A stretch of 64,000 nucleotides of DNA from Candidatus Eiseniibacteriota bacterium (GTDB lineage: Bacteria; Joyebacterota; Joyebacteria; Joyebacterales; Joyebacteraceae). Below the pieces are notes generated by a model that saw only the letters and a program-made list of their open reading frames with translations, ran no database searches and was not told the origin of the DNA. Below, piece by piece: positions 1-64,000 of this stretch. Numbering within the stretch: position 1 is the stretch's first letter; every line of letters begins with the position of its first letter. The position numbers were made by a program, and so were the translations under genes. The DNA lies in assembly GCA_043819135.1 (NCBI GenBank), contig JBDRFG010000106.1, positions 809 through 64,808 of the forward strand, written 5' to 3'.

Positions 1-1569
1 GGTCCTACTGATGAGCCGTGCGGCCAGTGCGTATCGTGTCGCGAGATCGCGTCCGGCAAGAGCCTCGACGTCATCGAGATAGACGGCGCTTCCAACAGGA
101 AGATCGAGGACGCGCGTGGCATACGGGAGACGGTGCAGTACGCTCCGCTCTCGGGCCGCATGAAGATCTACATCATCGATGAGGCTCACATGCTCACGCG
201 CGAGGCGTTCAACGCGCTGCTGAAGACACTGGAAGAGCCGCCTCCTCACGTGGTCTTCGTCATGGCGACGACGGAACCCGGCAAGATCCCTGAGACGATA
301 ACCTCACGCTGCCAGCGATTTGACTTCCACAGGATCTCGTCCGCGGACACGGAAGCGCGTCTTGCGCAGATAGCCGCGGCGGAGGGGTTCGAGGTGGAGG
401 GCAGCGCTCTCAAGCTGGTCGCGGCGCGTTCCGACGGAAGCATGCGCGACGCCGTGAGCCTCCTCGACCAGATGGTGTCGGTCGGGGGAGGCACGGTGAC
501 GGTCGATGACGTGGCCCGCGTGCTGGGCATACCCGACATCGACGTCTTCTTCGGTCTGACGGATGCCGTTGCGACCAGTGACACATCCGGCACGCTGTCC
601 GCGCTGGAGTCGGCCATGGGCGCCGGCTTCGACGCGAGGGACCTCGTGGATGGTCTTGTCGAGCATCTCCGCAACCTGCTACTGGTCCGGGCCGCACCGG
701 AGCCCGAGCGCCTCGTGGGGCGGATCTTGGACTACGAGAAGCACGATGGCGCGTCCTCGACGATAACCGAAGAGGACCTGGTCCGGCTGCTTCGGATCGG
801 CATCGAGGCTCAGGCGTCCGTCAAGTGGAGCACGCAACCCGCTCTGATAGTCGAGGTGGCTCTGGTCAGGATGGCCAGGTTGACCAGCAGCGTGGCCATC
901 GAGGACGTCGTCAGGGCTCTTGAAGATGGTGGAGGCCCCGGGCGGGCGACGGAGCCGCCGGCATCAGAGGACAACGAAGGCGGACACGGCGGTGAGAGAA
1001 GAGGCCGGAAGAGCGTCCGCGACGCGGGCGGTGCCGATGTGACCGGTCAGCAGACGGGCGTAGGGACGGCGCGCCCGAAGGGCGCGATAGAGGAGACCGG
1101 CAGGAGCGATTTGCGGCGCGAGACTGCGACCGCGACGGCCGCTTCGCGGCCCTCCGCTCCAGCGACCGCCGTGGCAGATGCCCACTTGGGCGACGTCGAG
1201 CCGGAGCTGTGGCCCGACGTGCTCGCGAAGATCAGAGGTGAGAAACCCGCGCTGGCGGCCTTCCTGAACGACGCAGTGCCGTCCCGCGGCGAGAGCGCTG
1301 TCCTTGAACTGACGGTGCCGAACGGCTCCCGCTTCCACAGAGACCAGCTTAAGGACCGGGGCAACATGAGGCTGATGGAGCGCGCCGCCGGTGAGATTTT
1401 CGGTGGGAAGGTCAGGCTCGCGTTCACCTTCGGAGAGGCGCCTCAGGAGAGAGCCCCATGCCGTCGCGGTGAGCCACGGGTCAGCGAAGAGGCGGCCGAT
1501 GACCCGGTCGTCAAGAAGGTTCTGGACATGTTCGGCGGTGAGGTACGGGGATCGCGCAGAGAGGAGTAG
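1..1569 (+). CDS. dnaX: DNA polymerase III subunit gamma/tau (5'-truncated at window edge)
   Basis: Frame 1 is open from nt 1. The translation has the AAA+ clamp-loader motifs IIDEAHML and TSRCQRFDF (sensor) and a tau-like C-terminal low-complexity region. The stop codon is at 1567-1569. Confidence 0.9.
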   Translation, partial: GPTDEPCGQCVSCREIASGKSLDVIEIDGASNRKIEDARGIRETVQYAPLSGRMKIYIIDEAHMLTREAFNALLKTLEEPPPHVVFVMATTEPGKIPETITSRCQRFDFHRISSADTEARLAQIAAAEGFEVEGSALKLVAARSDGSMRDAVSLLDQMVSVGGGTVTVDDVARVLGIPDIDVFFGLTDAVATSDTSGTLSALESAMGAGFDARDLVDGLVEHLRNLLLVRAAPEPERLVGRILDYEKHDGASSTITEEDLVRLLRIGIEAQASVKWSTQPALIVEVALVRMARLTSSVAIEDVVRALEDGGGPGRATEPPASEDNEGGHGGERRGRKSVRDAGGADVTGQQTGVGTARPKGAIEETGRSDLRRETATATAASRPSAPATAVADAHLGDVEPELWPDVLAKIRGEKPALAAFLNDAVPSRGESAVLELTVPNGSRFHRDQLKDRGNMRLMERAAGEIFGGKVRLAFTFGEAPQERAPCRRGEPRVSEEAADDPVVKKVLDMFGGEVRGSRREE

Positions 1570-1577
1570 TGACGCAG

Positions 1578-1892
1578 ATGTCAGGCGGACTCGCGAAGAT
1601 GATGAAGGAGGCGCAGAAGCTGGAGAAGTCCCTCGGAGAGGTGCGGAAAAGGCTCGGGGAGATGACGGTGGAGGGAAGGTCGGGGGGCGGTGCGGTCGTC
1701 ATCACCATGAACGGACAGCGCGATGTCCTCAAGGTCTCGGTGGACCCCAGTGTTTTCGAGGACGGAGACGTCGAGATGCTCGAGGACCTGCTGCTCTCGG
1801 CCCTGCGTGACGCCAAACAGAAGTCGGACGAACTCGCCTCTGCCGAGATGTCGAAGGTGGCGGGGCCGGGCATCCCACCGGGGATGTTCTAG
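1578..1892 (+). CDS. ybaB: nucleoid-associated protein YbaB/EbfC
   Basis: MSGGLAKMMKEAQKLEKSL...VVITMNGQRDVLKVSVDPSV is a typical YbaB sequence and sits directly after dnaX, as in the conserved dnaX-ybaB-recR trio. I prefer the ATG at 1578 over the GTG at 1569 because GAGGAG lies about 11 nt upstream of it. Confidence 0.85.
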   Translation: MSGGLAKMMKEAQKLEKSLGEVRKRLGEMTVEGRSGGGAVVITMNGQRDVLKVSVDPSVFEDGDVEMLEDLLLSALRDAKQKSDELASAEMSKVAGPGIPPGMF

Positions 1893-1909
1893 CACAGATA
1901 CGGAGCGAC

Positions 1910-2512
1910 GTGTTGTCTTTGTTCCCACCCTCTCTCGAACGACTGGTTCTCATCTTGGCCCGGCTTCCGGGCATCGGCAGGAAGTCCGCGACGAGGATAG
2001 CCCTCAAGCTCGTGGCTTCGTCCGGGGCCGACTGCAGAGAGCTGGCCAGGACCATCATCGAGGCCAGCGAGAAGACCATCGGCTGCTCGACATGCGGGGC
2101 ACTGACCGAGTCGGACCCGTGCTCCATCTGCTCTGACACCCGCCGGGAATCCACGATCATATGCGTGGTCGAACGTCCCAGCGACGTGATAGCTCTTGAG
2201 CGAACGAGCCGATACCGGGGGAAATACCACGTTCTGGGCGGGCTTCTGTCGCCGCTGGACGGGATCGGTCCCGAGGACCTCAGGTTGGATTCCCTGGCGC
2301 AGCGCGCGCACGGCAACGAGGTCTCTGAGATCATTCTTGCACTGAACCCCACGGCGGAGGGGGAGGCGACGTCCCTCTACCTCGCGCGATTGCTGACGGA
2401 GGCGGGGGTTCGCGTCACAAAACTCGCAAGCGGCTTGCCTGTCGGCGGCGATCTCGACCTGGCCGATGAGCTGACCCTGGGCACCGCGCTCGAGGAGCGC
2501 AGAGAGCTCTGA
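1910..2512 (+). CDS. recR: recombination protein RecR
   Basis: The N-terminus has the helix-hairpin-helix LPGIGRKSATRIA. It is followed by a C4 zinc finger (CSTCGALTESDPCSIC) and a Toprim region. The gene starts at a GTG and completes the conserved synteny with dnaX-ybaB. Confidence 0.9.
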   Translation: MLSLFPPSLERLVLILARLPGIGRKSATRIALKLVASSGADCRELARTIIEASEKTIGCSTCGALTESDPCSICSDTRRESTIICVVERPSDVIALERTSRYRGKYHVLGGLLSPLDGIGPEDLRLDSLAQRAHGNEVSEIILALNPTAEGEATSLYLARLLTEAGVRVTKLASGLPVGGDLDLADELTLGTALEERREL

Positions 2513-2695
2513 CGGCGTCCGCCACCGCACGCGGATGACGGACAACCAGTCGCTCCCGCCGCAGCGCGCCGCCGCCGGCCCGACCCGAGCTACCATCCCT
2601 TTGAGCTTGACCCGTCCAAGAGCGGGTGCTAGCGTGATTATTCGATTTCTCTCCGTTATCGGGAAGTGATGTGCACGTCCGAAGGAGGTTGACGG

Positions 2696-3268
2696 ATGCA
2701 GCAGTTGACGGAAGTACGCTGGCACGCGAGGGGAGGTCAGGGGGCGAAGACCGCCTCACTGCTTCTCGCGGCGGCGGCGGCGATGGAGGGCAAGTACAGT
2801 CAGGGGTTTCCGGACTATGGCCCCGAGCGCATGGGCGCGCCGATGCGAGGTTTCACCAGGATCAGTGAGGAACCCATCCGGTTGCACTGTGCCATCTCTG
2901 AGCCCGGGATGGTCGTGGTTCTGGACGACACGCTCTTGTGTTCAGTCGACGTAGCCGGGGGCACGCCGGAGGACGGTCTGATCGTCGTGAACACGGTGCG
3001 GACCGCGGCGGAGGTGAGGAAGGAAATGAAGCTCACCGGGCGCAGGCTCTTCACCGTCGACGCAACGGGCATCGCCATCGACGAGATCGGGCGGCCGATC
3101 CCGAACGCGCCGATGCTCGGCGCGTTGGTCAAGGTTTCGAACGTGCTGGATCTCGACGCCGTCAAGAAGCAGATCAGGAAGAAGTTCTCTCACGGTTTCA
3201 GGCCCGAGGTCCTCGAGGGCAACATGCGAGCGATCCAGAGAGCCTACGAGGAGGTGGTCGGGGAATGA
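2696..3268 (+). CDS. porG: 2-oxoacid:ferredoxin oxidoreductase, gamma subunit (pyruvate/2-ketoisovalerate type)
   Basis: The N-terminus WHARGGQGAKTASLLLA is the gamma-subunit signature. AGGAGG sits 7 nt upstream of the ATG. It is the first gene of the gamma-delta-alpha-beta order. Substrate (pyruvate versus 2-ketoisovalerate) cannot be resolved by eye. Confidence 0.8.
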   Translation: MQQLTEVRWHARGGQGAKTASLLLAAAAAMEGKYSQGFPDYGPERMGAPMRGFTRISEEPIRLHCAISEPGMVVVLDDTLLCSVDVAGGTPEDGLIVVNTVRTAAEVRKEMKLTGRRLFTVDATGIAIDEIGRPIPNAPMLGALVKVSNVLDLDAVKKQIRKKFSHGFRPEVLEGNMRAIQRAYEEVVGE

Positions 3269-3564
3269 ACGACAGAGGCTGGACCGAGATACCGATCGGA
3301 GGCATAATCGAGGACGCGGGCAACGCCGCCACGTATGAGACCGGATCGTGGCGGACGTACCGACCCATCTGGAACGGCGAAGCGTGCATTCACTGTCTCA
3401 GGTGCTGGGTCGCGTGCCCCGACTCGTCGGTGAAGCTCGAGGACGGGAGGGTAACCGGCATTGATTACGATCACTGCAAGGGGTGCGGGATCTGCGGCTT
3501 CGAGTGCCCCGTGGACCCCAAGGCGATAGAGATGAAGCTCGAGACGGACGTGGCGAACGAATAG
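3265..3564 (+). CDS. porD: 2-oxoacid:ferredoxin oxidoreductase, delta subunit (2x[4Fe-4S] ferredoxin)
   Basis: Two CxxCxxCxxxCP motifs are present (CIHCLRCWVACP and CKGCGICGFECP). The ATG at 3265 overlaps the porG stop as ATGA. The longer track ORF starting at 2938 is an artefact lying inside porG. Confidence 0.8.
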   Translation: MNDRGWTEIPIGGIIEDAGNAATYETGSWRTYRPIWNGEACIHCLRCWVACPDSSVKLEDGRVTGIDYDHCKGCGICGFECPVDPKAIEMKLETDVANE

Positions 3565-3613
3565 GCTCGGATCGACCGGGTATGCCAGTACCGAATCAGA
3601 AGGGAGACACAGA

Positions 3614-4807
3614 GTGGCGAGGAGACTGATCCTTACGGGCAACGATGCGACCGCGGAGGCGATGCGGCAGATCGATCCCGACGTGGTCGCCGCTTTTCCT
3701 ATCACCCCACAGACTGAGCTGATGCACAAGTTCGCGGAGCACGTGGCCGATGGGGACGTGAAGACCGAGTTCGTGCTTGTCGAATCGGAGCACAGCGCGA
3801 TGAGCGCGGCGGTCGGAGCGGCGGCGGCGGGGGCGAGGGTCATGACGGCTACGTCGGCCAACGGGCTGGCGCTGATGTGGGAGATAGTCTATATCGCGGC
3901 GTCGTACCGGCTTCCCATAGTCATGCCGGTGGTGAACCGCGCGCTGTCGGGTCCCATCAACATCCACTGCGACCACAGCGATACGATGGGTTGCAGGGAT
4001 TCCGGATGGATACAACTGTACTCCGAGGACGCGCAGGAGGCCTACGACAACGTTCTGCAGGCGATAAGGATCGCCGAACATCCGGATGTTCTGTTGCCTG
4101 TGATGGTGACTTTCGACGGGTTCATCATCAGCCACACGGCCGAGGTTCTCGAGGGACTCGAGGACGCGGAAGTGAAGAGCTGGGTCGGGGAGCACGAGGC
4201 GAAGTACTCGCTTCTGAACACCGACGATCCCGTGACGTTCGGCCCGCTCGATCTTCAGGACTACTACTTCGAGCACAAGAGGCAGCAGACGGAGGCGATG
4301 TGGCGCGCTCCGGCCATCATCAAGGAGATCGGGAGGGCATACGGAGAGCTGTCCGGGCGCTCGTACGAGCTCATCGAGAGCTATCGGCTGGAGGACGCCG
4401 AACTCGTCGTCGTGGCCATCGGTTCGACGTGCGGCACCACGAAGGTGGTCGTCGACGAGTTGAGGGAGAATGGCACGAAGGCTGGTCTTCTGAAGATACG
4501 CTCGTTCCGGCCCTTCCCGGAGCGTGAGATAGCGGAGGCCCTCAAGAACGCCAAGGCGATAGGGGTGCTCGACAGGTCGATATCGTTCGGCGCGCCGGGC
4601 GGTCCGGTCCACAAGGAGATCAGGGCTGCGCTGTACGGGACCGGCCGTGAGATCGGGATCGTCAACTACATCTACGGACTCGGTGGACGCGACATGTCGA
4701 TGGAGAACATCAAGACGGCCTTCGCCGGACTCGAGAAGGTGGCCAGCGAAGGAACGCCTGACGACAACATCCGGTTCCTCGGACTGAGGGGCGAGGGAGG
4801 AGTGTAA
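3614..4807 (+). CDS. porA: 2-oxoacid:ferredoxin oxidoreductase, alpha subunit
   Basis: MARRLILTGNDA...ITPQTELMH...SEHSAMSAAVGAAAAGARVMTATSANGL matches the PFOR alpha subunit (domains I-II). Confidence 0.85.
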   Translation: MARRLILTGNDATAEAMRQIDPDVVAAFPITPQTELMHKFAEHVADGDVKTEFVLVESEHSAMSAAVGAAAAGARVMTATSANGLALMWEIVYIAASYRLPIVMPVVNRALSGPINIHCDHSDTMGCRDSGWIQLYSEDAQEAYDNVLQAIRIAEHPDVLLPVMVTFDGFIISHTAEVLEGLEDAEVKSWVGEHEAKYSLLNTDDPVTFGPLDLQDYYFEHKRQQTEAMWRAPAIIKEIGRAYGELSGRSYELIESYRLEDAELVVVAIGSTCGTTKVVVDELRENGTKAGLLKIRSFRPFPEREIAEALKNAKAIGVLDRSISFGAPGGPVHKEIRAALYGTGREIGIVNYIYGLGGRDMSMENIKTAFAGLEKVASEGTPDDNIRFLGLRGEGGV

Positions 4808-4808
4808 C

Positions 4809-5738
4809 ATGCCAGGTCTCAAGCAACTGGCCGAGCGCGAGGAGCTGATGGCCGGAGGGCACCGCGCATGCGCGGGCTGCCTGCCGATGACGGCGATGAG
4901 GCAAATCTTGTTGACGGCGGGCAAGGACACGGTCAGCGGGTGCGCCACGGGATGTGTGGAAGTGGTGACGACCATCTACCCGTACACGGCGTGGCGGAAT
5001 CCGTTCATCCACAGCGCCTTCGAGAACTCGGCCGCAACGATGTCGGGCGTGGAGGCCGCGTACAGGTCGCTTCGCCGTCAGGGCAAGGTCGACAAGGATA
5101 TCAACTTCATCGCCATGGGTGGTGACGGGGGGACGTACGACATCGGTCTGCAGTCCCTGTCGGGGGCGATGGAGCGCGGTCACAATATGCTGTACGTCTG
5201 CTACGACAACGAGGCGTACATGAACACGGGCATCCAGAGGTCGAGCGGCACGCCCAAGGGAACGGCGACGTCCACGACGCCGGCGGGCAAGGTCATTCCC
5301 GGGAAGAAGGAGTTTCCGAAGCCTCTGACCGAGATCATGATCGCCCACAGGATCCCGTACGTGGCTCAGGCCACTCCGGGTTACCCCAAGGACCTGACGG
5401 ACAAGGTCGAGAAGGCGCTGTCCATTGAGGGACCGGCCTTCATGAACATCCTGACGCCCTGCACGCGAGGCTGGCGCTATCCGATGGAAGAGTCGATGGA
5501 CATTGCGAGGCTGGCGGTCGACACATGCTTCTGGCCCCTGTTCGAGGTCGAGCACGGCAGTTTCCGGGTGACCAGGAAGCCGAAGGACAAGCGACCGGTC
5601 TCCGAGTGGCTCGAGAGGCAGGGACGTTTCTCGCACCTGTTCAAGGACAAGAACAGGTACATCATCGACGAGATACAGGAGGAGACTGACCGCAACTGGG
5701 AGTGGATTCTCAAGCGCGAGGAACTGAGCCAGGCGTAG
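4809..5738 (+). CDS. porB: 2-oxoacid:ferredoxin oxidoreductase, beta subunit (TPP-binding)
   Basis: The sequence has the Cys ligands CAGC...C and the TPP motif GGDGGTYDIG...YDNEAYMNTG. It starts 2 nt after the porA stop. Confidence 0.85.
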   Translation: MPGLKQLAEREELMAGGHRACAGCLPMTAMRQILLTAGKDTVSGCATGCVEVVTTIYPYTAWRNPFIHSAFENSAATMSGVEAAYRSLRRQGKVDKDINFIAMGGDGGTYDIGLQSLSGAMERGHNMLYVCYDNEAYMNTGIQRSSGTPKGTATSTTPAGKVIPGKKEFPKPLTEIMIAHRIPYVAQATPGYPKDLTDKVEKALSIEGPAFMNILTPCTRGWRYPMEESMDIARLAVDTCFWPLFEVEHGSFRVTRKPKDKRPVSEWLERQGRFSHLFKDKNRYIIDEIQEETDRNWEWILKREELSQA

Positions 5739-5775
5739 GATTCCCAAGTGCTCGCTTACGAGAGGCGTCCAAGCC

Positions 5776-6372
5776 ATGAACTGGCCGAACGGGCTGAGCG
5801 TAGCGCGGCTGATTATGGGACCAATCGTCCTTGTCTGCCTACTGACAGGTTTCGTGAGGCTTGCCTTCTACATCTTCGTGGTTGCTATGCTCACGGACCT
5901 CTGCGACGGTTACCTCGCACGGCGCTCGAACAGAGTGACGGAATTCGGGAAGCTGATGGATCCATTGGCCGACAAGGTCCTTGTCTCCCTGGTCCTTATC
6001 GGTCTCTTGTTCATGGGGTTGCCGTTCGTCTCGCTGTGGATGGTCGCTGTGATCATCGCGCGTGAACTCCTGATCCTTGGCTGTCGAACCGGCGTGTTCA
6101 AGAGCGGTGAGGGATTCGTGACCAGCAGGGCCGCCAAGTGGAAGACGGCCGCCCAGATGGTCTGGATCTCAGGGACGCTTCTCTACCTGACGGTCATCTC
6201 GCGGGTGGGCTTGAGCCCCGGCGATCCCCAGTGCCAGGCTATTGAGCGGGGGCTCTGGGGGGTCGGAGTGGTGGCCGTCGCCCTGACCATCATTTCCGGG
6301 GCGGACTACCTGGTTTGGAGCAGAGACTCCGGAGGCAATGTGCCGCAGGTCCACCGGAACGAGGAGGTCTAG
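5776..6372 (+). CDS. pgsA: CDP-diacylglycerol--glycerol-3-phosphate 3-phosphatidyltransferase
   Basis: The CDP-alcohol phosphatidyltransferase motif DxxDGxxAR...G...DxxxD is present as DLCDGYLARR...GKLMDPLADK. The protein is polytopic. Confidence 0.8.
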   Translation: MNWPNGLSVARLIMGPIVLVCLLTGFVRLAFYIFVVAMLTDLCDGYLARRSNRVTEFGKLMDPLADKVLVSLVLIGLLFMGLPFVSLWMVAVIIARELLILGCRTGVFKSGEGFVTSRAAKWKTAAQMVWISGTLLYLTVISRVGLSPGDPQCQAIERGLWGVGVVAVALTIISGADYLVWSRDSGGNVPQVHRNEEV

Positions 6373-6377
6373 CCGAC

Positions 6378-6872
6378 ATGGAAGAGCGCGCTCCGAGACT
6401 GAACCCGCTGGTCAGGTTTCTGGCCACCGGGGCCTACCTGGGATACGCCCCTTTCGCTCCCGGCACGGTGGGATCCCTCGGTTGCGCGGTGCTCGTCTGG
6501 TTTGCTGTTCCCGAGGTGACTCACTTGAGCTCGGCGCCGGCGATCGGCGTGGCGGCTCTCTCCACGCTGGCGTTCGTCGCGCTGGCCATCTGGGCGTCCG
6601 GTCTTGCCGAGAGAAGTTTCGGACACGATGCGTCACGAATCGTTATCGACGAGTATGCGGGCTTCCTCATCTCCGTTCTCCTGCTTCCCAAGTCACTCTT
6701 CGTGTTCGCCGTGGCGTTCCTGCTGTTCAGGGCCCTCGACATCGTGAAGCCGTTCCCCGCGAGGCGGGCGGAGGCACTTCCGGGAGGCACCGGAGTTGTG
6801 CTGGACGACGTCGTCGCGGGCATCTACGCGAACATACTCCTGCGGGTCATGCTGCTGGTTCAGGGTTGGTGA
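6378..6872 (+). CDS. pgpA: phosphatidylglycerophosphatase A
   Basis: GAYLGYAPFAPGTVGSLG...VIDEYAGF...ALDIVKPFP is typical PgpA. The ATG at 6378 follows the pgsA stop at 6372. The track ORF starting at 6315 overlaps pgsA and is rejected. Confidence 0.75.
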   Translation: MEERAPRLNPLVRFLATGAYLGYAPFAPGTVGSLGCAVLVWFAVPEVTHLSSAPAIGVAALSTLAFVALAIWASGLAERSFGHDASRIVIDEYAGFLISVLLLPKSLFVFAVAFLLFRALDIVKPFPARRAEALPGGTGVVLDDVVAGIYANILLRVMLLVQGW

Positions 6873-6898
6873 CCTAATACCTACCTGACGGTGGTCGG

Positions 6899-8149
6899 AT
6901 GAAGGCCGAGATAATCACCATAGGCGGAGAGCTTCTTGACGGAAGCCAGGTCGATCTCAATGCGACCTATCTGGGGTCGCGTCTGACGTCGCTCGGTGCC
7001 GAGGTCGTACGTGTGACATCGGTGCCGGACGCGGTCGACGACATCGAGGAAGAGACGGCTCGAGCCCTCGAGCGCGCGCACATCGTCATCACGACCGGAG
7101 GTTTGGGCGTTACGGCCGACGACCGCACGAAGCAGGCGGTGGCCAGACTGCTCGGTCGGAGGCTCGTCCTGGACGAGGACGTGCTGGAGAGAGTGCGAGG
7201 CTGGTTCGAGGCAAGGAACCTCCCGATGCCCGAGGCCAGCATTGCGATGGCCATGCTCCCGGAGGGCGCGCGTCCGATAGACAACCACAGGGGAACCGCA
7301 CCGGGCCTTCTCTTCGAGAAGGGGGCCGCGCTCCTCTTCGTCCTGCCCGGCGTTCCAGTTGAGCTCAGAGCGATGTTCGAGAGCTACGTGTCCCCTTTCC
7401 TGGAGGGGAGGGGGCTCAAGCCGCTGGCCCAGGAGCGTCTCATCCGGACCACCGGGCTGCCCGAGTCGGAGGTCGCCGAGAGGATCGAAGAACTCGCGCG
7501 CCGCCTGGCGAGAACGGACATCGTGTACCTTCCGTCCGTGACCGGCGTGGACCTCAAGGTGATCGGCCGGGGTCAGACCACCGTCCAGGCCACGAAGACC
7601 GCGGAGGCGTCGCAGGAGAAGCTGGCCGCCAGGCTCGAACCATACGTCTACGCGCGGGGCGACGAATCGATCGAGAAGGTCGTCGGATACCTGCTTTCGA
7701 TGAGGGATCGGACCGTGTCCGTGGCCGAGTCGTGCACGGGAGGACGACTCGGGTGGAGGATGACGCGCGTGCCGGGAAGCTCAGACTACTTCATGGGCGG
7801 CGTCATCGCCTACTCGGATGATCTCAAGAAGCGTCTTCTCGGGGTCAAGGCCGGCATCCTGAAGAAGCACGGCGCCGTCTCCGCCGAGACGGCGCTCGAG
7901 ATGGCGCGGGGCGTCCGTGCGAAGTGCGCCACGGACTGCGGCGTCGCCATCACGGGGCTGGCCGGTCCTGGGGGCGGCACGGAGGAGAAGCCCGTGGGCA
8001 CGGTCTTCATCGCCGTGTCTGGTGACTCCGGCGACCGGGTGCGAGAGCTGCGCCTTGCCGGCAGCAGGGGCGACATCCGGCGCGCCGCGGTCCAGGCCGC
8101 GATGGAGCTATTGCGGCGCTTTCTCCTCAACATCGAGGACGACACGTGA
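6899..8149 (+). CDS. cinA: competence/damage-inducible protein CinA (MoCF-binding N-domain + PncC-like NMN deamidase C-domain)
   Basis: MKAEIITIGGELL...ITTGGLG is the N-terminal domain. The C-terminal domain is ...SVAESCTGGRLG...GTVFIAVSG. Confidence 0.85.
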   Translation: MKAEIITIGGELLDGSQVDLNATYLGSRLTSLGAEVVRVTSVPDAVDDIEEETARALERAHIVITTGGLGVTADDRTKQAVARLLGRRLVLDEDVLERVRGWFEARNLPMPEASIAMAMLPEGARPIDNHRGTAPGLLFEKGAALLFVLPGVPVELRAMFESYVSPFLEGRGLKPLAQERLIRTTGLPESEVAERIEELARRLARTDIVYLPSVTGVDLKVIGRGQTTVQATKTAEASQEKLAARLEPYVYARGDESIEKVVGYLLSMRDRTVSVAESCTGGRLGWRMTRVPGSSDYFMGGVIAYSDDLKKRLLGVKAGILKKHGAVSAETALEMARGVRAKCATDCGVAITGLAGPGGGTEEKPVGTVFIAVSGDSGDRVRELRLAGSRGDIRRAAVQAAMELLRRFLLNIEDDT

Positions 8150-8709
8150 CCGTTCGGACCTTCATAGCTTTGGAGTTGTCCGAAGAGCTCAAAGAAGGCA
8201 TACTCGGCCTGACGGATGAGCTGCAAGAACGGGGCGTCCGGGCCAGCTGGGCCAGGCGCCAGACGTTGCATCTCACGCTCAAGTTCCTGGGAGACGTTGA
8301 AGAGACGGAGCTGCCCGAGGTCGTAGCGGCGGTAGCGCGGGCCTCGAGCCGCACGTCCTCGTTCGACTTCGAGACACGCTCGCTGGGCGCTTTTCCCTCT
8401 CCAGCGCGCCCCAGGGTGCTCTGGGCGGGAATCGAGCCTGTGGACGAGCTTATGGCCCTCCAACAGGCGATAGACGGCGAGCTGACCAAGCTGGGCTTCC
8501 CGCGGGAGAAACGCCGGTTTCATCCCCACATAACCCTCGGGAGGATACGAGACCCCCGCGCAGAGAGCGTCCAGGGTATTCTGGATGATCTCGTTGCCCC
8601 AGAGGGGAGGGTGGTGGCAACTGAGGTCCGGGTAATGCGAAGCACGCTTCGCCCCGGAGGTGCGTTGCACGAACTTGTTCAAGCAGTTCCCCTGGATAGC
8701 GGGTCCTGA
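8146..8709 (+). CDS. thpR: RNA 2',3'-cyclic phosphodiesterase (2H family, LigT/ThpR)
   Basis: Two H-x-T/S-x motifs are present (HLTLKFLG and HITLGRI). The GTG start overlaps the cinA stop as GTGA. Confidence 0.8.
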
Positions 8710-8768
8710 GAGTGAGCATCTTAAGAGCTTTGGTCGCCGCGCTTGCAGCGCGGCCCAGGGAGGTCACG

Positions 8769-9881
<1,113 letters not shown>

Positions 9882-9922
9882 CGGGAGCCGGGCGAAGAGG
9901 CCAATGACGGAGACGGACGCCC

Positions 9923-10564
9923 GTGAGCGGCACGATCACCGAGATCAGAAGGACCGGCGAAGACACGCTCCGTCTGACGGTGTTCGTTGACGGAGTGGAG
10001 GCCTTCACGGTCTCCGAGGAGGTAGCTCGCGAACTCGGCCTGTCGGTGGGCGACGAACTGGCTCAGCCTGCAGCCGTTTGTACTGCGGCCGACGACGATC
10101 GCGCGAAGGCGAGGGAAGCCGCGCTCAGGCTCCTGGCCGTGCGTGCCAGAAGCGAGGGTGAACTCTCCGACCGCCTGAGACGCAAGGGCTTCAGCGAGCA
10201 GCTGACGGCCGCGGTGGTGTTCTCACTGGCCGAGGTCGGACTGGTCGACGACGAGGCGTTCGCGCGCGCGTGGACCGACGAGCGAGTGAGACTTCGCCCC
10301 GTCGGGCCGCGGCGACTTGCTCAGGAACTTCTGTCGAAGAAGGTCAACAGAGACCTGGCCGCCCGCGTGGTGGACGAGACCTTCCGGGAGCACTCGGAGC
10401 TGGAGCTGGCCCGCAAGGCGGTTGAGAAGAAAGCGCGAGTGTCAGGGGGCGTGGACGGTGGCAAGCGCCGCGCCCGTCTGCACTCGTTTCTGATAAGAAG
10501 GGGCTTCTCTTTTGAGGTGGTGTCCGCCGTCATCAAGGAGATAGAGGGAGAATCAGATGCCTGA
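9923..10564 (+). CDS. recX: regulatory protein RecX
   Basis: It lies immediately downstream of recA and has the repeated RecX helical modules (ELSDRLRRKGFSEQL..., LAQELLSKKVNRDL...). Confidence 0.75.
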   Translation: MSGTITEIRRTGEDTLRLTVFVDGVEAFTVSEEVARELGLSVGDELAQPAAVCTAADDDRAKAREAALRLLAVRARSEGELSDRLRRKGFSEQLTAAVVFSLAEVGLVDDEAFARAWTDERVRLRPVGPRRLAQELLSKKVNRDLAARVVDETFREHSELELARKAVEKKARVSGGVDGGKRRARLHSFLIRRGFSFEVVSAVIKEIEGESDA

Positions 10565-13244
10565 CGGCATGTCGTCCAACGAGATCAGGCGCCGGTTCAT
10601 CGAGTACTTCATCGAGCGCGGACACGAGAAGGTAGAGAGCGCTCCGCTGATACCGCGCGACGACCCGACGCTTCTCTTCACGTCGGCGGGCATGGTGCCG
10701 TTCAAGCCGTACTACATGAACGATAACCCTCCGATCACACGCGCGGTTTCCGTTCAGAGATGCCTGCGCCTCTCCGACCTTGACGAGGTGGGGAAGACTC
10801 CCTATCACGCGACCTTCTTCGAGATGCTCGGCAACTTCTCCTTCGGCGATTACTTCAAAGAAGAGACGATCGAGTGGGGATGGGAGTTCCTGACGGAGGT
10901 CATCGGGTTGCCGAAGGACCGCCTGTGGGTCACCGTCCACAAGGACGACGCTGCGGCGGCCGACATCTGGCGGACGCGGATCAAGTTTCCCTCCGAGCGC
11001 CTTGTGGCGTTGGGTGACAAGCACAACTTCTGGGGGCCGGCGGGCGACTCGGGCCCCTGCGGGCCGTGCTCTGAGATCCATCTGGACATGGGCGCCGAGG
11101 CCGGTTGCGGAAACCCCGGCTGCGACCCCGGCTGCGAGTGCGACCGCTTCTTCGAGATATGGAACCTGGTCTTCCCGCAGTTCCTGCAGCGTGCGGATGG
11201 CACGCGCGAGCCGCTCAAGCGCCCCGGCATCGATACGGGCATGGGGTTCGAGCGTCTTGCCAGCGTCGTGCAGGGAGCCGCGAGCATTCACGAGACCGAC
11301 ACGGGCCTGCCCGTCCTGGCGGCAGTGAGGGACGACGCCGAGGCGGCAAGCGGAACGCGGCCACCCGAGGGGCGGCCCGGCCCGGATCTGGTCGTCATAG
11401 CCGATCACGCCCGGGCGGCGACGTTCGCGATCGCCGAGAACATCCTGCCGTCGAACGAGGCGCAGGGCTACATCGTGCGCCGCCTGATCCGCAGGGCGGT
11501 GCACCGCGGTCTCTCGCTCGGCATCGTCGAACCGTTCCTCTACCGCATCAGCGGAGTGATCGTTGACGCGCTCGGAGAGGCGCATCCGCATCTCGTCCAG
11601 AAGCGCGAGCATGTCGCGCTCGTGGTCAAGTCGGAGGAGGAGCGTTTTCACGAGACCCTGACGCGGGGGAGCGCCGTGTTCGAGGAGATGCTCGAGTCCC
11701 TCGCCGGGAGCGACTCGAAGGTCGTTCCCGGGGACGTCGCCTTCAGCCTCTATGACACATACGGATTCCCGCTCGATATCGCTGAAGAGATGGCCGCCGA
11801 GCGCGGCATGATCGTGGACCGCGAGGCCTTCCAGGCAGCAATGGCGGAGCAGAAGGACCGCGGCAGGCGGGCCTCGACGTTCGGCGACCCCGGCGATGCA
11901 GGCACGTGGGAAGGGAAGCGCGCCGCCACCGCGTTCGTAGGCTACGAACTCCCGTGTGCGTGCGGGGAGGGAGCGGAGTGCGAAACGGTCGATACGCTGC
12001 TGTCCGGCCCCGTAGCCACCGAGGTGGCGGAAGTCAGGCGCGCGCGTGAGAACACGCTCGAGTTCACGCTGACCGAGAGTCCTTTCTACGCGGAGTCTGG
12101 CGGACAGGTGGCCGACTCCGGCACGCTGACCGTGGGCGGCGCCACCGTGGAGGTGGTGAACGTGCTGACGCGCGACGAGCGCTACGTGCACGTCGGGACC
12201 GATCCCGGCGGGGCGATCACTCCCGGAGCGCCCGCGGAGGCGCGCGTCGACGTCGCGAGAAGACGCCTCATCGAGAAGAACCACACGGCCACTCATCTGC
12301 TCCAGGCCGCTCTGAGGAACGCGCTGGGTGACCACGTCCACCAGTCCGGGTCGTGGGTGGGTCCGGACAGGTTGCGATTCGACTTCACACACTTCTCCGA
12401 GCTGTCGGCCAGGGAGATCGCGGCTATCGAGGACAGGGTGAACGCCTGGGTCCGCGCCGACGTCCCTGTCGCGCCCGAGAGCATGGGGCTCGAAGCGGCG
12501 CTCGAGCGCGGTGCGACGGCGCTCTTCGGCGAGAAGTACGGCTCCGAGGTCCGGGTCGTCTGTGTCGGTTGCGGCGAGTCGAAGGTGAGCCTGGAACTCT
12601 GCGGCGGCACTCATGTCGAGAGAACGGGCGAGATCGGATCCTTCGCGGTGGTCAGCGAATCGGGCGTGGCCGCCGGCGTCAGGAGGATCGAGGCCGTGAC
12701 GGGCAGAACGGCGGTGGCGCGAGCCCGCCACAACGCGGAGCTTGTCAGAGAGCTCACCGATGTCCTCAAGGTCGCCCCGGGCGAAGCGCTCGACAGGGCG
12801 AGGGAACTCACCGCCGAAACATCGAAGCTCCGAAAGGAAGTCGAGCGGGAGCGGCAGAAGATCGCGGGCGGGTCAGTGGACTCGCTGCTCGACGGTGCAC
12901 GCGAGGTAGCGGGTATCCGACTTCTGGCCGCGCGAACCGACGCGCCGGACATCAAGACCCTCCGCGGCCAGGCCGACCGACTGCGCGACAGGCTGGGTAG
13001 CGGGGCGGGACTTCTGGCGGCCGTTACGGAGGGCGGTGTCATTGTCATAGCGGTCGTCACGGAAGATCTGGTCAAGAAGGGTACCCTCAGCGCGGGAGAC
13101 CTCGTCCACGAGGTGGCGGGAGTTCTGGGGGGACGCGGTGGAGGCAAACCGCAACTTGCCCAGGGCGGCGGCGGAGACCCGGCCAGGCTTGAGCAGGCGC
13201 TCGAGGAATTCTATGAGGTGGCCCGCCGTGCCATCGAGAGCTGA
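10557..13244 (+). CDS. alaS: alanine--tRNA ligase
   Basis: MSSNEIRRRFIEYFIERGHEKVESAPLIP...FTSAGMVPFKPYY is the class II aaRS catalytic domain. It is followed by the editing domain (HTATHLLQ...C.GTH) and a C-terminal DHHA1 domain. Confidence 0.95.
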   Translation: MPDGMSSNEIRRRFIEYFIERGHEKVESAPLIPRDDPTLLFTSAGMVPFKPYYMNDNPPITRAVSVQRCLRLSDLDEVGKTPYHATFFEMLGNFSFGDYFKEETIEWGWEFLTEVIGLPKDRLWVTVHKDDAAAADIWRTRIKFPSERLVALGDKHNFWGPAGDSGPCGPCSEIHLDMGAEAGCGNPGCDPGCECDRFFEIWNLVFPQFLQRADGTREPLKRPGIDTGMGFERLASVVQGAASIHETDTGLPVLAAVRDDAEAASGTRPPEGRPGPDLVVIADHARAATFAIAENILPSNEAQGYIVRRLIRRAVHRGLSLGIVEPFLYRISGVIVDALGEAHPHLVQKREHVALVVKSEEERFHETLTRGSAVFEEMLESLAGSDSKVVPGDVAFSLYDTYGFPLDIAEEMAAERGMIVDREAFQAAMAEQKDRGRRASTFGDPGDAGTWEGKRAATAFVGYELPCACGEGAECETVDTLLSGPVATEVAEVRRARENTLEFTLTESPFYAESGGQVADSGTLTVGGATVEVVNVLTRDERYVHVGTDPGGAITPGAPAEARVDVARRRLIEKNHTATHLLQAALRNALGDHVHQSGSWVGPDRLRFDFTHFSELSAREIAAIEDRVNAWVRADVPVAPESMGLEAALERGATALFGEKYGSEVRVVCVGCGESKVSLELCGGTHVERTGEIGSFAVVSESGVAAGVRRIEAVTGRTAVARARHNAELVRELTDVLKVAPGEALDRARELTAETSKLRKEVERERQKIAGGSVDSLLDGAREVAGIRLLAARTDAPDIKTLRGQADRLRDRLGSGAGLLAAVTEGGVIVIAVVTEDLVKKGTLSAGDLVHEVAGVLGGRGGGKPQLAQGGGGDPARLEQALEEFYEVARRAIES

Positions 13245-13288
13245 GGGTTCGTTGCCCGGATGCTGACGCGCGTGACCGAGGGGAGCGC

Positions 13289-14053
13289 ATGAGGGAGACT
13301 GGAAGAACGCTCGCCTGGCTGGAGGGTGAGATACGCGCCCGGGGCGCCCTGTACCTGGTGCTCCTGGACCCCGACAGGTTCGATCCCTCCGAGAACGCGA
13401 AGCTCGCGGCGCTCGCGGTGGGGGCCGGAGCCGACGCGCTCCTGGTCGGAGGCAGCCTGTCCCTGAAGGGAGGCTGCGACAGAACAGTGCGCGCGATCAA
13501 GGGGGCGGTCGACGTTCCTGTCATCCTCTTCCCGGGCGACATCGGCTTCGTTACCGAAGAGGCCGATGCGATACTGTTCCTGTCGCTGGTGAGCGGGCGC
13601 AACCCGCAGTTCCTCATAGGGGAGCACGTGCGCGCCGCACCCGTTCTGAAAGAGGCGGGGCTCGAGCCGATACCGACGGCCTACATGCTGGTCGAGGGCG
13701 GAGCCACGACATCCGTCGAGTTCATGAGCTCGACGAAGCCCATCCCTCGGGACAAGCCCGACATAGCCATGGCGCACGCGCTTGCGGCTCAGTATCTGGG
13801 CATGAGGCTGGCCTTCTTCGACGCGGGTAGCGGCGCAGCACAGCACGTTCCCGAGGAAATGGTCCGCATGGTCTCCCGCTACGTCGACCTGCCGGTCATG
13901 GTCGGGGGGGGGATCCGCGAGCCTGCCGCGGCTGGTCGGCTGGTGGAAGCCGGCGCCAGCGTCATCATCACCGGTGACGTAGTTGAGAAGACGGGAGACG
14001 CGGGTCTCATGAAGGCGCTCGCCGAGGCCGTGCACGAGCCGCGCAGTTCGTGA
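13289..14053 (+). CDS. pcrB: geranylgeranylglyceryl/heptaprenylglyceryl phosphate synthase (PcrB/GGGPS family TIM barrel)
   Basis: The protein is about 250 aa. LVLLDPDRF...ADALLVGGS...FFDAGSG...MVGGGIRE align along the whole length with B. subtilis PcrB (FKLDPNK...IIGGS...YLEYSG...YGGGI). Confidence 0.8.
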   Translation: MRETGRTLAWLEGEIRARGALYLVLLDPDRFDPSENAKLAALAVGAGADALLVGGSLSLKGGCDRTVRAIKGAVDVPVILFPGDIGFVTEEADAILFLSLVSGRNPQFLIGEHVRAAPVLKEAGLEPIPTAYMLVEGGATTSVEFMSSTKPIPRDKPDIAMAHALAAQYLGMRLAFFDAGSGAAQHVPEEMVRMVSRYVDLPVMVGGGIREPAAAGRLVEAGASVIITGDVVEKTGDAGLMKALAEAVHEPRSS

Positions 14054-14166
14054 GCGCCCAGGCGCGCGACGCGGCGCCCCGGAGTCGCTGAGGAGGCCGC
14101 CCGGTTCTGCGGCGGAGATCGTGCGGGGGCGTCGAGCTTCCGCTTCACGGAACACTCGAAAGGCAG

Positions 14167-15240
14167 GTGGTCCGCATCAAGGCTCTCGTCCTTTCAGGCG
14201 GCAAGGGTACGCGGCTCAGACCGATCACGCACACGAGCGCGAAGCAACTGGTCCCCATCGCGAACAAACCCATCCTGTTCTACGGACTGGAGGCGATCCG
14301 TAACGCGGGGATCGTCGACGTCGGGATCGTCGTGGGCGAGACGGCGAAGGAGATAGAGGCCGCCGTCGGCGACGGCTCCTCCTTCGGCCTCAAGGTCACA
14401 TACATTCTTCAGAATGAGCCCCTCGGTCTGGCCCACGCGGTCAAGATATCGAGCGACTACATCGGCAAGGAACCGTTCGTGATGTACCTCGGCGACAATC
14501 TTATCATGGGCGGCATCACCGATTTCGTCTCCGAGTTCCAGAGGCACAAGCCCAACGCACAGATCCTCCTGGCCCGCGTAGACAACCCGAGCGAGTTCGG
14601 CGTGGCCGAGTTGTCGGGCGGGAGGGTGGAACGGCTCCAGGAGAAACCCGAGAACCCACGCTCGAATCTCGCTCTTGTAGGCGTCTACATGTTCGACGCG
14701 GAGATCTTCGGAGCGGTGAACGACATCAAGCCGTCGGCGCGGAACGAACTCGAGATCACTGACGCCATCCAGAGGCTGATAGACACGGGCAGGGAGGTCC
14801 GGGCGCACGAGGTCACGGGCTGGTGGAAGGACACGGGGAAGCTGGAGGACATACTCGAGGCCAACCGGATGATACTCGAGACCATCAAGCGGGACATCGC
14901 GGGCAGCGTGGACAGCGGCTCGCGCATAGACGGGAACGTGGTGGTCGCGGAAGGGGCTGAGATCCACGGCAGCGTCCTTCGCGGTCCGCTGGTCATAGGA
15001 CGAGGCTGCAGGATCGTCAAGTCGTACATCGGACCGTTCACCTCCATCTATCACGACGTGACGGTCCAGAATTCCGAGATCGAGCACAGCATCATCCTCG
15101 AGAACTCGAGCATCTCCAATCTCGGCAGCAGGATGGAGAGGAGCCTTATCGGCAAGGACGTGGAGATCACGAAGAGCGGCACGATGCCGAAGGCCTTCCG
15201 CTTCATGGTGGGAGACGCCAGCAGGATCGAGGTGCCCTAG
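14167..15240 (+). CDS. rmlA: glucose-1-phosphate thymidylyltransferase, long form with C-terminal left-handed beta-helix
   Basis: LVLSGGKGTRLRPITHTSAKQLVPIANKPILFYGLE is the nucleotidyltransferase signature. The protein is about 357 aa, with an LbH C-terminal extension as in the actinobacterial/archaeal long RmlA. Confidence 0.8.
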   Translation: MVRIKALVLSGGKGTRLRPITHTSAKQLVPIANKPILFYGLEAIRNAGIVDVGIVVGETAKEIEAAVGDGSSFGLKVTYILQNEPLGLAHAVKISSDYIGKEPFVMYLGDNLIMGGITDFVSEFQRHKPNAQILLARVDNPSEFGVAELSGGRVERLQEKPENPRSNLALVGVYMFDAEIFGAVNDIKPSARNELEITDAIQRLIDTGREVRAHEVTGWWKDTGKLEDILEANRMILETIKRDIAGSVDSGSRIDGNVVVAEGAEIHGSVLRGPLVIGRGCRIVKSYIGPFTSIYHDVTVQNSEIEHSIILENSSISNLGSRMERSLIGKDVEITKSGTMPKAFRFMVGDASRIEVP

Positions 15241-16115
15241 TGGGAAGCGACACCCCGGGAACCGGACGCGGGACGGAGAGGGTCCTGGTCACGGGCTCAG
15301 CCGGCATGCTGGGGACGGAACTGGTTCCGCTGCTCAGGGGCGAGTTCGAGGTTACCGCGGCGGACCTAGACGACTTCGACCTGCGGGACGGTGCGGCGAC
15401 CGACGCGTTCGTGTCGCGGGTGGCGCCAGATCTCATCATCAACTGCGCCGCCTATACTGATGTCGACGGCGCCGAAGCCGATCCCGCCGCCGCGTTCGAC
15501 GTCAACGCCGGCGGTGCGGGGAACGTCGCGGCGGCCGGTGAGCGGGCCGGAGCGCGAGTCGTCCAGATCAGCACCGACTACGTCTTCGACGGCACGGGCA
15601 GGAGGCCCTACAGGGAAGAGGACGAACCGAGCCCGCTGGGAGCGTACGGACGCTCGAAGCACGAGGGCGAGCGCCGGGTCATCGAGTGCTCTTCCGACCC
15701 TCTGATAGTCCGTACGGCGTGGCTCTACGGACACGCGGGGCCGAACTTCGTCGAGAAGGTGCTGTCTCTGGCGACCTCCGGACGGGCGCTGAGGGTGGTC
15801 AACGACCAGGTCGGGGCTCCGACCAACGTCCGCGACCTCGCCTGGGCGATCCGGGAACTGATTGCGGCGGAGGCCACCGGTGTGGTAAACGCTACGAATG
15901 CGGGTTCGTGCTCGTGGTTCGACTTCGCTCGCGAGATACTGGACCGCGCCGGACACACCGGCGTCCCGATAGAGCCCGTGACCAGCGACGAGTTCCCGAG
16001 GCCCGCGCCTCGGCCGGGCTATTCGGTCCTGTCTCTCGCGAAGCTCGTGTCGCTCACTGGCAGGGAACCGAGGAACTGGCGGGACGCTCTGGCCGAGTAC
16101 ATCGCCGAAAGGTAG
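15240..16115 (+). CDS. rmlD: dTDP-4-dehydrorhamnose reductase
   Basis: The Rossmann motif VLVTGSAGMLG, the motif NCAAYTDVDGAE and the catalytic YGRSK are present. The GTG start overlaps the rmlA TAG stop by 1 nt. Confidence 0.8.
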   Translation: MGSDTPGTGRGTERVLVTGSAGMLGTELVPLLRGEFEVTAADLDDFDLRDGAATDAFVSRVAPDLIINCAAYTDVDGAEADPAAAFDVNAGGAGNVAAAGERAGARVVQISTDYVFDGTGRRPYREEDEPSPLGAYGRSKHEGERRVIECSSDPLIVRTAWLYGHAGPNFVEKVLSLATSGRALRVVNDQVGAPTNVRDLAWAIRELIAAEATGVVNATNAGSCSWFDFAREILDRAGHTGVPIEPVTSDEFPRPAPRPGYSVLSLAKLVSLTGREPRNWRDALAEYIAER

Positions 16116-16120
16116 GCTCA

Positions 16121-16714
16121 ATGGAACGACATGCTGAGACGGGCGTCGACCGCGCGAGGGCGGTCTTCACGGAGTCCTCGAGGATGCACGCGCTCGCGGC
16201 CGAGTCTCTGTCCGAGGCGGTTGCCGAGGCGGCCGCTGCGGTCACCGAAGCTCTCAGGGCCGGCAACAAGGTGCTTCTCTGCGGCAACGGGGGGAGCGCC
16301 GCAGACGCGCAGCATGTTGCGGCCGAGCTGGCGGGTAGACTGCGCCTGGAGCGTGGCGGCCTGCCTGCGATCGCGCTCACGGTGAACACCTCGGTCATGA
16401 CCGCTCTGGCGAACGACTACGGATACGACATGGTATTCGCAAGACAGGTGGAGGCACTGGGGTGCAGGGGAGACGTGCTGGTCGGCATCTCGACGAGCGG
16501 CAGGTCCCCCAATGTCGTAAGAGCTCTCGAGGCGGCGCGTGCCGGCGGTGTTGTCACGGTGGGGCTCGTCGGGTGCGACGCGGGGGAGATGGGGGGGCTG
16601 TGCGACTACCTGATCGCAGTCCCCACCGAGGACACACAGCGCATTCAGGAGATACACATCGCGGCCGGGCACGCGATATGCGAGATCGTGGAGTCCGCGC
16701 TGTTCGGTCAGTAG
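16121..16714 (+). CDS. gmhA: phosphoheptose (sedoheptulose-7-phosphate) isomerase, SIS domain
   Basis: LLCGNGGSAADAQHVAAELAGR...GDVLVGISTSGRSPNV matches GmhA. The ATG at 16121 lies 5 nt after the rmlD stop. The longer track ORF starting at 15686 overlaps rmlD and is rejected. Confidence 0.8.
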   Translation: MERHAETGVDRARAVFTESSRMHALAAESLSEAVAEAAAAVTEALRAGNKVLLCGNGGSAADAQHVAAELAGRLRLERGGLPAIALTVNTSVMTALANDYGYDMVFARQVEALGCRGDVLVGISTSGRSPNVVRALEAARAGGVVTVGLVGCDAGEMGGLCDYLIAVPTEDTQRIQEIHIAAGHAICEIVESALFGQ

Positions 16715-16736
16715 CCTCGGGGGAGAGGGAGAGCGA

Positions 16737-17357
16737 GTGGATCCCATAATCATCGGCATCGGAGGGGGAACCGGGTCGGGGAAAACGACCGTCGCCAAGC
16801 AGGTGCGGAAGCATTTCCCGGAGGAGAGCGTCGTCATCGTCCATCACGACTCCTACTACGTGGACCGCAGCGACCTTTCGCCCGCGAGCCGCGAGAACAT
16901 CAACTACGACCATCCGGATTCGTTCGACAATGAGCTCCTTCTGGCGCAGCTGAACGACCTGAGAGGCGGCAAGGCCGTCGATAAGCCGATATACGACTTC
17001 GAGACGCACACCAGACGGAAGGAGACCATCACCGTCCGTCCGGCTCGGATAATACTGCTCGAGGGCATTCTGGTGCTGGCCGAGGACGTACTCAGGGAGA
17101 CCATGGACATCAAGCTCTACGTCGACACGGATGCCGACGAGCGCTTCATTCGCCGATTGAGGCGCGACATCTCGGACCGAGGCAGAACAGTCGACCAGGT
17201 CATCGAACAGTACCTAAAGACCGTCCGGCCGATGCACCTGCAGTTCGTTGAGACCAGCAAACGGTACGCGGACGTGATAATCCCCGAGGGTGGGCTGAAC
17301 GTCGTGGCGGTCGACCTGATCGTTACAAAAATACGCGACATTCTCTCAGCTCACTAG
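16737..17357 (+). CDS. udk: uridine kinase
   Basis: The P-loop is IGIGGGTGSGKTT. The udk-type HHDSYY and DFETHTR motifs are present. Confidence 0.85.
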   Translation: MDPIIIGIGGGTGSGKTTVAKQVRKHFPEESVVIVHHDSYYVDRSDLSPASRENINYDHPDSFDNELLLAQLNDLRGGKAVDKPIYDFETHTRRKETITVRPARIILLEGILVLAEDVLRETMDIKLYVDTDADERFIRRLRRDISDRGRTVDQVIEQYLKTVRPMHLQFVETSKRYADVIIPEGGLNVVAVDLIVTKIRDILSAH

Positions 17358-17400
17358 CGGCAGCGGTCGTCGCCGTGGACGCACAGAAAGGGACACGCTT

Positions 17401-18291
17401 ATGATGGTGCGACACCTCTTCAGGATCCTCCGGCCGGACCAGTGGACGAAGAACCTCGTGCTCTTTGCGGGGCTTATGTTCGCGGGTGGTATGGGGACGC
17501 GGACGCTCGTCCTTCACGCGACCGCGGGCTTCCTTGCGTTCTGCGCCCTGTCCGGCGCCACCTACATATTCAACGACCTGATGGACGTACGTCGGGACCG
17601 TGAGCACCCAGTCAAGAAGCTGCGACCGCTGGCGTCGGGCGACCTGCCGATCGGAGTCGCTTCGGTCGCCGCGGTCGTTCTGGCGGTGCTCGCGCTCGTG
17701 TGGGCCTACGGTCTCCATCCGAACTTCGGGCTGGTTGCCACCGGCTACCTGGCTCTCAACGTCCTCTACAGCGTCGCCCTCAGGAAGATGGTCGTTCTGG
17801 ACGTCATGGCGATCGCGATCGGCTTCGTGCTCAGAGCGGTCGGCAGCGTGGAGGTCCTCAAGGGGCCTGCGCCCGACACCGAGCTTTCGCCCTGGCTTCT
17901 GGTCTGCACGTTCTTCCTTGCACTCTTTCTGGGGCTGGGGAAGAGGAGGCACGAGGTGCTGGTGCTCGGCGCCGACGGCGGGAAGCACCGTCCCGTGCTG
18001 AAGCACTACCCGCCGCCACTCATAGACGCCCTCTTCGGCGTCGTGACAGCGTCGACGGTCGTCTCGTACGCCATCTACACCATCTGGCCGGGAACCGTCG
18101 AGAAGGTGGGAGGCACGGGGCTCGTCTACACGATACCTTTCGTGGTGTACGGCGTTTTTCGATACCTCTACCTGATGTTCGCGGCGGGCGAGGGAGGGCA
18201 GCCGTCGCGCTCTCTCCTGTCTGACCTTCCACTCGCGCTGAACATCGTCCTGTGGGTCCTCGTGGTGGCGTTCGTCATCTACGCGAGGTGA
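17401..18291 (+). CDS. UbiA-family polyprenyl-phosphate transferase (DPPR-synthase-like or DGGGP-synthase-like)
   Basis: The protein has 8-9 TM helices and the first Asp-rich motif NDLMDVRRDREHPVKKLRPLASG. That motif is very close to the M. tuberculosis Rv3806c family (NDxxDxxADREHPxKRxRPxAxG). Confidence 0.65.
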   Translation: MMVRHLFRILRPDQWTKNLVLFAGLMFAGGMGTRTLVLHATAGFLAFCALSGATYIFNDLMDVRRDREHPVKKLRPLASGDLPIGVASVAAVVLAVLALVWAYGLHPNFGLVATGYLALNVLYSVALRKMVVLDVMAIAIGFVLRAVGSVEVLKGPAPDTELSPWLLVCTFFLALFLGLGKRRHEVLVLGADGGKHRPVLKHYPPPLIDALFGVVTASTVVSYAIYTIWPGTVEKVGGTGLVYTIPFVVYGVFRYLYLMFAAGEGGQPSRSLLSDLPLALNIVLWVLVVAFVIYAR

Positions 18292-18391
18292 GAACTGGGA
18301 ATCCGCGCCCGAGCGCCGCGTTCGCGCTCCGTCGGCGGGTCTCGCGTGGAAGCTGCCGTTCCGTCGACGGCAGCGTTTTCTTGGGAGGGCA

Positions 18392-19291
18392 GTGCAACTG
18401 CACCGCGTCAGCGTAGAAGCGTTCGCCAAGATCAACCTCGGATTGGCCGTGACGGGCGTGAGACCGGACGGCTATCACGACATCGAGACGGTGTACCAGA
18501 GCGTGTCTCTCTGCGACACGGTTGTTCTCGGTCCTCTGGAAGGTCCTCATCGAGTGTCTCTGACCGTCCACGGATCGTCTCTCCCCGACGGCCCGGACAA
18601 TCTGGCGTGGAGGGCCGCCGAAGCCGCCCGCGCCACCTTCGGGTGCGGGGGGGTCTCGATCGAGCTGACGAAGCGGATCCCGGTCGCAGCAGGTTTGGGT
18701 GGCGGGAGCGCCGACGCTGCAGCTGTCCTGGTGGGCATGGACGCCCTGTTCGACCTCAGAGCACCGGCGGACGCCCTGTTGGACCTGGCGGCCTCCATCG
18801 GCTCCGACGTGCCCTTCATGCTGTCCGGGGGCACGGCGCTGGGGACCGGAAGGGGAGAGAAGCTCGAGCGGCTGCCCGCCCTCGTCGGCGTCTGGTTTGT
18901 CCTCGCCGCCCCGCGCTTCGGGGTTTCGGCGGGCGAGGCCTACGGAATCCCGAGAATCGGGTTGACAGAGGCCGCTAGCTTCACTAGAGTAAACTGTTTA
19001 GCTGTCCGGGAAGGCGACATTCCGACGCTTGCCAAGGGGCTTCGGAACGACCTGGAAGCTGGTGTTGCGTCTGCCTATCCGGAGGTTGCGCGCGTCAAGG
19101 AGGCGCTGCTGGAACAGGGCGCCCTCGCCGCCGTGATGTCCGGAAGCGGACCGACGGTCGTCGGACTCGTTCCTGACGAAGCGACCGGGAAGGACATGGC
19201 GTCGCGCCTGGCGAGGTGTGACGTGGACATACATGTCGTAGCGCCGATCGACGTAGGCCAGAGCGTGACTCGGGTAGACGACGAGCCCTGA
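18392..19291 (+). CDS. ispE: 4-(cytidine 5'-diphospho)-2-C-methyl-D-erythritol kinase
   Basis: The GHMP kinase motifs KINLGLAV and [15 protein letters not shown] are present. The start codon is GTG. Confidence 0.85.
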
Positions 19292-19365
19292 GGGCAAGTC
19301 TCTTCGGACCGCGCCTGCTCCGAACTCGGTCCAGTCCCTTCATCCAGGCGGAGGGCGGTGAAACG

Positions 19366-19683
19366 ATGGAGATCACCGAGGTCAGGCTGACTTTGCGCCA
19401 CGAGGAGCGCCTGAAGGCGTTTGTCAGCATCACATTCGACAACGCGTTCGTCGTCAGGGGCCTCAAGGTCATTGACGGCAACACGGGTCTTTTCGTCGCG
19501 ATGCCCAGCAGGCGGCGTAAGGACGGGGAGTTCAGAGACATCGCTCACCCGATCAACAACGCGACGCGGCAGATGATAGAGGACGCCGTTCTCGCCGAGT
19601 TTGAGCGTCAGATCGCAATCGGCGGGGACGAGCCTCAAACGGCGGAGCAAGAGCTGGTGCTCGCCGATGAGTTTTGCGACTAG
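19366..19683 (+). CDS. spoVG: septation protein SpoVG
   Basis: [10 protein letters not shown]...[22 protein letters not shown]...FVAMPSRR is highly conserved SpoVG. GGAGGG lies upstream of the start. Confidence 0.9.
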
Positions 19684-19695
19684 AAGCATGGTCGC

Positions 19696-19769
19696 TGGGG
19701 CGTCGTCAAGTGGCAAGACACGGGACTTTGGATCCCGCCTCGGAGGTTCGAATCCTCCCGCCCCAGCCA
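19696..19769 (+). tRNA. tRNA-Gln (anticodon TTG), CCA encoded
   Basis: Hand-folded cloverleaf. Acceptor stem TGGGGCG/CGCCCCA, discriminator G and an encoded CCA. D-stem GTC/GAC. Anticodon stem CGGGA/TCCCG with loop CTTTGGA. T-arm GGAGG-TTCGAAT-CCTCC. The ends resemble E. coli tRNA-Gln (TGGGG...CCCCAGCCA). Confidence 0.85.
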
Positions 19770-19836
19770 GAACTACCGCTGGGGCGGTGCAACTATTTCG
19801 GCGTGACCAACGCGAGGGCCGTCTTGTGGAGGGGAC

Positions 19837-20772
19837 GTGATGCCTAACGAACTGGGGCTTTTCAGCGGCAACGCCAATCGCGCACTCGCTGAGGAGATCG
19901 CTGGGTACCTGGGCATGAGACTGGGTGAGGCCGCGGTCGGAAGATTCCGCGACGGGGAAATAAGCGTCAGCATCTCCGAGAACGTCCGCGGGATGGACGC
20001 GTTCGTCATACAGCCAACGGCGCCTCCGGCCGAGAGTCTCTTCGAGCTCTTGATAATGATGGACGCCCTGAGGCGGGCGTCGGCGCGGCGGATCACTGCG
20101 GTCGTGCCCTACTTCGGCTACGCCAGGCAGGACCGGAAGGACAGGCCGCGCGTGGCCATCACCGCGAAGCTCGTCGCCAACCTGCTGACGGTCGCGGGGG
20201 CAGACAGGATCCTGACCATGGACCTTCACGCTCCGCAGATCCAGGGGTTCTTCGACATCCCGATGGACCACATCTACGCGGCGCCGGTGCTTCTCCGCTA
20301 CTTCGACGAGCACGCGGGCAGCGACCTCGTTGTCATGTCGCCGGACATCGGGAGCATCAAGATGGGCAGAGCGTTCGCGAAGCGGCTGGGCGCATCGCTC
20401 GGCTTCGTTGACAAGAGACGCCCGAGACCCGACGCGACCGAGGTCATGAACGTCGTCGGCGAGGTCGAGGGTAAGCACGTCATCATGATAGATGACATCA
20501 TCAGCACCGGCAGTTCAATGATCGAGGGCGCGAACGCCGTGATGAGGATGGGAGCCGCGAAGGTCACGGCCGGCGCCACTCATGCGCTGTTCGCGGAAGG
20601 CGCCGTGGAGACGCTCTGCGACTCGGTGATCGAGGAGATCGTGGTCACGAACACGCTCAGCAACGAGCGGGCGGGCTTGGACAAGATCCGAACCCTGTCG
20701 GTCGCGGAACTCCTGGGAGAGGCGATAGACAGAATACACGGTGAGAAGTCGGTAAGCTCGCTCTTCGTCTGA
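19837..20772 (+). CDS. prs: ribose-phosphate pyrophosphokinase
   Basis: The sequence has RDGEISVSISENVRG..., the PRPP-binding loop HVIMIDDIISTGSSM and the GATH.LF motif. Confidence 0.9.
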   Translation: MMPNELGLFSGNANRALAEEIAGYLGMRLGEAAVGRFRDGEISVSISENVRGMDAFVIQPTAPPAESLFELLIMMDALRRASARRITAVVPYFGYARQDRKDRPRVAITAKLVANLLTVAGADRILTMDLHAPQIQGFFDIPMDHIYAAPVLLRYFDEHAGSDLVVMSPDIGSIKMGRAFAKRLGASLGFVDKRRPRPDATEVMNVVGEVEGKHVIMIDDIISTGSSMIEGANAVMRMGAAKVTAGATHALFAEGAVETLCDSVIEEIVVTNTLSNERAGLDKIRTLSVAELLGEAIDRIHGEKSVSSLFV

Positions 20773-20865
20773 TGCGAGTTGCCGCGAACGGTGCGCCGGA
20801 CCGGCCGGGGACGACCGGCATGTGGCTCCAGGCGCCGACTGACAGGCAGACACGGAGAGGAACAG

Positions 20866-21540
20866 ATGGCAACCGTTAAACTCAAGATGCGACGAAGAAC
20901 TGACACGGGCAAGCAGGGGACCAAGCGGACACGCGCCGGCGGCGATGTGCCCGCGGTGCTCTACGGCGAGAAGCAGGAGAACGTGCCGATCTCCATCGAG
21001 GCCAATGAATTCCGGACGGCCCTTTCGACCGCGTCGGGGCGGAACGTGATCATCCAGTTGGTGCTGGAGGGTGAGGATTCCGCGACGAGAGCGGTCATCA
21101 GAGACATGGAGCGCGACGCCGTGACGCGGGAGATACTTCACGTCGACCTGCAGCGGATCTCGGAGAACAAGCCCGTCGTCATGCACGTGCCGGTCGCTCT
21201 GGTGGGTGAGTCACTGGCAGTGAAGGAAGGGCGCGGCATCCTCGACCACGCGATGCGTCAACTGGAGGTCAAGTGCCTCCCGCGTGACATCCCGGAGCAC
21301 ATCGAGGTTGACATTTCCAGACTCGAGGTCAGGCACGCCATTCACGTCAGAGACATCGTGATCGACAAGCTCGAAATACTCGACCATCCGGACCGTCCGG
21401 TAGTAGAGGTTCTCCAGCCGACTCTGTTCACGGAGCCGGGCGCGGAGCTCGAGGGCGTCGGGGCGGCCGAGGGTGAAGAGGGCGAAGCGGCGCCGGCCGA
21501 GGGCGAGGGAACCGACGGGTCGCCCCCCAAAGCCCCGTAA
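20866..21540 (+). CDS. rplY: 50S ribosomal protein L25 / general stress protein Ctc
   Basis: MATVKLKMRRRTDTGKQGTKRTRAGGDVPAVLYG is the L25 N-domain. It is followed by a Ctc-type C-domain and an acidic tail. The ATG at 20866 follows GGAGAGG. The upstream part of the track ORF (start 20779) is rejected. Confidence 0.85.
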   Translation: MATVKLKMRRRTDTGKQGTKRTRAGGDVPAVLYGEKQENVPISIEANEFRTALSTASGRNVIIQLVLEGEDSATRAVIRDMERDAVTREILHVDLQRISENKPVVMHVPVALVGESLAVKEGRGILDHAMRQLEVKCLPRDIPEHIEVDISRLEVRHAIHVRDIVIDKLEILDHPDRPVVEVLQPTLFTEPGAELEGVGAAEGEEGEAAPAEGEGTDGSPPKAP

Positions 21541-21558
21541 GGAGAAGAGCTAGGCGCC

Positions 21559-22158
21559 GTGAGGGTAATCGCCGGACTCGGGAATCCAGAGAAGAGATAC
21601 GAGGGTTCCCGTCACAACGTTGGATTCCTTGTTGTCGCCGGGCTGGCCGACGGGTGCGGTATCCGACTCTCGGCTGGGCGCGGCGACTTCATGAGTGGGT
21701 CAGGCCAGATCGCCGGCGCCGGTGTGCGCCTCCTGATGCCGCTCACGTACATGAACAGAAGCGGCATCGCCGTGGAGCAGATCCTTGAAGAGACGGGCGC
21801 CGTTGCCAACCAGCTTCTGGTGGTTTGTGACGACACGAACCTGCCGTTGGGGCAGCTCCGTCTCAGGAGTTCGGGGAGCGCGGGCGGCCACAACGGTCTG
21901 GTATCGATAATCGAGCGGCTCGGCACAGAGGACTTCGCGCGCCTCCGGCTCGGGGTCGGCCAACCTCCCGAGGGAGGCGACCTGGCCGACTTCGTTCTCG
22001 ACCGCGTCAGCGACGACGAGCGTCCGGACGTTGACGAGATGGTCGGGCGCGCCGTCGAGGCCGTGAAGTTTCTGCTCAGCGATGGTATCGAGGCCGCAAT
22101 GATGGTGTTCAATCGGAAGGCGGACCCCGCCGAGAGCGAGGGGCCGCAGGAGGACTAA
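21559..22158 (+). CDS. pth: peptidyl-tRNA hydrolase
   Basis: GLGNPEKRYEGSRHNVGF...YMNRSGIAV...GGHNGLVSI matches Pth. Confidence 0.9.
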   Translation: MRVIAGLGNPEKRYEGSRHNVGFLVVAGLADGCGIRLSAGRGDFMSGSGQIAGAGVRLLMPLTYMNRSGIAVEQILEETGAVANQLLVVCDDTNLPLGQLRLRSSGSAGGHNGLVSIIERLGTEDFARLRLGVGQPPEGGDLADFVLDRVSDDERPDVDEMVGRAVEAVKFLLSDGIEAAMMVFNRKADPAESEGPQED

Positions 22159-24194
22159 TGTCACAGCTCGCTGTTCCGCTGGCGTCTGGCATCGTCGGCC
22201 TTATCTTTGTGGGCATTCTCGTTCGTGAAGTGCTGTCGAAGAACCCCGGCAACGAGGTCATGCAGAGGATCTCGCTGGCCATTCAGGAGGGCGCGCGCGC
22301 CTTCCTCAAGCGTGAATACACGTACGTCTCGGTGCTCGTTCTCGTGATCGCGGGTCTCATCGCGCTGGCCCCGACCCTGTCCGGGAATCCCGATCTGCCG
22401 CTGGGCTGGAAGACGTCGGTCGCGTTCGTACTGGGCGCGCTGGTGTCTGCGCTGGCCGGATACGTCGGCATGAGCATCGCGACGCGCGCCAACGCGAGGA
22501 CAACGCAGGCGGCGGCCGACGGAGGCGTCAGGGGAGCGCTCGGAGTTGCCGTTTCCGCCGGTTCGGTGATGGGCATGAGCGTGGCCAGCATGGCTCTCCT
22601 GGGCCTTGTTCTCGTCTACTGGCTCTTTCATGTGCCGGCCATCGTCAATGGATACGCGATGGGCGCATCGCTCGTGGCTCTATTCGCGCGCTCGGGCGGC
22701 GGACTCTTCACGAAGGGCGCCGACATGGGCGCCGACCTGGTCGGCAAGATAGAGGCCGGCATCCCGGAGGATGATCCCAGGAACCCGGCCGTGATCGCGG
22801 ACAACGTCGGCGACAACGTCGGCGACGTGGCGGGTCTTGGGGCCGACCTCCTGGAATCGTACGTCGAGTCCATTATCGCGAGCATGGCTCTAGCGGTCGC
22901 TCTCGTTAGCAGCGCCGCCATCTCAGACAAGCTCGTTCTCCTTCCGTTCAACATTGCCGCCGCCGGGATCGCGGCGTCCATACTGGGCATCATCTTCGTC
23001 AAGGTGGTGGGGCGGAAGAACCCACAGGCGGCCCTGATGGGCGGCACCTATGTGGCGGCCGGCCTCACGGCGCTGGCCAGCTTCTTCATCATCAAGATGA
23101 TGGGGACGGAATATACCATCGGCGGCACGACGTACGGCGTGCTAGGGCCCTTCTACGCGACCCTGTGCGGGATCGGCAGCGGCATCGTCGTTGGGTTGGT
23201 GAGCGAGTACTTCACTTCGACCAAGTACCGTCCCGTCAGAGGCCTCGCGGAGGCGTCGCAGACCGGGCCGGCCATCACGGTCACGACCGGAACGGCCGTC
23301 GGTATGGGCAGCACGGCGGTGCCGGTGATAGCCCTCGGCATCTCCATCATCGTGGCGCATCATTTCGCCGGGATGTACGGCATCGCGATGGCGGCGTTCG
23401 GGATGCTCGCCACGACCGGCATGGTCGTCGCCGTAGATTCTTACGGACCGGTCGCCGACAACGCCGGAGGCATCGCGGAGATGGCGGGCCTCGACCCGCA
23501 CGTCCGCGAGATCACGGACAATCTGGACGCGGTGGGGAACACAACAGCGGCCATCGGCAAGGGCTTCGCCATCGGGTCGGCCGCTTTCGCCGCGATCGGC
23601 CTTCTGTCCGCCTACATGGTGTCGGCCGGGATCACGGTCGCCGACATGTCTGAGCCGACCGTCATGGCGGGTCTCCTCATCGGGGGCATGTTGCCGTTCC
23701 TGTTCTCTTCGATGCTCTTCGGGGCAGTCTCGAAGGTCGCCTTCAAGATGATCGACGAGGTCAGGAGACAATTCAGGGAGATACCGGGGCTCCTGAAGGG
23801 CGAGGTAATGCCCGATTCGACGAGGTGCGTTGACATCAGCACCAAGGGAGCCATCGCGGGCATGATAAAGCCCGGGCTCCTGGCGATCCTCGTGCCCGTT
23901 GCGGTCGGTTTCTACGACGTGCGCGCGCTGGCGGGTCTCCTGGTCGGCGCCGTCGTAACGGGAGTGGTGCTCGGCATCCAGACGGCCAACTCCGGCGGCG
24001 CGATGGACAACGCCAAGAAGTACATAGAAGAGGGGCACTTCGGGGGCAAGGGCTCCGACGCCCACAAGGCCGCCGTGGTGGGGGACACCGTTGGTGATCC
24101 GCTCAAGGACACCGTCGGGCCGTCCATCAACATTCTGATCAAGCTGATGTCCGTCATCTCTCTGGTGCTGGCTCCCCTGTTCATCGGGGGATAG
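22158..24194 (+). CDS. hppA: membrane-bound H+/Na+-translocating pyrophosphatase
   Basis: The protein is 678 aa and polytopic. GADLVGKIEAGIPEDDPRNPAVIADNVGDNVGDVAG and DAVGNTTAAIGKGFAIGSAA are V-PPase signatures. Confidence 0.9.
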   Translation: MSQLAVPLASGIVGLIFVGILVREVLSKNPGNEVMQRISLAIQEGARAFLKREYTYVSVLVLVIAGLIALAPTLSGNPDLPLGWKTSVAFVLGALVSALAGYVGMSIATRANARTTQAAADGGVRGALGVAVSAGSVMGMSVASMALLGLVLVYWLFHVPAIVNGYAMGASLVALFARSGGGLFTKGADMGADLVGKIEAGIPEDDPRNPAVIADNVGDNVGDVAGLGADLLESYVESIIASMALAVALVSSAAISDKLVLLPFNIAAAGIAASILGIIFVKVVGRKNPQAALMGGTYVAAGLTALASFFIIKMMGTEYTIGGTTYGVLGPFYATLCGIGSGIVVGLVSEYFTSTKYRPVRGLAEASQTGPAITVTTGTAVGMGSTAVPVIALGISIIVAHHFAGMYGIAMAAFGMLATTGMVVAVDSYGPVADNAGGIAEMAGLDPHVREITDNLDAVGNTTAAIGKGFAIGSAAFAAIGLLSAYMVSAGITVADMSEPTVMAGLLIGGMLPFLFSSMLFGAVSKVAFKMIDEVRRQFREIPGLLKGEVMPDSTRCVDISTKGAIAGMIKPGLLAILVPVAVGFYDVRALAGLLVGAVVTGVVLGIQTANSGGAMDNAKKYIEEGHFGGKGSDAHKAAVVGDTVGDPLKDTVGPSINILIKLMSVISLVLAPLFIGG

Positions 24195-24214
24195 GCAGAG
24201 TCGGGGAGGCTGGA

Positions 24215-25321
24215 ATGGCTCTCGAACTCGGGATCATCGGCCTTCCGAACGTGGGCAAGTCGACCCTCTTCAATGCGCTCGCCGGCACGAGCGTTGCCTG
24301 TAGCAACTACCCGTTCTGCACGGTCGATGCCAACATCGGGGTCGTTGCAGTGCCGGACCCACGGCTCCGGCGTCTCGCGGAGATTCTCAGTCCGGAGAAG
24401 CTGACGCCCGCCGCGATCCGGTTCGTCGACATAGCCGGCCTCGTGCGCGGCGCCAGCAGGGGCGAGGGTCTGGGGAACAAGTTCCTGGCGAATATCCGGG
24501 AGGTCGACGCGGTCGCGCATGTCGTCAGGTGCTTCGACGATCCGTCCGTCGCTCACGTTGACGGAACGGTCAACCCGGAGCGGGACCTCGCGACCATCAG
24601 GACGGAGCTTCTGCTCGCCGACCTCGAGACCTGCGAACGGAACCACGAGAAGCGGCGAAAGGACAGAGAAAGAGGGGACAAGGAAGCGGGCCATGTCGCA
24701 GACGCGCTGGCAGTGGCCAGAGACGCGCTCGACGCCGGAACACCGCTTCGCGAGGCGTCCCTGTCGGAGGCCCAACTGGGTCTCCTGAGAGAGTTCAGTC
24801 TGCTGACGCTCAAGGACCACATCATCGTGGCCAACGTGTCAGAAGCGGACGCGGGAGCGGGCGCGGGAGCGGGCGAGGAGGCGTGGGTTGCACGCATCTC
24901 CGCTGCGACGGGCGAACCCGGCTGGAAGGTGGTCCCGATCGCCGCTTCGCTTGAGGCGGAGCTCGTTACTCTGCCAGAGGGTGAGCGCGCGGAGTTCCTG
25001 GACGGCTGGGGCATAGAAGAGAGGGGCCTTGAGAGACTCATTCGCGCGGGATACAGGCTGCTCGGGCTCGTGACCTTCTTCACGATCAAGGGTCCGGAGA
25101 CCAGGGCCTGGACGGTTCCAGCGGGAACGACGGTGTCCGAGGCGGCAGGCAGGATACACTCCGATATGGAGAAGGGCTTCATCAGGGCCGAGGTCGTGTC
25201 ATACGACGATCTCGTGGGTGAGGGCTCCATGCACGCCGTCCGCGAGAGCGGGCACCTGAGGACGGAGGGCCGCGACTACGAAGTGCACGAGGGCGATGTT
25301 GTTCTCGTCCACTTCCACTAG
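24215..25321 (+). CDS. ychF: ribosome-binding ATPase YchF (Obg-family GTPase)
   Basis: The G1 motif GLPNVGKST, the G3 motif DIAGLV, a TGS-like C-terminus and the ending VHFH are present. There is an unusual AGAGAGAG insertion (see repeat feature). Confidence 0.85.
24851..24874 (+). repeat. perfect 12-nt tandem duplication (gcgggagcgggc x2) inside ychF
   Basis: Read directly from the sequence. It encodes the (AG)4 insertion in the YchF helical domain. Confidence 0.9.
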
Positions 25322-25432
25322 GGCGCGGAGCAGCAACGCAGAAGCTGGTGGGCAGGGTGGTGCCCGCGCTGTCGCGCGGGGGACTAAGTGTAGTGCAGCT
25401 TCGTGCTGCGATTGTGTCAGGAGAGGGGCAAA

Positions 25433-25482
25433 CCCCGGTCGGACGAGATCCGGGGTCTCCTCACCCCGTCCGCGAGACGGGG
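25433..25482 (+). promoter_or_regulatory. two stable hairpins in the rpsF 5' leader (possible S6:S18 autoregulatory element)
   Basis: The first hairpin is CCCCGG-11nt-CCGGGG (25433-25455). The second is CCCCGTC-5nt-GACGGGG (25464-25482). They lie 30-80 nt upstream of the rpsF ATG at 25514, which has an AAGGGGAGG Shine-Dalgarno. Confidence 0.35.
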
Positions 25483-25513
25483 TCGCAGTCAGACCAAGGG
25501 GAGGTAGGAAGGA

Positions 25514-25801
25514 ATGAGGAACTACGAAGGTACGTTCATCTTCCGCCCGGGTCTCGACGAGGCCGGTCTCGAAGCAGAGATGGCCAAGGTCGAGGAGATG
25601 ATCACGGCGGAAGGTGGCGCGATCAAGGAGTGGGACAAGTGGGGCAAGCGTCGGCTCTCCTACGAGATCAAGGGCGAGTACGACGGGTACTACGCGTTCC
25701 TCACGTTCGAGGCGGATCCCGCGGCCATCGAGAGACTCGTTGAAGCTTATCGCCTGCGGGAGGACATTCTCCGCAACATGAACATCGTGATGGACCAGTA
25801 G
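25514..25801 (+). CDS. rpsF: 30S ribosomal protein S6
   Basis: [12 protein letters not shown]...YYAFLTFEA is canonical S6. Confidence 0.9.
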
Positions 25802-25842
25802 CCCGGGCTGCTCGAACTGCAACCTTTGACTCGGAGGCACAG

Positions 25843-26079
25843 ATGCCCAGAAATGAGAGCCACGGCAAGTTCTGCCGGTTCTGCCAGGACAAGGTCGACA
25901 AGCTCGACTACAAGGACGAGAAGCGGCTGCTTCGTTTCGTAACGGAGCAGGGCAAGATAATCCCGCGCAGGGTGACGGGAACCTGCGCAAGACACCAGAA
26001 ACAGCTGGCAGTGGCGGTGAAGCGCGCCCGTCAGATCGCCCTTCTGCCGTTCGTAGGTCGGCACCACAAGCACGGCTAG
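25843..26079 (+). CDS. rpsR: 30S ribosomal protein S18
   Basis: [60 protein letters not shown] is canonical S18. Confidence 0.9.
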
Positions 26080-26118
26080 ACGGACAGCAAGAGGCAGACA
26101 CAGGGAGGTGAATCCGCA

Positions 26119-26562
26119 ATGAAGGTCATACTAGTCGAGGACGTTCACCGACTCGGGTCGAGAGGCGATGTCGTCACGGTTAAGGACGGGTACGGAAGGA
26201 ACTTCCTCGTCCCGTCCGGCAAGGCGCTGCCGGCCACGGCCGGAGCGCTCGAGCAGCTCAAGATAAAGGTCCATGTAGACGAGGCACGCATCAAGAAAGA
26301 CAGGCGGGCCGCTGAGCTGATCGCGGAGCGTCTGAGTGGTGTCTCCTGCACTGTGCGAGTCCAGGCCGACGAGGCCGACAAGCTCTACGGATCCGTGGGC
26401 GAGAGGGACATCGCGCAGGCCCTTGAGGAGCAGGGACACGAGACCGACCCGGCCAACGTGATCATGGACGAGCACATCAAGATGCTCGGTGTCTACCCGA
26501 TCAAGATCCGCCTGTTCAAGGACGTGGAGGCGGAGATAAAGGTCTGGGTCATCAGAGAGTAG
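26119..26562 (+). CDS. rplI: 50S ribosomal protein L9
   Basis: MKVILVEDVHRLGSRGDVVTVKDGYGRNFLVP is the L9 N-domain. The gene order rpsF-rpsR-rplI is conserved. Confidence 0.9.
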   Translation: MKVILVEDVHRLGSRGDVVTVKDGYGRNFLVPSGKALPATAGALEQLKIKVHVDEARIKKDRRAAELIAERLSGVSCTVRVQADEADKLYGSVGERDIAQALEEQGHETDPANVIMDEHIKMLGVYPIKIRLFKDVEAEIKVWVIRE

Positions 26563-26637
26563 GGGCAAGGGCCGCAGTCGTTCTCCGGCTGCGCCTACAA
26601 CCGCAGCAAACACAAGCGAACAAGCGAGGAGGGGCAG

Positions 26638-27807
26638 ATGTCGAGACGTCTTATGGCAGGTACGCTCCTGCTCGTCGTTCTCGCCGCGGTCATTTGGTGC
26701 GTGGGCTGCGGCTCCGGGGGCGACGACGATATCGTGGCCAGAGTCGGAAGAACGAACATCACGAAGAGCTATTTGTTGCAGAAGTTGTCCGAGTTGCCAG
26801 CTTTCGCTCAGCAGCAGTTCGCCGGCCCCGAAGGAACGATCGATTTCCTCCACAGGCTGGTGGACGAGGAAGTCCTCTATCAGGCGGCCCTCCAGGCGGG
26901 GTACGACAAGAATCCCGAGATAGTGAAGGCTCTTGACGTCGTCAAGCGCCGTGCCGTCATCCAGGCGTACTACGCTGCCGACGTCGAGGGGACGGTAGTG
27001 GTGGCCGACGAGGACATTCAGACCTACTACGATGAGCACAGCGAGCAGTTCCAGCGCCGCGGACGCGTCAAGTTCCGCCACATCCTGCTGCCGACGCGCG
27101 CGCAGGCCGACGCGGCCAGGTCTCGCGTCCTCGGCGGAGATGACTTCACCGCAGTGGCCCGCGAAATGTCGACCGATAAGGGCACGAAGAGCGCCGGCGG
27201 ACTGATGGCGTCGGTCTCGCAGGGCGACGGCGTGCCGGGCACAAGCATGGACGCCGCGTTCATCGAGAGCGTCCGTGAGTGGAAGGTGGGGGAGGTCACG
27301 GATCCTATCCGCTCCGAGATGGGCTGGCACGTGGTCTACGTTGAGGAGAAAGTCGAGGAAGGGACCAAGCCCCTGGAAGAGGTCCGTGAGCAGATAGAGA
27401 AGAGCCTGCTGCCCGAGAAGACACGCAAGCGCTACGATGACATCCTTGCGGAGCTGAAGGGGAGCTACGGGGTCACGGTCAACGAGGAGGTCTTCAGGGC
27501 GAAGCCGCGGAGTGAAGAAGAGCTCTTCACGCTCGCGTCCGAGACCGACGATCCACTGAGCAGACTCAACTACTACTCCGAGCTGGTCTTCAACTACCCG
27601 CAGGGAGAGCACGCTGCAGAGGCGCAGTTCATGATCGGGTTCATTCACGCCGAGGAACTCCAGAACTACGATGCGGCACGCAACGCCTTCGAGAGAATGA
27701 AGCTACGCTACCCCGACTCGGAACTCGTTGCCTCGGCCGACTGGATGCTCGAGAACATGGGTGAGGAGAACCCGCCCTTCGAGGAAGGGGAACTCATCTC
27801 CCAGTAG
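26638..27807 (+). CDS. lipoprotein peptidyl-prolyl cis-trans isomerase, parvulin (PpiC) type, SurA/PrsA-like
   Basis: A signal peptide with a Cys-containing lipobox-like VGCGSG is present. The parvulin domain is FRHILLPT...GGDDFTAVAREMSTD...MGWHVVYVEE. Confidence 0.7.
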   Translation: MSRRLMAGTLLLVVLAAVIWCVGCGSGGDDDIVARVGRTNITKSYLLQKLSELPAFAQQQFAGPEGTIDFLHRLVDEEVLYQAALQAGYDKNPEIVKALDVVKRRAVIQAYYAADVEGTVVVADEDIQTYYDEHSEQFQRRGRVKFRHILLPTRAQADAARSRVLGGDDFTAVAREMSTDKGTKSAGGLMASVSQGDGVPGTSMDAAFIESVREWKVGEVTDPIRSEMGWHVVYVEEKVEEGTKPLEEVREQIEKSLLPEKTRKRYDDILAELKGSYGVTVNEEVFRAKPRSEEELFTLASETDDPLSRLNYYSELVFNYPQGEHAAEAQFMIGFIHAEELQNYDAARNAFERMKLRYPDSELVASADWMLENMGEENPPFEEGELISQ

Positions 27808-27839
27808 CTCAGGGAGACGGCGTGAGAGGAATCTGAGCG

Positions 27840-29150
27840 ATGCTCCCACTCGTCGCGGTGACGACGATCTTCGTTGCCGCTTACTTCTTCATCGTCACCG
27901 AGCGGCTTCATCGAACGACAATAGCCCTGGCGGGAGCCCTTGCGGTCCTGCTCCTGCCGGGGCTATCGCTGTCCCAGGAAGAAGCGGTCGGTTTCATAGA
28001 CTTCAACACCCTGGGCCTGCTCATCGGCATGATGCTCATCGTGGCCGTGCTTACGAGGACCGGTCTGTTCAAGTACCTTGCCCTCGTAGTGGCGAAGCGC
28101 GGCAAGGGGAGGGTCTTTCTGATCTTCGCCGGCTTCGCCGCGATCACCGCGGCCAGCTCGGCCCTCATCGACAACGTAACCACCGTCCTGATGATCGTCC
28201 CCGTCATCTATCTCGTCTCCGATCTCCTGGGCAAGAACGTCGTGCCGTTCCTGGTCATGGAGATAATCATGGCCAACGTAGGCGGAATGGCGACCCTTAT
28301 CGGCGACCCGCCCAACATACTGGTGGGCAGCCGTGCCGTCGTTCCGGGCATGTCAGGACATCTCTCGTTCATGGATTTCCTCGTCAACCTCGGGCCGCTT
28401 GCGCTCGTATGTCTCGTTGTCAGCCTGCTCTACCTGAGATTAGCGGGGCAGAGGGAGTTCTTCGCCCCTCCGCCCGAGGCCAAGAGGATGGCACTGGAAT
28501 CGATGGACGCGACGCAGGCGATACGAGACCCCGCGTTGCTCCGCCGCACTCTCGGGGTGCTCGGTCTGGTGCTCGCCGGATTCGTGTTCCACCACGTGCT
28601 GGGACTCGAACCTGCGACCGTCGCGCTCGCAGGCGCGGCCGTCCTGCTCGTAGTGACGCGCATCAACCCGGAGGAGCTGCTTGCGGAGGTCGAGTGGGGA
28701 GTGCTCTTCTTCTTCGTCGGTCTGTTCGTTCTCGTCGGCGCCCTGGAGAAGGTGGGAGCGGTTGATCTCCTGGCACGCGGCGTCCTCGGGGCGTCGGACA
28801 GCCCGGCGATCCTGATGGTCATCATCCTCTGGGGAACGGCCATCACCGCCTCACTGATATCGGCGGTTCCCACGGTCACCGTATTGATACCCATGGTGCA
28901 GATCATCGTGAATCACCTGGGCGCGGCCGACCCGGGCGTTGCGCTGGGCTTCTGGTGGGCGCTGGCGGCGGGTGCGTGCCTCGGTGGGAACGCGACCGTG
29001 GTCGGCGCGGCGGCGAACATGGCGGTAGTGGGTCTTTCGTCCAAGGAACGAGAACCGCTCTCGTTCGCCACCTACGCGCGGATGGGTGTGCCCGTCACGG
29101 CGCTCTGCCTGGTCGTCACGACGGCGTACATGCTCCTGAGATACACGTAG
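27840..29150 (+). CDS. ArsB/NhaD-superfamily anion permease (citrate/arsenite transporter-like)
   Basis: The protein has about 12 TM helices and the two-repeat architecture. DNVTTVLMIVPV and GDPPNILVGS match the ArsB/NhaD/YbiR family. Confidence 0.6.
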   Translation: MLPLVAVTTIFVAAYFFIVTERLHRTTIALAGALAVLLLPGLSLSQEEAVGFIDFNTLGLLIGMMLIVAVLTRTGLFKYLALVVAKRGKGRVFLIFAGFAAITAASSALIDNVTTVLMIVPVIYLVSDLLGKNVVPFLVMEIIMANVGGMATLIGDPPNILVGSRAVVPGMSGHLSFMDFLVNLGPLALVCLVVSLLYLRLAGQREFFAPPPEAKRMALESMDATQAIRDPALLRRTLGVLGLVLAGFVFHHVLGLEPATVALAGAAVLLVVTRINPEELLAEVEWGVLFFFVGLFVLVGALEKVGAVDLLARGVLGASDSPAILMVIILWGTAITASLISAVPTVTVLIPMVQIIVNHLGAADPGVALGFWWALAAGACLGGNATVVGAAANMAVVGLSSKEREPLSFATYARMGVPVTALCLVVTTAYMLLRYT

Positions 29151-29212
29151 CGTCGCTCGAGCGCAGGACAAGGCACGGCGGACCGGCGCCGAACCACGGC
29201 CCCACCAGACAG

Positions 29213-29245
29213 ATCGAGGGGCGGCCTTGACGGCCGTCCCTCGAT
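29213..29245. terminator. strong bidirectional hairpin between convergent genes
   Basis: ATCGAGGGGCGGCC-TTGAC-GGCCGTCCCTCGAT forms a 14-bp stem with one G.T wobble. It lies between the + strand permease stop (29150) and the - strand gene stop (29270). There is no clear U-tract on either side. Confidence 0.5.
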
Positions 29246-29269
29246 TGATCTCAGGTCACTTCCGGAAGA

Positions 29270-30520
29270 CTAGCGGTACATGGCCTTGATGCTGCCCCAG
29301 CTCTGCGCCTCGACCGGCGAACCGGTCCAGTCCTCGAGCCAGGTGTCGTCAAGCATGACGCCGGCGCCACCAGCGGCACCCGGACCGCAACCGTTGTCGG
29401 TCGAGTAGAACGTGATCTTGTACCGGAACGCCGTTCCCGGCAGCAGCGGGCTGATGTCGTAACCGACGATTCCGCTCGTGCCCCATCCGTCGCACTGGCC
29501 GAAGTCGCCCCAGAACGCCGCGGTCATGGTCCAGCTGCCGCCACCGTCCACGCTGACTTCCTCTGTCCAGTAGTCGTTGTCGACCGTCGGCACCTCGGCG
29601 TGAATAAGCATGCGAAGCGTGCACGTGACGCTTCCGACGATGCTCACGGCGGGGGAGATCAACGAGTTGTTGAGATTCGGAGGCGTCAGGGACGTGTCGG
29701 CGGCGTCGCCGCACCACCAGCTGTGCGGGTCGCTGTAGGCGATACACGCACGATCGATGATGTGCCACCAGTCGCCGGCCGAAGACGGGATGCCGGAGAC
29801 GCAGAGGCCGCCGCTCTCGCCGTCATCGTAGAAGTACACGTAGCCGCCGAAGTAGTCGAACACCTTCACGTTGTCGCACATGAAACCGCCACCGACCGAC
29901 AGATAGTGGCCGTCCTGATCCGACCAGCCGCCGTCCGACAGGAAGCGGAAGCGGGCGTTGAGCGGATTGTCGTACGCATCCAGGATGAAGCCGTAGAGAC
30001 CGATGTCGGTCCACGGCTGCTTGCCGTCGTAGCCCTTGTTCAGGTTCACGTAGACGCCGAGGCTCTCGGCCTGAACGTACGTGTAGTCGTAGCCGGCCTC
30101 CGAGTCGTGACGGAACGCGTAGGTCAGGATCGGGTACGTGGCACCGGTCAGGTCCACCGTCGGGATGACCAGCCTGTCATCCCAGCTGTTGCCGTAACCA
30201 CCGTCCGCGTCATAGTCGAAATTACCGCACCACCAGGACTGTCCGCGCCCTCTGCTCGCGGGCGGCTCGTAGGCCATGTAGGTGTCCAGATGGAAGTGGG
30301 GAACCGAGGTGGCGGTGTTGTCTTCATGCGTCCAACCGGCGACGCCGCCCTCCATGTCATCGAAATACAGGATGACGGGGCTGCGCGACGCGTACGCGTC
30401 GATCTGATCGGTGTAGCTGGCAACGGTCTTCCGCGCGGTCGCGGTCGTGGCAAGTGCAAACACCGCGGCGACGACCATCATCACACAAAGCGTTCTCTTA
30501 AGCATCGTTTCGAACTCCAT
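29270..30520 (-). CDS. secreted hypothetical protein with internally duplicated Trp/Tyr/Asp/Gly-rich domain
   Basis: This is the only substantial minus-strand gene. It has a signal peptide (MLKRTLCVMMVVAAVFALATTATA; an alternative start is at 30505). Two roughly 150-aa repeats each begin S-W-W-C-G (SWWCGNFDYDADGG... and SWWCGDAADTS...). I see no catalytic motif. Confidence 0.6.
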   Translation of the reverse strand: MEFETMLKRTLCVMMVVAAVFALATTATARKTVASYTDQIDAYASRSPVILYFDDMEGGVAGWTHEDNTATSVPHFHLDTYMAYEPPASRGRGQSWWCGNFDYDADGGYGNSWDDRLVIPTVDLTGATYPILTYAFRHDSEAGYDYTYVQAESLGVYVNLNKGYDGKQPWTDIGLYGFILDAYDNPLNARFRFLSDGGWSDQDGHYLSVGGGFMCDNVKVFDYFGGYVYFYDDGESGGLCVSGIPSSAGDWWHIIDRACIAYSDPHSWWCGDAADTSLTPPNLNNSLISPAVSIVGSVTCTLRMLIHAEVPTVDNDYWTEEVSVDGGGSWTMTAAFWGDFGQCDGWGTSGIVGYDISPLLPGTAFRYKITFYSTDNGCGPGAAGGAGVMLDDTWLEDWTGSPVEAQSWGSIKAMYR

Positions 30521-30938
30521 GTTGAAGCCCTGGGTTATGAGAAGGATCGTACGACTCCCTCTCGTTCACTACGATGTCGCCCCGCAACTCTCGTGCCCCG
30601 GGTGTAACAACGTGCGTCTCGCTTCCCTCCCCGGCTACGCCCGCGCTCGGTGATTCACCGTCCCCGCAACCTTCGTCGGGGGTCCCGCACGCCTTCTGTT
30701 CGTGCAAGTGACGTGCCAAGCCGGATACGATGCAGACGTAACTGGCACGGCAGCGGGGGATTAGAGCGCCCGCGGGCCTCTGCGGGACTTCGGCACAAGA
30801 TCTGGGGCGCCGCTGCTGTGAAGCGAATCGCGGCGGACGATGATCGTGCACGCCGCCGATTGGCAGCGTGCCCCGTACAAACTGCGCCCCGCCAGATGCT
30901 AGGGACGGGCCCTTCGCGACTTACGCGGGCAAAACCCC

Positions 30939-30967
30939 TTGACCACCCGTTCATGGACGGATATTCT
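30939..30967 (+). promoter_or_regulatory. putative sigma70-type promoter upstream of selA
   Basis: TTGACC (30939-30944), a 17-nt spacer, then TATTCT (30962-30967). It lies about 80 nt upstream of the selA ATG. Confidence 0.4.
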
Positions 30968-31049
30968 GACGCCATCACCGATCATTCTTGGCCGCGATCC
31001 AAAGCGGCCGTTTTGAGGCGCGGGCTTCAGGGAGCGTGCGGGCTGACGT

Positions 31050-32462
31050 ATGACCGACAAGAGAAGACTGAGCGCGATACCGTCCGTCGATGCAGTGCTG
31101 GCTCATCTCGAGGAGAGAAGCCTCAGCACAGTACAGCCTACGCCCATACTGACCCGTCTCGTCAGGGAGATACTCGAACGCGAGCGCGCGGCAATGCTCG
31201 CCGGCGAGGGGCACCACGGGGACACCCCCGAGGACACACGCGCCGGTATCCTCAGGAAGGTGGAGGCGGAGGTCCTGCGCTCGCCTGCCCGCGGTCTCGT
31301 GCCTGTCATCAACGCCACCGGCGTGGTCGTTCACACCAATTTGGGAAGAGCGCCGCTCTCTGAAGAGGCCGTGGCGGCGGTTGCGGAGATTGCGCGAGGG
31401 TACTCGAATCTGGAGTACGACCTGATCAGGGGCACTCGCGGGAAGAGGGACTACCTTGTCAGGGACGCGCTGTGCGAGCTGACCGGCGCCGAGGACGCTC
31501 TCGTGGTGAACAACAACGCGGCGGCCGTCCTCCTGGTTCTGAACACTCTCGCCGCCGGTCGCGAGGTCGTCGTATCGCGAAGCGAACTGATAGAGATCGG
31601 CGGCTCGTTCAGGCTTCCGGACGTGTTCGAGCGCAGCGGCTCGCGCATGGTCGAGGTCGGAACGACGAACCGCACACACCTGTCGGATTTCCGGGACGCC
31701 ATCAGGAGCAGCACAGGGGCGCTCATGTCAGCGCACTGGAGCAACTACTCGATCTCGGGATTCGTCGAGCGCGTTTCGTTGAGCAAACTCGCCTCACTGG
31801 GAGAGCGCTTCGGCATTCCCGTTATCCATGACCTTGGAAGCGGCATCCTCATCGATCCCGCGAAGCTCGGGCTTTCCGGAGAGATGACGGTGGCTGAGAG
31901 CGTCTCCGCCGGAGCGACCGTCTCGACCTTCAGCGGCGACAAGATCCTCGGAGGCCCGCAGGCCGGCATCGCGGTGGGCACGGAGAGCGCCATCTCGCGC
32001 ATGAGGGCGAATCCCCTGATGCGAGCGCTTCGCCCGGGCAAGCTGACTCTGGCCGCCCTGTCGGCGACGCTCGCAAGCTACCTTCGCGGCGACGCAGAGA
32101 CGTCGGTCCCCGTGTTGTCAACGATCCTGGCGCCTCTCGATTCGCTTGCCGGAAGGGCCGAGCGAATGGCCAAGTCGCTGTCGTTGGCGCTGGGCGAGGG
32201 GGCGCGGGTATCGGCGCGTGAACTGGAAGGGCGCGTGGGCGGAGGCGCCGCTCCGGAGATAGTCATACCCAGCAGCGGGATCGAGATAGAGCCGCGCGGG
32301 AGCGTCACCGCGGGATCGGTTACGGCCGCGATGCTCGCGGCGTCACCGGCCGTCGTCGCGCGCACACAGGACGACCGCATAATCGTTGACTTGAGAACCG
32401 TCCCTGAAGACCAGGACAGCGCGGTCGTCGAGGCCCTGATCCACGCGTTCGGGGAGAGGTAA
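31050..32462 (+). CDS. selA: L-seryl-tRNA(Sec) selenium transferase
   Basis: INATGVVVHTNLGRAPL, the PLP region GGSFRLP and FSGDKILGGPQAGI with the PLP lysine are present. The protein is about 470 aa. Confidence 0.85.
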   Translation: MTDKRRLSAIPSVDAVLAHLEERSLSTVQPTPILTRLVREILERERAAMLAGEGHHGDTPEDTRAGILRKVEAEVLRSPARGLVPVINATGVVVHTNLGRAPLSEEAVAAVAEIARGYSNLEYDLIRGTRGKRDYLVRDALCELTGAEDALVVNNNAAAVLLVLNTLAAGREVVVSRSELIEIGGSFRLPDVFERSGSRMVEVGTTNRTHLSDFRDAIRSSTGALMSAHWSNYSISGFVERVSLSKLASLGERFGIPVIHDLGSGILIDPAKLGLSGEMTVAESVSAGATVSTFSGDKILGGPQAGIAVGTESAISRMRANPLMRALRPGKLTLAALSATLASYLRGDAETSVPVLSTILAPLDSLAGRAERMAKSLSLALGEGARVSARELEGRVGGGAAPEIVIPSSGIEIEPRGSVTAGSVTAAMLAASPAVVARTQDDRIIVDLRTVPEDQDSAVVEALIHAFGER

Positions 32463-32464
32463 CA

Positions 32465-34003
32465 GTGGAATACACATCCGTGTCGGGAGCGACCACACAG
32501 CAGTTCGAACACCTTCGCGAGTCCGGAGTGCTCTCCGAGGGGGTGACCCTGGAGCGTTCCGGCATCGCGCGGTCACCCGTGCTCGTGCGACCGGTCGTGG
32601 GAGACGCCCTCGACGGCTGGATGCCTAGGATCGAACAATCCATCGGCGTCGTGAAGGGCGTTGTCGCTTTTTCGGGATCCGACATGGCGGAGACCGCCCA
32701 GATCGCGGCGGCCGCGGCCGCGTGGCTCGGCGACCGAGGAAGAACCGTAGTTCTTGTGGACGCGTCCGTCGAGCGCCCCGTTCTCGGGAAGCCTCTTCCA
32801 GAGGACGGGGACGAGGGTCTGGTGGACGCGGTCCTGTTCGGCGTGTCACCTCCGGCGGTCGTCAGACGTACGCTCTCGTCCGGGGTCCGTGTGGTCACGA
32901 CGGGATCACATCCGCTTTCGGTCGATCGCGTGTTCGAGGGCGGTGAACTCTCCGGTGTCCTCAGGGGACTTGCGGAGGAGGCCCTCGTTCTCGTTCTCGT
33001 GCCTCCCGCCAACCTCGCGATGACGTCCGAAGCGCTCGACGCCGTCATCTGCATCGCCGGGAGCGTGGCCGAAGTCGAATCTCTCGCATCGTGCATAGAG
33101 GGCGTCAGGACGACGGGGGTCCACGTCCGCGATCAGGTCGAGAAGGTCGCCGACACCGAGCGGGCCGGCGAGCCATCTGAACTTCCGCCAATCGTCCTGC
33201 CGGCGCGCGAGCGGCCCGGCGAGCCGGTGGACGCGGAGGCGCAGGCGGGGGAGCTGACGCCGACGCGCCCGGAGCTGATGCACGGCGAGGGCGGAGACGA
33301 ACCCGACGACACCGAGGAGCCACGGCATACGCCCATTGTGCTCGGCGCGTCGTCGCCCCCTCGAACGCGGCCTGACCATCTGGCCTCCACGGTGGCGGTC
33401 GCAGTTATACTCGTGATAGCGACGGTTCTATGGTGGTACATGGACGGACAGCGGAGGTTCTACTCCGCTCCCGACGGACCCGCCTATACGGGACAGGAGC
33501 AAGTGACCGAAAGCGGGGACTCGGAGCCCGACGGGGGCGGTCCACCAGCTTCAACTGAGACGGGCGAGGAAACGACGGGACAGGACGGAGCGAGCGACGA
33601 GGCACCAGGCGTCGAGGGGGAAGGACCGACCGACGGTCGACCCTCAGCTGCCGTGGAGCCCGGGGAGTCGGGCGATGAGGGCGGCGCAACTGCCGCCGCC
33701 GTTCCTCAGGCGGGCGAGCGTCCCGACGGAGCCCCGCTGATAAGCGGGCCCGGCGGGTCGTACAGGATCATGGTCAGCTCACACCACCGCGAATCGGCGG
33801 CGGAAGTTGAGGTAGCCGAACTCAGCGAACGGGGCGTCGTGGCCGAAGTGATGGCAGCGGAGGTAGCGGACAGAGGAACCTGGTTTCGCGTGCTGGTGTC
33901 CGGCGGATACCCGACGCTCGCGAGCGCCAGCGCGGTCCTTGACACAATCAAGAGTTTCGGGTATGAAGGTGCCTGGGTAGGGCGCGCACCACAAAGCGAA
34001 TAG
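32465..34003 (+). CDS. SPOR-domain cell-division protein with degenerate ParA/MinD-like N-terminal domain
   Basis: The N-terminal ~200 aa have a ParA/MinD-like layout but lack the P-loop (VVAFSGSDMAETAQIAAAAAAWLGDRGRTVVLVDAS in place of KGGVGKT). One TM helix follows (LASTVAVAVILVIATVLWWY). Then comes an acidic Gly/Glu/Pro-rich linker and a C-terminal SPOR domain (YRIMVSS...TWFRVLVSGGYPTLASASAVLDTIKSFGYEGAWV). Confidence 0.6.
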   Translation: MEYTSVSGATTQQFEHLRESGVLSEGVTLERSGIARSPVLVRPVVGDALDGWMPRIEQSIGVVKGVVAFSGSDMAETAQIAAAAAAWLGDRGRTVVLVDASVERPVLGKPLPEDGDEGLVDAVLFGVSPPAVVRRTLSSGVRVVTTGSHPLSVDRVFEGGELSGVLRGLAEEALVLVLVPPANLAMTSEALDAVICIAGSVAEVESLASCIEGVRTTGVHVRDQVEKVADTERAGEPSELPPIVLPARERPGEPVDAEAQAGELTPTRPELMHGEGGDEPDDTEEPRHTPIVLGASSPPRTRPDHLASTVAVAVILVIATVLWWYMDGQRRFYSAPDGPAYTGQEQVTESGDSEPDGGGPPASTETGEETTGQDGASDEAPGVEGEGPTDGRPSAAVEPGESGDEGGATAAAVPQAGERPDGAPLISGPGGSYRIMVSSHHRESAAEVEVAELSERGVVAEVMAAEVADRGTWFRVLVSGGYPTLASASAVLDTIKSFGYEGAWVGRAPQSE

Positions 34004-34019
34004 CGAGTAAGGAGGGTCG

Positions 34020-37000
34020 GTGTACCTCAAGCAGCTGGACATCTTCGGGTTCAAGTCATTCGCGCACAAACTTGATCTGGAGTTCGGCCCGGGCATGACC
34101 TGCGTCGTCGGACCGAACGGGTGCGGGAAGACAAACGTTGCTGACGCCATCAGGTGGGTCCTCGGCGAGCAGAGCGCCGCGGAACTGCGCGGCGCCAACA
34201 TGGCCGACGTCATCTTCAACGGCACCAAGCAGCGTCGCCGCCTCGGCATGGCCGAAGTGGCCCTGACCATCGACAACTCCGCGGGCTACCTGCCGACCGA
34301 TTACACCGAGGTGGTCATCGGACGTCGCGTCTTCAGGTCCGGCGAGAGTGAGTATCTTCTCAATAAGACGCCGTGTCGCCTCAGGGACATCAACGACCTG
34401 TTCCTGGACACCGGAGTCGGCACGCGGACCTATTCGCTCATCGAGCGAAAGATGGTCGATTCTATCCTCTCGGATTCCACCGGCCACCGCCGCTTCATGT
34501 TCGAGGAAGCGGCAGGCATCATGAAGTACAAGATCCGGAAGAGGTCCGCCCTCAACAAGCTCGAGGCGACCGCGACGGACATGCAGCGCGTGTCCGACAT
34601 TATCAGCGAGGTTGAGAAGCAGGTGCGATCGCTCAAGCGGCAGCTCGCGCAGGCCAGGCGGCATCGGCGCTACACGGACGAACTCAGGGAACTCGACATC
34701 GCGCTGGGTCGGAGGGAGTACGCCGAGTGGCAGACACGCAAGGACGAGTCGGCCGGACGGATCTCCGAGCTGCGGCGGTCGATAGGCGAGTGCGACGACG
34801 TGTTGTCCAGCTCCGAGCGCGAGGGCATGGGCATCCGAACAGAACGTCACGACAAGGAAGAGGCGCTCGGGAGCCTCGAGATCGAGATCGCTGAACTCGA
34901 CGCGCGTGCGCGCTCCCTCGCGGACGGTCTGCTCGTGGGAACGGAGAGGCGCAACGCATCCGAGCGCCGTGTCGCCGAGTTGGACACCGAACTCACGGAC
35001 ATCCGCGCCAACCTGTCTCTCGCCCTCGCCAGGGCGGCAAGGCTCGAAGACCGGATCAAGGAAGCCGCTTCGCGAGCGGAGGAGCGCGACGGCGAGCTGT
35101 CATCGATGACCGAGGGCCTCGCGGAGGTCGAAAAGGAACATCACAGGCTCAAGGAACTCCTCGACGGCGATAAGCAGACGCGGCTAGCCGGGCTCGAGAG
35201 CTCCGCGGGACTCAAGGGCGAGCTCGAAAGCTACCGAACGCGCCTGGACGACCTGATGGAGGAACACGTTGTTCTCGAGGCCGAACTTAGCGAGAACAGG
35301 GCGACACTCGCCGACAAGGAAGAGCACATTCTCACCGGCCTCGAGTCCGAGAAGAGACTGCGCGGAGCCGCGCACGACGCCGGCGCCGCGCACAAGCAGG
35401 CAACAGCGTCCCTGGACGGCGGAAGGGAAAATCTGCTGAGCGCGCGCGAGCGGAAGACGAAGCTAGAGGGCGAGCTCGACGCCGCGGAGCACAAGAGACA
35501 ACTGCTCTTCGAGATCAGGGACGGCTACGGCGGTTTCCAGGACGGGGTCCGCTCGCTCCTTTCGGAGGAAGCTGGCTCGGTCGCCGGTCTTATCGGGACC
35601 GTTGCTGACGTTCTTGCGATCGACCAGGGTATGGACGGGGCCATCGAGACCGCGCTTGGAGGGGCGGTGCAGTACGTCGTCACGCGTGACGTGGAGTCTG
35701 CACGCAGCGCCATGGGGCACCTCTCGAGGGGCTCCCTCGGCAAGGCGACGTTCATCCCGGTTTCGGAGCTTGCCGGCGTTCGGACCGAGCGCCCGCCCGA
35801 CGGCGTGCTTTCCTCGGATGGAGTCGTCGGCCCGGCGTCAGACTTCGTCAGGTGTGACGCCTCGCTCGGACTGCTGCCGCAGTTCCTGCTGGAGGGCGTC
35901 GTGATCGTGCGCGATCTCGACACGGCCCTGACCCTCAGAACGCGCGACGACGCGCGCGACCTCGCTTTCGTCACTCCGGCGGGTGACATGGTCACGGCGG
36001 CGGGCGTGATGTCCGGTGGTCGTCCAGGGAATGAAGAGGCCGGTCTCCTGCGACGCGCCGAGCGCCTTGATGCGGCTGAGCGCGCCGTCGCGGAACTCGC
36101 GAAGCGTCTGACCGAGGCCAGACAGAACGAGGAGAAGGCCGAGTCGGAGCTCGCGGCCGCGTCGGAGGCGGCGGAGAAGTCAGAGGCGGCGGCCGAATGG
36201 GCCGAGGCGCAGCTGTGGGACGCCAAGCGGGAGCTGGCCGAACTCGAGCTGGGGAAGACGAACCTCTCGGGCGGCGTATCGCGGCTTGCCGCCAACAGGG
36301 ACGCCCTGGGCGTGAGAATGGAGTCCACGCGGCGGGACCTCACCGCGCTCGCGAATCGTCTGTCCCAGCTGTCCAAGGGTGAGGACGAACTGGGAGAGAA
36401 GCTGGGCGAACTCGAGAGGAACTTCAGGGTAGCCGAGAGGAAGCGGGCCAAGGTCACCGAAGAGGAGAAGCAGGCCGAGATCGGGGCCGCGGCCGCAAGG
36501 GTGGAGGTCACTCAGCTCAAGGGTGAGCACGCGCAGCTCGGGGAGAGCGTTCGGACGGCCAGAAGCTCGATCGAGAAGAAGACGGAGGAGCGCGAGCAGC
36601 ACCTTCGCACCGTCGCGGAACTGGACACGCGTAACGGGGCCGACGGAGAGGTCCTGTCCGGTCTGAACACTGAGAAGAGCGCGCTCGAGCGCGACAGAGA
36701 CAAAATGCGCGATGCGGTCAGAGAGCTTCGGACGCACATAGAGAAACTGGACGGCGACACCAGGACGTCCCGAGAGGCCAGAGACAAGGCGCAGTCCGCA
36801 CTGCACGAGATCGAGCTGCGTAACACCGAGCTCAGGAGTCGGTTCGAGGCTCTTCGCGAGAGGCTTCGCGAGGAATACTCCGCCGACGTTCAGGAGCTGG
36901 GCGACCTTCGAAGCGAGGAAGGGGAACCTCACTTCGACGCGCCGAAGGCCAAGGAGGAGATCGAGCGGCTCAAGGCTCGCCTGCGCGCCATGGGCCCTGT

Positions 37001-37631
37001 CAACCTTCTGGCCCTCGACGAGTATGACGAAGAGAGCAAGCGTCTCGAGTTTCTCACGGGGCAGTATGACGACCTGGAGAAATCCAAGGAGTCGCTGAAG
37101 GCCGCCATCGACAAGATCAACGGCACGGCGAGGGACATGTTCCTCGAGACGTTCGAGCTGGTCAGACAGAACTTCATCACCATGTTCCAGAGGCTGTTCG
37201 AGGGCGGCGACGCCGATCTGAGACTGGCCGATCCGAACGATCCCCTCGATTCCGCGATCGAGATAGTGGCCTCGCCCAGAGAGAAGAAGCTCGGCCGTCT
37301 CTCACTGCTCTCGGGCGGAGAGAGGGCGCTGACGGCCATCGCGTTGCTGTTCGCGATCTATCTCGTCAAGCCTTCTCCTTTCTGCATCCTCGACGAGGTC
37401 GACGCGCCGCTCGACGACGCGAACGTTCAGCGGTTCGTCCGGATGCTGAAGGAGTTCTCGGCGCGGACGCAGTTCATCATCATCACGCACAACAAGGCAA
37501 CCATGAAGGAGGCCGACCGGCTCTACGGCATCACCATGGAAGAGTCGGGCGTATCAAAGGTCGTCTCGGTCAGTCTCGACGCCGCACGGGAAGAGGTGGG
37601 GAGTGAGGAAGCGGTTCTCGAGGCTGCGTGA
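34020..37631 (+). CDS. smc: chromosome segregation protein SMC
   Basis: The protein is 1203 aa. The N-terminal Walker A is GPNGCGKTNV. Long coiled coils flank a hinge. The C-terminus has the ABC signature LSGGERALTAIALLFA and the Walker B motif FCILDEVDAPLD. Confidence 0.95.
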   Translation: MYLKQLDIFGFKSFAHKLDLEFGPGMTCVVGPNGCGKTNVADAIRWVLGEQSAAELRGANMADVIFNGTKQRRRLGMAEVALTIDNSAGYLPTDYTEVVIGRRVFRSGESEYLLNKTPCRLRDINDLFLDTGVGTRTYSLIERKMVDSILSDSTGHRRFMFEEAAGIMKYKIRKRSALNKLEATATDMQRVSDIISEVEKQVRSLKRQLAQARRHRRYTDELRELDIALGRREYAEWQTRKDESAGRISELRRSIGECDDVLSSSEREGMGIRTERHDKEEALGSLEIEIAELDARARSLADGLLVGTERRNASERRVAELDTELTDIRANLSLALARAARLEDRIKEAASRAEERDGELSSMTEGLAEVEKEHHRLKELLDGDKQTRLAGLESSAGLKGELESYRTRLDDLMEEHVVLEAELSENRATLADKEEHILTGLESEKRLRGAAHDAGAAHKQATASLDGGRENLLSARERKTKLEGELDAAEHKRQLLFEIRDGYGGFQDGVRSLLSEEAGSVAGLIGTVADVLAIDQGMDGAIETALGGAVQYVVTRDVESARSAMGHLSRGSLGKATFIPVSELAGVRTERPPDGVLSSDGVVGPASDFVRCDASLGLLPQFLLEGVVIVRDLDTALTLRTRDDARDLAFVTPAGDMVTAAGVMSGGRPGNEEAGLLRRAERLDAAERAVAELAKRLTEARQNEEKAESELAAASEAAEKSEAAAEWAEAQLWDAKRELAELELGKTNLSGGVSRLAANRDALGVRMESTRRDLTALANRLSQLSKGEDELGEKLGELERNFRVAERKRAKVTEEEKQAEIGAAAARVEVTQLKGEHAQLGESVRTARSSIEKKTEEREQHLRTVAELDTRNGADGEVLSGLNTEKSALERDRDKMRDAVRELRTHIEKLDGDTRTSREARDKAQSALHEIELRNTELRSRFEALRERLREEYSADVQELGDLRSEEGEPHFDAPKAKEEIERLKARLRAMGPVNLLALDEYDEESKRLEFLTGQYDDLEKSKESLKAAIDKINGTARDMFLETFELVRQNFITMFQRLFEGGDADLRLADPNDPLDSAIEIVASPREKKLGRLSLLSGGERALTAIALLFAIYLVKPSPFCILDEVDAPLDDANVQRFVRMLKEFSARTQFIIITHNKATMKEADRLYGITMEESGVSKVVSVSLDAAREEVGSEEAVLEAA

Positions 37632-38544
37632 TGGCCTGGCCAAGACCAGACGTGCGATCACGGAGGGCATCAGGGTAGCTCTGGGCAGGGGCGCCGGCGT
37701 CGACAGCGCGGCGCTGGAGTCCATAGAAGAGACTCTGATCGCCGCCGACCTGGGCGTCGAGACGGCCCTTCATCTAGTAGACGTCCTCGGGCAGCGTTTC
37801 AGCGCGGGCGGCGGATCGGAATCCGAGGTCAGAGAATTCCTCGCGCTCGAGATCGAGACAATGCTCCGCGCGGCAGAGAAGGAGGGCGTCCAGGGAGAAC
37901 CCGGGGCGCCTCTTGTTGTTATGGTCGCGGGGGTTAACGGCGTCGGTAAGACGACCACGATAGGCAAGCTCTCGAAACTCCACATCGACGACGGGCGCAA
38001 GGTGATCCTCGCGGCGGGCGACACGTTCAGGGCCGCTGCGACCGAGCAGCTCTCCATCTGGGCGGAGCGAAGCGGGGCGCAGTTCGTTGGCGGACAGCTC
38101 GGGGGTGATGCGGCCGCCGTGGCCTTCGACGCGCTCGATGCGGCGATCGCCCGTTCCGCGGACGTGCTCATAGTCGACACGGCGGGGCGTCTCCACACTC
38201 AGAAAAATCTGATGCAGGAACTCGAGAAGGTCAGACGCGTGTTGGGCAGGCGACTCGCCGGCGCGCCGCACGAGGTCCTGCTGGTGATCGACGCGAACAC
38301 GGGACAGAACGCCCTGTCACAGGCGAGGATTTTCGACGAGATGCTGGGCCTGACGGGTCTCGTGCTGACGAAGCTGGACGGCACGGCGCGCGGCGGCATC
38401 GTGGTCGCGATAGCGAAGGAACTGGCGGTGCCGGTCGTGTATGTCGGCACGGGAGAGGCCATCGACGACATCGAGCCCTTCGACGCCTCGGCGTTCGCGA
38501 GAGGGCTTCTGGGGGTCGAGGAAGAGGGTCCCGAGGCAGCTTGA
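37603..38544 (+). CDS. ftsY: signal recognition particle receptor FtsY (NG domains only, no acidic A-domain)
   Basis: The SRP GTPase G1 motif GVNGVGKTTTIGKL, DTFRAAA, DTAGR and TKLDGTARGG are present. The gene overlaps the smc 3' end by 29 nt. Confidence 0.85.
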   Translation: MRKRFSRLRDGLAKTRRAITEGIRVALGRGAGVDSAALESIEETLIAADLGVETALHLVDVLGQRFSAGGGSESEVREFLALEIETMLRAAEKEGVQGEPGAPLVVMVAGVNGVGKTTTIGKLSKLHIDDGRKVILAAGDTFRAAATEQLSIWAERSGAQFVGGQLGGDAAAVAFDALDAAIARSADVLIVDTAGRLHTQKNLMQELEKVRRVLGRRLAGAPHEVLLVIDANTGQNALSQARIFDEMLGLTGLVLTKLDGTARGGIVVAIAKELAVPVVYVGTGEAIDDIEPFDASAFARGLLGVEEEGPEAA

Positions 38545-38569
38545 CACCGCACCCTGCGGGTGGTAGATT
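38541..38569 (+). promoter_or_regulatory. sigma70-type promoter of the rib operon
   Basis: TTGACA (38541-38546), a 17-nt spacer, then TAGATT (38564-38569). It overlaps the ftsY stop and lies about 25 nt upstream of the riboswitch. Confidence 0.55.
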
Positions 38570-38592
38570 CCTAGGTGACAGCTGAATACATG

Positions 38593-38706
38593 TTCCTTCG
38601 GGGCGGGGTGCAAATCCCCACCGGCGGTTACAGCCCGCGAGCGGAGCGATCCGCAGAGCCTGTGAAATCCAGGCGCCGACAGTGAGAGTCTGGATGGTAG
38701 AAGGAA
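38593..38706 (+). promoter_or_regulatory. FMN riboswitch (RFN element) aptamer
   Basis: The RFN consensus blocks are present: TTCGGGGCGGGGTGCAAATCCCCACCGGCGGTTA, AGCCCGCGAGC and GCCGACAGTGAGAGTCTGGATGGTAGAAGGAA. A P1 helix forms between ttccttc and gaaggaa. It sits upstream of ribD. Confidence 0.85.
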
Positions 38707-38743
38707 CCGGCACGGGAGGTGAGTCTCTTCCTGTGCCCCTTGA

Positions 38744-38777
38744 GCGCCCCGAGGGATGTACGGGGCGCTTTTCTGTT
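38744..38777 (+). terminator. intrinsic terminator (riboswitch expression platform)
   Basis: GCGCCCCG-agggatgta-CGGGGCGC forms the stem-loop and is followed by TTTTCTGTT. It lies between the aptamer and the ribD Shine-Dalgarno/GTG start. Confidence 0.75.
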
Positions 38778-38845
38778 GCCCCGCCTGCGGCCGCACCCGG
38801 CACGGCAACGCGCGGGAACGACATCACCCCGGGAGGAACAGAGGC

Positions 38846-40024
38846 GTGAGCACTATCGCCGGAAGCCCGAAGAAGGCCTTCGACGTGCTGGATTCCGCCT
38901 TCATGGAGCGCGCGTTCGAACTCGCGAGGCGCGGCCGCGGGGCGACCAGCCCGAATCCGGTCGTCGGCGCCGTGATCGTCAAGGACGGCGAGGTCGTGGG
39001 AGCGGGCTATCACGAACGGTACGGAGGCCCTCATGCCGAGGTCAACGCCATCGCCGAGGCTGGCGAGAAGACGTCCGGCGCGACGCTCTACGTGACGCTC
39101 GAACCATGTTGTATCTCGGGTAACACGCCGCCCTGCACCAACGCGGTAATCGCGGCCGGCATCAGTAGGGTCGTGGTTCCCATCGAGGATCCGAACCCGA
39201 AGGTCTCGGGACGCGGTCTGTCCATCTTGCGAGAGGCGGGCGTCGAGGTGGACTTCGGCCTGATGCGCGACGCGGCGCGGACCCTGAACGCGCCTTACTT
39301 CAAGTTCCGACGAACCGCACTGCCGTTCACGACGCTTAAGCTTGCGCTCTCGCTGGACGGACGGATCGCGCCGCCCACGGGCGGCCCCCGCTGGACCTCG
39401 TCGCGCGCGTCGCGCGCGCTGGTCCACTCGATGCGGGCAGAGGCCGACTGCGTAATGGTCGGTGTCGGAACGGTGCTTGCTGACGACCCGCGGTTGACGG
39501 CCAGGAGGGTGGACGACGCGGGACCGGGCGCCGGCGATGTCCGACAGCCCGTTCGGCTGGTCCTGGACACCCACCTGCGCGTTCCCCTGGATTCGGAGGT
39601 GGTCACGGGCGCACGCGAGGTCAGAACCATCGTGGCCGGCGGCGAGAACGCGAGCGGTTCGGCGGCCGGCGCTCTCGAGGAGAAAGGCGTCGAGATCTGG
39701 CGGTGCAAGGAATCCGACGGGACGCTCGACCTTCGCGACGTGCTCAAGCGCGCCGCCTCTGATGGACTCATCTCGGTCCTCGCCGAGGGGGGCGCCACGG
39801 TGGCGACTTCGCTCTTGTCAGATGGGCTGGTGGACCGCGTGGCCTTCTTCGTGGCGCCCAGGCTCTACGGCGCGGCCGGGCTGCCCGCGCTGGCTTCGCT
39901 CGACGAGCGCTGGTGGGGCGGGGGCTCGAGGTTTGTCGGCGGAAGGTGGACGGAGATCGGCGGGGACTGCTTGTTCGAGGCCGATGTGCTCACGGCGGAC
40001 CCTGAAGCCGCAGAGGAGGAGTGA
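38846..40024 (+). CDS. ribD: bifunctional diaminohydroxyphosphoribosylaminopyrimidine deaminase / 5-amino-6-(5-phosphoribosylamino)uracil reductase
   Basis: The deaminase zinc motifs HAEVNA and PCC...PPC are present, followed by a C-terminal reductase domain. I start it at the GTG at 38846, which has GGGAGGAACAGAGGC upstream. The track ORF starting at 38756 would overlap the terminator. Confidence 0.8.
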   Translation: MSTIAGSPKKAFDVLDSAFMERAFELARRGRGATSPNPVVGAVIVKDGEVVGAGYHERYGGPHAEVNAIAEAGEKTSGATLYVTLEPCCISGNTPPCTNAVIAAGISRVVVPIEDPNPKVSGRGLSILREAGVEVDFGLMRDAARTLNAPYFKFRRTALPFTTLKLALSLDGRIAPPTGGPRWTSSRASRALVHSMRAEADCVMVGVGTVLADDPRLTARRVDDAGPGAGDVRQPVRLVLDTHLRVPLDSEVVTGAREVRTIVAGGENASGSAAGALEEKGVEIWRCKESDGTLDLRDVLKRAASDGLISVLAEGGATVATSLLSDGLVDRVAFFVAPRLYGAAGLPALASLDERWWGGGSRFVGGRWTEIGGDCLFEADVLTADPEAAEEE

Positions 40025-40025
40025 C

Positions 40026-40697
40026 GTGTTCACTGGACTGGTGGAGGCGAAGGGCAGAGTGGCGCGTGTCCGCAGGACGAGCGGCGGCGCCACCGTTCGC
40101 ATCGCGGCACCCTTCTCGCCGGAACTCGAGCGCGGTGAGAGCGTGTCGGTGAACGGAGTCTGCCAGACCGTCGTGCGCTCAGACGCCTCGGGATTCGAGG
40201 TGGACGTCGTCAGGCAGACGATGTTGGTCACCACTATCGGGGACTTGAGAAGTGGCAGTGAGGTCAACCTCGAGCGAGCGTTCAGACTGGGCGACAGACT
40301 AGGAGGGCACCTGGTCGCGGGACACGTCGACGGGGCCGCGCGCGTGACGGCGCTCAGACAGGACGCGAACGGAACACGGCTCTCGCTTGAGCTGCCAGAG
40401 GGCCTGTCCAGGTACGTCGTGCCGAGAGGCTCCATAGCGGTGGACGGCGTCAGCCTGACCGTCGCCGAGGTCTCGGGCGCGCTCGTGACCGTCGCGCTCA
40501 TCCCGGAGACGCTCCGAGCCACTCTGGCCGGAACGTATCGCCCAGGGACGAGAGTCAACGTAGAGACCGATCTCCTGGCCAAGCACACGGAGAAGCTCCT
40601 GAGGGGTAGCGAAGAGGACGGTCAGCCGGAACAGCGGGGCGAGAGCGCCGGAGGGCTGACAGAGAAGCGGCTCAGGGAACTGGGATTCACGGGGTAA
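40026..40697 (+). CDS. ribE: riboflavin synthase alpha chain
   Basis: The sequence begins [11 protein letters not shown]...SVNGVCQTV and has the two lumazine-binding repeats ([11 protein letters not shown]). The GTG at 40026 lies 2 nt after the ribD stop. Confidence 0.8.
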
Positions 40698-40702
40698 CAA
40701 CC

Positions 40703-41962
40703 ATGAAACAAGATGTCGAGAGGGTGGAGGCCGCGATAGAGGAAGTCCGGCAGGGCAGGATGGTCATCGTGGTTGATGACGAGACCAGGGAGAACGAGGG
40801 AGACCTGATCATGGCCGCGGAGAAGGTGACACCGGCGGCGATCAACTTCATCTCCCGTGAGGGGAGGGGGCTCATCTGCGTTCCGATGACCGGCGCGCGA
40901 CTTGATGAACTGGACCTCCATCCGATGGTCGGGAAGAACACGTCGATCATGGGCACGGCCTTCGCCGTGTCCGTCGACGCCGTCCGAGGTACGACGACCG
41001 GCATCTCGGCGCACGACCGGGCCACCACCATCAAGGCTCTGGTCGACTCGAACACCCGGCCGTCCGACCTCGGGAGGCCCGGTCACGTATTCCCACTGAG
41101 GGCAAGCGAGGGCGGCGTGCTGAAGCGGGCGGGCCACACGGAGGCTGCCGTGGACCTCTCCAGACTCGCCGGTCTCATGCCCGCCGGGGTCCTCTGTGAA
41201 ATCATGGGTGAGGACGGGAGCATGGCGAGGATGCCTGAGCTCGAGCAGATGGCGAAACGTTTCGACATGCGCATAGTGAGCGTCCGCTCGCTGATAGAGT
41301 ACCGCCAGTCGACGGAGAGACTGGTGCGCGCCGTGGCTCGAACGGTTCTGCCAACGAGGTACGGTGAGTTCGATCTCACGCTGTACGAGAGCGACCTCGA
41401 CGACAACCCCCACCTGGCGCTCGTCAAGGGGAACCCCGGACCGGACAAGGACGTGCTGGTCCGAGTCCATTCGGAGTGTCTGACGGGCGACGTGTTCGGC
41501 TCGGCGAGATGCGATTGCGGAGACCAGCTGGGACATGCGCTCATGGCAATAGAGCGTGAGGGCGAAGGCGTCTTCCTCTACATGCGCCAGGAAGGTAGAG
41601 GCATAGGCCTCCGCAACAAGATCAAGGCATACGAACTTCAGGACCGCGGCAGGGACACGGTGGAGGCCAACGAGGAGCTGGGCTTCGACGCCGACCTTCG
41701 CGACTACGGCATCGGGGCGCAGATCCTAGCGGACCTGGGGGTCCGCCGCATCAGGCTCTTGACAAACAACCCGAAGAAGGTGGTCGGCCTCGAGGGCTAC
41801 GGCCTGACCATCGTGGAAAGAGTAGGGATAGAGATAGAACCCAACGAGAAGAACAGAAGGTATCTGACGACCAAGAGGGAGAAACTGGGGCACTTACTGG
41901 AGTTTGAGAGCTGTGCAGTAGGCGAGAACGGGTGCGGCTCCGATGCGGAGCACGACGACTAG
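40703..41962 (+). CDS. ribBA: bifunctional 3,4-dihydroxy-2-butanone-4-phosphate synthase / GTP cyclohydrolase II
   Basis: The DHBP synthase domain has RENEGDL. The GTP cyclohydrolase II domain has the zinc ligands CxxGxxxxSxRCDC ([16 protein letters not shown]). Confidence 0.9.
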
Positions 41963-41978
41963 CGGAGGGGATTCAGAC

Positions 41979-42446
41979 ATGAGCACAGTCTACGAGGGGA
42001 ACATCACAGGTAGGGGACGTAAGTTCGCCGTCGTCGTCTCGAGGTTCAACGAATTCGTGTCGCTGAGGCTTCTGGAAGGCGCGATGGACTGCCTGAGAAG
42101 ACACGGAACGGCCGACGATGACATCACCGTGGCCTGGGTGCCCGGCGCATTCGACATCCCGGCGGTCGCCAAAAGAATGGGTGACGCCGGAAGTTACGAT
42201 GCGGTAATATGTTTGGGCGTGGTCATACGTGGGGCGACCCCGCATTTTGACTACGTGGCATCGGAAGTCGCGAAGGGTGTCGCTCACGTGGCGGCTGAAA
42301 CGGGCGTCCCGGCGGTGTTCGGAGTGATCACCGCGGACAGCCTCGAGCAGGCCATGGAACGGGCCGGGTCGAAGAGCGGAAACAGGGGCTGGGACGCCGC
42401 GCAGTCGGCCATGGAACTGGCCGACCTCTACGCGGCGATGGAATAG
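41979..42446 (+). CDS. ribH: 6,7-dimethyl-8-ribityllumazine synthase
   Basis: [12 protein letters not shown]...GAFDIP...[17 protein letters not shown] matches lumazine synthase. The ATG at 41979 has GGAGGGG upstream. Confidence 0.85.
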
Positions 42447-42472
42447 CAGGAGTTGGGAGGGGCGTTCCGCTC

Positions 42473-42886
42473 ATGGAAGTCAGAAGGCAAGGTCGCGAAC
42501 TAGCCGTGATGCTCCTGTACCGCGAGAAGCTGACGGGGTTGACGGATCTGGGCATACCGGACATCGACGATGCCGCCGCAGAAGCTCGTGCATTCGCGGC
42601 CACACTCGTTTCCGGGGTGCGTGAGGGGCTCGAGGGCATCGACAGCGCCATAGCCGGCGCCAGCGAGCACTGGGACATCTCGCGGATGGGCATTGTGGAC
42701 CTCACGGTGCTCCGCATAGGTGTGTACGAGCTGTTCGAACGGCCCGACACGCCCGTGGGGGTCATCATCAACGAGGCCGTCGAGATCGCTCGCAAGTTCA
42801 GCTCAGACGAGTGTGGCAAGTTCGTCAACGGGGTTCTGGACCGGATAGCAGGCGACGTCAGGTACGGATCGAAGGCGGAGGGCTGA
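42473..42886 (+). CDS. nusB: transcription antitermination factor NusB
   Basis: RELAVMLLYR...INEAVEIARKF...KFVNGVLDRI matches NusB. It lies downstream of the rib genes, as in many bacteria. Confidence 0.85.
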   Translation: MEVRRQGRELAVMLLYREKLTGLTDLGIPDIDDAAAEARAFAATLVSGVREGLEGIDSAIAGASEHWDISRMGIVDLTVLRIGVYELFERPDTPVGVIINEAVEIARKFSSDECGKFVNGVLDRIAGDVRYGSKAEG

Positions 42887-42896
42887 GAGACTTCCC

Positions 42897-43622
42897 GTGC
42901 GATACGCCATCCTGAGCGACATACACGCCAACTACGAGGCGTTCACAGCGGTGCTCGAGGCGATCGACGCGATGAAAGTCGACGGCATTATGTGCCTCGG
43001 CGACGTCGTGGGCTACGGCGCCAATCCCAACGAGGTGGTGGAACTCACGAGAGAGCGGGCCGATGTGACCACGAAGGGCAATCACGACCATGCCGCGGTT
43101 GACCCGGCCGAGGAGGCCTATTTCAACTCGTGGGCGGTCCAGGCTATTCGATGGACTCGCGACGAACTGACCGAGGAGAATCTGGAGTACCTCAGGAGCC
43201 TGCCGTACGAGAGCCTCCTTCCGGACGCCCGGCTCGTTCACGCGTCCCCGGGAGAGCCCGAGAGGTGGCACTACGTGTTGAGCCCGCAGGCCGCGGCCAG
43301 GGAGTTCTCGACCTTCGAGGAGTCGTTCTGCTTCATCGGGCACTCACACGTTCCGATGATGGTTCTGAGAACCGAGGTGGGAACGAGCGAACTCCTGGAG
43401 GGCGAGGTCGCGCTGCCCGCGGGGGCACGCGTGTTGATAAACGTGGGCAGCGTGGGGCAGCCGCGCAACGGCGACCCGCGAGCGTCTTTCGCCGTGCTGG
43501 ACCTCGAGGACAGGAGCGCGCGGCTCGTGCGGGTCGCGTACGACCTCCAAACGGCCAGGACGAAGATAATCGAGGCGGGGCTCCCGAGATTCCTCGGAGA
43601 CAGGCTTCTGCTCGGGCAGTAG
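42897..43622 (+). CDS. metallophosphoesterase (calcineurin-like MPP superfamily, YfcE-like)
   Basis: MRYAILSDIHAN..., GDVVGYG, GNHD and GHSH metal-binding motifs are present. Confidence 0.7.
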   Translation: MRYAILSDIHANYEAFTAVLEAIDAMKVDGIMCLGDVVGYGANPNEVVELTRERADVTTKGNHDHAAVDPAEEAYFNSWAVQAIRWTRDELTEENLEYLRSLPYESLLPDARLVHASPGEPERWHYVLSPQAAAREFSTFEESFCFIGHSHVPMMVLRTEVGTSELLEGEVALPAGARVLINVGSVGQPRNGDPRASFAVLDLEDRSARLVRVAYDLQTARTKIIEAGLPRFLGDRLLLGQ

Positions 43623-43644
43623 CGAGACTACCGGAGGCTAAGAC

Positions 43645-44577
43645 GTGCTGACTGCAAGCGTCGGCGTGATGGCATACAACGAAGAGCAGAACATCGACAA
43701 GCTGCTGGCCGCGCTCACCAGCCAGTCGCTCGAGCGCGTGGATATGCGTCAGATAGTCGTCGTGTCCAGCGGCTCGACCGATCGTACGGACGACATCGTT
43801 CGCGAATGGGCCGACAAAGACCAGCGCATCTCGCTCATCAGGCAGGAATCGCGCGAGGGCAAGGCGTCCGCCATCAACCTGTTCCTCGACGCGGCCGACG
43901 CCGACGTCTTCGTACTCGAGAGCGGCGACACCATCCCCGCGCCCGACTGCGTGGAGCACATGCTGGCGCCCTTCGAGAACCCGAATGTGGGGATGACCGG
44001 CGGCCGGCCGACACCCGTCGACGACCCGAACACCTTCATGGGATTCGTGGTGCACATGCTCTGGCGTCTTCACCATATGCTGGCGCTCAAGTCGCCGAAG
44101 CTCGGAGAGATGGTCGCGTTTCGGTCCTTCGTCCGTTCGATCCCGCCTGATACGGCCGTCGACGAAGCCAGCATAGAGGCCATCGTGATCGAACGCGGCA
44201 GTTCCCTGGCCTACGTACCTGAAGCGATCATCTACAACAAGGGCGCGTCGACGGTGGGCGATTTTCTCAAGCAGAGACGGCGCATATACGCCGGTCATAT
44301 CTGGCTGTCGAAGGTCCAGTCCTACGAGGTCTCGACGAAGAGGGTCGGAGGCATCGTCTCCGTCCTCCTGGAAGACCTCACGCCTTCGCCGCGCGCGCTG
44401 CTCTGGACCGCGGGCGGCGTCTTCCTCGAGTTCGTGGGGCGTCTTCTGGGCGCGATCGACTACTACGTGATGAAGAAGAACCCCTATACCTGGGAAGTGT
44501 CCCGAAGCACAAAGAGCCTCGATGCGCCCGCGACTCACGACACAGGAGCCAGGGGGGCGGGGGCGGTCGATGGTTGA
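43645..44577 (+). CDS. family 2 glycosyltransferase
   Basis: The N-terminal GT-A motif is VGVMAYNEEQNI..., with a DxD-like ESGD and R/K..YAG. This is the first gene of the glycan locus. Confidence 0.65.
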   Translation: MLTASVGVMAYNEEQNIDKLLAALTSQSLERVDMRQIVVVSSGSTDRTDDIVREWADKDQRISLIRQESREGKASAINLFLDAADADVFVLESGDTIPAPDCVEHMLAPFENPNVGMTGGRPTPVDDPNTFMGFVVHMLWRLHHMLALKSPKLGEMVAFRSFVRSIPPDTAVDEASIEAIVIERGSSLAYVPEAIIYNKGASTVGDFLKQRRRIYAGHIWLSKVQSYEVSTKRVGGIVSVLLEDLTPSPRALLWTAGGVFLEFVGRLLGAIDYYVMKKNPYTWEVSRSTKSLDAPATHDTGARGAGAVDG

Positions 44578-45655
44578 GATTCTCGCGAAGATCCCACTCT
44601 ACAAGTTGGCTCACGCGACCGGGTGGCCAAGGATCCTCCCGCTCAACCTCACGGTCAGCGTGACCTACCGCTGCAACTCCAGGTGCCTCACGTGCAACGT
44701 CTACACCAAGGACGCTCGTGAATTCACGGCCGAGGAGTTCGACCGAACGTTTCGCTCGCTCGGCCGCGCGCCTTACTGGTACACGATGAGCGGCGGGGAG
44801 CCGTTCCTTCGGTCCGACCTTCCCGACATCTGCGAGAGCGCGTACCGGAACGGACGCCCCGGGATCATCAACATTCCGACAAACGGGCTTCTCTCATCCC
44901 GGATCCCAGCGATGGTAGAGGACCTTGCCGGACGCTGCCCGAAGACGCAGGTCATCATCAACCTGTCGCTGGACGGCGTCGGAGAGGAGCACGACCGGAT
45001 CCGTGGCAGAGACGGGAGCTTCGAGAAGGCCGTCGAGACCTACCGGGGATTGAGGGCGCTCAAGTCACCGAACCTCACGGTGGGCGTTCACACGGTCATC
45101 TCGGTGCACAACGTCGAGCGAATACGATCGATCTACGAATACGTCGTCCGCGAACTCGCGCCGGACTCGTTCATCACGGAGATAGCCGAGGAGCGCGTGG
45201 AGCTCGAGACTCTCGGGGCGTCTATCACACCGACGGCAACCGCTTACGCCGTGGCCGTCGACTTTCTGATCGCCAGGATCAAGGAGCAGGACTACTCAGG
45301 CATCTCGCGCGTCACCCAGTCGTTCAGGGTGCGCTACTATGAGCTCGTGAAGCGATACCTCGCGTCGGGCGCGCAGCCGATCCCGTGCTATGCGGGAGTG
45401 GCGTCGGCCCAGATCGCGCCGGACGGACACGTGTGGTTCTGCTGCATCAAGGCCGAGTCGATGGGAAATCTGCGCGACGTCGACTTCGACTTCAGCCGCA
45501 TCTGGTACGGCGAGAAGGCGATGGAGGAACGGAAGAGGATCCGGGCGGGCGAGTGCGCGTGTCCGCTGGCGAACGCCGGCTACACGAACATGCTGATGCA
45601 CGTGCCGACCGTCACCGGCGTGGCCTTCGAGGTCGCATCGGGAGGGCGGCGGTAG
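44570..45655 (+). CDS. radical SAM protein with Cys-rich SPASM-like C-terminal region
   Basis: The CxxxCxxC triad CNSRCLTC is present with YTMSGGEPFL (the glycine-rich SAM motif). C-terminal cysteines are CYAGV...WFCC...GECACP. The start at 44570 overlaps the upstream GT2 gene by 8 nt. Confidence 0.7.
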   Translation: MVEILAKIPLYKLAHATGWPRILPLNLTVSVTYRCNSRCLTCNVYTKDAREFTAEEFDRTFRSLGRAPYWYTMSGGEPFLRSDLPDICESAYRNGRPGIINIPTNGLLSSRIPAMVEDLAGRCPKTQVIINLSLDGVGEEHDRIRGRDGSFEKAVETYRGLRALKSPNLTVGVHTVISVHNVERIRSIYEYVVRELAPDSFITEIAEERVELETLGASITPTATAYAVAVDFLIARIKEQDYSGISRVTQSFRVRYYELVKRYLASGAQPIPCYAGVASAQIAPDGHVWFCCIKAESMGNLRDVDFDFSRIWYGEKAMEERKRIRAGECACPLANAGYTNMLMHVPTVTGVAFEVASGGRR

Positions 45656-45712
45656 GAAGCCGGCCGCGGAGGCTCCGCGCCCGCTGCGAGAAAAGCGGTC
45701 GCTGGCATCTTT

Positions 45713-46870
45713 GTGAGGGAGAGCGTCGGAGTGGCGGTCTTTCTGGAAGAGATAGGACACCACAGGCTCGGCGATGTCCAGGATGCGATCGAACGCGCGC
45801 TGGACGCGCTCGGCGTGAACCTGTCGGGCAAGCACAGCGCGTTCATCAAACCGAACCTTGTGGTCGCTGCCAGCCCGAAGACCGCCGTAGTTACGCATCC
45901 CGTGGTGGTCGAGGCGCTCGTCAATGTGCTCCGGAAGCGGGGATTCACTTCCATCGCGATGGGCGACGGACCCGGGGTCGGACTCGACGTCGAGGAGGTC
46001 TTCCGCGTCACCGGCTACTCCAAGCTGGCCGCTCGGCTCGGTGTCGAACTCGTCAATCTGAACACGGCTGAGCGTCGGAAGAGGGAGTGGAAGTACGGGG
46101 AGTTGGGAGTTCCCGCGATCGTCGAAGACACCGACCTCTACGTCAACGTTCCGAAGCTCAAGACGCACGGCTACACGACGGTCACGCTCGCGGTCAAGAA
46201 CCACAAGGGGCTGCTGTCCGAGCCCGACAAGAAGCGCGATCACCAGCTGGGGCTGCACGACCCGCTGGCACAGCACGCCTCCATACGTCCGCCGGACCTC
46301 GTCGTGCTGGACGGCATCACCGGAGTCGAGGGCGACGGACCGCTTCACGGACGTGTCGTCAAGTCGCGCGTCTTCGCGGTCGGCACCAACATGCTTGAGG
46401 TCGATTCGGTGGCGGCGCGTCTGATGGGGTTCGACCCCATGAAGGTCGAACACCTGAGGCTCGCGCAGGAACTGGGAGTGGGCGACATGAACCCGGGGGT
46501 CATCGGCGCGGCGCCCTCCAGGGACTTCGAGCCGGCCAACGAGAACTTTGGGAGAGTAGTCAACATATACTCGTGGCGCGACCCGACCGCGTGCTCCATG
46601 TGCATAGACTCCTTCGGCGGCGCAGTGCAGCTGGCGATAAGACGGCCGAAGTACTGGTTCACGCTCGTGCCCAAGCTGGCGTACTGGGGCGTCTTCCGAA
46701 AACTGCACATCATCCAGGGGAAGGCCGCGAAAGTCCCGGACCAGCAGGGACGCGTGATCTGCCTCGGGCAGTGTACCCGGGGGCTTGCGGATAGGGAGGC
46801 GCTCACGCACCTCGCCGGGTGCCCGCCCACACCCGAGGAAGTAGCGGAAACACTCAGGAGGGAGCTCTGA
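45713..46870 (+). CDS. DUF362-family protein (putative Fe-S cluster-binding)
   Basis: The length and architecture are typical of DUF362. Conserved PNLV, KTHGYT and GD.EGDGP segments and C-terminal cysteines (CSMC...CLGQC...C) are present. Confidence 0.55.
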   Translation: MRESVGVAVFLEEIGHHRLGDVQDAIERALDALGVNLSGKHSAFIKPNLVVAASPKTAVVTHPVVVEALVNVLRKRGFTSIAMGDGPGVGLDVEEVFRVTGYSKLAARLGVELVNLNTAERRKREWKYGELGVPAIVEDTDLYVNVPKLKTHGYTTVTLAVKNHKGLLSEPDKKRDHQLGLHDPLAQHASIRPPDLVVLDGITGVEGDGPLHGRVVKSRVFAVGTNMLEVDSVAARLMGFDPMKVEHLRLAQELGVGDMNPGVIGAAPSRDFEPANENFGRVVNIYSWRDPTACSMCIDSFGGAVQLAIRRPKYWFTLVPKLAYWGVFRKLHIIQGKAAKVPDQQGRVICLGQCTRGLADREALTHLAGCPPTPEEVAETLRREL

Positions 46871-46873
46871 CGG

Positions 46874-47728
46874 ATGCCGGCGACCGAGAAGGACACCGGG
46901 CTGGGAACCACGTACGAGCGCGTCGCCGTTGCGCGGCTGCTCGCAAGGCTCGCTGAGAGGCACACGATACACAAGGTCCTCGAGGGACCGACCGACGGCA
47001 TAACGGGCATCAGCGGGCTCAACAGCATCCCGCTGGCGCAGCGGGGCGCCTCCGTCGAGCTCGTGCTCGGCGAGCCGGACGAGGTCGCGCTCGCTGAGCG
47101 CGCATGGAGCGCTCTCGGCCTGAGTGACAGAGTGATCATCCGTTCGGCCGACGGGGATTCCCTCGGTGTCGAGCCGCGCTCGTTCGACCTCGTGTGGAAC
47201 TTCAATTCCCTGCCGCAGGTCGCCTCGGCCGACGCACTTCTCGACGAGATGTGCGAGGCGAGCGCGAGGTTCGTCATGGTCTTTGTCTCCAACACCTGGA
47301 ACTACGGGTTCCCCGTCCACCGCCTCCACCACAAGGCGGCGGGCGAGGCGTGGAGCCACGGCAACATCTCCGTGATGAACACAAGGGTGATCGCAAGGAA
47401 GCTCGCCGACCGGGGATTCGAGGTCGTGGAACGTTTGCTCGTCGACACGCCGTGGTGGCCGGACATCGACTCGCCGATAGAGGAAGTGGCCGCGACCTTC
47501 CTGCCGTTCCTGAAGAGGTTCGTCAGCGGCTCCAAGAGGTTGGAGAGGTACACCTGGACGATCGACACGCTGCCGTACTTCGACGAAGCACGCAGAACCA
47601 AGCTTCTGTCCGACATCGAGAAGCACTTCGCAATAGAGAACACCGGCTTCCCGCCGCTCAAGATCTTCTTCGCCCACCACAGAGGCGTGCTGGCGCAGAG
47701 GCTGAACGGCGAGGAGGCGTCGGCATGA
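46874..47728 (+). CDS. putative class I SAM-dependent methyltransferase-fold protein
   Basis: Rossmann-like motif I is VLEGPTDGITGISG. An acidic post-I residue (VELVLGEPDE) and motif II FDLVWNFNSL follow. The assignment is weak. Confidence 0.4.
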   Translation: MPATEKDTGLGTTYERVAVARLLARLAERHTIHKVLEGPTDGITGISGLNSIPLAQRGASVELVLGEPDEVALAERAWSALGLSDRVIIRSADGDSLGVEPRSFDLVWNFNSLPQVASADALLDEMCEASARFVMVFVSNTWNYGFPVHRLHHKAAGEAWSHGNISVMNTRVIARKLADRGFEVVERLLVDTPWWPDIDSPIEEVAATFLPFLKRFVSGSKRLERYTWTIDTLPYFDEARRTKLLSDIEKHFAIENTGFPPLKIFFAHHRGVLAQRLNGEEASA

Positions 47729-48819
47729 GCAGGCGACTTCGCATGTCGCTCGGGATAGTAGCGGGCGTCGTCCTGCTTGCGCTCGCACTCTGGGGCGTGG
47801 ACGCGGACGAGCTTCGGCGCAACATCGCCGGGGCGAACGCCGGGTGGCTCGTCGCCGCGGCGGTTCTCTACCTGACCGCCTATTTCGTGCGAAGCCTCAG
47901 ATGGCGGGCCATCCTTCGCCCCATCGCTTCGGTGCGCGTCTCCGAGAGCTTCCACATGCTCATGGCCGGGTACTTCCTCAACTACGTCATTCCGATCAGG
48001 GCGGGAGAGGTGGCGAAGTCGTTCTTTCTCAAACGGCTCAAGGGAATCCCGATCGCCACCAGCCTGCCGACGGTATTCGTGGACAAGCTCTTCGAACTCG
48101 TGTCCATCCTCTTCGTCGTCGCCATGGTGCCCATACTCTCCGTCAGCATGAGCGTCACGCTCGCTGCGCTTATCTATACGGTGCTGGCCATCTTCGTTCT
48201 GGCGATCGCCCTCCTGTTCTTCGCGTTCAGAAACCCGGAAGGCGCCTCGCGCCTTCTCTGCGGCCTCATCTCCTGGCTGCCCAAGAAGGTCTACGCCAGG
48301 TTGTCCGAGTTCATCGGGCTTTTCGTCCAGGGCATGGGGGTCGCAAGACGGGAGGCCCGCACGCTGTGGTCGTTCCTCGGGCTAACGGGTCTTGCGGTGC
48401 TCATAGACGGCCTGTACTTCTACTTCATGTTCAGAGCCTTCTCGGTGGATGTCGCCTTTACGCGAGTGCTCTTCGGGTATACTCTCCTGACGCTGTCGTA
48501 CATCCTGCCGACTCCTCCCGCGCAAATCGGCTACAACGAGTTTGTCATCGGGCTGATATTCGCGGGAGGCGTGGCAGCGGCCGGCATGGCGCGCCACGAG
48601 GTGATGGCGGTGATCATAGTCGCGCACGCCCTGACGGGGCTCCTGATAGCCGGCGTCGGCCTGTGGTCGTTCGGCGCGATGGGCATTAGGGTGGGAGAGA
48701 GCTTCAGGAATATCACGGGCGCCTACGGGCCGGGGCCGGACGGCCCGGCCGAGGGCGCAGCCAGTACCGGCGAAACGACGCGCGGACGGACGTGCAGCGG
48801 GAGGTCGGAACGTGGGTGA
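47725..48819 (+). CDS. flippase-like integral membrane protein (UPF0104 / lysylphosphatidylglycerol-synthase TM-domain family)
   Basis: The protein has about 8 TM helices. The conserved AGYFLNYVIPIRAGEVAKSFFLKR segment is typical of the family. The ATG overlaps the upstream stop as ATGA. Confidence 0.6.
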   Translation: MSRRLRMSLGIVAGVVLLALALWGVDADELRRNIAGANAGWLVAAAVLYLTAYFVRSLRWRAILRPIASVRVSESFHMLMAGYFLNYVIPIRAGEVAKSFFLKRLKGIPIATSLPTVFVDKLFELVSILFVVAMVPILSVSMSVTLAALIYTVLAIFVLAIALLFFAFRNPEGASRLLCGLISWLPKKVYARLSEFIGLFVQGMGVARREARTLWSFLGLTGLAVLIDGLYFYFMFRAFSVDVAFTRVLFGYTLLTLSYILPTPPAQIGYNEFVIGLIFAGGVAAAGMARHEVMAVIIVAHALTGLLIAGVGLWSFGAMGIRVGESFRNITGAYGPGPDGPAEGAASTGETTRGRTCSGRSERG

Positions 48820-49792
48820 CATCGTCCTTGTAACGGGCGCGGCGGGCTTCGTCGGCTCACACGTCGTCGAGCGCCTGCTCGCCGACGGCAGGAACGTCCG
48901 CGGGGTGGACGCCTTCACGGACTACTACCCGCGCGCGTTCAAGGAAGAGAACCTCCGAGGAGCGCGTGACAACGCGTCCTTCGAGCTCGTGGAGGCCGAC
49001 CTGGCGGTCGCCGACCTCGCGCCCATCCTCGACGGAGTGACGTCCGTCTGCCACCTGGCCGCCCAGGCGGGGGTCAGGGCCAGCTGGGGTACGACGTTCT
49101 CGACGTACATCAAGTGCAACATTCTGTCGAGCCAGCGTCTGCTCGAGGCCGTCAAGGACGGAGGCGTCTCCAAGTTCGTTTACGCCTCGTCTTCCTCGGT
49201 CTACGGAGAGACCACGGACCTTCCGATGCGCGAGAACGGGCTCACCTGCCCGGTGTCCCCTTACGGCGTCACCAAGCTCGCCGCCGAACATCTCGCGGTG
49301 CTCTATCACCGGAACTACGGCGTCCCGACCGTGTCGCTGAGGTACTTCACCGTCTACGGTCCGCGCCAGCGACCCGACATGGCGTTTCATCGTTTCATAC
49401 GCTCGGGACTCCTCGACGAGCCCATCACGATCTACGGCAACGGCCACCAGACGCGCGATTTCACTTACATCGACGACACCGTCGCCGCTACCGTTGTGGC
49501 CCTTGAATCGGGCCCCGATGGAAGCGTGCTGAACGTAGGGGGTGGGAGCCGTGTCACACTCAATGACGCTCTGGACGCCATAGAGGGCTGCCTGGGCGCT
49601 GCTCTCGACAGGCGCTACGTCGAGCGCGCCAGGGGAGACGTCACTGACACGCTCGCTGACAACTCGAGGGCCAGAGAGACACTCGGCTTCCGTCCGCGCG
49701 TCGGGCTCCCGGAGGGATTGGAGCGCGAGAGGGAGTGGATCGAATCGACGGCGCTCACGCTTGGCGAGGGCGCGAACGGGGAGGTCGGCTGA
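48812..49792 (+). CDS. NAD-dependent nucleotide-sugar epimerase/dehydratase (extended SDR)
   Basis: The Rossmann motif VTGAAGFVGSHV, the catalytic YGVTK and the YFTVYGPRQRPDMAF motif are present. Confidence 0.8.
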   Translation: MGDIVLVTGAAGFVGSHVVERLLADGRNVRGVDAFTDYYPRAFKEENLRGARDNASFELVEADLAVADLAPILDGVTSVCHLAAQAGVRASWGTTFSTYIKCNILSSQRLLEAVKDGGVSKFVYASSSSVYGETTDLPMRENGLTCPVSPYGVTKLAAEHLAVLYHRNYGVPTVSLRYFTVYGPRQRPDMAFHRFIRSGLLDEPITIYGNGHQTRDFTYIDDTVAATVVALESGPDGSVLNVGGGSRVTLNDALDAIEGCLGAALDRRYVERARGDVTDTLADNSRARETLGFRPRVGLPEGLEREREWIESTALTLGEGANGEVG

Positions 49793-49795
49793 CAC

Positions 49796-50749
49796 ATGGA
49801 TATCTCTATCGTGATACCGCTTCTGAACGAGGCCGACAGCATCAGAGAGCTGTACGAGCGCATCGGGGCCGCGCTCACTCCCCTCGGGCGGGAGTGGGAG
49901 GTAGTTTTCATCAACGACGGCAGCACCGACTCCTCGATGGACGTCCTGCGGAGCCTCCACGAACAGAACGACAACGTCAGGGTGCTCGTGTTCGGCCGGA
50001 ACCTCGGCAAGTCGGCCGCTCTCAGCGTGGGGTTCAAGGAAGCCGCGGGCGATGTCGTGTTCACGATGGACGCCGATCTGCAGGATGACCCGGCCGAGCT
50101 GCCCGCGATGCTCGAGGTCATAGAGAGCGGGTACGACCTCGTCTCAGGCTGGAAGAAGGAACGCCATGACCCGCTGTCCAAGCGGCTCCCGTCGAAGCTC
50201 TACAACGCGGTGACCGCGAGGCTCTCCGGCGTACGCATCCACGACATGAACTGTGGTCTCAAGGCCTACCGTTGCCAGGTCGTGAAGACCATCAGGGTAT
50301 ACGGCGAGCTTCATCGCTACACGCCCGTCCTGGCGCAGTGGGCGGGCTTCACGGTGACCGAGGTCGTGGTCAAGCATCACGCGCGCCAGTACGGCCGCTC
50401 CAAGTTCGGCGCGGAGCGCTTCGTCAGGGGGTTCTTCGACCTCGTGACGGTGCTGTTTCTGCGCCGCTACATCACGAGGCCCCTCCACCTGTTCGGGATG
50501 CTGGGCGCGCTGCTGTTCGCGGGCGGATTTCTCTCCGGGGTCTATCTGACGGTCCTCAAGCTCATGGGAGAGGCGATAGGCCGCAGGCCTCTCCTGACCC
50601 TCGCCATTCTACTCATGGTCATCGGCGTGCAGTTCATCTCGTTCGGCCTCCTCGGGGAGATGGTGGCGAATCTCAAGGGGGACGACATCTCGTTCCCCGT
50701 GAGGGAACGTCTGGGCCGGAAGGGCGGTGAGCTTGGCGACAGCGCCTGA
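49796..50749 (+). CDS. polyprenol-phosphate glycosyltransferase, GT2 (DPM1/ArnC/GtrB-like) with C-terminal TM hairpin
   Basis: ISIVIPLLNEADSI...VVFINDGSTD...DADLQDDP form the DxD region. Two C-terminal TM helices follow. Confidence 0.75.
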   Translation: MDISIVIPLLNEADSIRELYERIGAALTPLGREWEVVFINDGSTDSSMDVLRSLHEQNDNVRVLVFGRNLGKSAALSVGFKEAAGDVVFTMDADLQDDPAELPAMLEVIESGYDLVSGWKKERHDPLSKRLPSKLYNAVTARLSGVRIHDMNCGLKAYRCQVVKTIRVYGELHRYTPVLAQWAGFTVTEVVVKHHARQYGRSKFGAERFVRGFFDLVTVLFLRRYITRPLHLFGMLGALLFAGGFLSGVYLTVLKLMGEAIGRRPLLTLAILLMVIGVQFISFGLLGEMVANLKGDDISFPVRERLGRKGGELGDSA

Positions 50750-51935
50750 CAGGAGTTCGCCCGCGGACGCGCCTCTCGCGACCGAGGAAAGCGCGCGCAT
50801 TGCCGTCGTCGGCCCGGCCTATCCGCTCCGGGGCGGCAACGCACTCTTCGTCGCCCACCTCTACGACAACCTCAGGCTCGACCACGACACGTACGTCGTC
50901 TCGTTCACGCGGCTGTATCCGTCTCTGCTCTTCCCGGGGAAGACGCAGATGAACGTCAGCCGCGACCCCGTGAAGAACACGCCGTCGCGGCAGATCATCG
51001 ATTCCGTCAATCCGTTCTCCTGGCTGAAGGCTGTCAGGTGGATCTCCCAGCCGCGGAGACGACCCGACATGGTCGTCTTCGTCTGGTGGAACCCCTTCTT
51101 CGGAATATGCTACGGCACGATGGCGCGGTTGCTCCGGCGAAGGACAGGCGCCCGTGTGGTCTTCGTGTGTGAGAACGTCGTGTCACACGAGAACCGGTTC
51201 GCCGATCAGTTCCTCACGAAGTTCGCGCTCGCTTCGGCCGACTACTTCATGGTCCTTTCCGGCGTCGTCGCGAACCGCGTCCACTCACTCTTCCCTCGGA
51301 CGCCGGTGAGGCAAGCGGCGCTGCCGATCTACGACTGCTACGCACCGTCCGGGATCGACAGAGACGCGGTCAGGAAATCGCTGGGACTCACGCGGCCGAC
51401 CGTGCTCTTCTTCGGTTACGTCCGCGAGTACAAGGGCCTGGCGTATCTGCTCCGTGCGATGCCCCTGATACTCAAGGAGGTCGACGTAGAGCTGCTCGTC
51501 GTCGGGGAGTTCTACGACGACCGCTCCAAGTACGACCGGATCATCGACGAATTGAGCTTGGGCGAGCGGGTCCATGTGGTCGCCGAACACGTCCCCGACG
51601 AGTCGGTTGGGGACTACTTCTTGGCCGCCGATGTGGCCGTGCTGCCCTACGTATCGGCCACGCAGAGCGGAATCACTCAGATAGCCATTGCCGCAGGCCT
51701 TCCCGTGATAAGCACCGACGTCGGGGGACTCCCTGAGGTGGTGCGGGACGGGGAAACGGGCTATATTGTGAAACCTGAGGACGAAGGGGAGCTTGCTGCC
51801 GCCGTCGTGCGATACTTCAAGAGCGGAGATGCCCCTCGGATGAGGGCGAACGTGGCCCTGGAGGCCCAGCGCGACCACGCGGGTGACCTTATGCGCAGGG
51901 CCGTTCGTGACTTCCTCGAGATGGCGAGGTCTTAG
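50727..51935 (+). CDS. family 4 (GT-B) glycosyltransferase
   Basis: The C-terminal GT4 signature is EYKGLAYLL...GEF...GLPVISTDVGGLPEVVRDGETGYIV. Confidence 0.75.
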   Translation: MSLATAPDRSSPADAPLATEESARIAVVGPAYPLRGGNALFVAHLYDNLRLDHDTYVVSFTRLYPSLLFPGKTQMNVSRDPVKNTPSRQIIDSVNPFSWLKAVRWISQPRRRPDMVVFVWWNPFFGICYGTMARLLRRRTGARVVFVCENVVSHENRFADQFLTKFALASADYFMVLSGVVANRVHSLFPRTPVRQAALPIYDCYAPSGIDRDAVRKSLGLTRPTVLFFGYVREYKGLAYLLRAMPLILKEVDVELLVVGEFYDDRSKYDRIIDELSLGERVHVVAEHVPDESVGDYFLAADVAVLPYVSATQSGITQIAIAAGLPVISTDVGGLPEVVRDGETGYIVKPEDEGELAAAVVRYFKSGDAPRMRANVALEAQRDHAGDLMRRAVRDFLEMARS

Positions 51936-51936
51936 G

Positions 51937-52833
51937 GTGCAGCATCCCCCAGTCTGGGCGGTCGTTGTCAACTGGAATGGTCTAGAGGTTGTCGAGCCCT
52001 GTCTGCGGACGCTGCTCGCCTCGTCTTATCCGAACCTCTCGGTGCTGGTCGTGGACAACGCGTCGTCCGACGGGTCCGCGCATTTCGTGCGTGAGGAGTT
52101 CCCTTCCGTGCGCGTGGCCGAACAGCCGTCGAACCGCGGCTACGCGGCCGGAGTGAACGCGGGTCTGACAGTCGCGCTCGATGGGGGAGCGGAGTACGTG
52201 CTGCTCCTCAACAACGACATCGAACTGGACGCCGGGGCGGTGAGCGCTCTGGTCGATGTCGCGACCGCGCATCCGCAAAGCGCGTTCGTTGGTCCCATGA
52301 TCTACTACGCCGACCGTCCGAACGTCATCTGGTCGGCGGGGGGCGCCGTCTCCTTCTGGTCAGGTGGTATACGGCACCTCGGGCTGCGGGAGGAGGACGT
52401 CGGACAGTATGCCGGCGTCCGAGAGGTCGACTACGTCACCGCGTGTGCCGTGCTCGCTTCCGCGAGCGCCGTCAGGAAGATCGGCCCGATGGACGAAAGC
52501 TACTACATGTACAACGAGGACACGGACTGGTGCGTCCGTGCCCGAAGTGCGGGGTTCACCGTGCTCGTCGCTCCGACCGCGAAGATCTGGCACAAGGTCT
52601 CGATGAGTTCAGGCGGCGGGCTGACGCCTTTCAGGATCTACAACCGGTTGCGCAGCACCCTGAGGTTCTTCTCCCTGCACGCGCGGCCGTACCACTGGCT
52701 CGGTATCCTCCCTCTGACGGCGTGTCGGACCGTTGGCTTCGCGGCGCGCGAACTGGTCGGAGGAAGGGGCGGCAACGTCGGAGCGGTCCTGCGGGGACTC
52801 TGGGATTCGATCACGAGACGAAGGAGAGCCTGA
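51937..52833 (+). CDS. family 2 glycosyltransferase (rhamnosyltransferase-like)
   Basis: AVVVNWNG...VVDNASSDGS...LLNNDIEL..., YMYNEDTDWCVRA are typical GT2 features. It is paralogous to the N-domain of the last gene in the locus. The GTG at 51937 lies 2 nt after the upstream stop. Confidence 0.75.
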   Translation: MQHPPVWAVVVNWNGLEVVEPCLRTLLASSYPNLSVLVVDNASSDGSAHFVREEFPSVRVAEQPSNRGYAAGVNAGLTVALDGGAEYVLLLNNDIELDAGAVSALVDVATAHPQSAFVGPMIYYADRPNVIWSAGGAVSFWSGGIRHLGLREEDVGQYAGVREVDYVTACAVLASASAVRKIGPMDESYYMYNEDTDWCVRARSAGFTVLVAPTAKIWHKVSMSSGGGLTPFRIYNRLRSTLRFFSLHARPYHWLGILPLTACRTVGFAARELVGGRGGNVGAVLRGLWDSITRRRRA

Positions 52834-52837
52834 ACAA

Positions 52838-54259
52838 GTGCACAGAACGCACTACACGAAGACACCCCCGGCTGCCACCGGACGCCGCGCGCGGGCGCTG
52901 ACCGTCGCGAGCGCGTTCGCTGCGGCCGTTCTGCTGGCGATGCTCCTGCCGCTGGCCGGGTGCTCGAGCGAGGAACCCCCGGCAAGACACCCGCGCCTCG
53001 TCCTCTTCGGGATTGACGCGGCGAACTGGAACATTCTTACCCCCATGATGCAGGCGGGCGAACTGCCTGCCATGACTTCGCTGGTCAATCGCGGCTCCTT
53101 CGGAGTGTTGAAGACGGGTGTACCGATCCAGTCGCCGCAGATGTGGACATCAATAGCAACGGGTGTCGTTCCGGAGAGGCACGGCATCACGCGTTTCACG
53201 GCCGTGATCCCGGGAACGGACCGCGAAGTCCCGGTGACGAGCAACATGAGGAAGGTCAAGGCCTTCTGGAACATCCTCTCCGAGGCGGACGTCTCCGTCG
53301 GCATCGTGGGATGGTGGCCGAGCTGGCCCGCCGAAGAGGTCAACGGTTTCATGATCGCGCAGCGCGCGTGGCCCGTCAACTGGAGCCGTCACGGGATCCC
53401 GTTCGGAGCCGCACGCGATGCGTCGGGACGTCTGATCGTTGAGGACTTCCCGGGACGAACCTACCCGGAGGAGCTCTACGCTGACTTCGAGCCGTTCATC
53501 ATCACCGAGGAGGACGTGACGGCCGACGAGCTGTCTCTCCTCTTCCAGGACCCCTCGTTCACCAACCCGGCCAAGCAGTTCCACGCCCGGTGGGTGTTCG
53601 CCAAGGACAAGACCTTCGCGGACGCGGGGCTGGCGATGCTCAAGCGCTTCAATCCGGATGTGTTCGCGGTCTATCTGCAGGGCACGGACGTGGTGTCCCA
53701 CTACTACTGGGGCGATCAGCGCGAGGAGGGCTTCGTCGTCTCTCCGTCCAACGAGCGGCTGTACGGCAGCGTCGTGAGGAACTATTACCGCTACGTCGAC
53801 GGCGTGATCGCGGATTACCTCGCGGAGATCGGTGACGACACGACCGTCATGATCGTGTCCGACCACGGCTTCGAGACCAAGCGCGACCTCAAGGAGCTGT
53901 GGGAGAGAGGCGAGAAGATAAGGACCGTGGAAGGCGGCAAGGACGTACCGTGGGACCACGGCGTGGACGGCGTGTTCATCATGGCGGGCCCCGGTATCAG
54001 GGAAGACTTCAGACTGCCGGAGGCGTCGGTGGTGGACATCACCCCGACGATGCTCGCCTACCTGGGACTCCCGGTGGCCGAGGACATGGACGGAGTTCCT
54101 GTGCTCGCGGCGTTCACCGAGTCCTACCTTGCGCAATACCCGGTCACGTTCGTTCCAACGTACGAGACCGACGGGCCCCGGGGCGACGATGCTCCGATGG
54201 AGTCGCCGATGGATGATGGGATCAAGGAGAAGCTCAGGGCGCTCGGCTACATAGAGTAG
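52838..54259 (+). CDS. AlkP-superfamily type I phosphodiesterase/nucleotide-pyrophosphatase-like lipoprotein
   Basis: The signal peptide has the lipobox LAGC. LVLFGIDAANWNIL, VPERHGI and IVSDHGFE metal-site motifs are present. The C-terminus ends in LGYIE. AAGGAGAG lies before the GTG start. Confidence 0.65.
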   Translation: MHRTHYTKTPPAATGRRARALTVASAFAAAVLLAMLLPLAGCSSEEPPARHPRLVLFGIDAANWNILTPMMQAGELPAMTSLVNRGSFGVLKTGVPIQSPQMWTSIATGVVPERHGITRFTAVIPGTDREVPVTSNMRKVKAFWNILSEADVSVGIVGWWPSWPAEEVNGFMIAQRAWPVNWSRHGIPFGAARDASGRLIVEDFPGRTYPEELYADFEPFIITEEDVTADELSLLFQDPSFTNPAKQFHARWVFAKDKTFADAGLAMLKRFNPDVFAVYLQGTDVVSHYYWGDQREEGFVVSPSNERLYGSVVRNYYRYVDGVIADYLAEIGDDTTVMIVSDHGFETKRDLKELWERGEKIRTVEGGKDVPWDHGVDGVFIMAGPGIREDFRLPEASVVDITPTMLAYLGLPVAEDMDGVPVLAAFTESYLAQYPVTFVPTYETDGPRGDDAPMESPMDDGIKEKLRALGYIE

Positions 54260-54293
54260 AGCAGCCGAGCCTGGACCGGGACGGAGCGGGCCG

Positions 54294-55400
54294 ATGCCGA
54301 TTCATGTCAAGACCGATTGCAGACTGTTTCTGGGTGACAGGCCCTGCGCGTGGGGCGGGCGGTGCGAGGCGTGCGAGCACTACGCTCCACGGGGCGAGCA
54401 CATAGTCGTCGTCAAGCTGGCGGCGGCCGGTGACGTGCTCCGCACCACGTCGATACTGCCTCCTCTCAAGAGGGCGCATCCCGACTCGTACGTTACCTGG
54501 ATAACCGACCGCGGCGCGCTCCCGTTGATGGAGCGCAATCCCTTCATTGACCGCGCGCTGCCGTTCTCGTTCGGCACGTGGCTCACGCTGTCCGTGCAAT
54601 CCATCGACCTTCTCATCTGTCTGGACAAGGAGGAGCGCGCCTGCGCGCTTGCCTCGTCACTCGACGCCGCCGCGAAAGTCGGATTCGCGATGTCGTCAGC
54701 AGGCGGAGTGGAGCCGCTGAACGACGGGGCGCGTTACGACTACGAGCTGGGCCTGTCCGACGAGATGAAGTTCCGCGAGAACACGATGACTTATCCTGCG
54801 ATCTTCTGCCGGACCGCCGAACTGAAGTATGAGAGCGAGCCCTACATGCTGGCTCTCCCGGAGCTATCGATCGAGTACGCCCGGCGCTTCCTTGGAGGCC
54901 TCTCGTTCACAGAGCCGCTCGTGGGGCTCAACGTGGGCGCGGGTCGCGTTTTCGCGAACAAGGCCTGGACACCGGCGGGGTACGCCGCGCTGGCCGATGC
55001 GGTACGCGAGCGGCTCGGAGGGACGGCGATCGTCCTCGGCGGGCCGGACGACAGAGAGCGGGCCGAAGCGGTGATGGCCCTGGCGCCCGAGACGACCGTA
55101 GACGGCGGGCTGCATGAGGTCCTCGATTTCGCGGCCATCGTGGGCATGCTCGACGCGATGGTAACGGGGGACACGCTGGCGATGCACATAGCGATCGCTC
55201 TCGGCGTGCCCGTGATCGCGCTGTTCGGACCCAGCGCGCCTCAGGAGATCGAACTCTTCGGCTCAGGCGGGAAGGTGCTGACACCGCTCGACTGCGCGCC
55301 CTGCTACAGACGCGTGTGCGACAGGAGCCCGTCCTGCATGGACGCGATCGGTTTGGAGAGCGTGTTCGCGGCGCTCAAGGAGGCTCTCGAAGAGGCATGA
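54294..55400 (+). CDS. family 9 glycosyltransferase (heptosyltransferase-like)
   Basis: IVVVKLAAAGDVLRTTSILPPLK is the GT9 N-terminal motif. VGLNVGAG..., GGPDD and VTGDTLAMHIAIALGVPVIALFGPS match the RfaF/WaaC family. Confidence 0.75.
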   Translation: MPIHVKTDCRLFLGDRPCAWGGRCEACEHYAPRGEHIVVVKLAAAGDVLRTTSILPPLKRAHPDSYVTWITDRGALPLMERNPFIDRALPFSFGTWLTLSVQSIDLLICLDKEERACALASSLDAAAKVGFAMSSAGGVEPLNDGARYDYELGLSDEMKFRENTMTYPAIFCRTAELKYESEPYMLALPELSIEYARRFLGGLSFTEPLVGLNVGAGRVFANKAWTPAGYAALADAVRERLGGTAIVLGGPDDRERAEAVMALAPETTVDGGLHEVLDFAAIVGMLDAMVTGDTLAMHIAIALGVPVIALFGPSAPQEIELFGSGGKVLTPLDCAPCYRRVCDRSPSCMDAIGLESVFAALKEALEEA

Positions 55401-57184
55401 CCGCTGATACTCCTCATAATCCCCGCGGCCGAGGCGAAGGCGTGATGTGGAGAACGCTCGTCCTCACGTCCGTCGGATTCGCGCTGGCAACCGGCGCCCT
55501 GTTGGGCGTCACGGGCCTCAGGACCAGCGGTTTCGCGCTGTCACTCGCGCCGCGTCAGATTCTGCCCATGCTCGTCGCGTTCGCGGTTGTGTACGCCGCG
55601 CTCGGCGGGCTGGTTCTTCCGCTGACGACCCGCTCCAGAAGACGAGCGCCCACTCCCGGCGCCTCAGAGCGCGCGGTCTTCGGAGCTCTGGCGACCGTGA
55701 CCCTCTGGGTCGCACTTGTGCTCACGTTCCTTCCGCTCAAGGGTTCAGAGGCCTTCGTGCGGGCGGACACGCTCACGACGCTCCAGCTGAACGTGATAGG
55801 GCTCGCGGTCGTGTTGGTGGTCGGGCTCGTTGTCGGGTGGCTCTTAGCGTGGGCGCTGTCGCGCGTGCTCTCGTTTCTGAGGAGGCGTGTCCCCGGAAGG
55901 GGAGTGGCCGTCGTCGGAGCGATCTGCGCCGTGGTCGCTCTCGTCGTCCTTCTGGTTGGAGTTCAGGCGCGGACGGGCGGCGGGGGCGCTGGGAGCGCAT
56001 CCTCAGCGGCGGGTTCGGCGCCGCGCGTGGCCATCATCGGAGTCGACGGATGCGACTGGGAGAAACTCGGTCCACTGGTCGAATCCGGGAGACTTCCGAA
56101 CTTCGAGCGCTTGATGGAGCGGGGCGCACACGGGACGCTGTGGTCGGAGCCGCCCCTGATATCCCCGCGCATATGGACGACCATTGCGACGGGCAAGTCC
56201 GCGGACAAGCACGGCATCCGCGATTTCGTCAACGAGGCGGGCGTGCCCGTGAACGCGACCATGAGGTCAGCGGCGCCCGTGTGGGACATCGTATCCAGCT
56301 TCGGCCTTCCGGTCGGCGTCGTCGGGTGGTACGTCACGTGGCCCGTCGACGAGGTCAACGGCTTCCTGCTGTCCGACCGACTTCACTCGCTCATGCGCGG
56401 GCCCGTGCAGGTGCTTCAGTCGCTCGGCGGACGCCCCACCAACGAACGTCTGCAATCGTTCGGAGCGTTCACGTTCGACCCCGGATACAAGCGCTATCCG
56501 AGCGATGAGCTCCACCATCAGCAGAACAGGATCGTCGACGAGCCCCTTCGCTGGGGATACCTCCGGGACGCCATCTACTCCCGCATGTCGACAGCGCTGA
56601 CTCCCAGCTACAGGCCGACCCTGTCGGCCGTCTACCTGCGTGGCGTCGACTTCGTCCAGCACTTCTTCTGGAAGTACGCGGACCCCGAGCCTTTCGGGGA
56701 CGTTCCCGACGAGGACATCGCCGCCTACGGTGGTGTCATAGACAACTACTACGTCTACACGGACAAGCTTCTCGGCCGGCTGCTCGATGCGCTGGGCGAC
56801 GACGTCAACATCATCGTGGTCTCCGACCACGGCTTCAAGGCGCGCCTCGACCCGGACCCCGGGAGGCCTCAGCTGACCGGAACGCACGACGTGGCCGGGG
56901 TCTTCATTGCCTCCGGTCCTGCATTCAGTGCCTCGGGACGGTTCGAAGACGCGACGATATTCGACATCACACCCACGGCGCTCGCCGTCATGGGACTGCC
57001 AGTCGGGGAGGACATGGACGGCAGGGTGCTGACCGAGATCATCGAGGAGCAGCATCTCGCCGCCCGCCCGGTGTCGTTCATTCCCTCATACGAGCCCGCC
57101 GTCGGGAAGGAGAGGGGAGAAGTCGGGTCGACGATGGACGACTCGATCAGAGAGCAGCTCAAGTCGCTTGGCTACATCGAGTGA
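55397..57184 (+). CDS. membrane-anchored AlkP-superfamily type I phosphodiesterase-like protein (paralog of 52838..54259)
   Basis: About 5 N-terminal TM helices precede an extracytoplasmic domain with VAIIGVDGCDWEKL, DKHGI and IVVSDHGFK. The C-terminus ends in LGYIE like its paralog. The ATG overlaps the upstream stop as ATGA. Confidence 0.65.
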   Translation: MTADTPHNPRGRGEGVMWRTLVLTSVGFALATGALLGVTGLRTSGFALSLAPRQILPMLVAFAVVYAALGGLVLPLTTRSRRRAPTPGASERAVFGALATVTLWVALVLTFLPLKGSEAFVRADTLTTLQLNVIGLAVVLVVGLVVGWLLAWALSRVLSFLRRRVPGRGVAVVGAICAVVALVVLLVGVQARTGGGGAGSASSAAGSAPRVAIIGVDGCDWEKLGPLVESGRLPNFERLMERGAHGTLWSEPPLISPRIWTTIATGKSADKHGIRDFVNEAGVPVNATMRSAAPVWDIVSSFGLPVGVVGWYVTWPVDEVNGFLLSDRLHSLMRGPVQVLQSLGGRPTNERLQSFGAFTFDPGYKRYPSDELHHQQNRIVDEPLRWGYLRDAIYSRMSTALTPSYRPTLSAVYLRGVDFVQHFFWKYADPEPFGDVPDEDIAAYGGVIDNYYVYTDKLLGRLLDALGDDVNIIVVSDHGFKARLDPDPGRPQLTGTHDVAGVFIASGPAFSASGRFEDATIFDITPTALAVMGLPVGEDMDGRVLTEIIEEQHLAARPVSFIPSYEPAVGKERGEVGSTMDDSIREQLKSLGYIE

Positions 57185-58493
57185 TCCGCAGTCTCGGTCG
57201 ACGCGCCAGCTCCAGCACGGAGGGCCGGTGAGGGGCACCAACAGACTCCAGACCCTGCTTGCCAGACACGCATCCTCCACGCCGACGCGCGTCGGTCGCG
57301 TGTTTGCCGTGGTTCTCCTCGGCGCCGCCCTGCAACTGGTCACGCAGACCCTGCTCGCCCGCTCGCTCTCCAAGACCGAGGTCGGGCTGATATCGCTCCT
57401 GCTGGGCGCGCTCCCCATCCTGTCCACGTTGTCCATGGCCGGCCAGGGCGCTTCAGTGGTCCGCTTCCTCTCGAAGAGCGACCGCGGCACGTTCGACACC
57501 CCGTCGCACGTGCGCCGTGTTCTCGCCATCGTGCTCCCGCTGGGAGTCGTCGCGTCCTTCGCCGGCGCGGGTTTCTACGGGCTGGGCTGGAGCCTCGCTC
57601 TGGTCCTCCTTGCGCTGGTCCTCTCTCAGAACGTGGCCACCACCCTGAGCTCGGTGATGCGGGCGGAGCACCGCTACGAGCTGGCGATGACGGCCGTGCG
57701 GCTCCCGACGATAGCCTCCGGCGTCGTGCTGCTGGCGCTCAGGTTCGCCGGCACTCTCACGTACACGACCGCACTCGTGACGCTGGCCCTCGCGTTCGCG
57801 CTGTCCGGACTCCTGCTGTTACTGCTGCGCTCCGGAGCGGCCAGGAAGGACGCCGCGCCGGTTCCACGATCGGTCTTGCGCGAGGGCGTGTTCCTCCTGG
57901 GCCTGGACCTGTCCTTCGCGCTGATGGTGTCCGTCGACAAGCTGGTCATCGGGAAGATGATGCCCTACGCCGATCTGGCCGTCTACGCGTCGATATTCGC
58001 CGTCATGAGGGGCTTCGACTTCCTCTTCTACTCGATCAGCTTCGTCCTGATGCCGCGTGTCAACGTCATCAGGAAGCTCGAACTGCGGAAGTACAACCTC
58101 CTGATCGGCGGCCTCGCCGCCGTCGTTACGGCGGCGTATCTGCTAGCCGGCAAGAGCATCGTCAGTTTCCTCTACGCCGGCAGGTACGACGAGGGCGCCT
58201 ACCTGATACTGCCTTTCGCCTTGTCCGGCATCGCCAAGCTGTTCTACTCTGTTCCTTCCAGCGTGATAGGCGGACGGCTGCCGAGGCCGGCGCTCAAGCA
58301 GTTCATGTGGCTGAACCTCGCCGGCGTCGTCGTGAGCATCGTTCTCGACGTCATCATGATCAGGGCGATGGGACTGATGGGGGTGGCGATCGCAACGGCC
58401 ATCGCGTGGGGACTGCGCCTTGCCGGCGGATACGTCATCATTGCGCGGCACCGTTCGCATCTCGAGGAACCAACAGGAGAGAGAAACGCATGA
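57168..58493 (+). CDS. polysaccharide biosynthesis protein / Wzx-like MOP-superfamily flippase
   Basis: The protein has about 12 TM helices and the topology of Wzx-type flippases. The start codon is uncertain; the 5' end overlaps the previous gene. Confidence 0.55.
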   Translation: MATSSDPQSRSTRQLQHGGPVRGTNRLQTLLARHASSTPTRVGRVFAVVLLGAALQLVTQTLLARSLSKTEVGLISLLLGALPILSTLSMAGQGASVVRFLSKSDRGTFDTPSHVRRVLAIVLPLGVVASFAGAGFYGLGWSLALVLLALVLSQNVATTLSSVMRAEHRYELAMTAVRLPTIASGVVLLALRFAGTLTYTTALVTLALAFALSGLLLLLLRSGAARKDAAPVPRSVLREGVFLLGLDLSFALMVSVDKLVIGKMMPYADLAVYASIFAVMRGFDFLFYSISFVLMPRVNVIRKLELRKYNLLIGGLAAVVTAAYLLAGKSIVSFLYAGRYDEGAYLILPFALSGIAKLFYSVPSSVIGGRLPRPALKQFMWLNLAGVVVSIVLDVIMIRAMGLMGVAIATAIAWGLRLAGGYVIIARHRSHLEEPTGERNA

Positions 58494-60880
58494 CGGCCAA
58501 GAGAACAGCGAGGGCCGAGAAGGGCCCCCGCGAGACGACCCCGGCGAAGGCCTCACCACTCTTCGGGAACCGCGCGACGCTCGTGTCGGTGCTCCTGATA
58601 GTCACCGCGTGTTTCATTTTCTTCTGGCGAGTCATCTTCCTGGGCGAGATCCTGACCGGCGGGGACGTTCTGGCGGCCGCGGCGATCTTCGAGGACTACG
58701 CCAACGAGCAGATGGCGGCGGGCCACCTGCCACTCTGGAACCCTTACATATTCTCGGGCATGCCGTTCTTCGACAGCATGAGCTGGAGCGCGTTCGTCTA
58801 TCCCAGCTACTGGATCAAGTTCCTGCTGGAGAGGATCCCCGGCGTCCACATGCCCAGGCTCTTCTTCCTGTTCATTCACTACCAGCTTGCAGGGCTCGGC
58901 ACGTTCTTCTACCTGAGATCCCGGAAGGTGGGGCACGGCGGCGCGGTCATCGGTGGCATCGCATTCATGCTGTCTCCGCACCTGGTGGGGCTTGCGACCA
59001 TCGGTCACGGAGGGAAGATACTCGCGACGGCGTACATCCCGCTCGTCCTCATGGCCGCGCAGAAGCTCATGGAGTCGGCCGGGAGGCGCTGGATAGCCAT
59101 CCTCGGGCTGGTGGGCGGACTGCAGTTCCTGGCGCGCCACGTGCAGATAAGCTACTACACGTGGCTCGCCGTGCTGGTTCTCGTGATCTACTACCTCGTC
59201 TCGCGAAGGCGGGCCGGGGAGACGTGGGGCCCCCTGGGCTCGAGCGTCGGGTCCATAGCGGCGGGAGGCGTTCTTTCCGCCTTGCTGGCCGCGGTTCTGC
59301 TTCTGCCGCTCATGAGCTACTCGGGGTTCTCGACGCGCGCCGCCGAGGCCGGCGGCATGGGATTCGACAGCGCCGTGATGTGGTCGCTTCACCCGTATGA
59401 GCTAATGACCTTCCTGGTCCCGTCGTTCTTCGGCCTGGCGAACGAGACGTACTGGGGAACCATGCCGTTCCAGCAGGTCTCTCACTACGTGGGCTACGTG
59501 GTCCTGTCTCTCGCGGCGGTCGCGCTCATTCGCAGGCGGGACCGCAGCGTCGGATTCCTCCTGGTGCTCGTGGCCGTCGGGATCTTCATGGCGTTCGGGC
59601 GACACCTCGGACCTGTCTACAGAGTAATCTACCAGGTGCTGCCCGGCTTCCGGCGCTTCAGGGTGCCGGCGCTGTCGCTGATACTGGCCCAGTTCTCTTT
59701 GGCCACGCTGGCCGGCTACGGCGCGTCCATACTGCTGGGGGAGATGGGGCAGCGCAAGGAGAGCATGGTGCGGTGGGCCGCAGGTTGCGCTGCGGTCGGG
59801 GGTGCGGTCGCGCTCGTCGTGCTGGGCGCGAGGGGCGCGCTGGGGTCGGCGGCGACGACGGCTCTGCTGGTCAAGCACGTCGGCGCTCAGGTGGCCCAGC
59901 TCCGCGGCCTAGGGGCGACCGCCGCGACGCTCGCGTTCAAGGACGCTGGCATTCTACTCGCCTTCGCCGCGGCGTCCGGAGTGGCCATCTTCGTCGCCGG
60001 AACGCGCAGGCTCCAGCGGCCGCTTGTCTTCGCGCTGCTACTCGGACTGGTCGTCTGGGACGTAGGTTTGGTCAACGCGAGATTCATGAGGCCCGAGAAG
60101 ATGAGGCCGCTCGACTCCTACTACCCCGAGTCGCCGGCGGTGTCCTTTCTGAAACAGCAGGAGGGCGTGTTCAGGATCGCCCCCGTCGACCGCGAGTTCT
60201 CGTCGAACGCTTGGATGTATCACCGCATCGAGTCCATCGGGGGCTACCACCCGGCCAAGCTGGCGGTCACCGACGACGTCCTGAACAAGCTAAGCGTCAG
60301 CAACCTGAAGCTCCTGGCTTTACTCAACGTCAAGTATGTGGTCGGCCCCGAAGAACTCAAGCACCCGGCGTTCGTGCGGGTCGGTCCGGGGGTACACGAG
60401 AATCTCACGGTGCTTCCCAGGGTCTTCCTGGTCGGCGCGGCGAAGCGCGTCTCGAGCGGCAGCATGGTGCTGGCGGAGCTGCGTGTGGACAACTTCAATC
60501 CGGCGCAAACAGCGATAGTGACCGAGGAACTGCCCGGTCCCGTGGTCGGCGCCGAGGGGAGCGTCGCCGAACTCGTCTCCTACGAGCCGGGCGAGATCCG
60601 TGTGCGCGCCAGCATCCGGCAACCTTGTCTTCTCGTCTTCTCGGAGGTATACTATCCACCGGGCTGGAAGGCGTCCGTTGACGGCGCCGAGACAACCATC
60701 TATCGAACCGACTACGCCTTGAGATCCGTGTATCTCACGCCCGGTGAGCATACCGTGGTGATGAGCTACGTCCCGTCCCAATTGCGGCTCGGCCTCTTCA
60801 TCAGCCTCCTTGCGCTCGCGGCTCTGGTGGGGCTTCTGGTCTGGCCGGCACGAGCACAAGATGGGGGAGCCCCTGCGTGA
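58490..60880 (+). CDS. YfhO-family GT-C fold membrane glycosyltransferase
   Basis: The protein is about 796 aa. A large N-terminal polytopic domain (PLWNPYIFSGMPFF...) matches the YfhO family. A C-terminal extracytoplasmic domain follows. The ATG at 58490 has AGGAGAGAG upstream and overlaps the previous stop as ATGA. The track ORF starting at 58307 is rejected. Confidence 0.7.
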   Translation: MTAKRTARAEKGPRETTPAKASPLFGNRATLVSVLLIVTACFIFFWRVIFLGEILTGGDVLAAAAIFEDYANEQMAAGHLPLWNPYIFSGMPFFDSMSWSAFVYPSYWIKFLLERIPGVHMPRLFFLFIHYQLAGLGTFFYLRSRKVGHGGAVIGGIAFMLSPHLVGLATIGHGGKILATAYIPLVLMAAQKLMESAGRRWIAILGLVGGLQFLARHVQISYYTWLAVLVLVIYYLVSRRRAGETWGPLGSSVGSIAAGGVLSALLAAVLLLPLMSYSGFSTRAAEAGGMGFDSAVMWSLHPYELMTFLVPSFFGLANETYWGTMPFQQVSHYVGYVVLSLAAVALIRRRDRSVGFLLVLVAVGIFMAFGRHLGPVYRVIYQVLPGFRRFRVPALSLILAQFSLATLAGYGASILLGEMGQRKESMVRWAAGCAAVGGAVALVVLGARGALGSAATTALLVKHVGAQVAQLRGLGATAATLAFKDAGILLAFAAASGVAIFVAGTRRLQRPLVFALLLGLVVWDVGLVNARFMRPEKMRPLDSYYPESPAVSFLKQQEGVFRIAPVDREFSSNAWMYHRIESIGGYHPAKLAVTDDVLNKLSVSNLKLLALLNVKYVVGPEELKHPAFVRVGPGVHENLTVLPRVFLVGAAKRVSSGSMVLAELRVDNFNPAQTAIVTEELPGPVVGAEGSVAELVSYEPGEIRVRASIRQPCLLVFSEVYYPPGWKASVDGAETTIYRTDYALRSVYLTPGEHTVVMSYVPSQLRLGLFISLLALAALVGLLVWPARAQDGGAPA

Positions 60881-61590
60881 AAACCACGGTGGTAGTGCCC
60901 ACCTACAACGAGAGGGCAAACCTCGAGCAGCTGATACCTCGAGTACTCGGACAGCTGCCCGACATCGAGCTTCTGGTCGTCGATGACGGCTCGCCGGACG
61001 GGACGGGTGAGTACGCCGACTCGGTCGCCGCGAAAAACCCGCGCGTCCATGTGCTGCACCGGCCGGGGAAGATGGGCCTGGGCTCCGCGTACGTCTACGC
61101 TTTCAAACACACGCTGGCGACGGACGCCGAACTTATCATCCAGATGGACGCCGACTTCTCGCACGATCCCGACGTGATCCCGGATCTGGTGAAGCAGGCC
61201 GCCGAGCACGACGTCGTCCTCGGCTCGCGATACATCACCGGCGCCAACGTGGTCAACTGGCCGCTCCAGCGGCTGTTCCTGAGCTACTTCGCCAACGTGT
61301 ACACTCATATCATTACTGGATTGCCGCTCCGCGACTCGACCGGTGGTTTCAAGTGCTTCCACCGCAAGGTGCTGGCGGAGATCGAGCTCGATACCATCAG
61401 GTCGGACGGGTACTCGTTCCAGATCGAGGTCAACTTCAGGAGCTGGAGGAAGGGCTTCTCGATAGTCGAGATACCCATCGTGTTCGTTGACCGCCACGCC
61501 GGCACGTCGAAGATGTCCAGGCGAATCGTATGGGAGGCAATGTGGTTGGTCTGGCGCCTGAGACTCGAGAGAATCCTGAAGAGGCCGTAG
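60877..61590 (+). CDS. polyprenol-monophosphate hexose synthase (DPM1/Ppm1-like GT2, soluble)
   Basis: TVVVPTYNERANL...LVVDDGSPDGT...MDADFSHDP is very close to dolichyl/polyprenyl-phosphate mannose synthases. The GTG start overlaps the YfhO stop as GTGA. Confidence 0.75.
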   Translation: MKTTVVVPTYNERANLEQLIPRVLGQLPDIELLVVDDGSPDGTGEYADSVAAKNPRVHVLHRPGKMGLGSAYVYAFKHTLATDAELIIQMDADFSHDPDVIPDLVKQAAEHDVVLGSRYITGANVVNWPLQRLFLSYFANVYTHIITGLPLRDSTGGFKCFHRKVLAEIELDTIRSDGYSFQIEVNFRSWRKGFSIVEIPIVFVDRHAGTSKMSRRIVWEAMWLVWRLRLERILKRP

Positions 61591-63785
61591 CTCGATCTCA
61601 GGGGCCCGACCTCTCGATCGTCATCGTCGGCTACAACAGCCTGCCGGAGCTGGGCGAGTGTCTGGCGTCCGTGCGCGATTCCGACGGCTCCGCGCGCATC
61701 GAGGCTGTGGTCGTCGACAACGCCTCGACGGACGGGACGGTCGAGTTCCTCGAGCGGGAGCACCCCGAGGTCCGCCTGGTGGCCAACGGCAGGAACGTGG
61801 GGTACTCCAGAGCGGTCAATCAAGGCATCGCCGAGGCGCGAGCGGGCTACGTCCTCGTCCTCAATCCGGACATCGTGGTCCTTCCCGGCGCGCTCGACCG
61901 GCTCGTTTCCTTCATGGACGAGCGCCCCAATGTGGGAATAGCCGGCTCGAAGCTGCTGAATCCCGACGGCTCGCTGCAGCACTCGTGCAGGCGGTTCTAC
62001 ACGTTCTGGACGCTCGTGCTTCGAAGGACACCGCTAGGGAGGCTCTTCAAGAACGGACGCACGATCTCGAACTACCTCATGCTCGACTTCGATCACGAGC
62101 GATCCAGGGAGGTTGACTGGGTCATCGGGGCCTGCATGATCGTGCGGAAGGCCGCGCTGGCGGACTTCGGGGGAATGGACGAGCGCTTCTTCCTCTATTT
62201 CGAGGACGTGGACTGGTGCTACAGAGTGTGGCAGAGCGGCTGGAAGGTCTGGTACGTGGCCGACTCGGTCATGCGGCACCGCCACGCGCGTGAGAGCGCG
62301 CGCCCCGGGCTGTCGAAGCAGCTCATCGCGCACGGCCTCTCTATGATCCACTTCTACGAGAAGTGGGGGAAGGCGATCTATCGGTTGAAGAAGTACAGGC
62401 GCGTGCTCACGAACTCGGTGCTGCTTGTCTCGGACCTGGTCGCCATCAACGGCGGCTTTGCGCTGGCGTACGTTCTCAGGTCTAGTTTGAAAGGGCTCCT
62501 GGAAAAACCGATGTTCGGCGTGTCCGTCTACGGCACGTTCCTGGTGTTCGCCAACCTGGTGTTCGCGTTCTCGTTCGCCTTCTTCGGCCTCTACGGCGCC
62601 ACCATCGAGAGGGAGAGGGCGTCCGATGTGACAATGCGGGTCTTCCGGGCGACCGTTGTATCCGCCATCATCCTGATGGCGAGCACGTACCTCACGTCAC
62701 AGACGGTCTACTCGCGAGTCCTTGTCGGGGCGTTCTGCGTGCTTGCGGTGGTGCTGACCGTGGTCCTCCGCATGGGGCTCAAGAGGCTCCACAGCATGGT
62801 GCGCGCCGGGCGGTTCGACCTTACCAGAGTGGCGGTCGTGGGCACCGACGAGACGGCCCGCCGCGTGGCGGAGCGGCTGCTCCAGCATTCAGCTCTGGGC
62901 TACGACCTCGCGGGACTCGTGTCCACGAACGGCGGTGACCGGCCGCCGGGATTCCCGGTGATCGGCCGCCTCGAAGAACTGCCGGAGTTCATCGAGAAGT
63001 ACCGGATCGGCGAGGTGATATTCGCAGATCCCGACGTATCCCACGAGAGGATCGCCGACTTCCTGCTCAAGGCGAGGAGGAGCGCCGTCGACGTCAAGAT
63101 GGTCTCGGGGTTGACGTCAATACTCACACAGCGCGCGAAGGTAGAGGAGTTTCTGGATCTCCCCGTCGTTGCTTTTGAACGTGAGGCGTTGCTGCGTGCG
63201 GGCGCCGTAGCCAAGCGAGCGCTGGACGTTGTCGGCGCCGCGGTCCTCCTGGTCGCCTGGACGCCCCTCCTGATTATCACGTCCGTCACGACGCTGGTCG
63301 GCAGACGAACAGGGCCCTTCTCGGCTGTTCCCAGAGCCGGGCTCGAGGCAGAGACCTTCGGCATGTACCGTCTCAACCGCGACGGCAAGGCGACCGCGCT
63401 CCGGAGGTTCGTCCTCCGGCACGGGTTCTCCCTGTTCCCGGCGGTCATCAACGTCCTCAAGGGGGAGATGAGCTTCGTCGGGCCGCGAGCAGTCGCTCCG
63501 GTCGATCTGGAGACACTCAGCTTGCGGGAACGCCTGAGATTCGACGCGCGACCCGGCCTCACCGGCCTCTCCCAGGTCTCGGCGGCGGAGGCCGCGAGTT
63601 CACACGACGAACTCAGGGCTCTCGACGCCTACTACGTGCAGAACTGGTCGCTGAGCGGGGACGTCAAGATCGTGATGAGATGGTTCATGCAGTGTCTGCT
63701 CGGGTGGGCCGATGTGCCTTCGGACGAGGGCTTGCCCGCCAAGTCGGTGACGTCGGACGTGTCCGCCCACAAGGACGGCGTCTGA
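61530..63785 (+). CDS. fusion protein: N-terminal GT2 glycosyltransferase + C-terminal polyprenyl-phosphate hexose-1-phosphate transferase (WbaP/CpsE-type PGT)
   Basis: Residues ~20-290 form a GT2 domain (IVIVGYNSL...VVDNASTDGT...YFEDVDWCYRVW). About 4 TM helices follow, then the PGT catalytic domain (VGPRAV...PGLTGLSQVS...YVQNWSLSGDVKIVMRW). The start (ATG 61530 or GTG 61542) lies inside the 3' end of the upstream gene. Confidence 0.7.
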   Translation: MGGNVVGLAPETRENPEEAVARSQGPDLSIVIVGYNSLPELGECLASVRDSDGSARIEAVVVDNASTDGTVEFLEREHPEVRLVANGRNVGYSRAVNQGIAEARAGYVLVLNPDIVVLPGALDRLVSFMDERPNVGIAGSKLLNPDGSLQHSCRRFYTFWTLVLRRTPLGRLFKNGRTISNYLMLDFDHERSREVDWVIGACMIVRKAALADFGGMDERFFLYFEDVDWCYRVWQSGWKVWYVADSVMRHRHARESARPGLSKQLIAHGLSMIHFYEKWGKAIYRLKKYRRVLTNSVLLVSDLVAINGGFALAYVLRSSLKGLLEKPMFGVSVYGTFLVFANLVFAFSFAFFGLYGATIERERASDVTMRVFRATVVSAIILMASTYLTSQTVYSRVLVGAFCVLAVVLTVVLRMGLKRLHSMVRAGRFDLTRVAVVGTDETARRVAERLLQHSALGYDLAGLVSTNGGDRPPGFPVIGRLEELPEFIEKYRIGEVIFADPDVSHERIADFLLKARRSAVDVKMVSGLTSILTQRAKVEEFLDLPVVAFEREALLRAGAVAKRALDVVGAAVLLVAWTPLLIITSVTTLVGRRTGPFSAVPRAGLEAETFGMYRLNRDGKATALRRFVLRHGFSLFPAVINVLKGEMSFVGPRAVAPVDLETLSLRERLRFDARPGLTGLSQVSAAEAASSHDELRALDAYYVQNWSLSGDVKIVMRWFMQCLLGWADVPSDEGLPAKSVTSDVSAHKDGV

Positions 63786-63819
63786 GCAGGTCTCGGCCCT
63801 ACGGTGAAGGAGTTGCACC

Positions 63820-64000
63820 ATGAGAGCACTACTGCTGGCGGGAATCGTGGCGGCGCTCGGGACGGCGTCCGGGGCGCAGGCCCAGGAGTGGCGCCAGGTG
63901 ACTCTGCCGGACGGGCCTGGAACGGGCACTCCTCTGATCACGGACGTGACCATCGATGGGGGGACGCTGTGGCTCTCCACCAGCTTCGACGGGCTCATGG
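63820..64000 (+). CDS. secreted protein, 3'-truncated at window edge (possible BNR/Ycf48-like repeat)
   Basis: A signal peptide (MRALLLAGIVAALGTASGAQA) is followed by ...TIDGGTLWLSTSFDG. Only about 60 aa are visible. Confidence 0.4.
   Translation, partial: MRALLLAGIVAALGTASGAQAQEWRQVTLPDGPGTGTPLITDVTIDGGTLWLSTSFDGLM

Follow-up and report, generated by a model that had tools for sequence, protein, structure and literature searches.

A predicted BY-pseudokinase with a SPOR domain, encoded directly upstream of smc in uncultured bacteria, suggests an undescribed link between the septum and chromosome segregation

What might be the role of a protein that ends in a SPOR domain, begins with a kinase-like domain apparently stripped of its catalytic residues and is encoded immediately upstream of smc? 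The question is raised by an open reading frame in a 64 000-nucleotide stretch of DNA from a Candidatus Eiseniibacteriota bacterium (contig JBDRFG010000106.1; the whole stretch is hereinafter the window). This frame is a single real gene, here denoted X, with a GTG start codon and a product of 512 amino acids (Table 1); all members of the X family come from uncultured organisms. In model bacteria, the chromosome and the septum are linked by unrelated systems such as MatP-ZapB, Noc/SlmA or RocS-CpsD. To our knowledge, only in a few model species is it known how segregation is coordinated with septum closure, and each of them uses lineage-specific adaptors.

Table 1. Features of gene X and its neighbors in the window (all on the forward strand).
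Feature	Position	Strand	Evidence
selA, upstream neighbor	31050..32462	+	Pfam SelA, E 5e-131
Shine-Dalgarno-like GGGGAGAGG before the GTG start, within the end of selA	32451..32459	+	direct sequence reading
Whole gene X: BY-pseudokinase domain (predicted), linker, TM helix, linker, SPOR	32465..34003	+	
Cytoplasmic BY-kinase-fold domain, aa 1-225, predicted catalytically dead	32465..33139	+	AF2, Foldseek, PDB profile, dN/dS
Degenerate P-loop position, aa 66-80, VVAFSGSDMAETAQI, without GK[ST]	32660..32704	+	column counts, 60 members
Walker A' remnant VVLVDASVERP, aa 95-105	32747..32779	+	D99 in 58/60, P105 in 59/60
Family signature EDGDEGLVDAVLFGVS, aa 113-128	32801..32848	+	60-member column counts
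Second conserved block RRTLSSGVRVVTTGSHP, aa 134-150	32864..32914	+	60-member column counts
Walker B remnant LVLVLVPPA, aa 174-182	32984..33010	+	catalytic Asp replaced by Val/Leu
Cytoplasmic acidic Pro-rich linker, aa 226-296, without Tyr cluster	33140..33352	+	
Basic juxtamembrane patch, aa 297-305, then single TM helix, aa 306-324	33353..33436	+	hydropathy scan
Predicted periplasmic Gly/Glu/Pro-rich low-complexity linker, aa 325-425	33437..33739	+	
SPOR domain and stop codon	33740..34003	+	PF05036, Pfam match aa 430-501
smc, 16 nt downstream of X, with its own AAGGAGG	34020..37631	+	Pfam SMC_N, SMC_hinge
ftsY, 29-nt overlap with the end of smc	37603..38544	+	Pfam SRP54, E 1e-72

The stop codon of selA (32460-32462) lies just ahead of the GTG codon of X. 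The membrane segment of the protein is one strong hydrophobic helix (mean Kyte-Doolittle value of 2.35), and the hydropathy scan finds one TM helix in each full-length member of the family. In nearly all full-length members this helix is preceded by an R/K-rich patch, which indicates the N-in/C-out topology, so that X is predicted to be a bitopic inner-membrane protein with the SPOR domain in the periplasm. The SPOR domain itself, already assigned to the C-terminus in a preliminary description of this DNA, is borne out by Pfam (E 6.8e-8 and 33.2 bits, with the cut-off at 21), and SPOR is also positive in all 10 distant members tested. The SPOR part of X has no solved SPOR homologue at E<1 in a phmmer search against the PDB, so that glycan binding by X is predicted from the Pfam match. 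The TM helix and the acidic periplasmic linker of the preliminary description are likewise found, but acidic low-complexity sequence is not confined to the periplasmic side: it is present on both sides of the membrane. The cytoplasmic linker (18 D/E, 6 K/R and no Tyr) is highly variable in both length and sequence across the family, and the linker on the predicted periplasmic side (22 D/E, 20 Gly and 12 Pro) is a poorly conserved, low-complexity segment.

The N-terminal domain of the window protein has no Pfam match, even at E<=1, and its kinship emerges from profile and structure comparisons. The family profile, when compared with the PDB, matches BceF (8.9e-14), CapB (6.7e-11) and, at ~1e-3, Wzc, Etk and VpsO; the matches at E<0.01 include only BY-kinases and not a single ParA/MinD chain. 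Among 17 members compared with NCBIfam, 16 match its tyrosine-autokinase models, with the best E of 3e-15 and all scores far below the curated cut-offs; the NCBIfam MinD models match 2-3 of the 17 and Pfam CbiA 3 of the 17. The AF2 model of the domain, built from a family-only alignment of 60 sequences, has a pLDDT of 95.2 and a pTM of 0.92; it supersedes a poor first model made from 8 sequences (pLDDT 66). All of the top 50 PDB matches that Foldseek reports for the better model are BY-kinases, with the TM-score up to 0.73 (for Wzc 3la6, E 1.8e-10 and TM 0.73), and MinD appears in the structure search for the poorer first model only, at rank 43 with a TM-score of 0.41. Matches at the level of those to BceF (profile) and Wzc (Foldseek) are not a chance resemblance. 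Accordingly, the N-terminal domain belongs to the ParA/MinD superfamily, and its nearest relatives are the BY-kinases Wzc, CapB and BceF.

Given these profile, NCBIfam and structure matches, the domain is a BY-pseudokinase rather than the MinD-like pseudo-ATPase proposed previously. The superfamily part of that proposal stands, and the structure prediction named in it as a check does recover the superfamily fold, but neither by sequence nor by structure are MinD or ParA the nearest relatives. A placement within ParA/MinD proper was rejected on the absence of PDB profile matches, the absence from the Foldseek top 50 and the few NCBIfam matches. The SIMIBI-class fold is common to X and the deviant Walker A ATPases of the ParA/MinD group at the superfamily level, whereas the KGGxxGK[ST] motif with its signature Lys, typical of the latter, is absent from X. 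With the active BY-kinases (Wzc, Etk, CapB, BceF and VpsO), X shares the core segments GL(S/V)..L and T...L.V..aG..P.

The catalytic motifs of BY-kinases are degraded throughout the family. When X is aligned to the solved BY-kinases, SGSDMAETAQ (aa 70-79) falls at the P-loop position; the reported replacement of Walker A by GSDMAETAQ thus holds both in this alignment and in the family columns. The GK[ST] signature is found at this position in none of the 60 aligned members and in none of the 117 SPOR-bearing sequences among 155 analyzed with hmmalign, and the P-loop of the family carries a one-residue deletion. Overall, the 155 sequences comprise 117 with SPOR and without a P-loop, none with both, and 4 true kinases with a P-loop and without SPOR. 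In Walker A', Ser and Cys occur besides Asp at the second Asp position, and the Arg is not conserved among the 60 members; in Walker B, the Asp position (179) is Leu in 34 members, Val in 13, Gly in 6 and other residues in the rest, with the Pro retained. For comparison, the true BY-kinases in the same alignment have VIIVDADLRRP and VVILDTPPV as Walker A' and Walker B, respectively. The C-terminal Tyr cluster is absent, with no Tyr in aa 226-305 that follow the domain. Additionally, ESLRSLR, the ExxRxxR ring-oligomerization motif of BceF, pairs with d-w-l-a-e-l-e of the X family, so that both Arg of the motif appear to be missing, in a region where the alignment is less certain. From these losses (Walker motifs, ExxRxxR Arg and Tyr tail), the domain is predicted to be incapable of canonical ATP binding or hydrolysis and of autophosphorylation. 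With GK[ST], the Walker B Asp and the Tyr cluster all missing from X, an active kinase was rejected.

The N-terminal domain, predicted to be dead, is under purifying selection that matches that on SPOR, with dN/dS of 0.20-0.29 and 0.16-0.28, respectively; the corresponding values are 0.25-0.83 for the cytoplasmic linker and 0.38-0.72 for the periplasmic one. Conservation within the domain peaks in two blocks. The family signature has the invariant residues G118 and D121 and four more (E117, V120, G126 and S128), each shared by at least 57 of the 60 members; the motif is retained in a distant clade as EGIVDAFLYGAS. In the second block, the invariant residue is G147; R134, S148 and P150 occur in at least 55 of the 60. 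In the alignment with BY-kinases, the signature falls on their 'GLS' segment, and the second block on the 'T..nL.vl.aG..PPNP' segment of BceF and CapB. Because the most conserved blocks thus partly coincide with segments kept by the active BY-kinases, the conservation of the domain may be in part structural rather than that of an interaction surface.

The most persistent genomic feature of X is its pairing with smc. X is located directly 5' of smc in each related locus with enough sequence, except for two SPOR-only matches. In the 15 complete GTDB Eisenbacteria loci, the stop codon of X lies at the smc start or at most ~45 nt before it. The pair is also present in two distant loci (L023 and L025), the SMC of which is ~37-38% identical to that of the window, and in the clade B loci L027-L030, where the two genes overlap by 4 nt and the other flanks are different. 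In a metagenome sample, the ATGA overlap of the X stop and smc start codons is found in 25 of the 25 true clade-B loci, which points to translational coupling of X to smc in this clade. Thus, at least two deeply diverged clades have X locked in the place directly before smc. The preliminary description had listed smc and ftsY alike as neighbors; both are so in the window, but the link to smc is tighter than it implied, and the synteny with ftsY is clade-specific. Synteny with selA extends over the Eisenbacteria loci and L023/L025 and is absent from clade B. In the clade of the window, selA and ftsY share an operon with X and have no obvious tie to it, and adjacency of genes is in itself no proof that their products interact physically or functionally.

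The reading favored here, with moderate confidence, is that X is a septum-anchored BY-pseudokinase scaffold working with SMC. By analogy with the SPOR family, the periplasmic domain would bind denuded glycan strands that amidases produce at the septum, and this binding would concentrate X at the division site; PMC6895207 and PMC7642682 describe SPOR domains as binding septal denuded glycans. The N-terminal domain would serve as a scaffold that binds other proteins without the need for a nucleotide, in line with the proposal for EcpK; such a role appears the most likely given the purifying selection and the invariant, family-specific acidic motif E117-G-L-V-D121...F-G-x-S128. The partner would be the SMC condensin machinery (SMC, ScpAB or ParB), which is the most likely candidate because X and smc are locked together across diverged clades with different other neighbors and, in one clade, appear to be translationally coupled. 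X would thereby tie chromosome organization and segregation to the septal cell wall, either to its state or to its position. We infer the partner of X and the direction of information flow, as well as the role of a 'division/segregation adaptor' suggested in the preliminary description. A more specific version, in which the N-terminal domain tethers SMC-ScpAB/ParB to septal or new-pole peptidoglycan via SPOR and so couples segregation to septum constriction, seems rather unlikely as it stands; if true, it would make X a trans-envelope device that anchors the SMC condensin system to membrane and cell wall.

The closest functional precedent for this proposed role is CpsD of Streptococcus pneumoniae, a ParA-like BY-kinase that is located at the division site, binds ParB and links envelope synthesis to chromosome segregation (PMC4574921). 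Unlike X, CpsD is active as an autokinase, its gene lies in the capsule operon, it has no TM segment or SPOR domain of its own, and its membrane tether is CpsC. BY-pseudokinases as a kind have already been described: EcpK of Myxococcus xanthus is a proposed scaffold that acts by protein-protein contacts and not by phosphorylation (PMC12004946). By the published definition of EcpK, the two proteins are alike in having the BY-kinase fold without Walker A, A' and B and without the Tyr-rich tail. EcpK, however, is soluble and stands alone, its gene lies in an EPS cluster and its partner is the co-polymerase EpsV, whereas X is joined by a TM helix to a SPOR domain predicted to be periplasmic, lies outside polysaccharide clusters and is paired with smc. 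For the architecture of X, no curated family was found, and no description was found in the literature on SPOR in combination with BY-kinases, ParA/MinD or smc, in agreement with the earlier claim that the combination is undescribed. The adjacency of X and smc suggests an undescribed link between the septum and chromosome segregation. The X family is a candidate for a simple envelope-spanning adaptor that would read peptidoglycan outside, carry a dead kinase inside and be coupled to smc, and would extend the still new concept of tyrosine pseudokinases in bacteria past polysaccharide export. The proposal also provides a testable function for a protein conserved in the sampled Eisenbacteria-labelled genomes and also in one or more other uncultured lineages.

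The strongest competitor of the SMC-linked scaffold, possible albeit with a distinctly lower probability, is that X is an ordinary SPOR protein of the divisome, the N-terminal domain of which contacts FtsA, FtsZ or peptidoglycan synthases, the adjacency to smc being a matter of operon inheritance. X does have the layout of FtsN, DedD and DamX of Escherichia coli (N-in, one TM helix, a low-complexity periplasmic linker and, at the C-terminus, SPOR as the domain targeting septal denuded glycans), IMG automatically assigns the names 'cell division protein FtsN' and 'DedD', an Amidase_3 gene is located near X in L023 and L025, and, according to PMC7642682, DamX and DedD stimulate peptidoglycan synthases. 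However, the cytoplasmic parts of FtsN, DedD and DamX are short or disordered, whereas that of X is a folded domain of the P-loop type, and their genes, unlike X, show no pairing with smc. Operon inheritance also sits poorly with the fact that the X-smc pair outlasts the change of all other neighbors and is coupled in each of the 25 clade-B loci: with the SMC identity between the clades at ~37-40%, the pairing is hard to ascribe to inertia alone. Finally, no dcw/fts division genes adjoin X in any locus examined.

Less probable still is a role of X as a scaffold for polysaccharide export or co-polymerization, similar to the EcpK-EpsV pair, with SPOR fixing the machine to peptidoglycan. This reading would fit the fact that all sequence and structure neighbors of the N-terminal domain act in Wzx/Wzy pathways and that the known BY-pseudokinases are co-polymerase scaffolds (PMC12004946). 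The architecture and the genomic context of X, however, point elsewhere. Wzc has a Wzz periplasmic domain, whereas Pfam detects no Wzz/GNVR co-polymerase domain in X, and the domain order is inverse to that of Wzc, with the kinase-like domain of X N-terminal to its single TM helix. Housekeeping genes flank X in every locus with gene content listed, and no polysaccharide genes (glycosyltransferase, flippase, polymerase or Wza) are found in these loci; membership of X in a polysaccharide gene cluster was rejected on this ground. No gene for a kinase-less PCP-2 partner is present in the window neighborhood or in the related loci.

A similarly small probability is assigned to the possibility that the N-terminal domain is an enzyme or nucleotide sensor that employs non-canonical residues, for example, the E117/D121 loop together with a metal. 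Walker A' retains its first Asp (D99) and P105 almost without exception, the alignment places the invariant acidic motif near the former active site, and PMC4718504 notes that many eukaryotic 'pseudokinases' retain nucleotide binding. Against this stand the lack of the phosphate-binding GK[ST] in 117 of the 117 SPOR-bearing members, with the loop shorter by one residue, the replacement of the Walker B Asp by hydrophobic residues and the absence of a Tyr acceptor tail.

The notion that the 512-aa frame is an assembly or gene-fusion artefact, combining one gene for a soluble pseudokinase with another for a TM-SPOR protein, is extremely improbable: a break of frame in the cytoplasmic linker does occur in three JGI metagenome contigs (L002, L003 and L004), so that gene callers split X there, but the position of the break differs among the three, homology in the downstream frame extends upstream of any start codon, and the linker of the window gene is an in-frame acidic sequence that resembles those of the orthologues. 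The artefact was thus refuted for the window gene. Across the orthologues, X is one frame of ~500-720 aa that ends in SPOR in all 15 complete GTDB loci. The search for the same architecture that had been called for in the preliminary description also speaks against the artefact, with the fused, SPOR-bearing form recovered in 117 of the 155 sequences examined. The P0063 clade is labelled Candidatus Eisenbacteria in the protein homology search.

Gene X encodes a protein whose topology is predicted to be bitopic, N-in/C-out, with a periplasmic SPOR domain (see table). Two bases separate its start codon from the end of selA, and GGGGAGAGG lies ahead of this start; the orthologue starts match it, with the same MEY/MEF residues. 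The N-terminal 400 aa yield no Pfam match, and no curated family in Pfam or NCBIfam covers the N-domain (aa 1-225). A basic patch precedes the TM helix in nearly all family members. Each element listed in the preliminary description (SPOR domain, TM helix, smc and ftsY neighbours) is present in the window; the acidic periplasmic linker exists too, but acidity is not limited to that side of the membrane, the cytoplasmic linker being acidic as well.

Coordinates of gene X, its parts, its neighbours and related features in other loci
Feature	Position	Strand	Details
X	32465..34003	+	512 aa, GTG start; ORF calling
X, cytoplasmic linker	aa 226-296		18 D/E, 6 K/R, 0 Tyr
X, hydrophobic linker motif	33320-33379 (aa 286-305)		
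X, TM helix	aa 306-324		sole helix in X by hydropathy scan
X, periplasmic linker	aa 325-425		22 D/E, 20 Gly, 12 Pro
X, SPOR	aa 430-501		Pfam, E 6.8e-8, 33.2 bits vs cut-off 21
tRNA-Gln	19696-19769		sole tRNA in window
416-aa ORF	29270-30520	-	no Pfam match
selA	31050-32462		
smc	34020-37631		
ftsY	37603-38544		
smc/ftsY overlap	37603-37631		29 nt
FMN riboswitch (RF00050)	38590-38709	+	111.6 bits vs gathering score 66.2
ribD	38756-40024		
ribBA	40703-41962		
L002, broken orthologue	1621-3188		break to -1 frame
L002, tandem repeat	2294-2492		27 bp, 7.4 copies
L003, broken orthologue	538-2030		break to -1 frame
L004, broken orthologue	2305-3276		break to -1 frame
L025, giant variant	8001-11027		P0159, 1008 aa
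L027, second SPOR protein	1892-3286		
L028, clade B X	7001-8551		
L028, Tricorn/Omp85-like protein	3384-6641		
L030, clade B X	844-2433		
L030, second SPOR protein	2-847		

The N-domain had been described as ParA/MinD-like, which stands at the superfamily level but not for the closest relatives: by PDB profile search, Foldseek and NCBIfam, these are the bacterial tyrosine kinases (BY-kinases). The window protein weakly matches the XrtA-associated tyrosine autokinase model of NCBIfam, and phmmer against the PDB retrieves BceF (E 0.0024). The profile of a 60-sequence family alignment retrieves BceF (8.9e-14) and CapB (6.7e-11), then Wzc, Etk and VpsO, with no ParA/MinD chains below 0.01. Among 17 diverse members, 16 match NCBIfam tyrosine-autokinase models (best E 3e-15), all far below the trusted cut-offs, and 2–3 match MinD models. 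The AF2 model obtained with family sequences alone as input (pLDDT 95.2, pTM 0.92) has a fold related to the ParA/MinD superfamily, and its best 50 Foldseek matches in the PDB are all BY-kinases (Wzc 3la6, E 1.8e-10, TM 0.73); MinD, NifH and CooC appear as low-ranking matches, only with a first, poorer model. By these searches and the predicted fold, BY-kinase-like holds as the precise label.

The reported loss of Walker A at the P-loop position extends to the whole family. Profile alignment places the BceF P-loop TGPTPGIgKS opposite the consensus t-s-e-d-p-r-l-.-A-A, with a one-residue deletion relative to BceF, and column counts over the 60 members give no Gly-Lys-Ser/Thr at this position. 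At Walker A', only D99 (58/60) and P105 (59/60) are retained, Leu, Val or Gly stands in place of the Walker B Asp, the ExxRxxR ring motif has lost its two Arg in the family alignment to BceF, and no Tyr follows the N-domain of the window protein. Among 155 sequences aligned with hmmalign (154 retrieved homologues and the window protein), 117 have SPOR without a P-loop and none has both; four with a GK[ST] P-loop, DxDxR and DxPP lack SPOR and are true BY-kinases. BY-pseudokinases are proposed to act as scaffolds, and one of them, EcpK, lacks the Walker motifs and the Tyr tail (PMC12004946); by the same criteria, the N-domain of X, without catalytic motifs, is a BY-pseudokinase judging from its sequence. 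Against five orthologues, dN/dS is 0.20–0.29 in the N-domain, close to the value for SPOR (0.16–0.28) and mostly under that for the linkers (0.25–0.83); by this measure, the N-domain is under purifying selection, with no decay. The 60 members share the signature E117-G118-L-V-D121-x-x-x-F-G126-x-S128 (G118 and D121 invariant), which the most distant clade retains as EGIVDAFLYGAS, and a second conserved block, R134...G147-S-x-P150.

The possibility that X is a fusion artefact of two genes, raised in the preliminary description, is not borne out, and the same architecture recurs in other genomes. X is a single ORF ending in SPOR in all 15 GTDB species-representative loci complete at X, SPOR is present in 117 of the 155 sequences, and all 10 longer sequences missed by the local SPOR model are SPOR-positive by Pfam. 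When 1.84 billion representatives were searched exhaustively with HMMER, 45 matched below 1e-30, mostly of 480–660 aa. In three JGI metagenome contigs (L002, L003, L004), the reading frame breaks within the cytoplasmic linker, at three different positions, which splits the gene call, and downstream-frame homology reaches 5' of any start codon. Because these breaks differ while complete loci carry one ORF, an artefact is rejected; the breaks could be assembly errors, pseudogenes or true split alleles. The L002 tandem repeat codes for an acidic EEPGE-type peptide repeat.

Uncultured bacteria are the sole source of the family. The GTDB scan yielded 18 loci, all in MAGs, labelled Candidatus Eisenbacteria, Effluviviaceae or unclassified 'bacterium'. 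In the closest (L010, JBDRTQ01), identity is 70% for the full-length protein and 77% for the N-domain. The window N-domain is 24–30% identical to that of a second group (P0056, P0063 and similar proteins; an NCBI member is labelled Eisenbacteria). A third, more distant one, clade B (P0066, P0092, P0095, P0125 and others; GC 65–72%), combines this dead kinase domain and TM helix with two SPOR domains in tandem. In giant variants (P0159; P0083, 978 aa), a cytoplasmic linker of ~450 aa connects the dead kinase domain to the TM helix; the P0159 gene is flanked by selA and smc, with ftsY ~0.8 kb past smc beyond a short opposite-strand gene and an Amidase_3 gene a few kb upstream.

In Eisenbacteria, the order ArsB-like transporter, 416-aa unknown (opposite strand), selA, X, smc, ftsY, ribD is conserved, the first two being seen wherever the upstream flank was recovered, and 0 to ~45 nt separate X from smc. 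Two loci with SMC ~37–38% identical to that of the window (L023, L025) retain selA-X-smc(-ftsY). Neither selA nor ftsY adjoins X-smc in clade B; where flanks were recovered, rpsF-rpsR-DUF2232-rplI-rsfS (L028, L029) or another SPOR protein (L027, L030) lies upstream, and peptidase S8, a metallo-beta-lactamase-fold protein or DAHP synthase 3' of smc. In these four loci X directly precedes smc, and the two overlap by 4 nt. A metagenome scan with the clade B profile found 33 loci, 27 with sequence past the X stop, and the smc start overlaps this stop (ATGA) in 25 of the 27, which are all of the true clade B loci; the two exceptions, matched by the SPOR part of the query alone, are probably other SPOR proteins. 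Because clade B keeps the pair while the other flanks differ, the X-smc pair is the conserved unit, with selA and ftsY as clade-specific company, and on the loci sampled the smc adjacency can be called obligate. In the window, the four genes from selA to ftsY follow one another with intergenic gaps of at most 16 nt, consistent with one operon.

Each building block is of a known kind, SPOR as a septal-targeting domain and the N-domain as a BY-pseudokinase. A full-text literature search found no paper on their fusion, on the complete lack of a P-loop in at least 117 SPOR-bearing sequences or on translationally coupled pairing with smc, so that 'undescribed' remains apt for the architecture. The target of SPOR domains is septal denuded glycans (PMC6895207, PMC7642682), and CpsD, a ParA-resembling, ParB-binding BY-kinase at the division site, couples envelope synthesis with chromosome segregation (PMC4574921). 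From these precedents, that of the BY-pseudokinases and the sequence and model features, we infer that X might be brought to the septum by SPOR, where its N-domain would offer a nucleotide-independent BY-kinase-fold platform contacting the SMC system (SMC, ScpAB or ParB) and X would keep chromosome organisation and segregation in step with the remodelling of the septal wall. We give this function, drawn by analogy, an even chance; the strong comparative signal makes septum-chromosome coupling a sharp, testable hypothesis.

Alternatively, X could be a generic FtsN/DedD/DamX-like divisome protein, as in the IMG automatic names ('Mrp family chromosome partitioning ATPase/cell division protein FtsN' or 'DedD'); the recurrent smc pairing would then be incidental, and we find this reading possible, if doubtful. 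It is improbable that the N-domain keeps residual non-canonical nucleotide binding, for which the two Walker A' residues would be left and the P-loop would not. A role as co-polymerase scaffold in polysaccharide export, equally improbable, gets no support from gene context, the window neighbourhood being housekeeping (H+-PPase, YchF, SurA-like PPIase, rib operon) with no polysaccharide genes in its wider surroundings.

The second SPOR protein upstream of clade B X (4-nt overlap) has no kinase-like domain and appears to be exported, with a hydrophobic N-terminus in L027; a large Tricorn/Omp85-like protein is encoded further upstream in L027 and L028. The 416-aa ORF, between the ArsB/CitMHS-type transporter and selA, is syntenic in Eisenbacteria, with 51–88% identity in the loci with the upstream flank recovered. 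The presence of selA implies selenocysteine use; no tRNA-Sec was found within the window. The FMN riboswitch occupies the ftsY-ribD intergenic region, ahead of ribD and ribBA. Members of the window's clade carry (I/V)V(L/V/M)(T/G)A(S/A), a hydrophobic motif that is semi-conserved, ~10–15 residues N-terminal of the basic patch and TM helix, and SPF(L/I/V)xE occurs further upstream in one subclade. CapA is the juxtamembrane activator of CapB, and by analogy these linker motifs may serve the kinase-like domain as docking peptides.

Follow-up and report, generated by a model that had tools for sequence, protein, structure and literature searches.

A conserved glycosyltransferase and radical-SAM gene pair within a candidate sugar-tailoring cassette of a Candidatus Eisenbacteria glycan locus

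The 64,000-nucleotide stretch analysed here (the window) belongs to a genome of ~64% GC that is most closely related to Candidatus Eisenbacteria MAGs. Within an extensive glycan locus, the window carries three tightly packed plus-strand genes at positions 44570-47728, encoding a radical-SAM enzyme, a DUF362 protein and a methyltransferase-like (MT-like) protein, with glycosyltransferases on both flanks (Table 1). All three are real genes, since each is a long open reading frame with a GC3 of 0.82-0.88 and has many full-length homologues of 55-94% identity. Together with the spacing, this confirms the observation of the first-pass annotation, which had described three closely coupled genes between glycosyltransferases. 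The radical-SAM gene overlaps that of a family-2 glycosyltransferase (GT2a) by 8 nt and is separated from the DUF362 gene by 75 nt, the MT-like gene follows after another 3 nt, and its stop overlaps the start of the gene for an LPG_synthase_TM (flippase-like) membrane protein by 4 nt (ATGA). The trio is co-transcribed, and a search for intergenic terminator-like sites across the gene array found none, the spacer upstream of DUF362 included. The predicted RNA fold of this spacer is no better than that of shuffled sequence (z -0.64), and one weak stem (45724-45736) straddles the probable DUF362 start. While the DUF362 reading frame opens at 45713 (385 aa), the GTG at 45731 is the likely start because GAGGGAG precedes it and homologues are 379 aa long. 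Further genes for lipid-carrier machinery in the window encode the ArnC-like GT2, a Wzx-like flippase, the YfhO-like protein and a Bac_transf priming enzyme, and related loci carry GtrA, UbiA and PMT. RmlA/RmlD and a GGGP synthase are also encoded in the window, and an NDP-sugar-type SDR lies in the operon.

Table 1 Features of the locus (window positions)
Feature	Position	Strand	Remarks
GT2a, family-2 glycosyltransferase	43645-44577	+	Glycos_transf_2 1.5e-25, Glyco_tranf_2_3 1.2e-11
Radical-SAM enzyme, 361 aa	44570-45655	+	Radical_SAM and truncated SPASM (Twitch-like) domain
Spacer radical-SAM/DUF362	45656-45730	+	Probable DUF362 ribosome-binding site GAGGGAG
DUF362 protein, 379 aa from probable GTG	45731-46870	+	PF04015 4e-45
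MT-like, 284 aa, class I SAM-methyltransferase relative	46874-47728	+	Sub-threshold Pfam matches; 15 of 17 family members match Methyltransf_11
LPG_synthase_TM/flippase-like membrane protein, 364 aa	47725-48819	+	PF03706 2e-41
Downstream co-linear genes (next four rows)	48812-52833	+	Kept in all Eisenbacteria-like loci (synteny, 19 loci)
Nucleotide-sugar SDR	48812-49792	+	
ArnC-like polyprenyl-phosphate GT2	49796-50749	+	205 bits to ArnC
GT4	50727-51935	+	
GT2	51883-52833	+	
YfhO-like protein	58307-60880		

The start of the radical-SAM enzyme (MVEIL...) agrees with the N-termini of its homologues, and Pfam detects Radical_SAM (PF04055, 5e-17) and SPASM (PF13186, 1e-5) domains. Invariant are the CX3CX2C cluster motif (C35/C39/C42), SGGEP at 74-78, C273-x12-G286-x4-C291 and C329xC331, as well as the auxiliary cysteines C273, C291, C292, C329 and C331. 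The domain described earlier as SPASM-like is truncated (Twitch-like), with five instead of seven auxiliary cysteines. A B12-binding domain is absent from the protein. The enzyme matches no curated NCBIfam equivalog, all NCBIfam scores lying far under the cut-off (best 81 bits vs 400). In the AF2 model (pLDDT 92.9), the nearest solved structures are SkfB, CteB, BlsE, SuiB, DesII and anSME, all of them remote (≤18% identity); the peptide maturase SkfB is the closest, and sugar-modifying BlsE and DesII as well as the dehydrogenase anSME are included. The enzyme matches no characterised family, in line with the earlier statement that no named role could be assigned to the triad, and belongs to an uncharacterised one, whose members at E≤1e-30 form 617 clusters at 50% identity. 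Some homologues are natural fusions to GT2 (P0495) or GT4 (P0446), and another (P0456) is fused to a PTPS_related membrane domain, a sub-threshold match which we take to be GT-C-like. In a further homologue (P0418), the N-terminal part is a multi-pass membrane domain that PF03706 matches over its full length, but below threshold (24.6 bits vs 33.4), and BLASTP gave no similarity between this protein and the LPG_synthase_TM protein of the window.

For the DUF362 protein, the AF2 model (pLDDT 92.7) has two domains, and the best 16 Foldseek PDB matches are all members of the LarA superfamily (E 7e-8 to 5e-4). DUF362 and LarA share Pfam clan CL0471 (PMC11770544), and the Pfam DUF362 model also exceeds its own cut-off on genuine LarA proteins. 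In the numbering of the 385-aa reading frame, the invariant polar set consists of K46, P47, N48, K150, H152, K162, N163, H177 and D231, with T151 nearly invariant; N145 is invariant as well. Three cysteines of the C-terminal domain (C294, C354 and C370) are invariant and a fourth (C297) nearly so, the motif ending in C370-P-P. Hence, the protein looks like an enzyme rather than a simple ferredoxin partner, given its predicted LarA-like fold and invariant polar residues of the kind that line enzyme active sites.

The MT-like protein has an atypical, glycine-rich motif I (VLEGPTDGITGISG) and falls just under the Pfam cut-off for Methyltransf_11 (20.6 bits vs 21.2), while 15 of 17 family members match this domain (best 7.6e-14). 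Its family profile matches RebM (3BUS, 1.3e-8) and the D-glucose O-methyltransferase 6UV6 (4.3e-8). In GT2a, the catalytic domain is minimal, cellulose-synthase-like and marked by a Q-R-R-R-I motif, and an amphipathic segment lies at the C-terminus; its family profile matches PDB 6YV7 (1.5e-21), and its QRRR region can be aligned with BcsA. GT2a is not of the ArnC/GtrB/DPM1 type, and might therefore elongate a glycan instead of loading a carrier. The LPG_synthase_TM protein contains the TIGR00374 flippase-like domain (91 bits vs a cut-off of 43).

Homologous loci allow a conserved core to be distinguished from an accessory block. The whole gene array recurs at 19 Eisenbacteria-like loci, in each of which the DUF362, MT-like and flippase-like genes join the GT2-radical-SAM pair. 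Outside Eisenbacteria, GT2a orthologues (41-57% identity) adjoin the radical-SAM gene at 34 of 64 loci and in 12 of 14 taxon groups, whereas DUF362 is near it at only eight of these loci; therefore, the radical-SAM enzyme does not need DUF362. The core is thus GT2-radical-SAM, and the other three genes form an accessory block. Hence, the trio, earlier regarded as the unit, does not stand as one, and the cassette extends by one gene on each side. By contrast, the proposed link of the radical-SAM enzyme to glycan or lipid glycosylation is borne out by the adjacent GT2 and by the fusions described above. Joint occurrence of DUF362 and radical-SAM genes extends to six of the 14 other taxon groups, archaea included, with shuffled gene order. 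With this co-conservation, and with no characterised family matched by the radical-SAM enzyme, the idea of the first-pass annotation withstands the refuting tests that it had set itself. LPG_synthase_TM genes accompany the radical-SAM gene at eight non-Eisenbacteria loci from six groups. The accessory genes are found with the GT2-radical-SAM pair in a minority of loci elsewhere, from Methanoperedens, Methanomassiliicoccales, Dehalococcoidia and other Chloroflexota; Dehalococcoidia locus L038 has the same five families in a different order, and partial cassettes occur in Chloroflexota (L056), Methanoperedens (L003, L041, L043) and at L086 and L087. In related loci, the MT-like gene is always paired with DUF362, even where the GT2a-radical-SAM pair is missing (L089). 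Where the DUF362 block is lacking, an HpnA-like SDR sits near the radical-SAM gene instead, and in many Ktedonobacteria only an SDR is nearby, with no GT2 within 7 kb. Orthologous DUF362 (at least 40% identity) and HpnA-like SDRs never occur together beside the radical-SAM gene (seven loci vs 32), a pattern confounded by phylogeny and with exceptions, since both are present at L087 and distant DUF362 proteins accompany SDRs at L042 and L080. Overall, the radical-SAM cassette is distributed over many bacterial phyla and some archaea.

Based on these data, the trio is best read as the central part of a tailoring cassette of five genes (GT2a, radical-SAM, DUF362, MT-like, flippase-like) within a larger cell-envelope glycan operon. 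The cassette most likely produces a modified sugar that is attached to a carrier or acceptor in the membrane, e.g., polyprenyl phosphate or a lipid-linked glycan, and we assign to this reading a probability of about 0.5. It is supported by the overlapping or nearly abutting reading frames lacking intergenic terminator-like sites, by retention of the array in Eisenbacteria-like loci, by the GT2a-radical-SAM adjacency and the full or partial cassettes elsewhere, by the fusions, by the adjoining lipid-carrier machinery, by BlsE, DesII and anSME among the nearest folds and by the mutual exclusion of orthologous DUF362 and the HpnA-like SDR. Counted against it are the type of GT2a, the peptide maturase SkfB as the closest of the remote structural matches, the Ktedonobacteria with no GT2 near the radical-SAM gene, the phylogenetic confounding of and exceptions to the DUF362/SDR exclusion and the sub-threshold PF03706 match of P0418. 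For the substrate, step order and chemistry we infer the following scheme. GT2a would transfer a hexose from a nucleotide sugar to a lipid-linked acceptor at the cytoplasmic face, whereupon the Twitch-type radical-SAM enzyme, using a single auxiliary cluster, would abstract a hydrogen atom from that hexose, so that a CH-OH becomes a keto or radical intermediate by oxidation, epimerisation or diol dehydration. The subsequent two-electron step, ketoreduction or stereoinversion, would fall to DUF362, whose predicted LarA-like fold is known from hydride-transfer enzymes (mechanism in PMC11770544) and whose Cys4 motif probably holds a metal or an Fe-S cluster; in lineages devoid of DUF362, the HpnA-like NAD(P) SDR appears to take this role. 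The MT-like protein would then O-methylate a sugar hydroxyl, as its family is closest to sugar O-methyltransferases, and the LPG_synthase_TM protein would flip the product outward, where periplasmic GT-C enzymes, e.g., the YfhO-like protein, could add it to a polymer. A literature search returned no biochemical data for any member of the cassette families.

A soluble route, in which the trio modifies a cytoplasmic NDP-sugar and GT2a or another glycosyltransferase transfers the finished sugar, appears rather unlikely. It would accord with BlsE (nucleoside-sugar) and DesII (nucleotide-sugar) among the nearest folds, with the NDP-sugar-type SDR and RmlA/RmlD, with the similarity to RebM and 6UV6 and with the recurrent radical-SAM and SDR pair, which resembles AprD4/AprD3 deoxygenation, but radical-SAM homologues fused to membrane domains and the recurrence of flippase-like or GtrA proteins inside the cassette point to the membrane, and the SDRs tracking the radical-SAM gene in other phyla are of the lipid-associated HpnA/OleD-like type and not NDP-sugar dehydratase-like. 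The first-pass annotation had DUF362 as a co-encoded redox partner. A role as a dedicated Fe-S electron donor to the radical-SAM cluster(s), devoid of own catalysis, is unlikely in view of the LarA-like full-length fold, the invariant polar set in the N-terminal domain, the few non-Eisenbacteria loci with DUF362 and its constant pairing with the MT-like gene, despite four conserved cysteines, of which the last precedes Pro-Pro in the manner of ferredoxin-type ligands, the fusion of other DUF362 proteins to 2x[4Fe-4S] ferredoxin domains (P0235) and the adjacency of DUF362 to a radical-SAM gene in several unrelated gene arrangements. Overall, the interpretation given in that annotation is partly supported.

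Quite unlikely is a head-group rearrangement in which GT2a glycosylates a membrane lipid and the radical-SAM enzyme contracts or rearranges the ring, yielding a cyclitol-type, acid-stable head group, in parallel to HpnI/HpnJ in hopanoids or the archaeal calditol synthase Cds (for the mechanisms of HpnJ and Cds, see PMC13459092). The hopanoid-like set of families around the radical-SAM gene (Glyco_tranf_2_3-type GT2, HpnA-like SDR, LPG_synthase_TM), the scores of these SDRs to TIGR03466 (165-182 bits), an additional HpnJ-like B12-radical-SAM protein at L086 (156 bits), the presence of the radical-SAM family in both archaea and bacteria and the GGGP synthase would fit; however, the enzyme lacks a B12-binding domain, HpnJ is absent among the NCBIfam matches listed, GT2a gives no HpnI match, every hopanoid-family score is below cut-off and no squalene-hopene cyclase is encoded within the window. 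That the radical-SAM enzyme is a peptide (RiPP) or cofactor maturase placed in a glycan locus by chance is very improbable: its best NCBIfam and PDB matches are indeed ScmE, HxsC, SkfB, PqqE, MftC and NirJ, but all scores are 4- to 15-fold under the family cut-offs, gene packing leaves no space for a precursor ORF, its partners in conserved neighbourhoods and in fusions are glycosyltransferases and membrane proteins, and the vicinity has no genes for PQQ, mycofactocin or heme d1.

Among known systems, RebM and 6UV6, both sugar O-methyltransferases, score best against the profile of the MT-like family, although they align with it only downstream of motif I. The glycine-rich SAM loop of the family is atypical, and its conserved C-terminal extension of ~100 residues has no match. 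LarA, a nickel-pincer lactate racemase, shares the predicted two-domain fold of DUF362. In the sole, low-confidence profile alignment obtained, its catalytic His174 aligns with DUF362 His152, while the Arg75 and Lys184 loops fall in gaps and the His200 equivalent is not conserved. Moreover, DUF362 has no Lar_N or LarA_C Pfam match, its Cys4 motif is missing from LarA, and its context is glycan biosynthesis as opposed to 2-hydroxy-acid metabolism. BlsE (TM 0.63/0.69; also reached by sequence profile, 3e-8) and DesII (E 1e-9) rank among the best structural matches of the radical-SAM enzyme, but are remote (15-18% identity) and differ in auxiliary cysteine pattern, and BlsE is absent among the NCBIfam matches listed.

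AprD4/AprD3 are a radical-SAM diol dehydratase and an NADPH reductase acting in sugar C3' deoxygenation. Together with the Twitch/SPASM-type dehydrogenases BtrN and anSME, both found among the fold matches, they resemble the proposed scheme, in that an auxiliary-cluster radical-SAM enzyme would act on a sugar CH-OH with a separate two-electron reductase, which fits the recurrent pairing with an SDR or DUF362. Identity to any solved member is ≤18%, however, AprD4 is absent among the NCBIfam matches listed, and the substrates are soluble aminoglycosides or proteins instead of the lipid-linked sugars proposed here. The hopanoid genes differ in that HpnJ binds B12 whereas the enzyme here is of Twitch type, and in that the radical-SAM family also occurs in archaea, which make no hopanoids; we know of no DUF362 or MT-like gene in hpn clusters. 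Nevertheless, HpnA is the best-scoring family for the SDRs beside the radical-SAM gene in other phyla, and hopanoid HpnI (GT2), HpnJ (radical-SAM), HpnA (SDR) and HpnL (LPG_synthase_TM family) cluster in the same protein-family combination, with a shared logic of membrane-lipid glycosylation followed by radical chemistry on the sugar.

The genes for the radical-SAM enzyme (rSAM, 361 amino acids), the DUF362 protein and the methyltransferase-like (MT-like) protein, described in the first-pass annotation as a closely coupled triad inside a glycan locus, are real, and their coupling was confirmed. Stop and start codons in the operon overlap or almost abut (ATGGTTGA at 44570, ATGA at 47725) and no terminator-like site was found between genes of the locus, so that this observation proved correct. 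GC content of the window is about 64%, nearly every gene lies on the + strand, and the closest homologues of the trio are found in Candidatus Eisenbacteria MAGs. A regulatory RNA or terminator in the spacer between the rSAM and DUF362 genes was rejected on a fold z-score of -0.64 and the lack of a terminator-like site within the spacer proper; the sole stem nearby, a weak one at 45724-45736, spans the probable DUF362 start. Likewise rejected was a minus-strand ORF of 830 aa (45296-47788) over all three genes, a high-GC artefact which lacks the high-GC3 coding signature and whose "conservation" merely mirrors that of the sense genes. Such shadow ORFs turned up as "conserved" clusters when neighbourhoods were analysed and need to be filtered out. 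The only clearly coding minus-strand gene in the 64 kb encodes a protein without Pfam or NCBIfam match.

Coordinates of the genes discussed, in order along the window (bit scores with cut-offs in brackets)
Feature	Position	Strand	Remark
2-oxoacid:ferredoxin oxidoreductase alpha/beta pair	3614-5738	+	
PcrB/GGGP-synthase family gene	13289-14053	+	NF003198 291 bits (247); TIGR01769 211 (162)
UbiA-family decaprenyl-phosphate phosphoribosyltransferase	17401-18291	+	264 bits (234)
PRPP synthetase	19837-20772	+	1.5 kb downstream of UbiA-family gene
Minus-strand gene	29270-30520	-	416 aa, GC3 0.85
SelA (selenocysteine synthase)	31050-32462	+	5e-131
ribD-ribE-ribBA-ribH-nusB	...-42886		nusB 42473-42886
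Metallophosphoesterase	42897-43622		
GT2a	43645-44577	+	
Radical-SAM enzyme (rSAM)	44570-45655	+	
DUF362	45713/45731-46870	+	
MT-like	46874-47728	+	
LPG_synthase_TM (flippase-like)	47725-48819	+	
NDP-sugar SDR	48812-49792	+	
ArnC-like GT2 (GT2b)	49796-50749	+	205 bits to ArnC
GT4	50727-51935	+	
GT2	51883-52833	+	
Alkaline-phosphatase-superfamily proteins (n=2)	52733-54259 and 55316-57184		
GT9	54294-55400		between the two alkaline-phosphatase-superfamily genes
Wzx-like flippase	57168-58493		
YfhO-like protein	58307-60880		
GT2	60877-61590		
GT2 + Bac_transf priming enzyme	61530-63785		

Gene neighbourhoods were compared for 85 loci (19 Eisenbacteria-like, 64 others in 14 taxon groups), counting neighbours within 8 kb. 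The whole ten-gene array is kept in all 19 Eisenbacteria-like loci. Co-conservation of DUF362 and rSAM outside the source genome, on which the first-pass proposal depended, was indeed observed, namely in 8 of the 64 other loci (6 of 14 taxon groups); the triad as a unit, however, did not stand, as an orthologue of GT2a, the family-2 glycosyltransferase encoded directly upstream of rSAM, occurs near rSAM in 34 of these loci (12 groups; 41-57% identity, mostly directly upstream). The MT-like and LPG_synthase_TM genes are each found in 8 loci, covering five and six groups, respectively. Hence, GT2a-rSAM is the conserved core, and DUF362 plus MT-like (plus the flippase-like protein) form an accessory block. 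A Dehalococcoidia MAG carries the same five genes reordered (GT2a, rSAM, MT, DUF362, flippase-like), while in Methanoperedens GT2a-rSAM faces DUF362-MT-GT4 beside a second rSAM, UbiA and PMT. A second survey, seeded from distant DUF362 relatives, gave loci L086 to L089: GT9, GT2a, rSAM, MT, a second rSAM/SPASM, DUF362, an HpnJ-like rSAM, GT2 and MT in L086; GT2, GT2a, rSAM, DUF362, GtrA and an HpnA-like SDR in L087; a 31%-identical DUF362 in unrelated context in L088; and GT4-MT-DUF362 next to rSAM2-UbiA-PMT, with no GT2a-rSAM nearby, in L089. As a rough, uncomputed guide, proximity within 8 kb would be expected by chance in about 1% of genomes for a few-copy family; recurrence in varying gene order, and in different phyla and domains, therefore reflects true linkage.

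Some arrangements at these loci merit separate mention. The second rSAM has a UbiA prenyltransferase and a PMT-family GT-C as partners in L003 (14801-16882) and L089 (3740-5830), scores highest, at ~100-113 bits, against NirJ1, AhbC and the PTO1314 family, and adjoins GT4-MT-DUF362 in Methanoperedens-type loci, so that DUF362-MT can partner another rSAM lineage. The order nusB, GT2a, rSAM is common to Cloacimonadales (L073 8650-11083, L079) and Eisenbacteria-like loci (42473-45655 in the window), with an additional metallophosphoesterase in the latter, which hints that the position of the pair is old and vertically inherited in Cloacimonadota and Eisenbacteria, both presumably members of the FCB group.

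Initial clustering had presented the window's SDR as a conserved rSAM partner (38/66 loci). This candidate was dropped: the clustered SDRs are only 25-31% identical and HpnA/OleD-like, whereas the window's SDR is LegB/RmlB/GalE-like and has no orthologue in the 64 non-Eisenbacteria loci. An HpnA/OleD-like SDR does occur near rSAM in 32 of the 64 loci (7 of 14 taxon groups), and no locus has both an orthologous DUF362 and an HpnA-like SDR beside rSAM (7 loci vs 32); DUF362 is also without HpnA-like SDR in the 19 Eisenbacteria-like loci, and exceptions to the exclusivity are L087, L042 and L080. This distribution suggests that the two enzymes are alternatives for one two-electron step, with phylogeny confounding the count.

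The rSAM protein displays all hallmarks of the radical SAM superfamily, i.e. cluster motif, GGE motif and partial TIM-barrel core. Across 48 sequences, C35-x3-C39-x2-C42 and SGGEP 74-78 do not vary, PF04055 scores 62.9 bits (cut-off 29.5), and the AF2 model (pLDDT 92.9) shows strand/helix alternation and matches rSAM structures at probability 1.0, the nearest solved ones being SkfB, CteB, BlsE, SuiB, DesII, anSME, MoaA and viperin (identity <=18%). A SPASM domain is defined by seven cysteines (CX9-15GX4C ... CX2CX5CX3C ... C) and two auxiliary [4Fe-4S] clusters. The C-terminal region, called SPASM-like in the first-pass annotation, carries the first half of this motif (C273-x12-G286-x4-C291) but is no full seven-Cys SPASM, as C292 and C329-x-C331 stand in place of the CX2CX5CX3C block, so that the invariant auxiliary cysteines number five; the Pfam SPASM match is correspondingly weak (25.9 bits vs 21.5). 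Lack of the block fits a Twitch-like domain, which would hold one auxiliary cluster. Taking the curated NCBIfam cut-offs as equivalog test, no family was reached among PqqE (48 bits vs 381), MftC (53 vs 265), NirJ (far below), AhbC/D, HpnH (42.8 vs 225), Tes (42.7 vs 450), MoaA, ScmE and HxsC, the highest score being that for ScmE (81 vs 400). Thus, no match to a well-characterised unrelated family, the outcome that would have spoken against the first-pass proposal, was obtained, and the enzyme belongs to the SPASM/Twitch group, which holds several sugar-modifying enzymes, outside every characterised family. This family is large: clustered at 50% identity, its members at E<=1e-30 form 617 clusters, and a relative is encoded in more than 470 species genomes, including Ktedonobacteria (several cultured), other Chloroflexota, Cloacimonadota, Streptosporangiaceae, Solirubrobacteraceae, Dormibacteraeota, Methanoperedens and Methanomassiliicoccales. 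Over at least eight lineages of bacteria and two orders of archaea, homologues remain 53-60% identical to the protein of the window, and so strong a constraint suggests that the reaction is a specific and important one whose substrate is itself conserved. One 745-aa homologue (P0412) carries an intein (Intein_splicing/HINT) between radical-SAM core and SPASM-like domain.

Assignment of the DUF362 protein (numbered here from the 385-aa ORF opening at 45713; the probable GTG start at 45731 gives 379 aa) is secure at the Pfam level, PF04015 scoring 154.9 bits (cut-off 24) over profile positions 2-200 of 200. Its AF2 model (pLDDT 92.7) displays a two-domain LarA fold, and the top 16 PDB matches are exclusively LarA, Mar2 and LarA-like structures (E 7e-8 to 5e-4, probability 0.99-1.0), with a global TM of only ~0.4. 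DUF362 and the LarA N-domain share one Pfam clan (PMC11770544), and the Pfam DUF362 model scores above its own cut-off on genuine lactate racemases. From these observations together with the predicted fold, DUF362 is judged to be a LarA homologue; PDB searches with the single sequence or a profile gave noise only, so that for this protein the link comes from the predicted fold. Invariant polar residues (K46-P-N48, N145, K150-T-H152 with T151 nearly so, K162-N163, H177, D231) mark the putative active site, and C294, C354 and C370 (followed by P-P), all invariant, with the nearly invariant C297, probably bind a metal or an Fe-S cluster in the C-terminal domain. In LarA, Lys184 serves as tether, His200 as nickel ligand and Arg75 in NPN binding, with His108/His174 being catalytic (PMC11770544). 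Comparison with the LarA sequence, confirmed against 5HUQ, gave no meaningful hhalign alignment for the single sequence; against a low-diversity LarA profile, an alignment of only 1% probability had a sensible register with H152 at H174, placed the Arg75 and Lys184 loops in gaps and set the non-conserved H164 opposite His200. An alternative register is possible, in which the invariant H152-x9-K162-x14-H177 nearly matches the LarA spacing H174-x9-K184-x15-H200. A local hmmsearch with the DUF362 subfamily HMM gave no signal on LarA, and no LarB/LarC/LarE-like (NPN biosynthesis) protein was seen among the scanned proteins of the 64-kb window. We know of no characterised member of the large PF04015 family, and neither such a member nor a function for DUF362 was found in the literature searched.

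The MT-like family clearly is related to class I methyltransferases, with 15 of 17 members matching Methyltransf_11 and PDB profile matches reaching 1e-8, the nearest being the sugar O-methyltransferases RebM and a D-glucose O-MT. The window protein itself is slightly under the cut-off (20.6 vs 21.2), has no record in an exact-sequence look-up, and shows a conserved C-terminal extension and an atypical motif I outside the aligned region (L-E-x-P-x-D-G-x-x-G-x-x-G vs canonical E/DxGxGxG). Its gene typically accompanies DUF362, L069 and L081 being without DUF362 nearby; these Chloroflexi loci (L069 7377-9415, L081 11496-13604) carry two tandem MT-like paralogues downstream of rSAM. GT2a scores only 17.5 bits to ArnC, its profile matches DPMS, GtrB and ArnC at the N-terminus only, and it is hence not a carrier-loading enzyme of ArnC/GtrB/DPM1 type. 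Its nearest profile match is PDB 6YV7 (1.5e-21), a minimal CesA-like GT2 which we take to be PcManGT, a minimal cellulose-synthase-like archaeal mannosyltransferase. The Q-R-R-R-I motif aligns with the QxxRW region of BcsA, and a conserved C-terminal amphipathic segment suggests membrane-surface association.

Fusions of rSAM homologues point independently to membrane glycosyl transfer, at the family level: P0495 carries a C-terminal GT2 of Glyco_tranf_2_3 type, P0446 an N-terminal GT4, P0456 a PTPS_related membrane domain (sub-threshold, 22.9 bits vs 26.4; presumably GT-C-like) and P0418 an N-terminal multi-pass domain with a full-length but sub-threshold PF03706 match. Orthology to window proteins was rejected, the GT2 of P0495 being only 23% identical to GT2a and the P0418 domain lacking BLASTP similarity to the window's flippase-like protein, and support from fusions is therefore confined to that level.

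Taken together, we give a probability of roughly 0.5 to a general scheme in which the cassette produces a tailored sugar attached to a membrane-bound carrier or acceptor, and much less to any single specific reaction. This scheme draws on the coupling of genes in the operon, on conserved neighbours and rSAM fusions, on carrier machinery in the window (ArnC-like GT2, Wzx, YfhO, priming transferase), on GtrA, UbiA and PMT at other loci, and on the predicted folds of rSAM and DUF362. GT2a would attach the sugar to the carrier or acceptor, the Twitch rSAM would activate a sugar C-H bond for oxidation, epimerisation or dehydration, DUF362 (an SDR in other lineages) would finish the two-electron step, the MT-like enzyme would perform O-methylation, and the flippase-like protein would export the product. 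Tailoring of a soluble NDP-sugar is rather unlikely. Head-group ring contraction of the HpnJ/Cds type is distinctly improbable: an HpnJ-like protein is encoded in L086 but is a different one, and the window's rSAM has neither a B12-binding domain (Pfam) nor HpnJ (TIGR03471) among the best 25 of its 46 NCBIfam matches, which speaks against an HpnJ-type enzyme. A role as RiPP or cofactor maturase is next to negligible given family scores far below threshold, the absence of a precursor ORF at the locus and glycan genes as neighbours.

The first-pass annotation had further cast DUF362 as an Fe-S redox partner, which its LarA-like predicted fold speaks against. Ferredoxins are recognised by CX2CX2CX3CP motif(s) in a small ferredoxin fold; here, C294-x2-C297 ... 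C354 ... C370-P-P extend over ~75 residues in a LarA_C-like domain, and no Fer4 Pfam match was found. An Fe-S or Zn site is plausible from the cysteines, yet action as a pure electron carrier seems improbable. In a more specific version of the carrier-bound sugar scheme, which we consider speculative and with a small chance of being right, DUF362 would be a LarA-derived redox isomerase/reductase that works together with a new rSAM of Twitch type on a lipid-linked sugar. Its cofactor would be nickel-pincer-type or Fe-S-assisted hydride, the pair would open a route, adapted to anaerobes and independent of NAD(P), to an O-methylated sugar that is also epimerised or deoxygenated, and NAD(P)-dependent SDRs would take over in other lineages. 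SelA and the 2-oxoacid:ferredoxin oxidoreductase pair are consistent with an anaerobe that uses selenoproteins, a setting in which radical-SAM chemistry, being sensitive to oxygen, is plausible.

With the cassette occurring also in archaea and a GGGP synthase gene lying in the window, the acceptor might, in this speculative version, be an isoprenoid ether lipid or carrier shared by both domains. This gene passes the cut-offs for geranylgeranylglyceryl phosphate synthase in a bacterial genome, the rSAM family also being present in archaea and Cloacimonadota, and FCB bacteria have been reported with archaeal-type ether-lipid genes. Separately, the UbiA-family and PRPP synthetase genes suggest a pathway to a polyprenyl-phospho-pentose donor (DPR/DPA-like); among the scanned proteins of the window, none resembled the DprE1/DprE2 epimerase.

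No account of the cassette was found in the literature searched on DUF362, on rSAM with glycosyltransferase and SPASM, or on Eisenbacteria. Its core is an enzyme pair that is widespread, strongly conserved and uncharacterised, accompanied by a predicted LarA-like accessory enzyme, and DUF362, a domain related to nickel-pincer enzymes, gains its first testable biochemical setting from these conserved partners. Culturable hosts such as Ktedonobacter racemifer, Tengunoibacter tsumagoiensis, Dictyobacter kobayashii and Ktedonosporobacter rubrisoli offer a route to study the pair, and its characterisation could uncover a hitherto undescribed modification of sugars in the envelope glycans or glycolipids of the poorly known Eisenbacteria, Cloacimonadota and Methanoperedens. 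Already known are the component superfamilies and the theme of radical-SAM sugar or glycolipid tailoring, as represented by HpnI/J, AprD4/D3, DesII, BlsE and Cds.

Follow-up and report, generated by a model that had tools for sequence, protein, structure and literature searches.

A GT2 glycosyltransferase fused to a large phosphoglycosyltransferase body that has lost its catalytic signature, at the end of a conserved operon

In Candidatus Eisenbacteria, we describe a single polypeptide that is probably a membrane-anchored, active GT2 glycosyltransferase carried on a relic large-phosphoglycosyltransferase (PGT) scaffold, serving within a transmembrane glycosylation operon and not as its initiating enzyme. 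The gene lies in the 64,000-nucleotide stretch of DNA that was analysed (the window). Its GT2 domain is the best conserved part of the protein and retains its motifs, whereas the PGT-like domain, where conservation is lowest, keeps its fold without its catalytic residues.

Results

A single gene conserved across several phyla

The fusion gene is one open reading frame at 61530..63785 on the + strand (751 aa), exactly where the preliminary description had placed it, and the two parts claimed for it, a GT2 domain and a WbaP-type PGT homologue, were both matched in Pfam. The N-terminal part matches Glycos_transf_2 (residues 29-152; E 8.6e-25) and Glyco_tranf_2_3 (residues 26-256), and the C-terminal part matches CoA_binding_3 (residues 352-525; E 3.7e-17) and Bac_transf (residues 562-721; E 1.2e-25). 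As had also been noticed, the start is buried in the 3′ end of the preceding DPM-like gene (60877..61590), with an overlap of 61 nt from ATG 61530. A GTG at 61542 gives a coding sequence of 747 aa (61542..63785, + strand) and an overlap of 49 nt; GGAGG (61533-61537) lies 4 nt ahead of this GTG, and the NCBI protein P0001 (747 aa, 100% identical) implies the same start, with ATG 61530 as the alternative. NCBI names the product 'sugar transferase'. Residue numbers below follow the 751-aa form.

The same four-domain arrangement is present as an uninterrupted reading frame in more than 100 independent assemblies from several phyla, the homologues coming from Ca. Eisenbacteria (the source of the window), Latescibacterota, Krumholzibacteriota, Gemmatimonadota and Fibrobacteraceae MAGs. 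This conservation excludes a frameshift or an assembly error joining two genes. The GC content at third codon positions (GC3) of the fusion gene, 0.85, is typical for genes of the window.

The GT2 domain retains its motifs

The GT2 domain (61605..62399, + strand; residues ~26-290) has a GT-A fold, matches PF00535 (88 bits) and PF13641, and is predicted to be catalytically competent. Its mean identity to relatives is 56%, its AF2 pLDDT is >90 and its Foldseek matches are GT-A enzymes (WrtF 9omh, GalNAc-Ts). The DxD and acceptor motifs, previously reported as intact, are indeed conserved across homologues. In the translation, a variant DxD metal/nucleotide-sugar motif, N112-P113-D114 (61863..61871, + strand), and E225-D226-V227-D228-W229 (62202..62216, + strand), the 'ED' acceptor/catalytic-base block of GT2 enzymes, align with the DxD and 'ED' motifs, respectively, of 6P61 and of chondroitin synthase (K4CP). 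Both motifs are at least 93% conserved in 115 full-length close homologues, as are D63, N64, S66 and D68; in the 64-sequence alignment A1, NPD and the E, D, V and D of EDVDW are invariant. The first Asp of DxD is Asn throughout this GT2 subfamily, including the stand-alone GT2 at 51937..52833, whose proposed relationship to the fused domain was borne out (30% identity over 237 aa, E 6e-29). No curated GT2 model scored above threshold for the domain (TIGR01556 57.8 vs 200.55).

A complete large-PGT body follows the GT2 domain

It had been proposed that the GT2 domain replaces the usual N-terminal membrane/DUF module of initiating transferases. This was mistaken, as the module is still there, between GT2 and Bac_transf: the GT2 has been added ahead of a complete large-PGT body of four transmembrane (TM) helices, PF13727 DUF and Bac_transf fold, in the order that defines the large-PGT architecture. 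The four-TM-helix bundle (62418..62774, + strand; residues ~297-415) was located from Kyte-Doolittle peaks at residues 297-315, 336-354 and 397-415, from long helices in the AF2 model at ~290-319, 331-351, 364-388 and 396-426 (converted to 751-aa numbering) and from TIGR03025 and TIGR03023 alignments, which begin at residue 301. The Rossmann-like DUF (62802..63176, + strand), covered by the PF13727 (CoA_binding_3) match, shows a beta-alpha-beta pattern at residues 428-545 of the AF2 model and keeps the conserved Gly/Asp positions G438, G457, D459 and G462. Mean identity to relatives is 40% for the bundle and 36% for the DUF. In WbaP, the DUF is the dimerisation and uridine-nucleotide-binding domain, and its beta-hairpin forms the dimer together with the TM bundle (PMC10942596).

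The PGT-like domain (63213..63692, + strand; residues 562-721) retains the fold. By Foldseek it superposes on PglC (8E37/8G1N) with TM 0.73-0.76 and rmsd 2.8-3.6 Å over 177 columns, and the match to WbaP 8T53 has E 1.3e-18; the overall AF2 pLDDT of the protein is 83.8. The re-entrant membrane helix ('KRALDVVGAAVLLVAWTPLLIITSVTTLV'; 63213..63299, + strand) carries a Lys-Arg motif and a Thr-Pro break ('KRALD...AWTP' in the translation). K562 and R563 are at least 93% conserved in the 115 homologues; a Pro 17 residues past the Lys is the modal case (110 sequences), and some Pro falls in that stretch in 151/187. The determinants of the PglC re-entrant helix are likewise a Lys-Arg motif and a Ser/BCAA-Pro break, with Lys7 and Pro24 at the same 17-residue spacing (PMC6133551). 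The AF2 model shows a single continuous helix at this place, without the break. Structural positions G645, S648, G651, P652, P675 and D711 are invariant, D711 aligning with an Asp conserved in WbaP, and these positions together with the high-confidence AF2 prediction argue for purifying selection on a folded domain.

The PGT catalytic signature is lost

In active monoPGTs, Und-PP-sugar is formed via a covalent intermediate, and the catalytic Asp-Glu dyad is Asp93-Glu94 in PglC. This dyad, which the preliminary description had marked for checking, is not intact. When the protein is aligned with WbaP 8T53 and further WbaP entries, 'GFSLFPAV' falls opposite WbaP 'SLDELPQL', so that Asp is replaced by Ser634 and Glu by Leu635 (63429..63434, + strand). 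Among the 115 full-length close homologues, the Asp column reads V45/S34/D14/A10, and Glu at the second position occurs in none (N40/R29/S12 and others). The KFR(T/S)M motif is also missing from the fusion protein ('FGMYRLNRDG'), with ~28 residues deleted after the KFRSM position relative to WbaP, and region alignments show KFRTM missing throughout the dyad-less family. The GPRP Arg is kept here (R653, 'VGPRA'), as is RPG.TG; the family column at this Arg reads Y46/A18/E17/R14 in the 115 homologues and therefore points to a position that is not under selection. Further losses in the region alignments are the deletion of 'LRRFxxRH' in Latescibacterota-type members and of ~51 residues in seven relatives (L030, L034-37, L041 and L044). 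With the dyad and the KFRTM lysine motif gone, and in many members the GPRP arginine as well, the family is not expected to make Und-PP-sugar by the known covalent-intermediate mechanism. Residual or altered PGT chemistry is possible, since 14/115 keep the first-position Asp and the fusion protein keeps the GPRP Arg. In the Latescibacterota-type subfamily, an Asp conserved two residues before the dyad position ('SDxVNLP') might conceivably stand in for the lost dyad.

The fusion protein matches PF02397 (Bac_transf) with 90.5 bits against a cut-off of 27, over profile positions 1-176 of 179, compared with 216 bits for a canonical fused relative (L042), 152 for P0118 and 53-80 for distant members, in which the match is confined to profile positions ~90-178. 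The NCBIfam PGT cut-offs were not reached (EPS_sugtrans TIGR03025 223.9 vs 295.55; WcaJ TIGR03023 187.9 vs 410.75; WbaP 140.7 vs 403). With a mean identity of 32%, the PGT-like domain is the least conserved, and the order of conservation (GT2 > four-helix bundle > DUF > PGT) is the inverse of that expected for an active PGT.

Fusions with a canonical dyad do exist. L042 (738 aa, Desulfatiglandales) has the same GT2, Asn variant included, ahead of a PGT with KFRTM, DE and GPRP, and the full canonical signature is found in a minority of related fusions (12/75 representatives). Dyad-bearing fusions are without the DPM-like and YfhO neighbours typical of the dyad-less clade; a DPM-like neighbour was present in none of the five that were informative. 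The dyad appears to have been lost more than once among fusions of GT2 with large PGTs.

The fusion gene closes a coupled operon

A conserved, translationally coupled operon ends with the fusion gene. Upstream are a Wzx-like (Polysacc_synt) flippase candidate (57168..58493, + strand; PF01943 29.2 bits), conserved upstream in Eisenbacteria loci; a YfhO-family GT-C-type membrane glycosyltransferase (58490..60880, + strand; PF09586), whose likely start, ATG 58490, forms an ATGA overlap with the preceding gene; and the DPM/GacI-like GT2 (60877..61590, + strand; 237 aa; PF00535 120 bits), a putative polyprenyl-phosphate glycosyltransferase that overlaps the fusion start. A GT-A enzyme, a flippase and a GT-C enzyme, by their predicted activities, are thus encoded side by side and in synteny. 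No + strand terminator was found between 57 and 64 kb. The DPM-like protein has sub-threshold NCBIfam matches to AglJ, PgfS, dolichyl-P-hexose transferase, PpgS and ArnC, and no TM helix (maximum KD19 1.17). Its gene abuts the fusion gene in 77/79 related loci, and it is better conserved than the PGT-like half of the fusion protein. A YfhO-like ORF adjoins the DPM-like gene in 48/61 related loci and is missing in the other 13. Neither the window nor the ±10 kb examined in related loci yielded another PGT (monoPGT motif scan of all 82 loci; Pfam tables for L001 and L002). Elsewhere in the window, a second GT2 that is GtrB-like and TM-anchored lies at 49796-50749, and the close relative L001 has a PglF-like gene (CoA_binding_3 + Polysacc_synt_2) two genes downstream. 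As the last gene of this conserved coupled operon, the fusion is best placed in a multi-component transmembrane glycosylation pathway and not at its start.

Discussion

We propose that the N-terminal GT-A domain would be the sole catalytic part of the protein, positioned on the cytoplasmic face and probably acting on a lipid-linked acceptor. Behind it in the chain, the four-helix bundle would lead into the nucleotide-binding/dimerisation DUF and then into the PGT-fold domain with its re-entrant helix and fold-stabilising residues. The probable role of this PGT relic is that of a dimeric scaffold keeping the GT2 at the membrane interface, perhaps with its ability to bind polyprenyl lipid preserved.

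The preliminary description had suggested that the protein might prime the lipid carrier as well as add the second sugar, i.e. that the PGT domain moves hexose-1-phosphate to undecaprenyl phosphate and the GT2 extends the product. The architecture fits the known Bi-PGT class, related fusions carry the complete signature, the neighbourhood offers no other PGT, and the protein itself keeps GPR, RPG.TG and the fold. However, we consider this bifunctional role very unlikely: the dyad reads Ser-Leu, Glu is absent from all close homologues, KFR(T/S)M is lost, the Bac_transf score is 90 against 216 bits for the canonical relative, and the PGT domain is least conserved, partly deleted in relatives and below the curated PGT models. 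An artefact, or a fusion drifting to loss, would be in keeping with a start codon inside the upstream gene and a degenerate PGT part, but is so strongly contradicted by the intact frame in many independent assemblies, the ordinary GC3 and the signs of purifying selection that we give it practically no weight. It is also unlikely, if a little less so than bifunctionality, that the protein is a regulatory or hetero-oligomeric decoy that pairs through its bundle and DUF with a genuine large PGT elsewhere, coupling initiation to the second transfer or sensing UMP/UDP-sugar. The dimerisation and uridine-nucleotide binding of WbaP (PMC10942596) and the retained DUF Gly/Asp positions would suit such a role, yet no partner PGT was found near any locus and DUF conservation is low.

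A rather more serious, if still doubtful, alternative is that the pseudo-PGT is the membrane partner of the DPM-like protein, keeping its polyprenyl-phosphate site and tethering or activating this soluble GT-A, as GacJ does for GacI and DPM3 for DPM1. The Wzx-like protein would flip the resulting C55-P-sugar for YfhO to use, and the fused GT2 would build or modify the acceptor. Consistent with this, no TM helix is seen in the DPM-like protein, which is better conserved than the PGT-like half and whose gene adjoins or overlaps that of the fusion in nearly all loci; the informative dyad-bearing fusions do not have this neighbour. In addition, the re-entrant helix has its Pro at the spacing of the PglC residue implicated in polyprenol binding, and the combination of a GT-A and a distinct membrane partner with a Wzx-type flippase and a GT-C has a precedent (PMC8035078). 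This support is purely correlative, however; the basic residues expected to meet a lipid phosphate (KFRTM Lys, GPRP Arg) are not conserved, YfhO is missing from some loci, and the TM-anchored GtrB-like GT2 could make the C55-P-sugar instead.

We therefore favour an active GT2 on a catalytically lost large-PGT scaffold. In bacterial glycoconjugate pathways, PGTs are regarded as the committed enzymes that initiate synthesis, a role that genome annotation infers from a Bac_transf match. Our prediction is that such a match can be a catalytically dead scaffold, in which case the real initiating enzyme of this cluster would be elsewhere. Pathways reconstructed from the fusion in Eisenbacteria, Latescibacterota and Krumholzibacteriota would then be wrong. 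More tentatively, this may be the first recognisable pseudoenzyme lineage of the monotopic PGT superfamily, a large family spanning several phyla in which the large-PGT body was kept and repurposed as a polyprenyl-lipid-facing platform for its own GT2 and a docked, TM-less DPM-like synthase. If true, this platform would join a Wzx-like flippase and YfhO in FCB-group bacteria to form a kind of transmembrane glycosylation machine not described before. The same fusion occurs in versions predicted from sequence to be active or dead, and comparing them offers a natural experiment on the roles of PGT fold, re-entrant helix and DUF apart from catalysis. The loci also indicate that uncultured Gram-negative phyla, in which such systems have, to our knowledge, not been characterised, carry a conserved glycosylation operon of the YfhO type.

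Comparison with known systems

The operon resembles CsbB/GtcA/YfhO and GacI/GacJ/GacK/GacL (PMC8035078) in combining a DPM/CsbB-like GT-A, a Wzx-type flippase (a candidate here) and a GT-C, and GacI, like the DPM-like GT2, has no membrane anchor of its own (PMC8035078). Those systems were characterised in Gram-positive teichoic-acid and rhamnan decoration and none has a GT2-pseudoPGT protein; GacJ is a small three-TM protein with no relation to PGTs, unlike the fusion protein. The fused GT2 shares the GT-A fold and the NxD/DxD and ED motifs with WbbL-type rhamnosyltransferases (TIGR01556) and the WrtF fucosyltransferase (PDB 9OMH), stand-alone enzymes that extend lipid-linked glycans and, in contrast to it, are without a fused membrane module.

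Large monoPGTs (WbaP of S. enterica, PDB 8T53, WcaJ and CpsE) have the four helices, the PF13727 DUF and the C-terminal PGT fold in the same order, with WbaP matching residues ~300-720 best in both structure and sequence. The fusion protein differs from them in its extra N-terminal GT2, the ~28-residue deletion, the replaced dyad and scores far below the cut-offs of TIGR03022, TIGR03023 and TIGR03025. PglF-like UDP-sugar dehydratases bear the same N-terminal bundle and DUF, reused as a membrane-anchoring or regulatory chassis for non-PGT enzymes (PMC10942596). In PglF, this module precedes an active dehydratase, whereas in the fusion protein it precedes a PGT fold predicted to be inactive, the probable active enzyme lying at the opposite end.

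Closest in domain content are the Bi-PGTs, a named class of GT-PGT fusions (O'Toole, Imperiali & Allen 2021, as summarised in PMC11626204 and PMC10942596), which likewise join a glycosyltransferase to a Bac_transf/PglC-fold domain on one polypeptide. The fusion protein has the second catalytic domain of that class, but by its residues only one of the two domains is competent: its PGT half, the domain with the lowest conservation, is without the Asp-Glu dyad and KFRTM, which makes a monofunctional protein probable. A further difference is the presence of the whole large-PGT accessory module of bundle and DUF, whereas the summaries describe Bi-PGTs as catalytic domains on a monoPGT core (PMC11626204, PMC10942596). 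The fusion of a GT to a PGT is itself already known from these summaries, and the unusual feature here is a PGT that, by its residues, is dead.

A GT2 domain added to a complete large-PGT body

The open reading frame at 61530..63785 (+) was real and uninterrupted, with a GC3 of 0.85 and a codon-position GC resembling that of the neighbouring genes. In the numbering of the 751-aa form, Pfam placed Glycos_transf_2/Glyco_tranf_2_3 at residues 26-256, CoA_binding_3 (PF13727, the DUF) at 352-525 and Bac_transf (PF02397) at 562-721, and the NCBIfam phosphoglycosyltransferase (PGT) models TIGR03025, TIGR03023 and TIGR03022 matched residues 301 to ~720, each below its curated cut-off. These matches therefore define a GT2 domain, four transmembrane (TM) helices, the DUF and a PGT fold, with which both hydropathy and the AF2 model were consistent. 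The preliminary description had the GT2 replacing the usual N-terminal membrane/DUF module of a large PGT (Lg-PGT); instead, the four-helix bundle and the DUF still follow the GT2, and the protein is a complete Lg-PGT body with a GT2 added N-terminally.

Two other early observations held. The start of the gene lies inside the upstream DPM-like gene (60877..61590, +), whose stop codon is at 61588-61590: initiation at ATG 61530 gives a 61-nt overlap, and initiation at GTG 61542, with GGAGG just 5′ (61533-37), gives 49 nt and fits the 747-aa length of the 100% identical NCBI protein (P0001). The N-terminal domain is also related to the stand-alone GT2 at 51937-52833 (30% identical, E 6e-29).

A frameshift or assembly join was ruled out as the origin of the fusion, because the same ORF is present in more than 100 assemblies across several phyla. 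At least 115 full-length nr90 clusters and 80 reference-genome loci contained the four-domain protein, the carriers by source name being Ca. Eisenbacteria/Eiseniibacteriota (the source organism), Latescibacterota, Krumholzibacteriota, Gemmatimonadota and Fibrobacteraceae MAGs, together with one Desulfatiglandales MAG. The family is also present in complete genomes (CP070763.1, CP070677.1, OY970173.1, OZ245046.1 and CP070702.1). In-frame joining of the DPM-like and fusion genes was rejected for L025, the long-match locus checked by hand, where the two are in different frames; the long-match loci outside this check were L018, L028, L029, L032 and L073.

The GT2 motifs and the PGT fold are retained

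Within the GT2 domain, D63/N64/S66/D68, N112-P113-D114 and E225-D226-V227-D228-W229 were at least 93% conserved. NPD aligned with the DxD of 6P61 and chondroitin synthase, and EDVDW with the ED block of both. Thus, the DxD and acceptor motifs are intact as first described, except that the DxD is an NxD variant with Asn for the first Asp, a form common to the stand-alone paralogue (NND) and the Desulfatiglandales fusion L042 (NAD).

Fold-defining positions were likewise kept in the PGT-like half (K562-R563, G645, S648, G651-P652 and R674-P675-G676), as was D711, which aligns with an Asp conserved in WbaP. The helix-breaking Pro is kept 17 residues past the Lys, as in PglC (Lys7/Pro24); it was at exactly this offset in 110 sequences and somewhere in the stretch in 151/187. 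The AF2 model was confident over the whole chain (pLDDT 83.8, pTM 0.72). Foldseek matched its C-terminal part to WbaP 8T53 (E 1e-18) and PglC (TM 0.73-0.76, rmsd 2.8-3.6 Å), and its N-terminal part to GT-A enzymes (WrtF, GalNAc-Ts).

The PGT-like half has lost its catalytic residues

The protein had been proposed to prime the lipid carrier as well as to add the second sugar. The catalytic Asp-Glu (D-E) dyad of monotopic PGTs was not intact: in the alignment to WbaP structures, 'rktSLDELPQLFNVLKG' of WbaP pairs with 'rhGFSLFPAVINVLKG', placing Ser634 at the Asp and Leu635 at the Glu. The dyad Asp reportedly forms the covalent phosphosugar intermediate. The same alignment showed that the KFR(S/T)M motif and the ~28 residues after it are missing. 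Among 115 homologues, the Asp column held Val (45), Ser (34), Asp (14) and Ala (10), the Glu column held Asn (40), Arg (29), Ser (12) and others with no Glu at all, and the Arg column of GPRP held Tyr (46), Ala (18), Glu (17) and Arg (14). A Latescibacterota-type subfamily has also lost 'LRRFxxRH', and several more distant members lack ~51 residues covering the entire catalytic segment.

Bac_transf scores fell from 216 bits in L042, a canonical fused relative, through 152 in the homologue P0118 and 90 in the query, to 53-80 in distant members, in which the match is confined to the C-terminal half of the profile. Relative to the query, identity averaged 56% for the GT2, 40% for the four-helix bundle, 36% for the DUF and 32% for the PGT domain; this order is opposite to that expected of an active PGT. 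Selection that preserves the fold and not the chemistry characterizes a pseudoenzyme domain.

No second PGT was detected in the window: in tblastn, WbaP fragments matched the fusion gene only, Pfam scans of 44 ORFs (~10 short ORFs left out) gave no other Bac_transf and no Glycos_transf_4, and neither method revealed a canonical monoPGT or WecA-type gene. Within ±10 kb in 82 related loci, the sole canonical monoPGT motif was that of L042's own fusion, and the Pfam tables of the related loci L001 and L002 contained no WecA-type gene.

The fusion gene closes a glycan locus with conserved neighbours

The glycan locus spans 43.6 to 63.8 kb. It opens with a GT2 gene followed by genes for a radical-SAM/SPASM enzyme, a DUF362 protein and a weak methyltransferase match (44522-47728), which suggest an unusual sugar or peptide modification. 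The sole unassigned gap of the cluster is occupied by a 281-aa ORF without a Pfam match (47844-48689); a 416-aa ORF at 29270-30520 (-) also has none. Next come an NAD-epimerase (48812-49792), a second polyprenyl-phosphate-type GT2 that is GtrB/CsbB-like with two C-terminal TM helices (49796-50749), a GT4 (50727-51935) and the paralogous GT2; most related loci, those of Latescibacterota among them, also have this epimerase, GtrB-like GT2 and GT4 block, placed a few kb 5′ of the fusion gene. Two alkaline-phosphatase-superfamily (Phosphodiest/Sulfatase) genes (52733-54259 and 55316-57184) lie either side of a GT9 heptosyltransferase-like gene, an arrangement also kept in the close relative L001.

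The last four genes encode a Wzx-like flippase, YfhO (58490..60880, +), the DPM-like GT2, which has no TM helix, and the fusion protein, and no + strand terminator was found between them. The mechanical YfhO ORF begins at GTG 58307 and overlaps the Wzx-like gene by 187 nt (58307-58493). With ATG 58490 as the start, the stop and start codons overlap as ATGA and the Arg/His-rich extension at the N-terminus is lost, and therefore this is probably the true start. The DPM-like gene adjoins the fusion gene in 77/79 related loci. Of the 61 with enough upstream sequence, 48 have a YfhO-like ORF whose end meets the start of the DPM-like gene.

In relatives, the genes 3′ of the fusion correspond to the region past the window end. 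L001 (12291-17312) and L002 (12175-15898) have a large protein with faint Reg_prop matches and then a DegT-type aminotransferase, and L001 also has a PglF-like dehydratase with the four-helix bundle and DUF, and an acetyltransferase. This gene set resembles a pathway for a diNAcBac/QuiNAc4NAc-type sugar, and such a pathway normally operates with a PGT of its own.

Elsewhere in the window, a PcrB-family gene (GGGP/heptaprenylglyceryl-phosphate synthase-like; 13289-14053) lies near a UbiA-family prenyltransferase (17401-18291); the two may form a pair for making archaeal-type ether lipids, here in a bacterium of the FCB group. Adjacent to each other at 14167-16115 are RmlD (dTDP-4-dehydrorhamnose reductase) and an RmlA-like nucleotidyltransferase that carries a hexapeptide tail, and so a rhamnose-type donor may be available to the rhamnosyltransferase-like GT2s of the cluster. 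SelA (selenocysteine synthase; 31050-32462) and a membrane H+-pyrophosphatase (22158-24194) are housekeeping context unrelated to the fusion.

Dyad-bearing relatives suggest recurrent loss

The 738-aa Desulfatiglandales protein of L042 carries the same GT2 ('FFLYFEDVDWCYR') ahead of a canonical PGT with KFRTM, FDEIPQ, GPRP and KPGITGLWQV. When 1.84 billion representatives were searched exhaustively with the profile, the 150 best matches were examined and 75 of them were full-length fusions; D-E was present in 12 of these 75, in most cases together with KFR(T/S)M and GPR, and was missing from ~63. In a rough neighbour-joining tree of the GT2, four-helix bundle and DUF, built without support values, the D-E forms were deep and paraphyletic, and the dyad-less forms were divided between scattered cases and large derived clades, of which there were at least two. 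This distribution suggests recurrent dyad loss among GT2-LgPGT fusions. None of the five informative D-E-bearing fusions had a DPM-like or YfhO neighbour.

One dyad-bearing, apparently active fusion (P0179; locus L085, 1098-3831) is preceded by three sulfotransferase genes together with a GT2 and a GT4, a cluster different in kind from that of the dyad-less clade. The representative search also returned tandem-GT2 or extended proteins (P0132, P0167, P0178, P0181 and P0197). Several giant proteins of 1,700-4,400 aa have 7-13 tandem copies of the same GT2 type, and in P0132 (1387 aa) residues 1-674 cover the full family profile and are followed by ~700 additional C-terminal residues.

Proposed role and comparison with known systems

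In the best-supported reading of these sequences, the GT2 is the predicted active part of the protein, the relic Lg-PGT body would be the scaffold that keeps it at the membrane, and the whole would work in a YfhO-type multi-component transmembrane glycosylation operon. It is attractive to infer, by analogy, that the dead PGT would be the partner of the DPM-like enzyme.

Bi-PGTs are already a named class of GT-PGT fusions (PMC11626204, PMC10942596), and therefore a fusion as such is not new. Within the searchable literature, which did not include the original 2021 network paper, we found no description of a conserved, dyad-less PGT body joined to a GT2 and linked with a DPM-like/YfhO operon, and none of a PGT pseudoenzyme; the inactive PglC proteins in PMC6133551 are engineered variants. 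The four-helix bundle and DUF module is shared with PglF-like dehydratases (PMC10942596). The operon itself resembles GacI/GacJ/GacK/GacL, in which a TM-less GT-A needs a separate membrane partner and acts alongside a flippase of the Wzx type and a GT-C (PMC8035078); the DPM-like GT2, the Wzx-like flippase candidate and YfhO would be the counterparts here.
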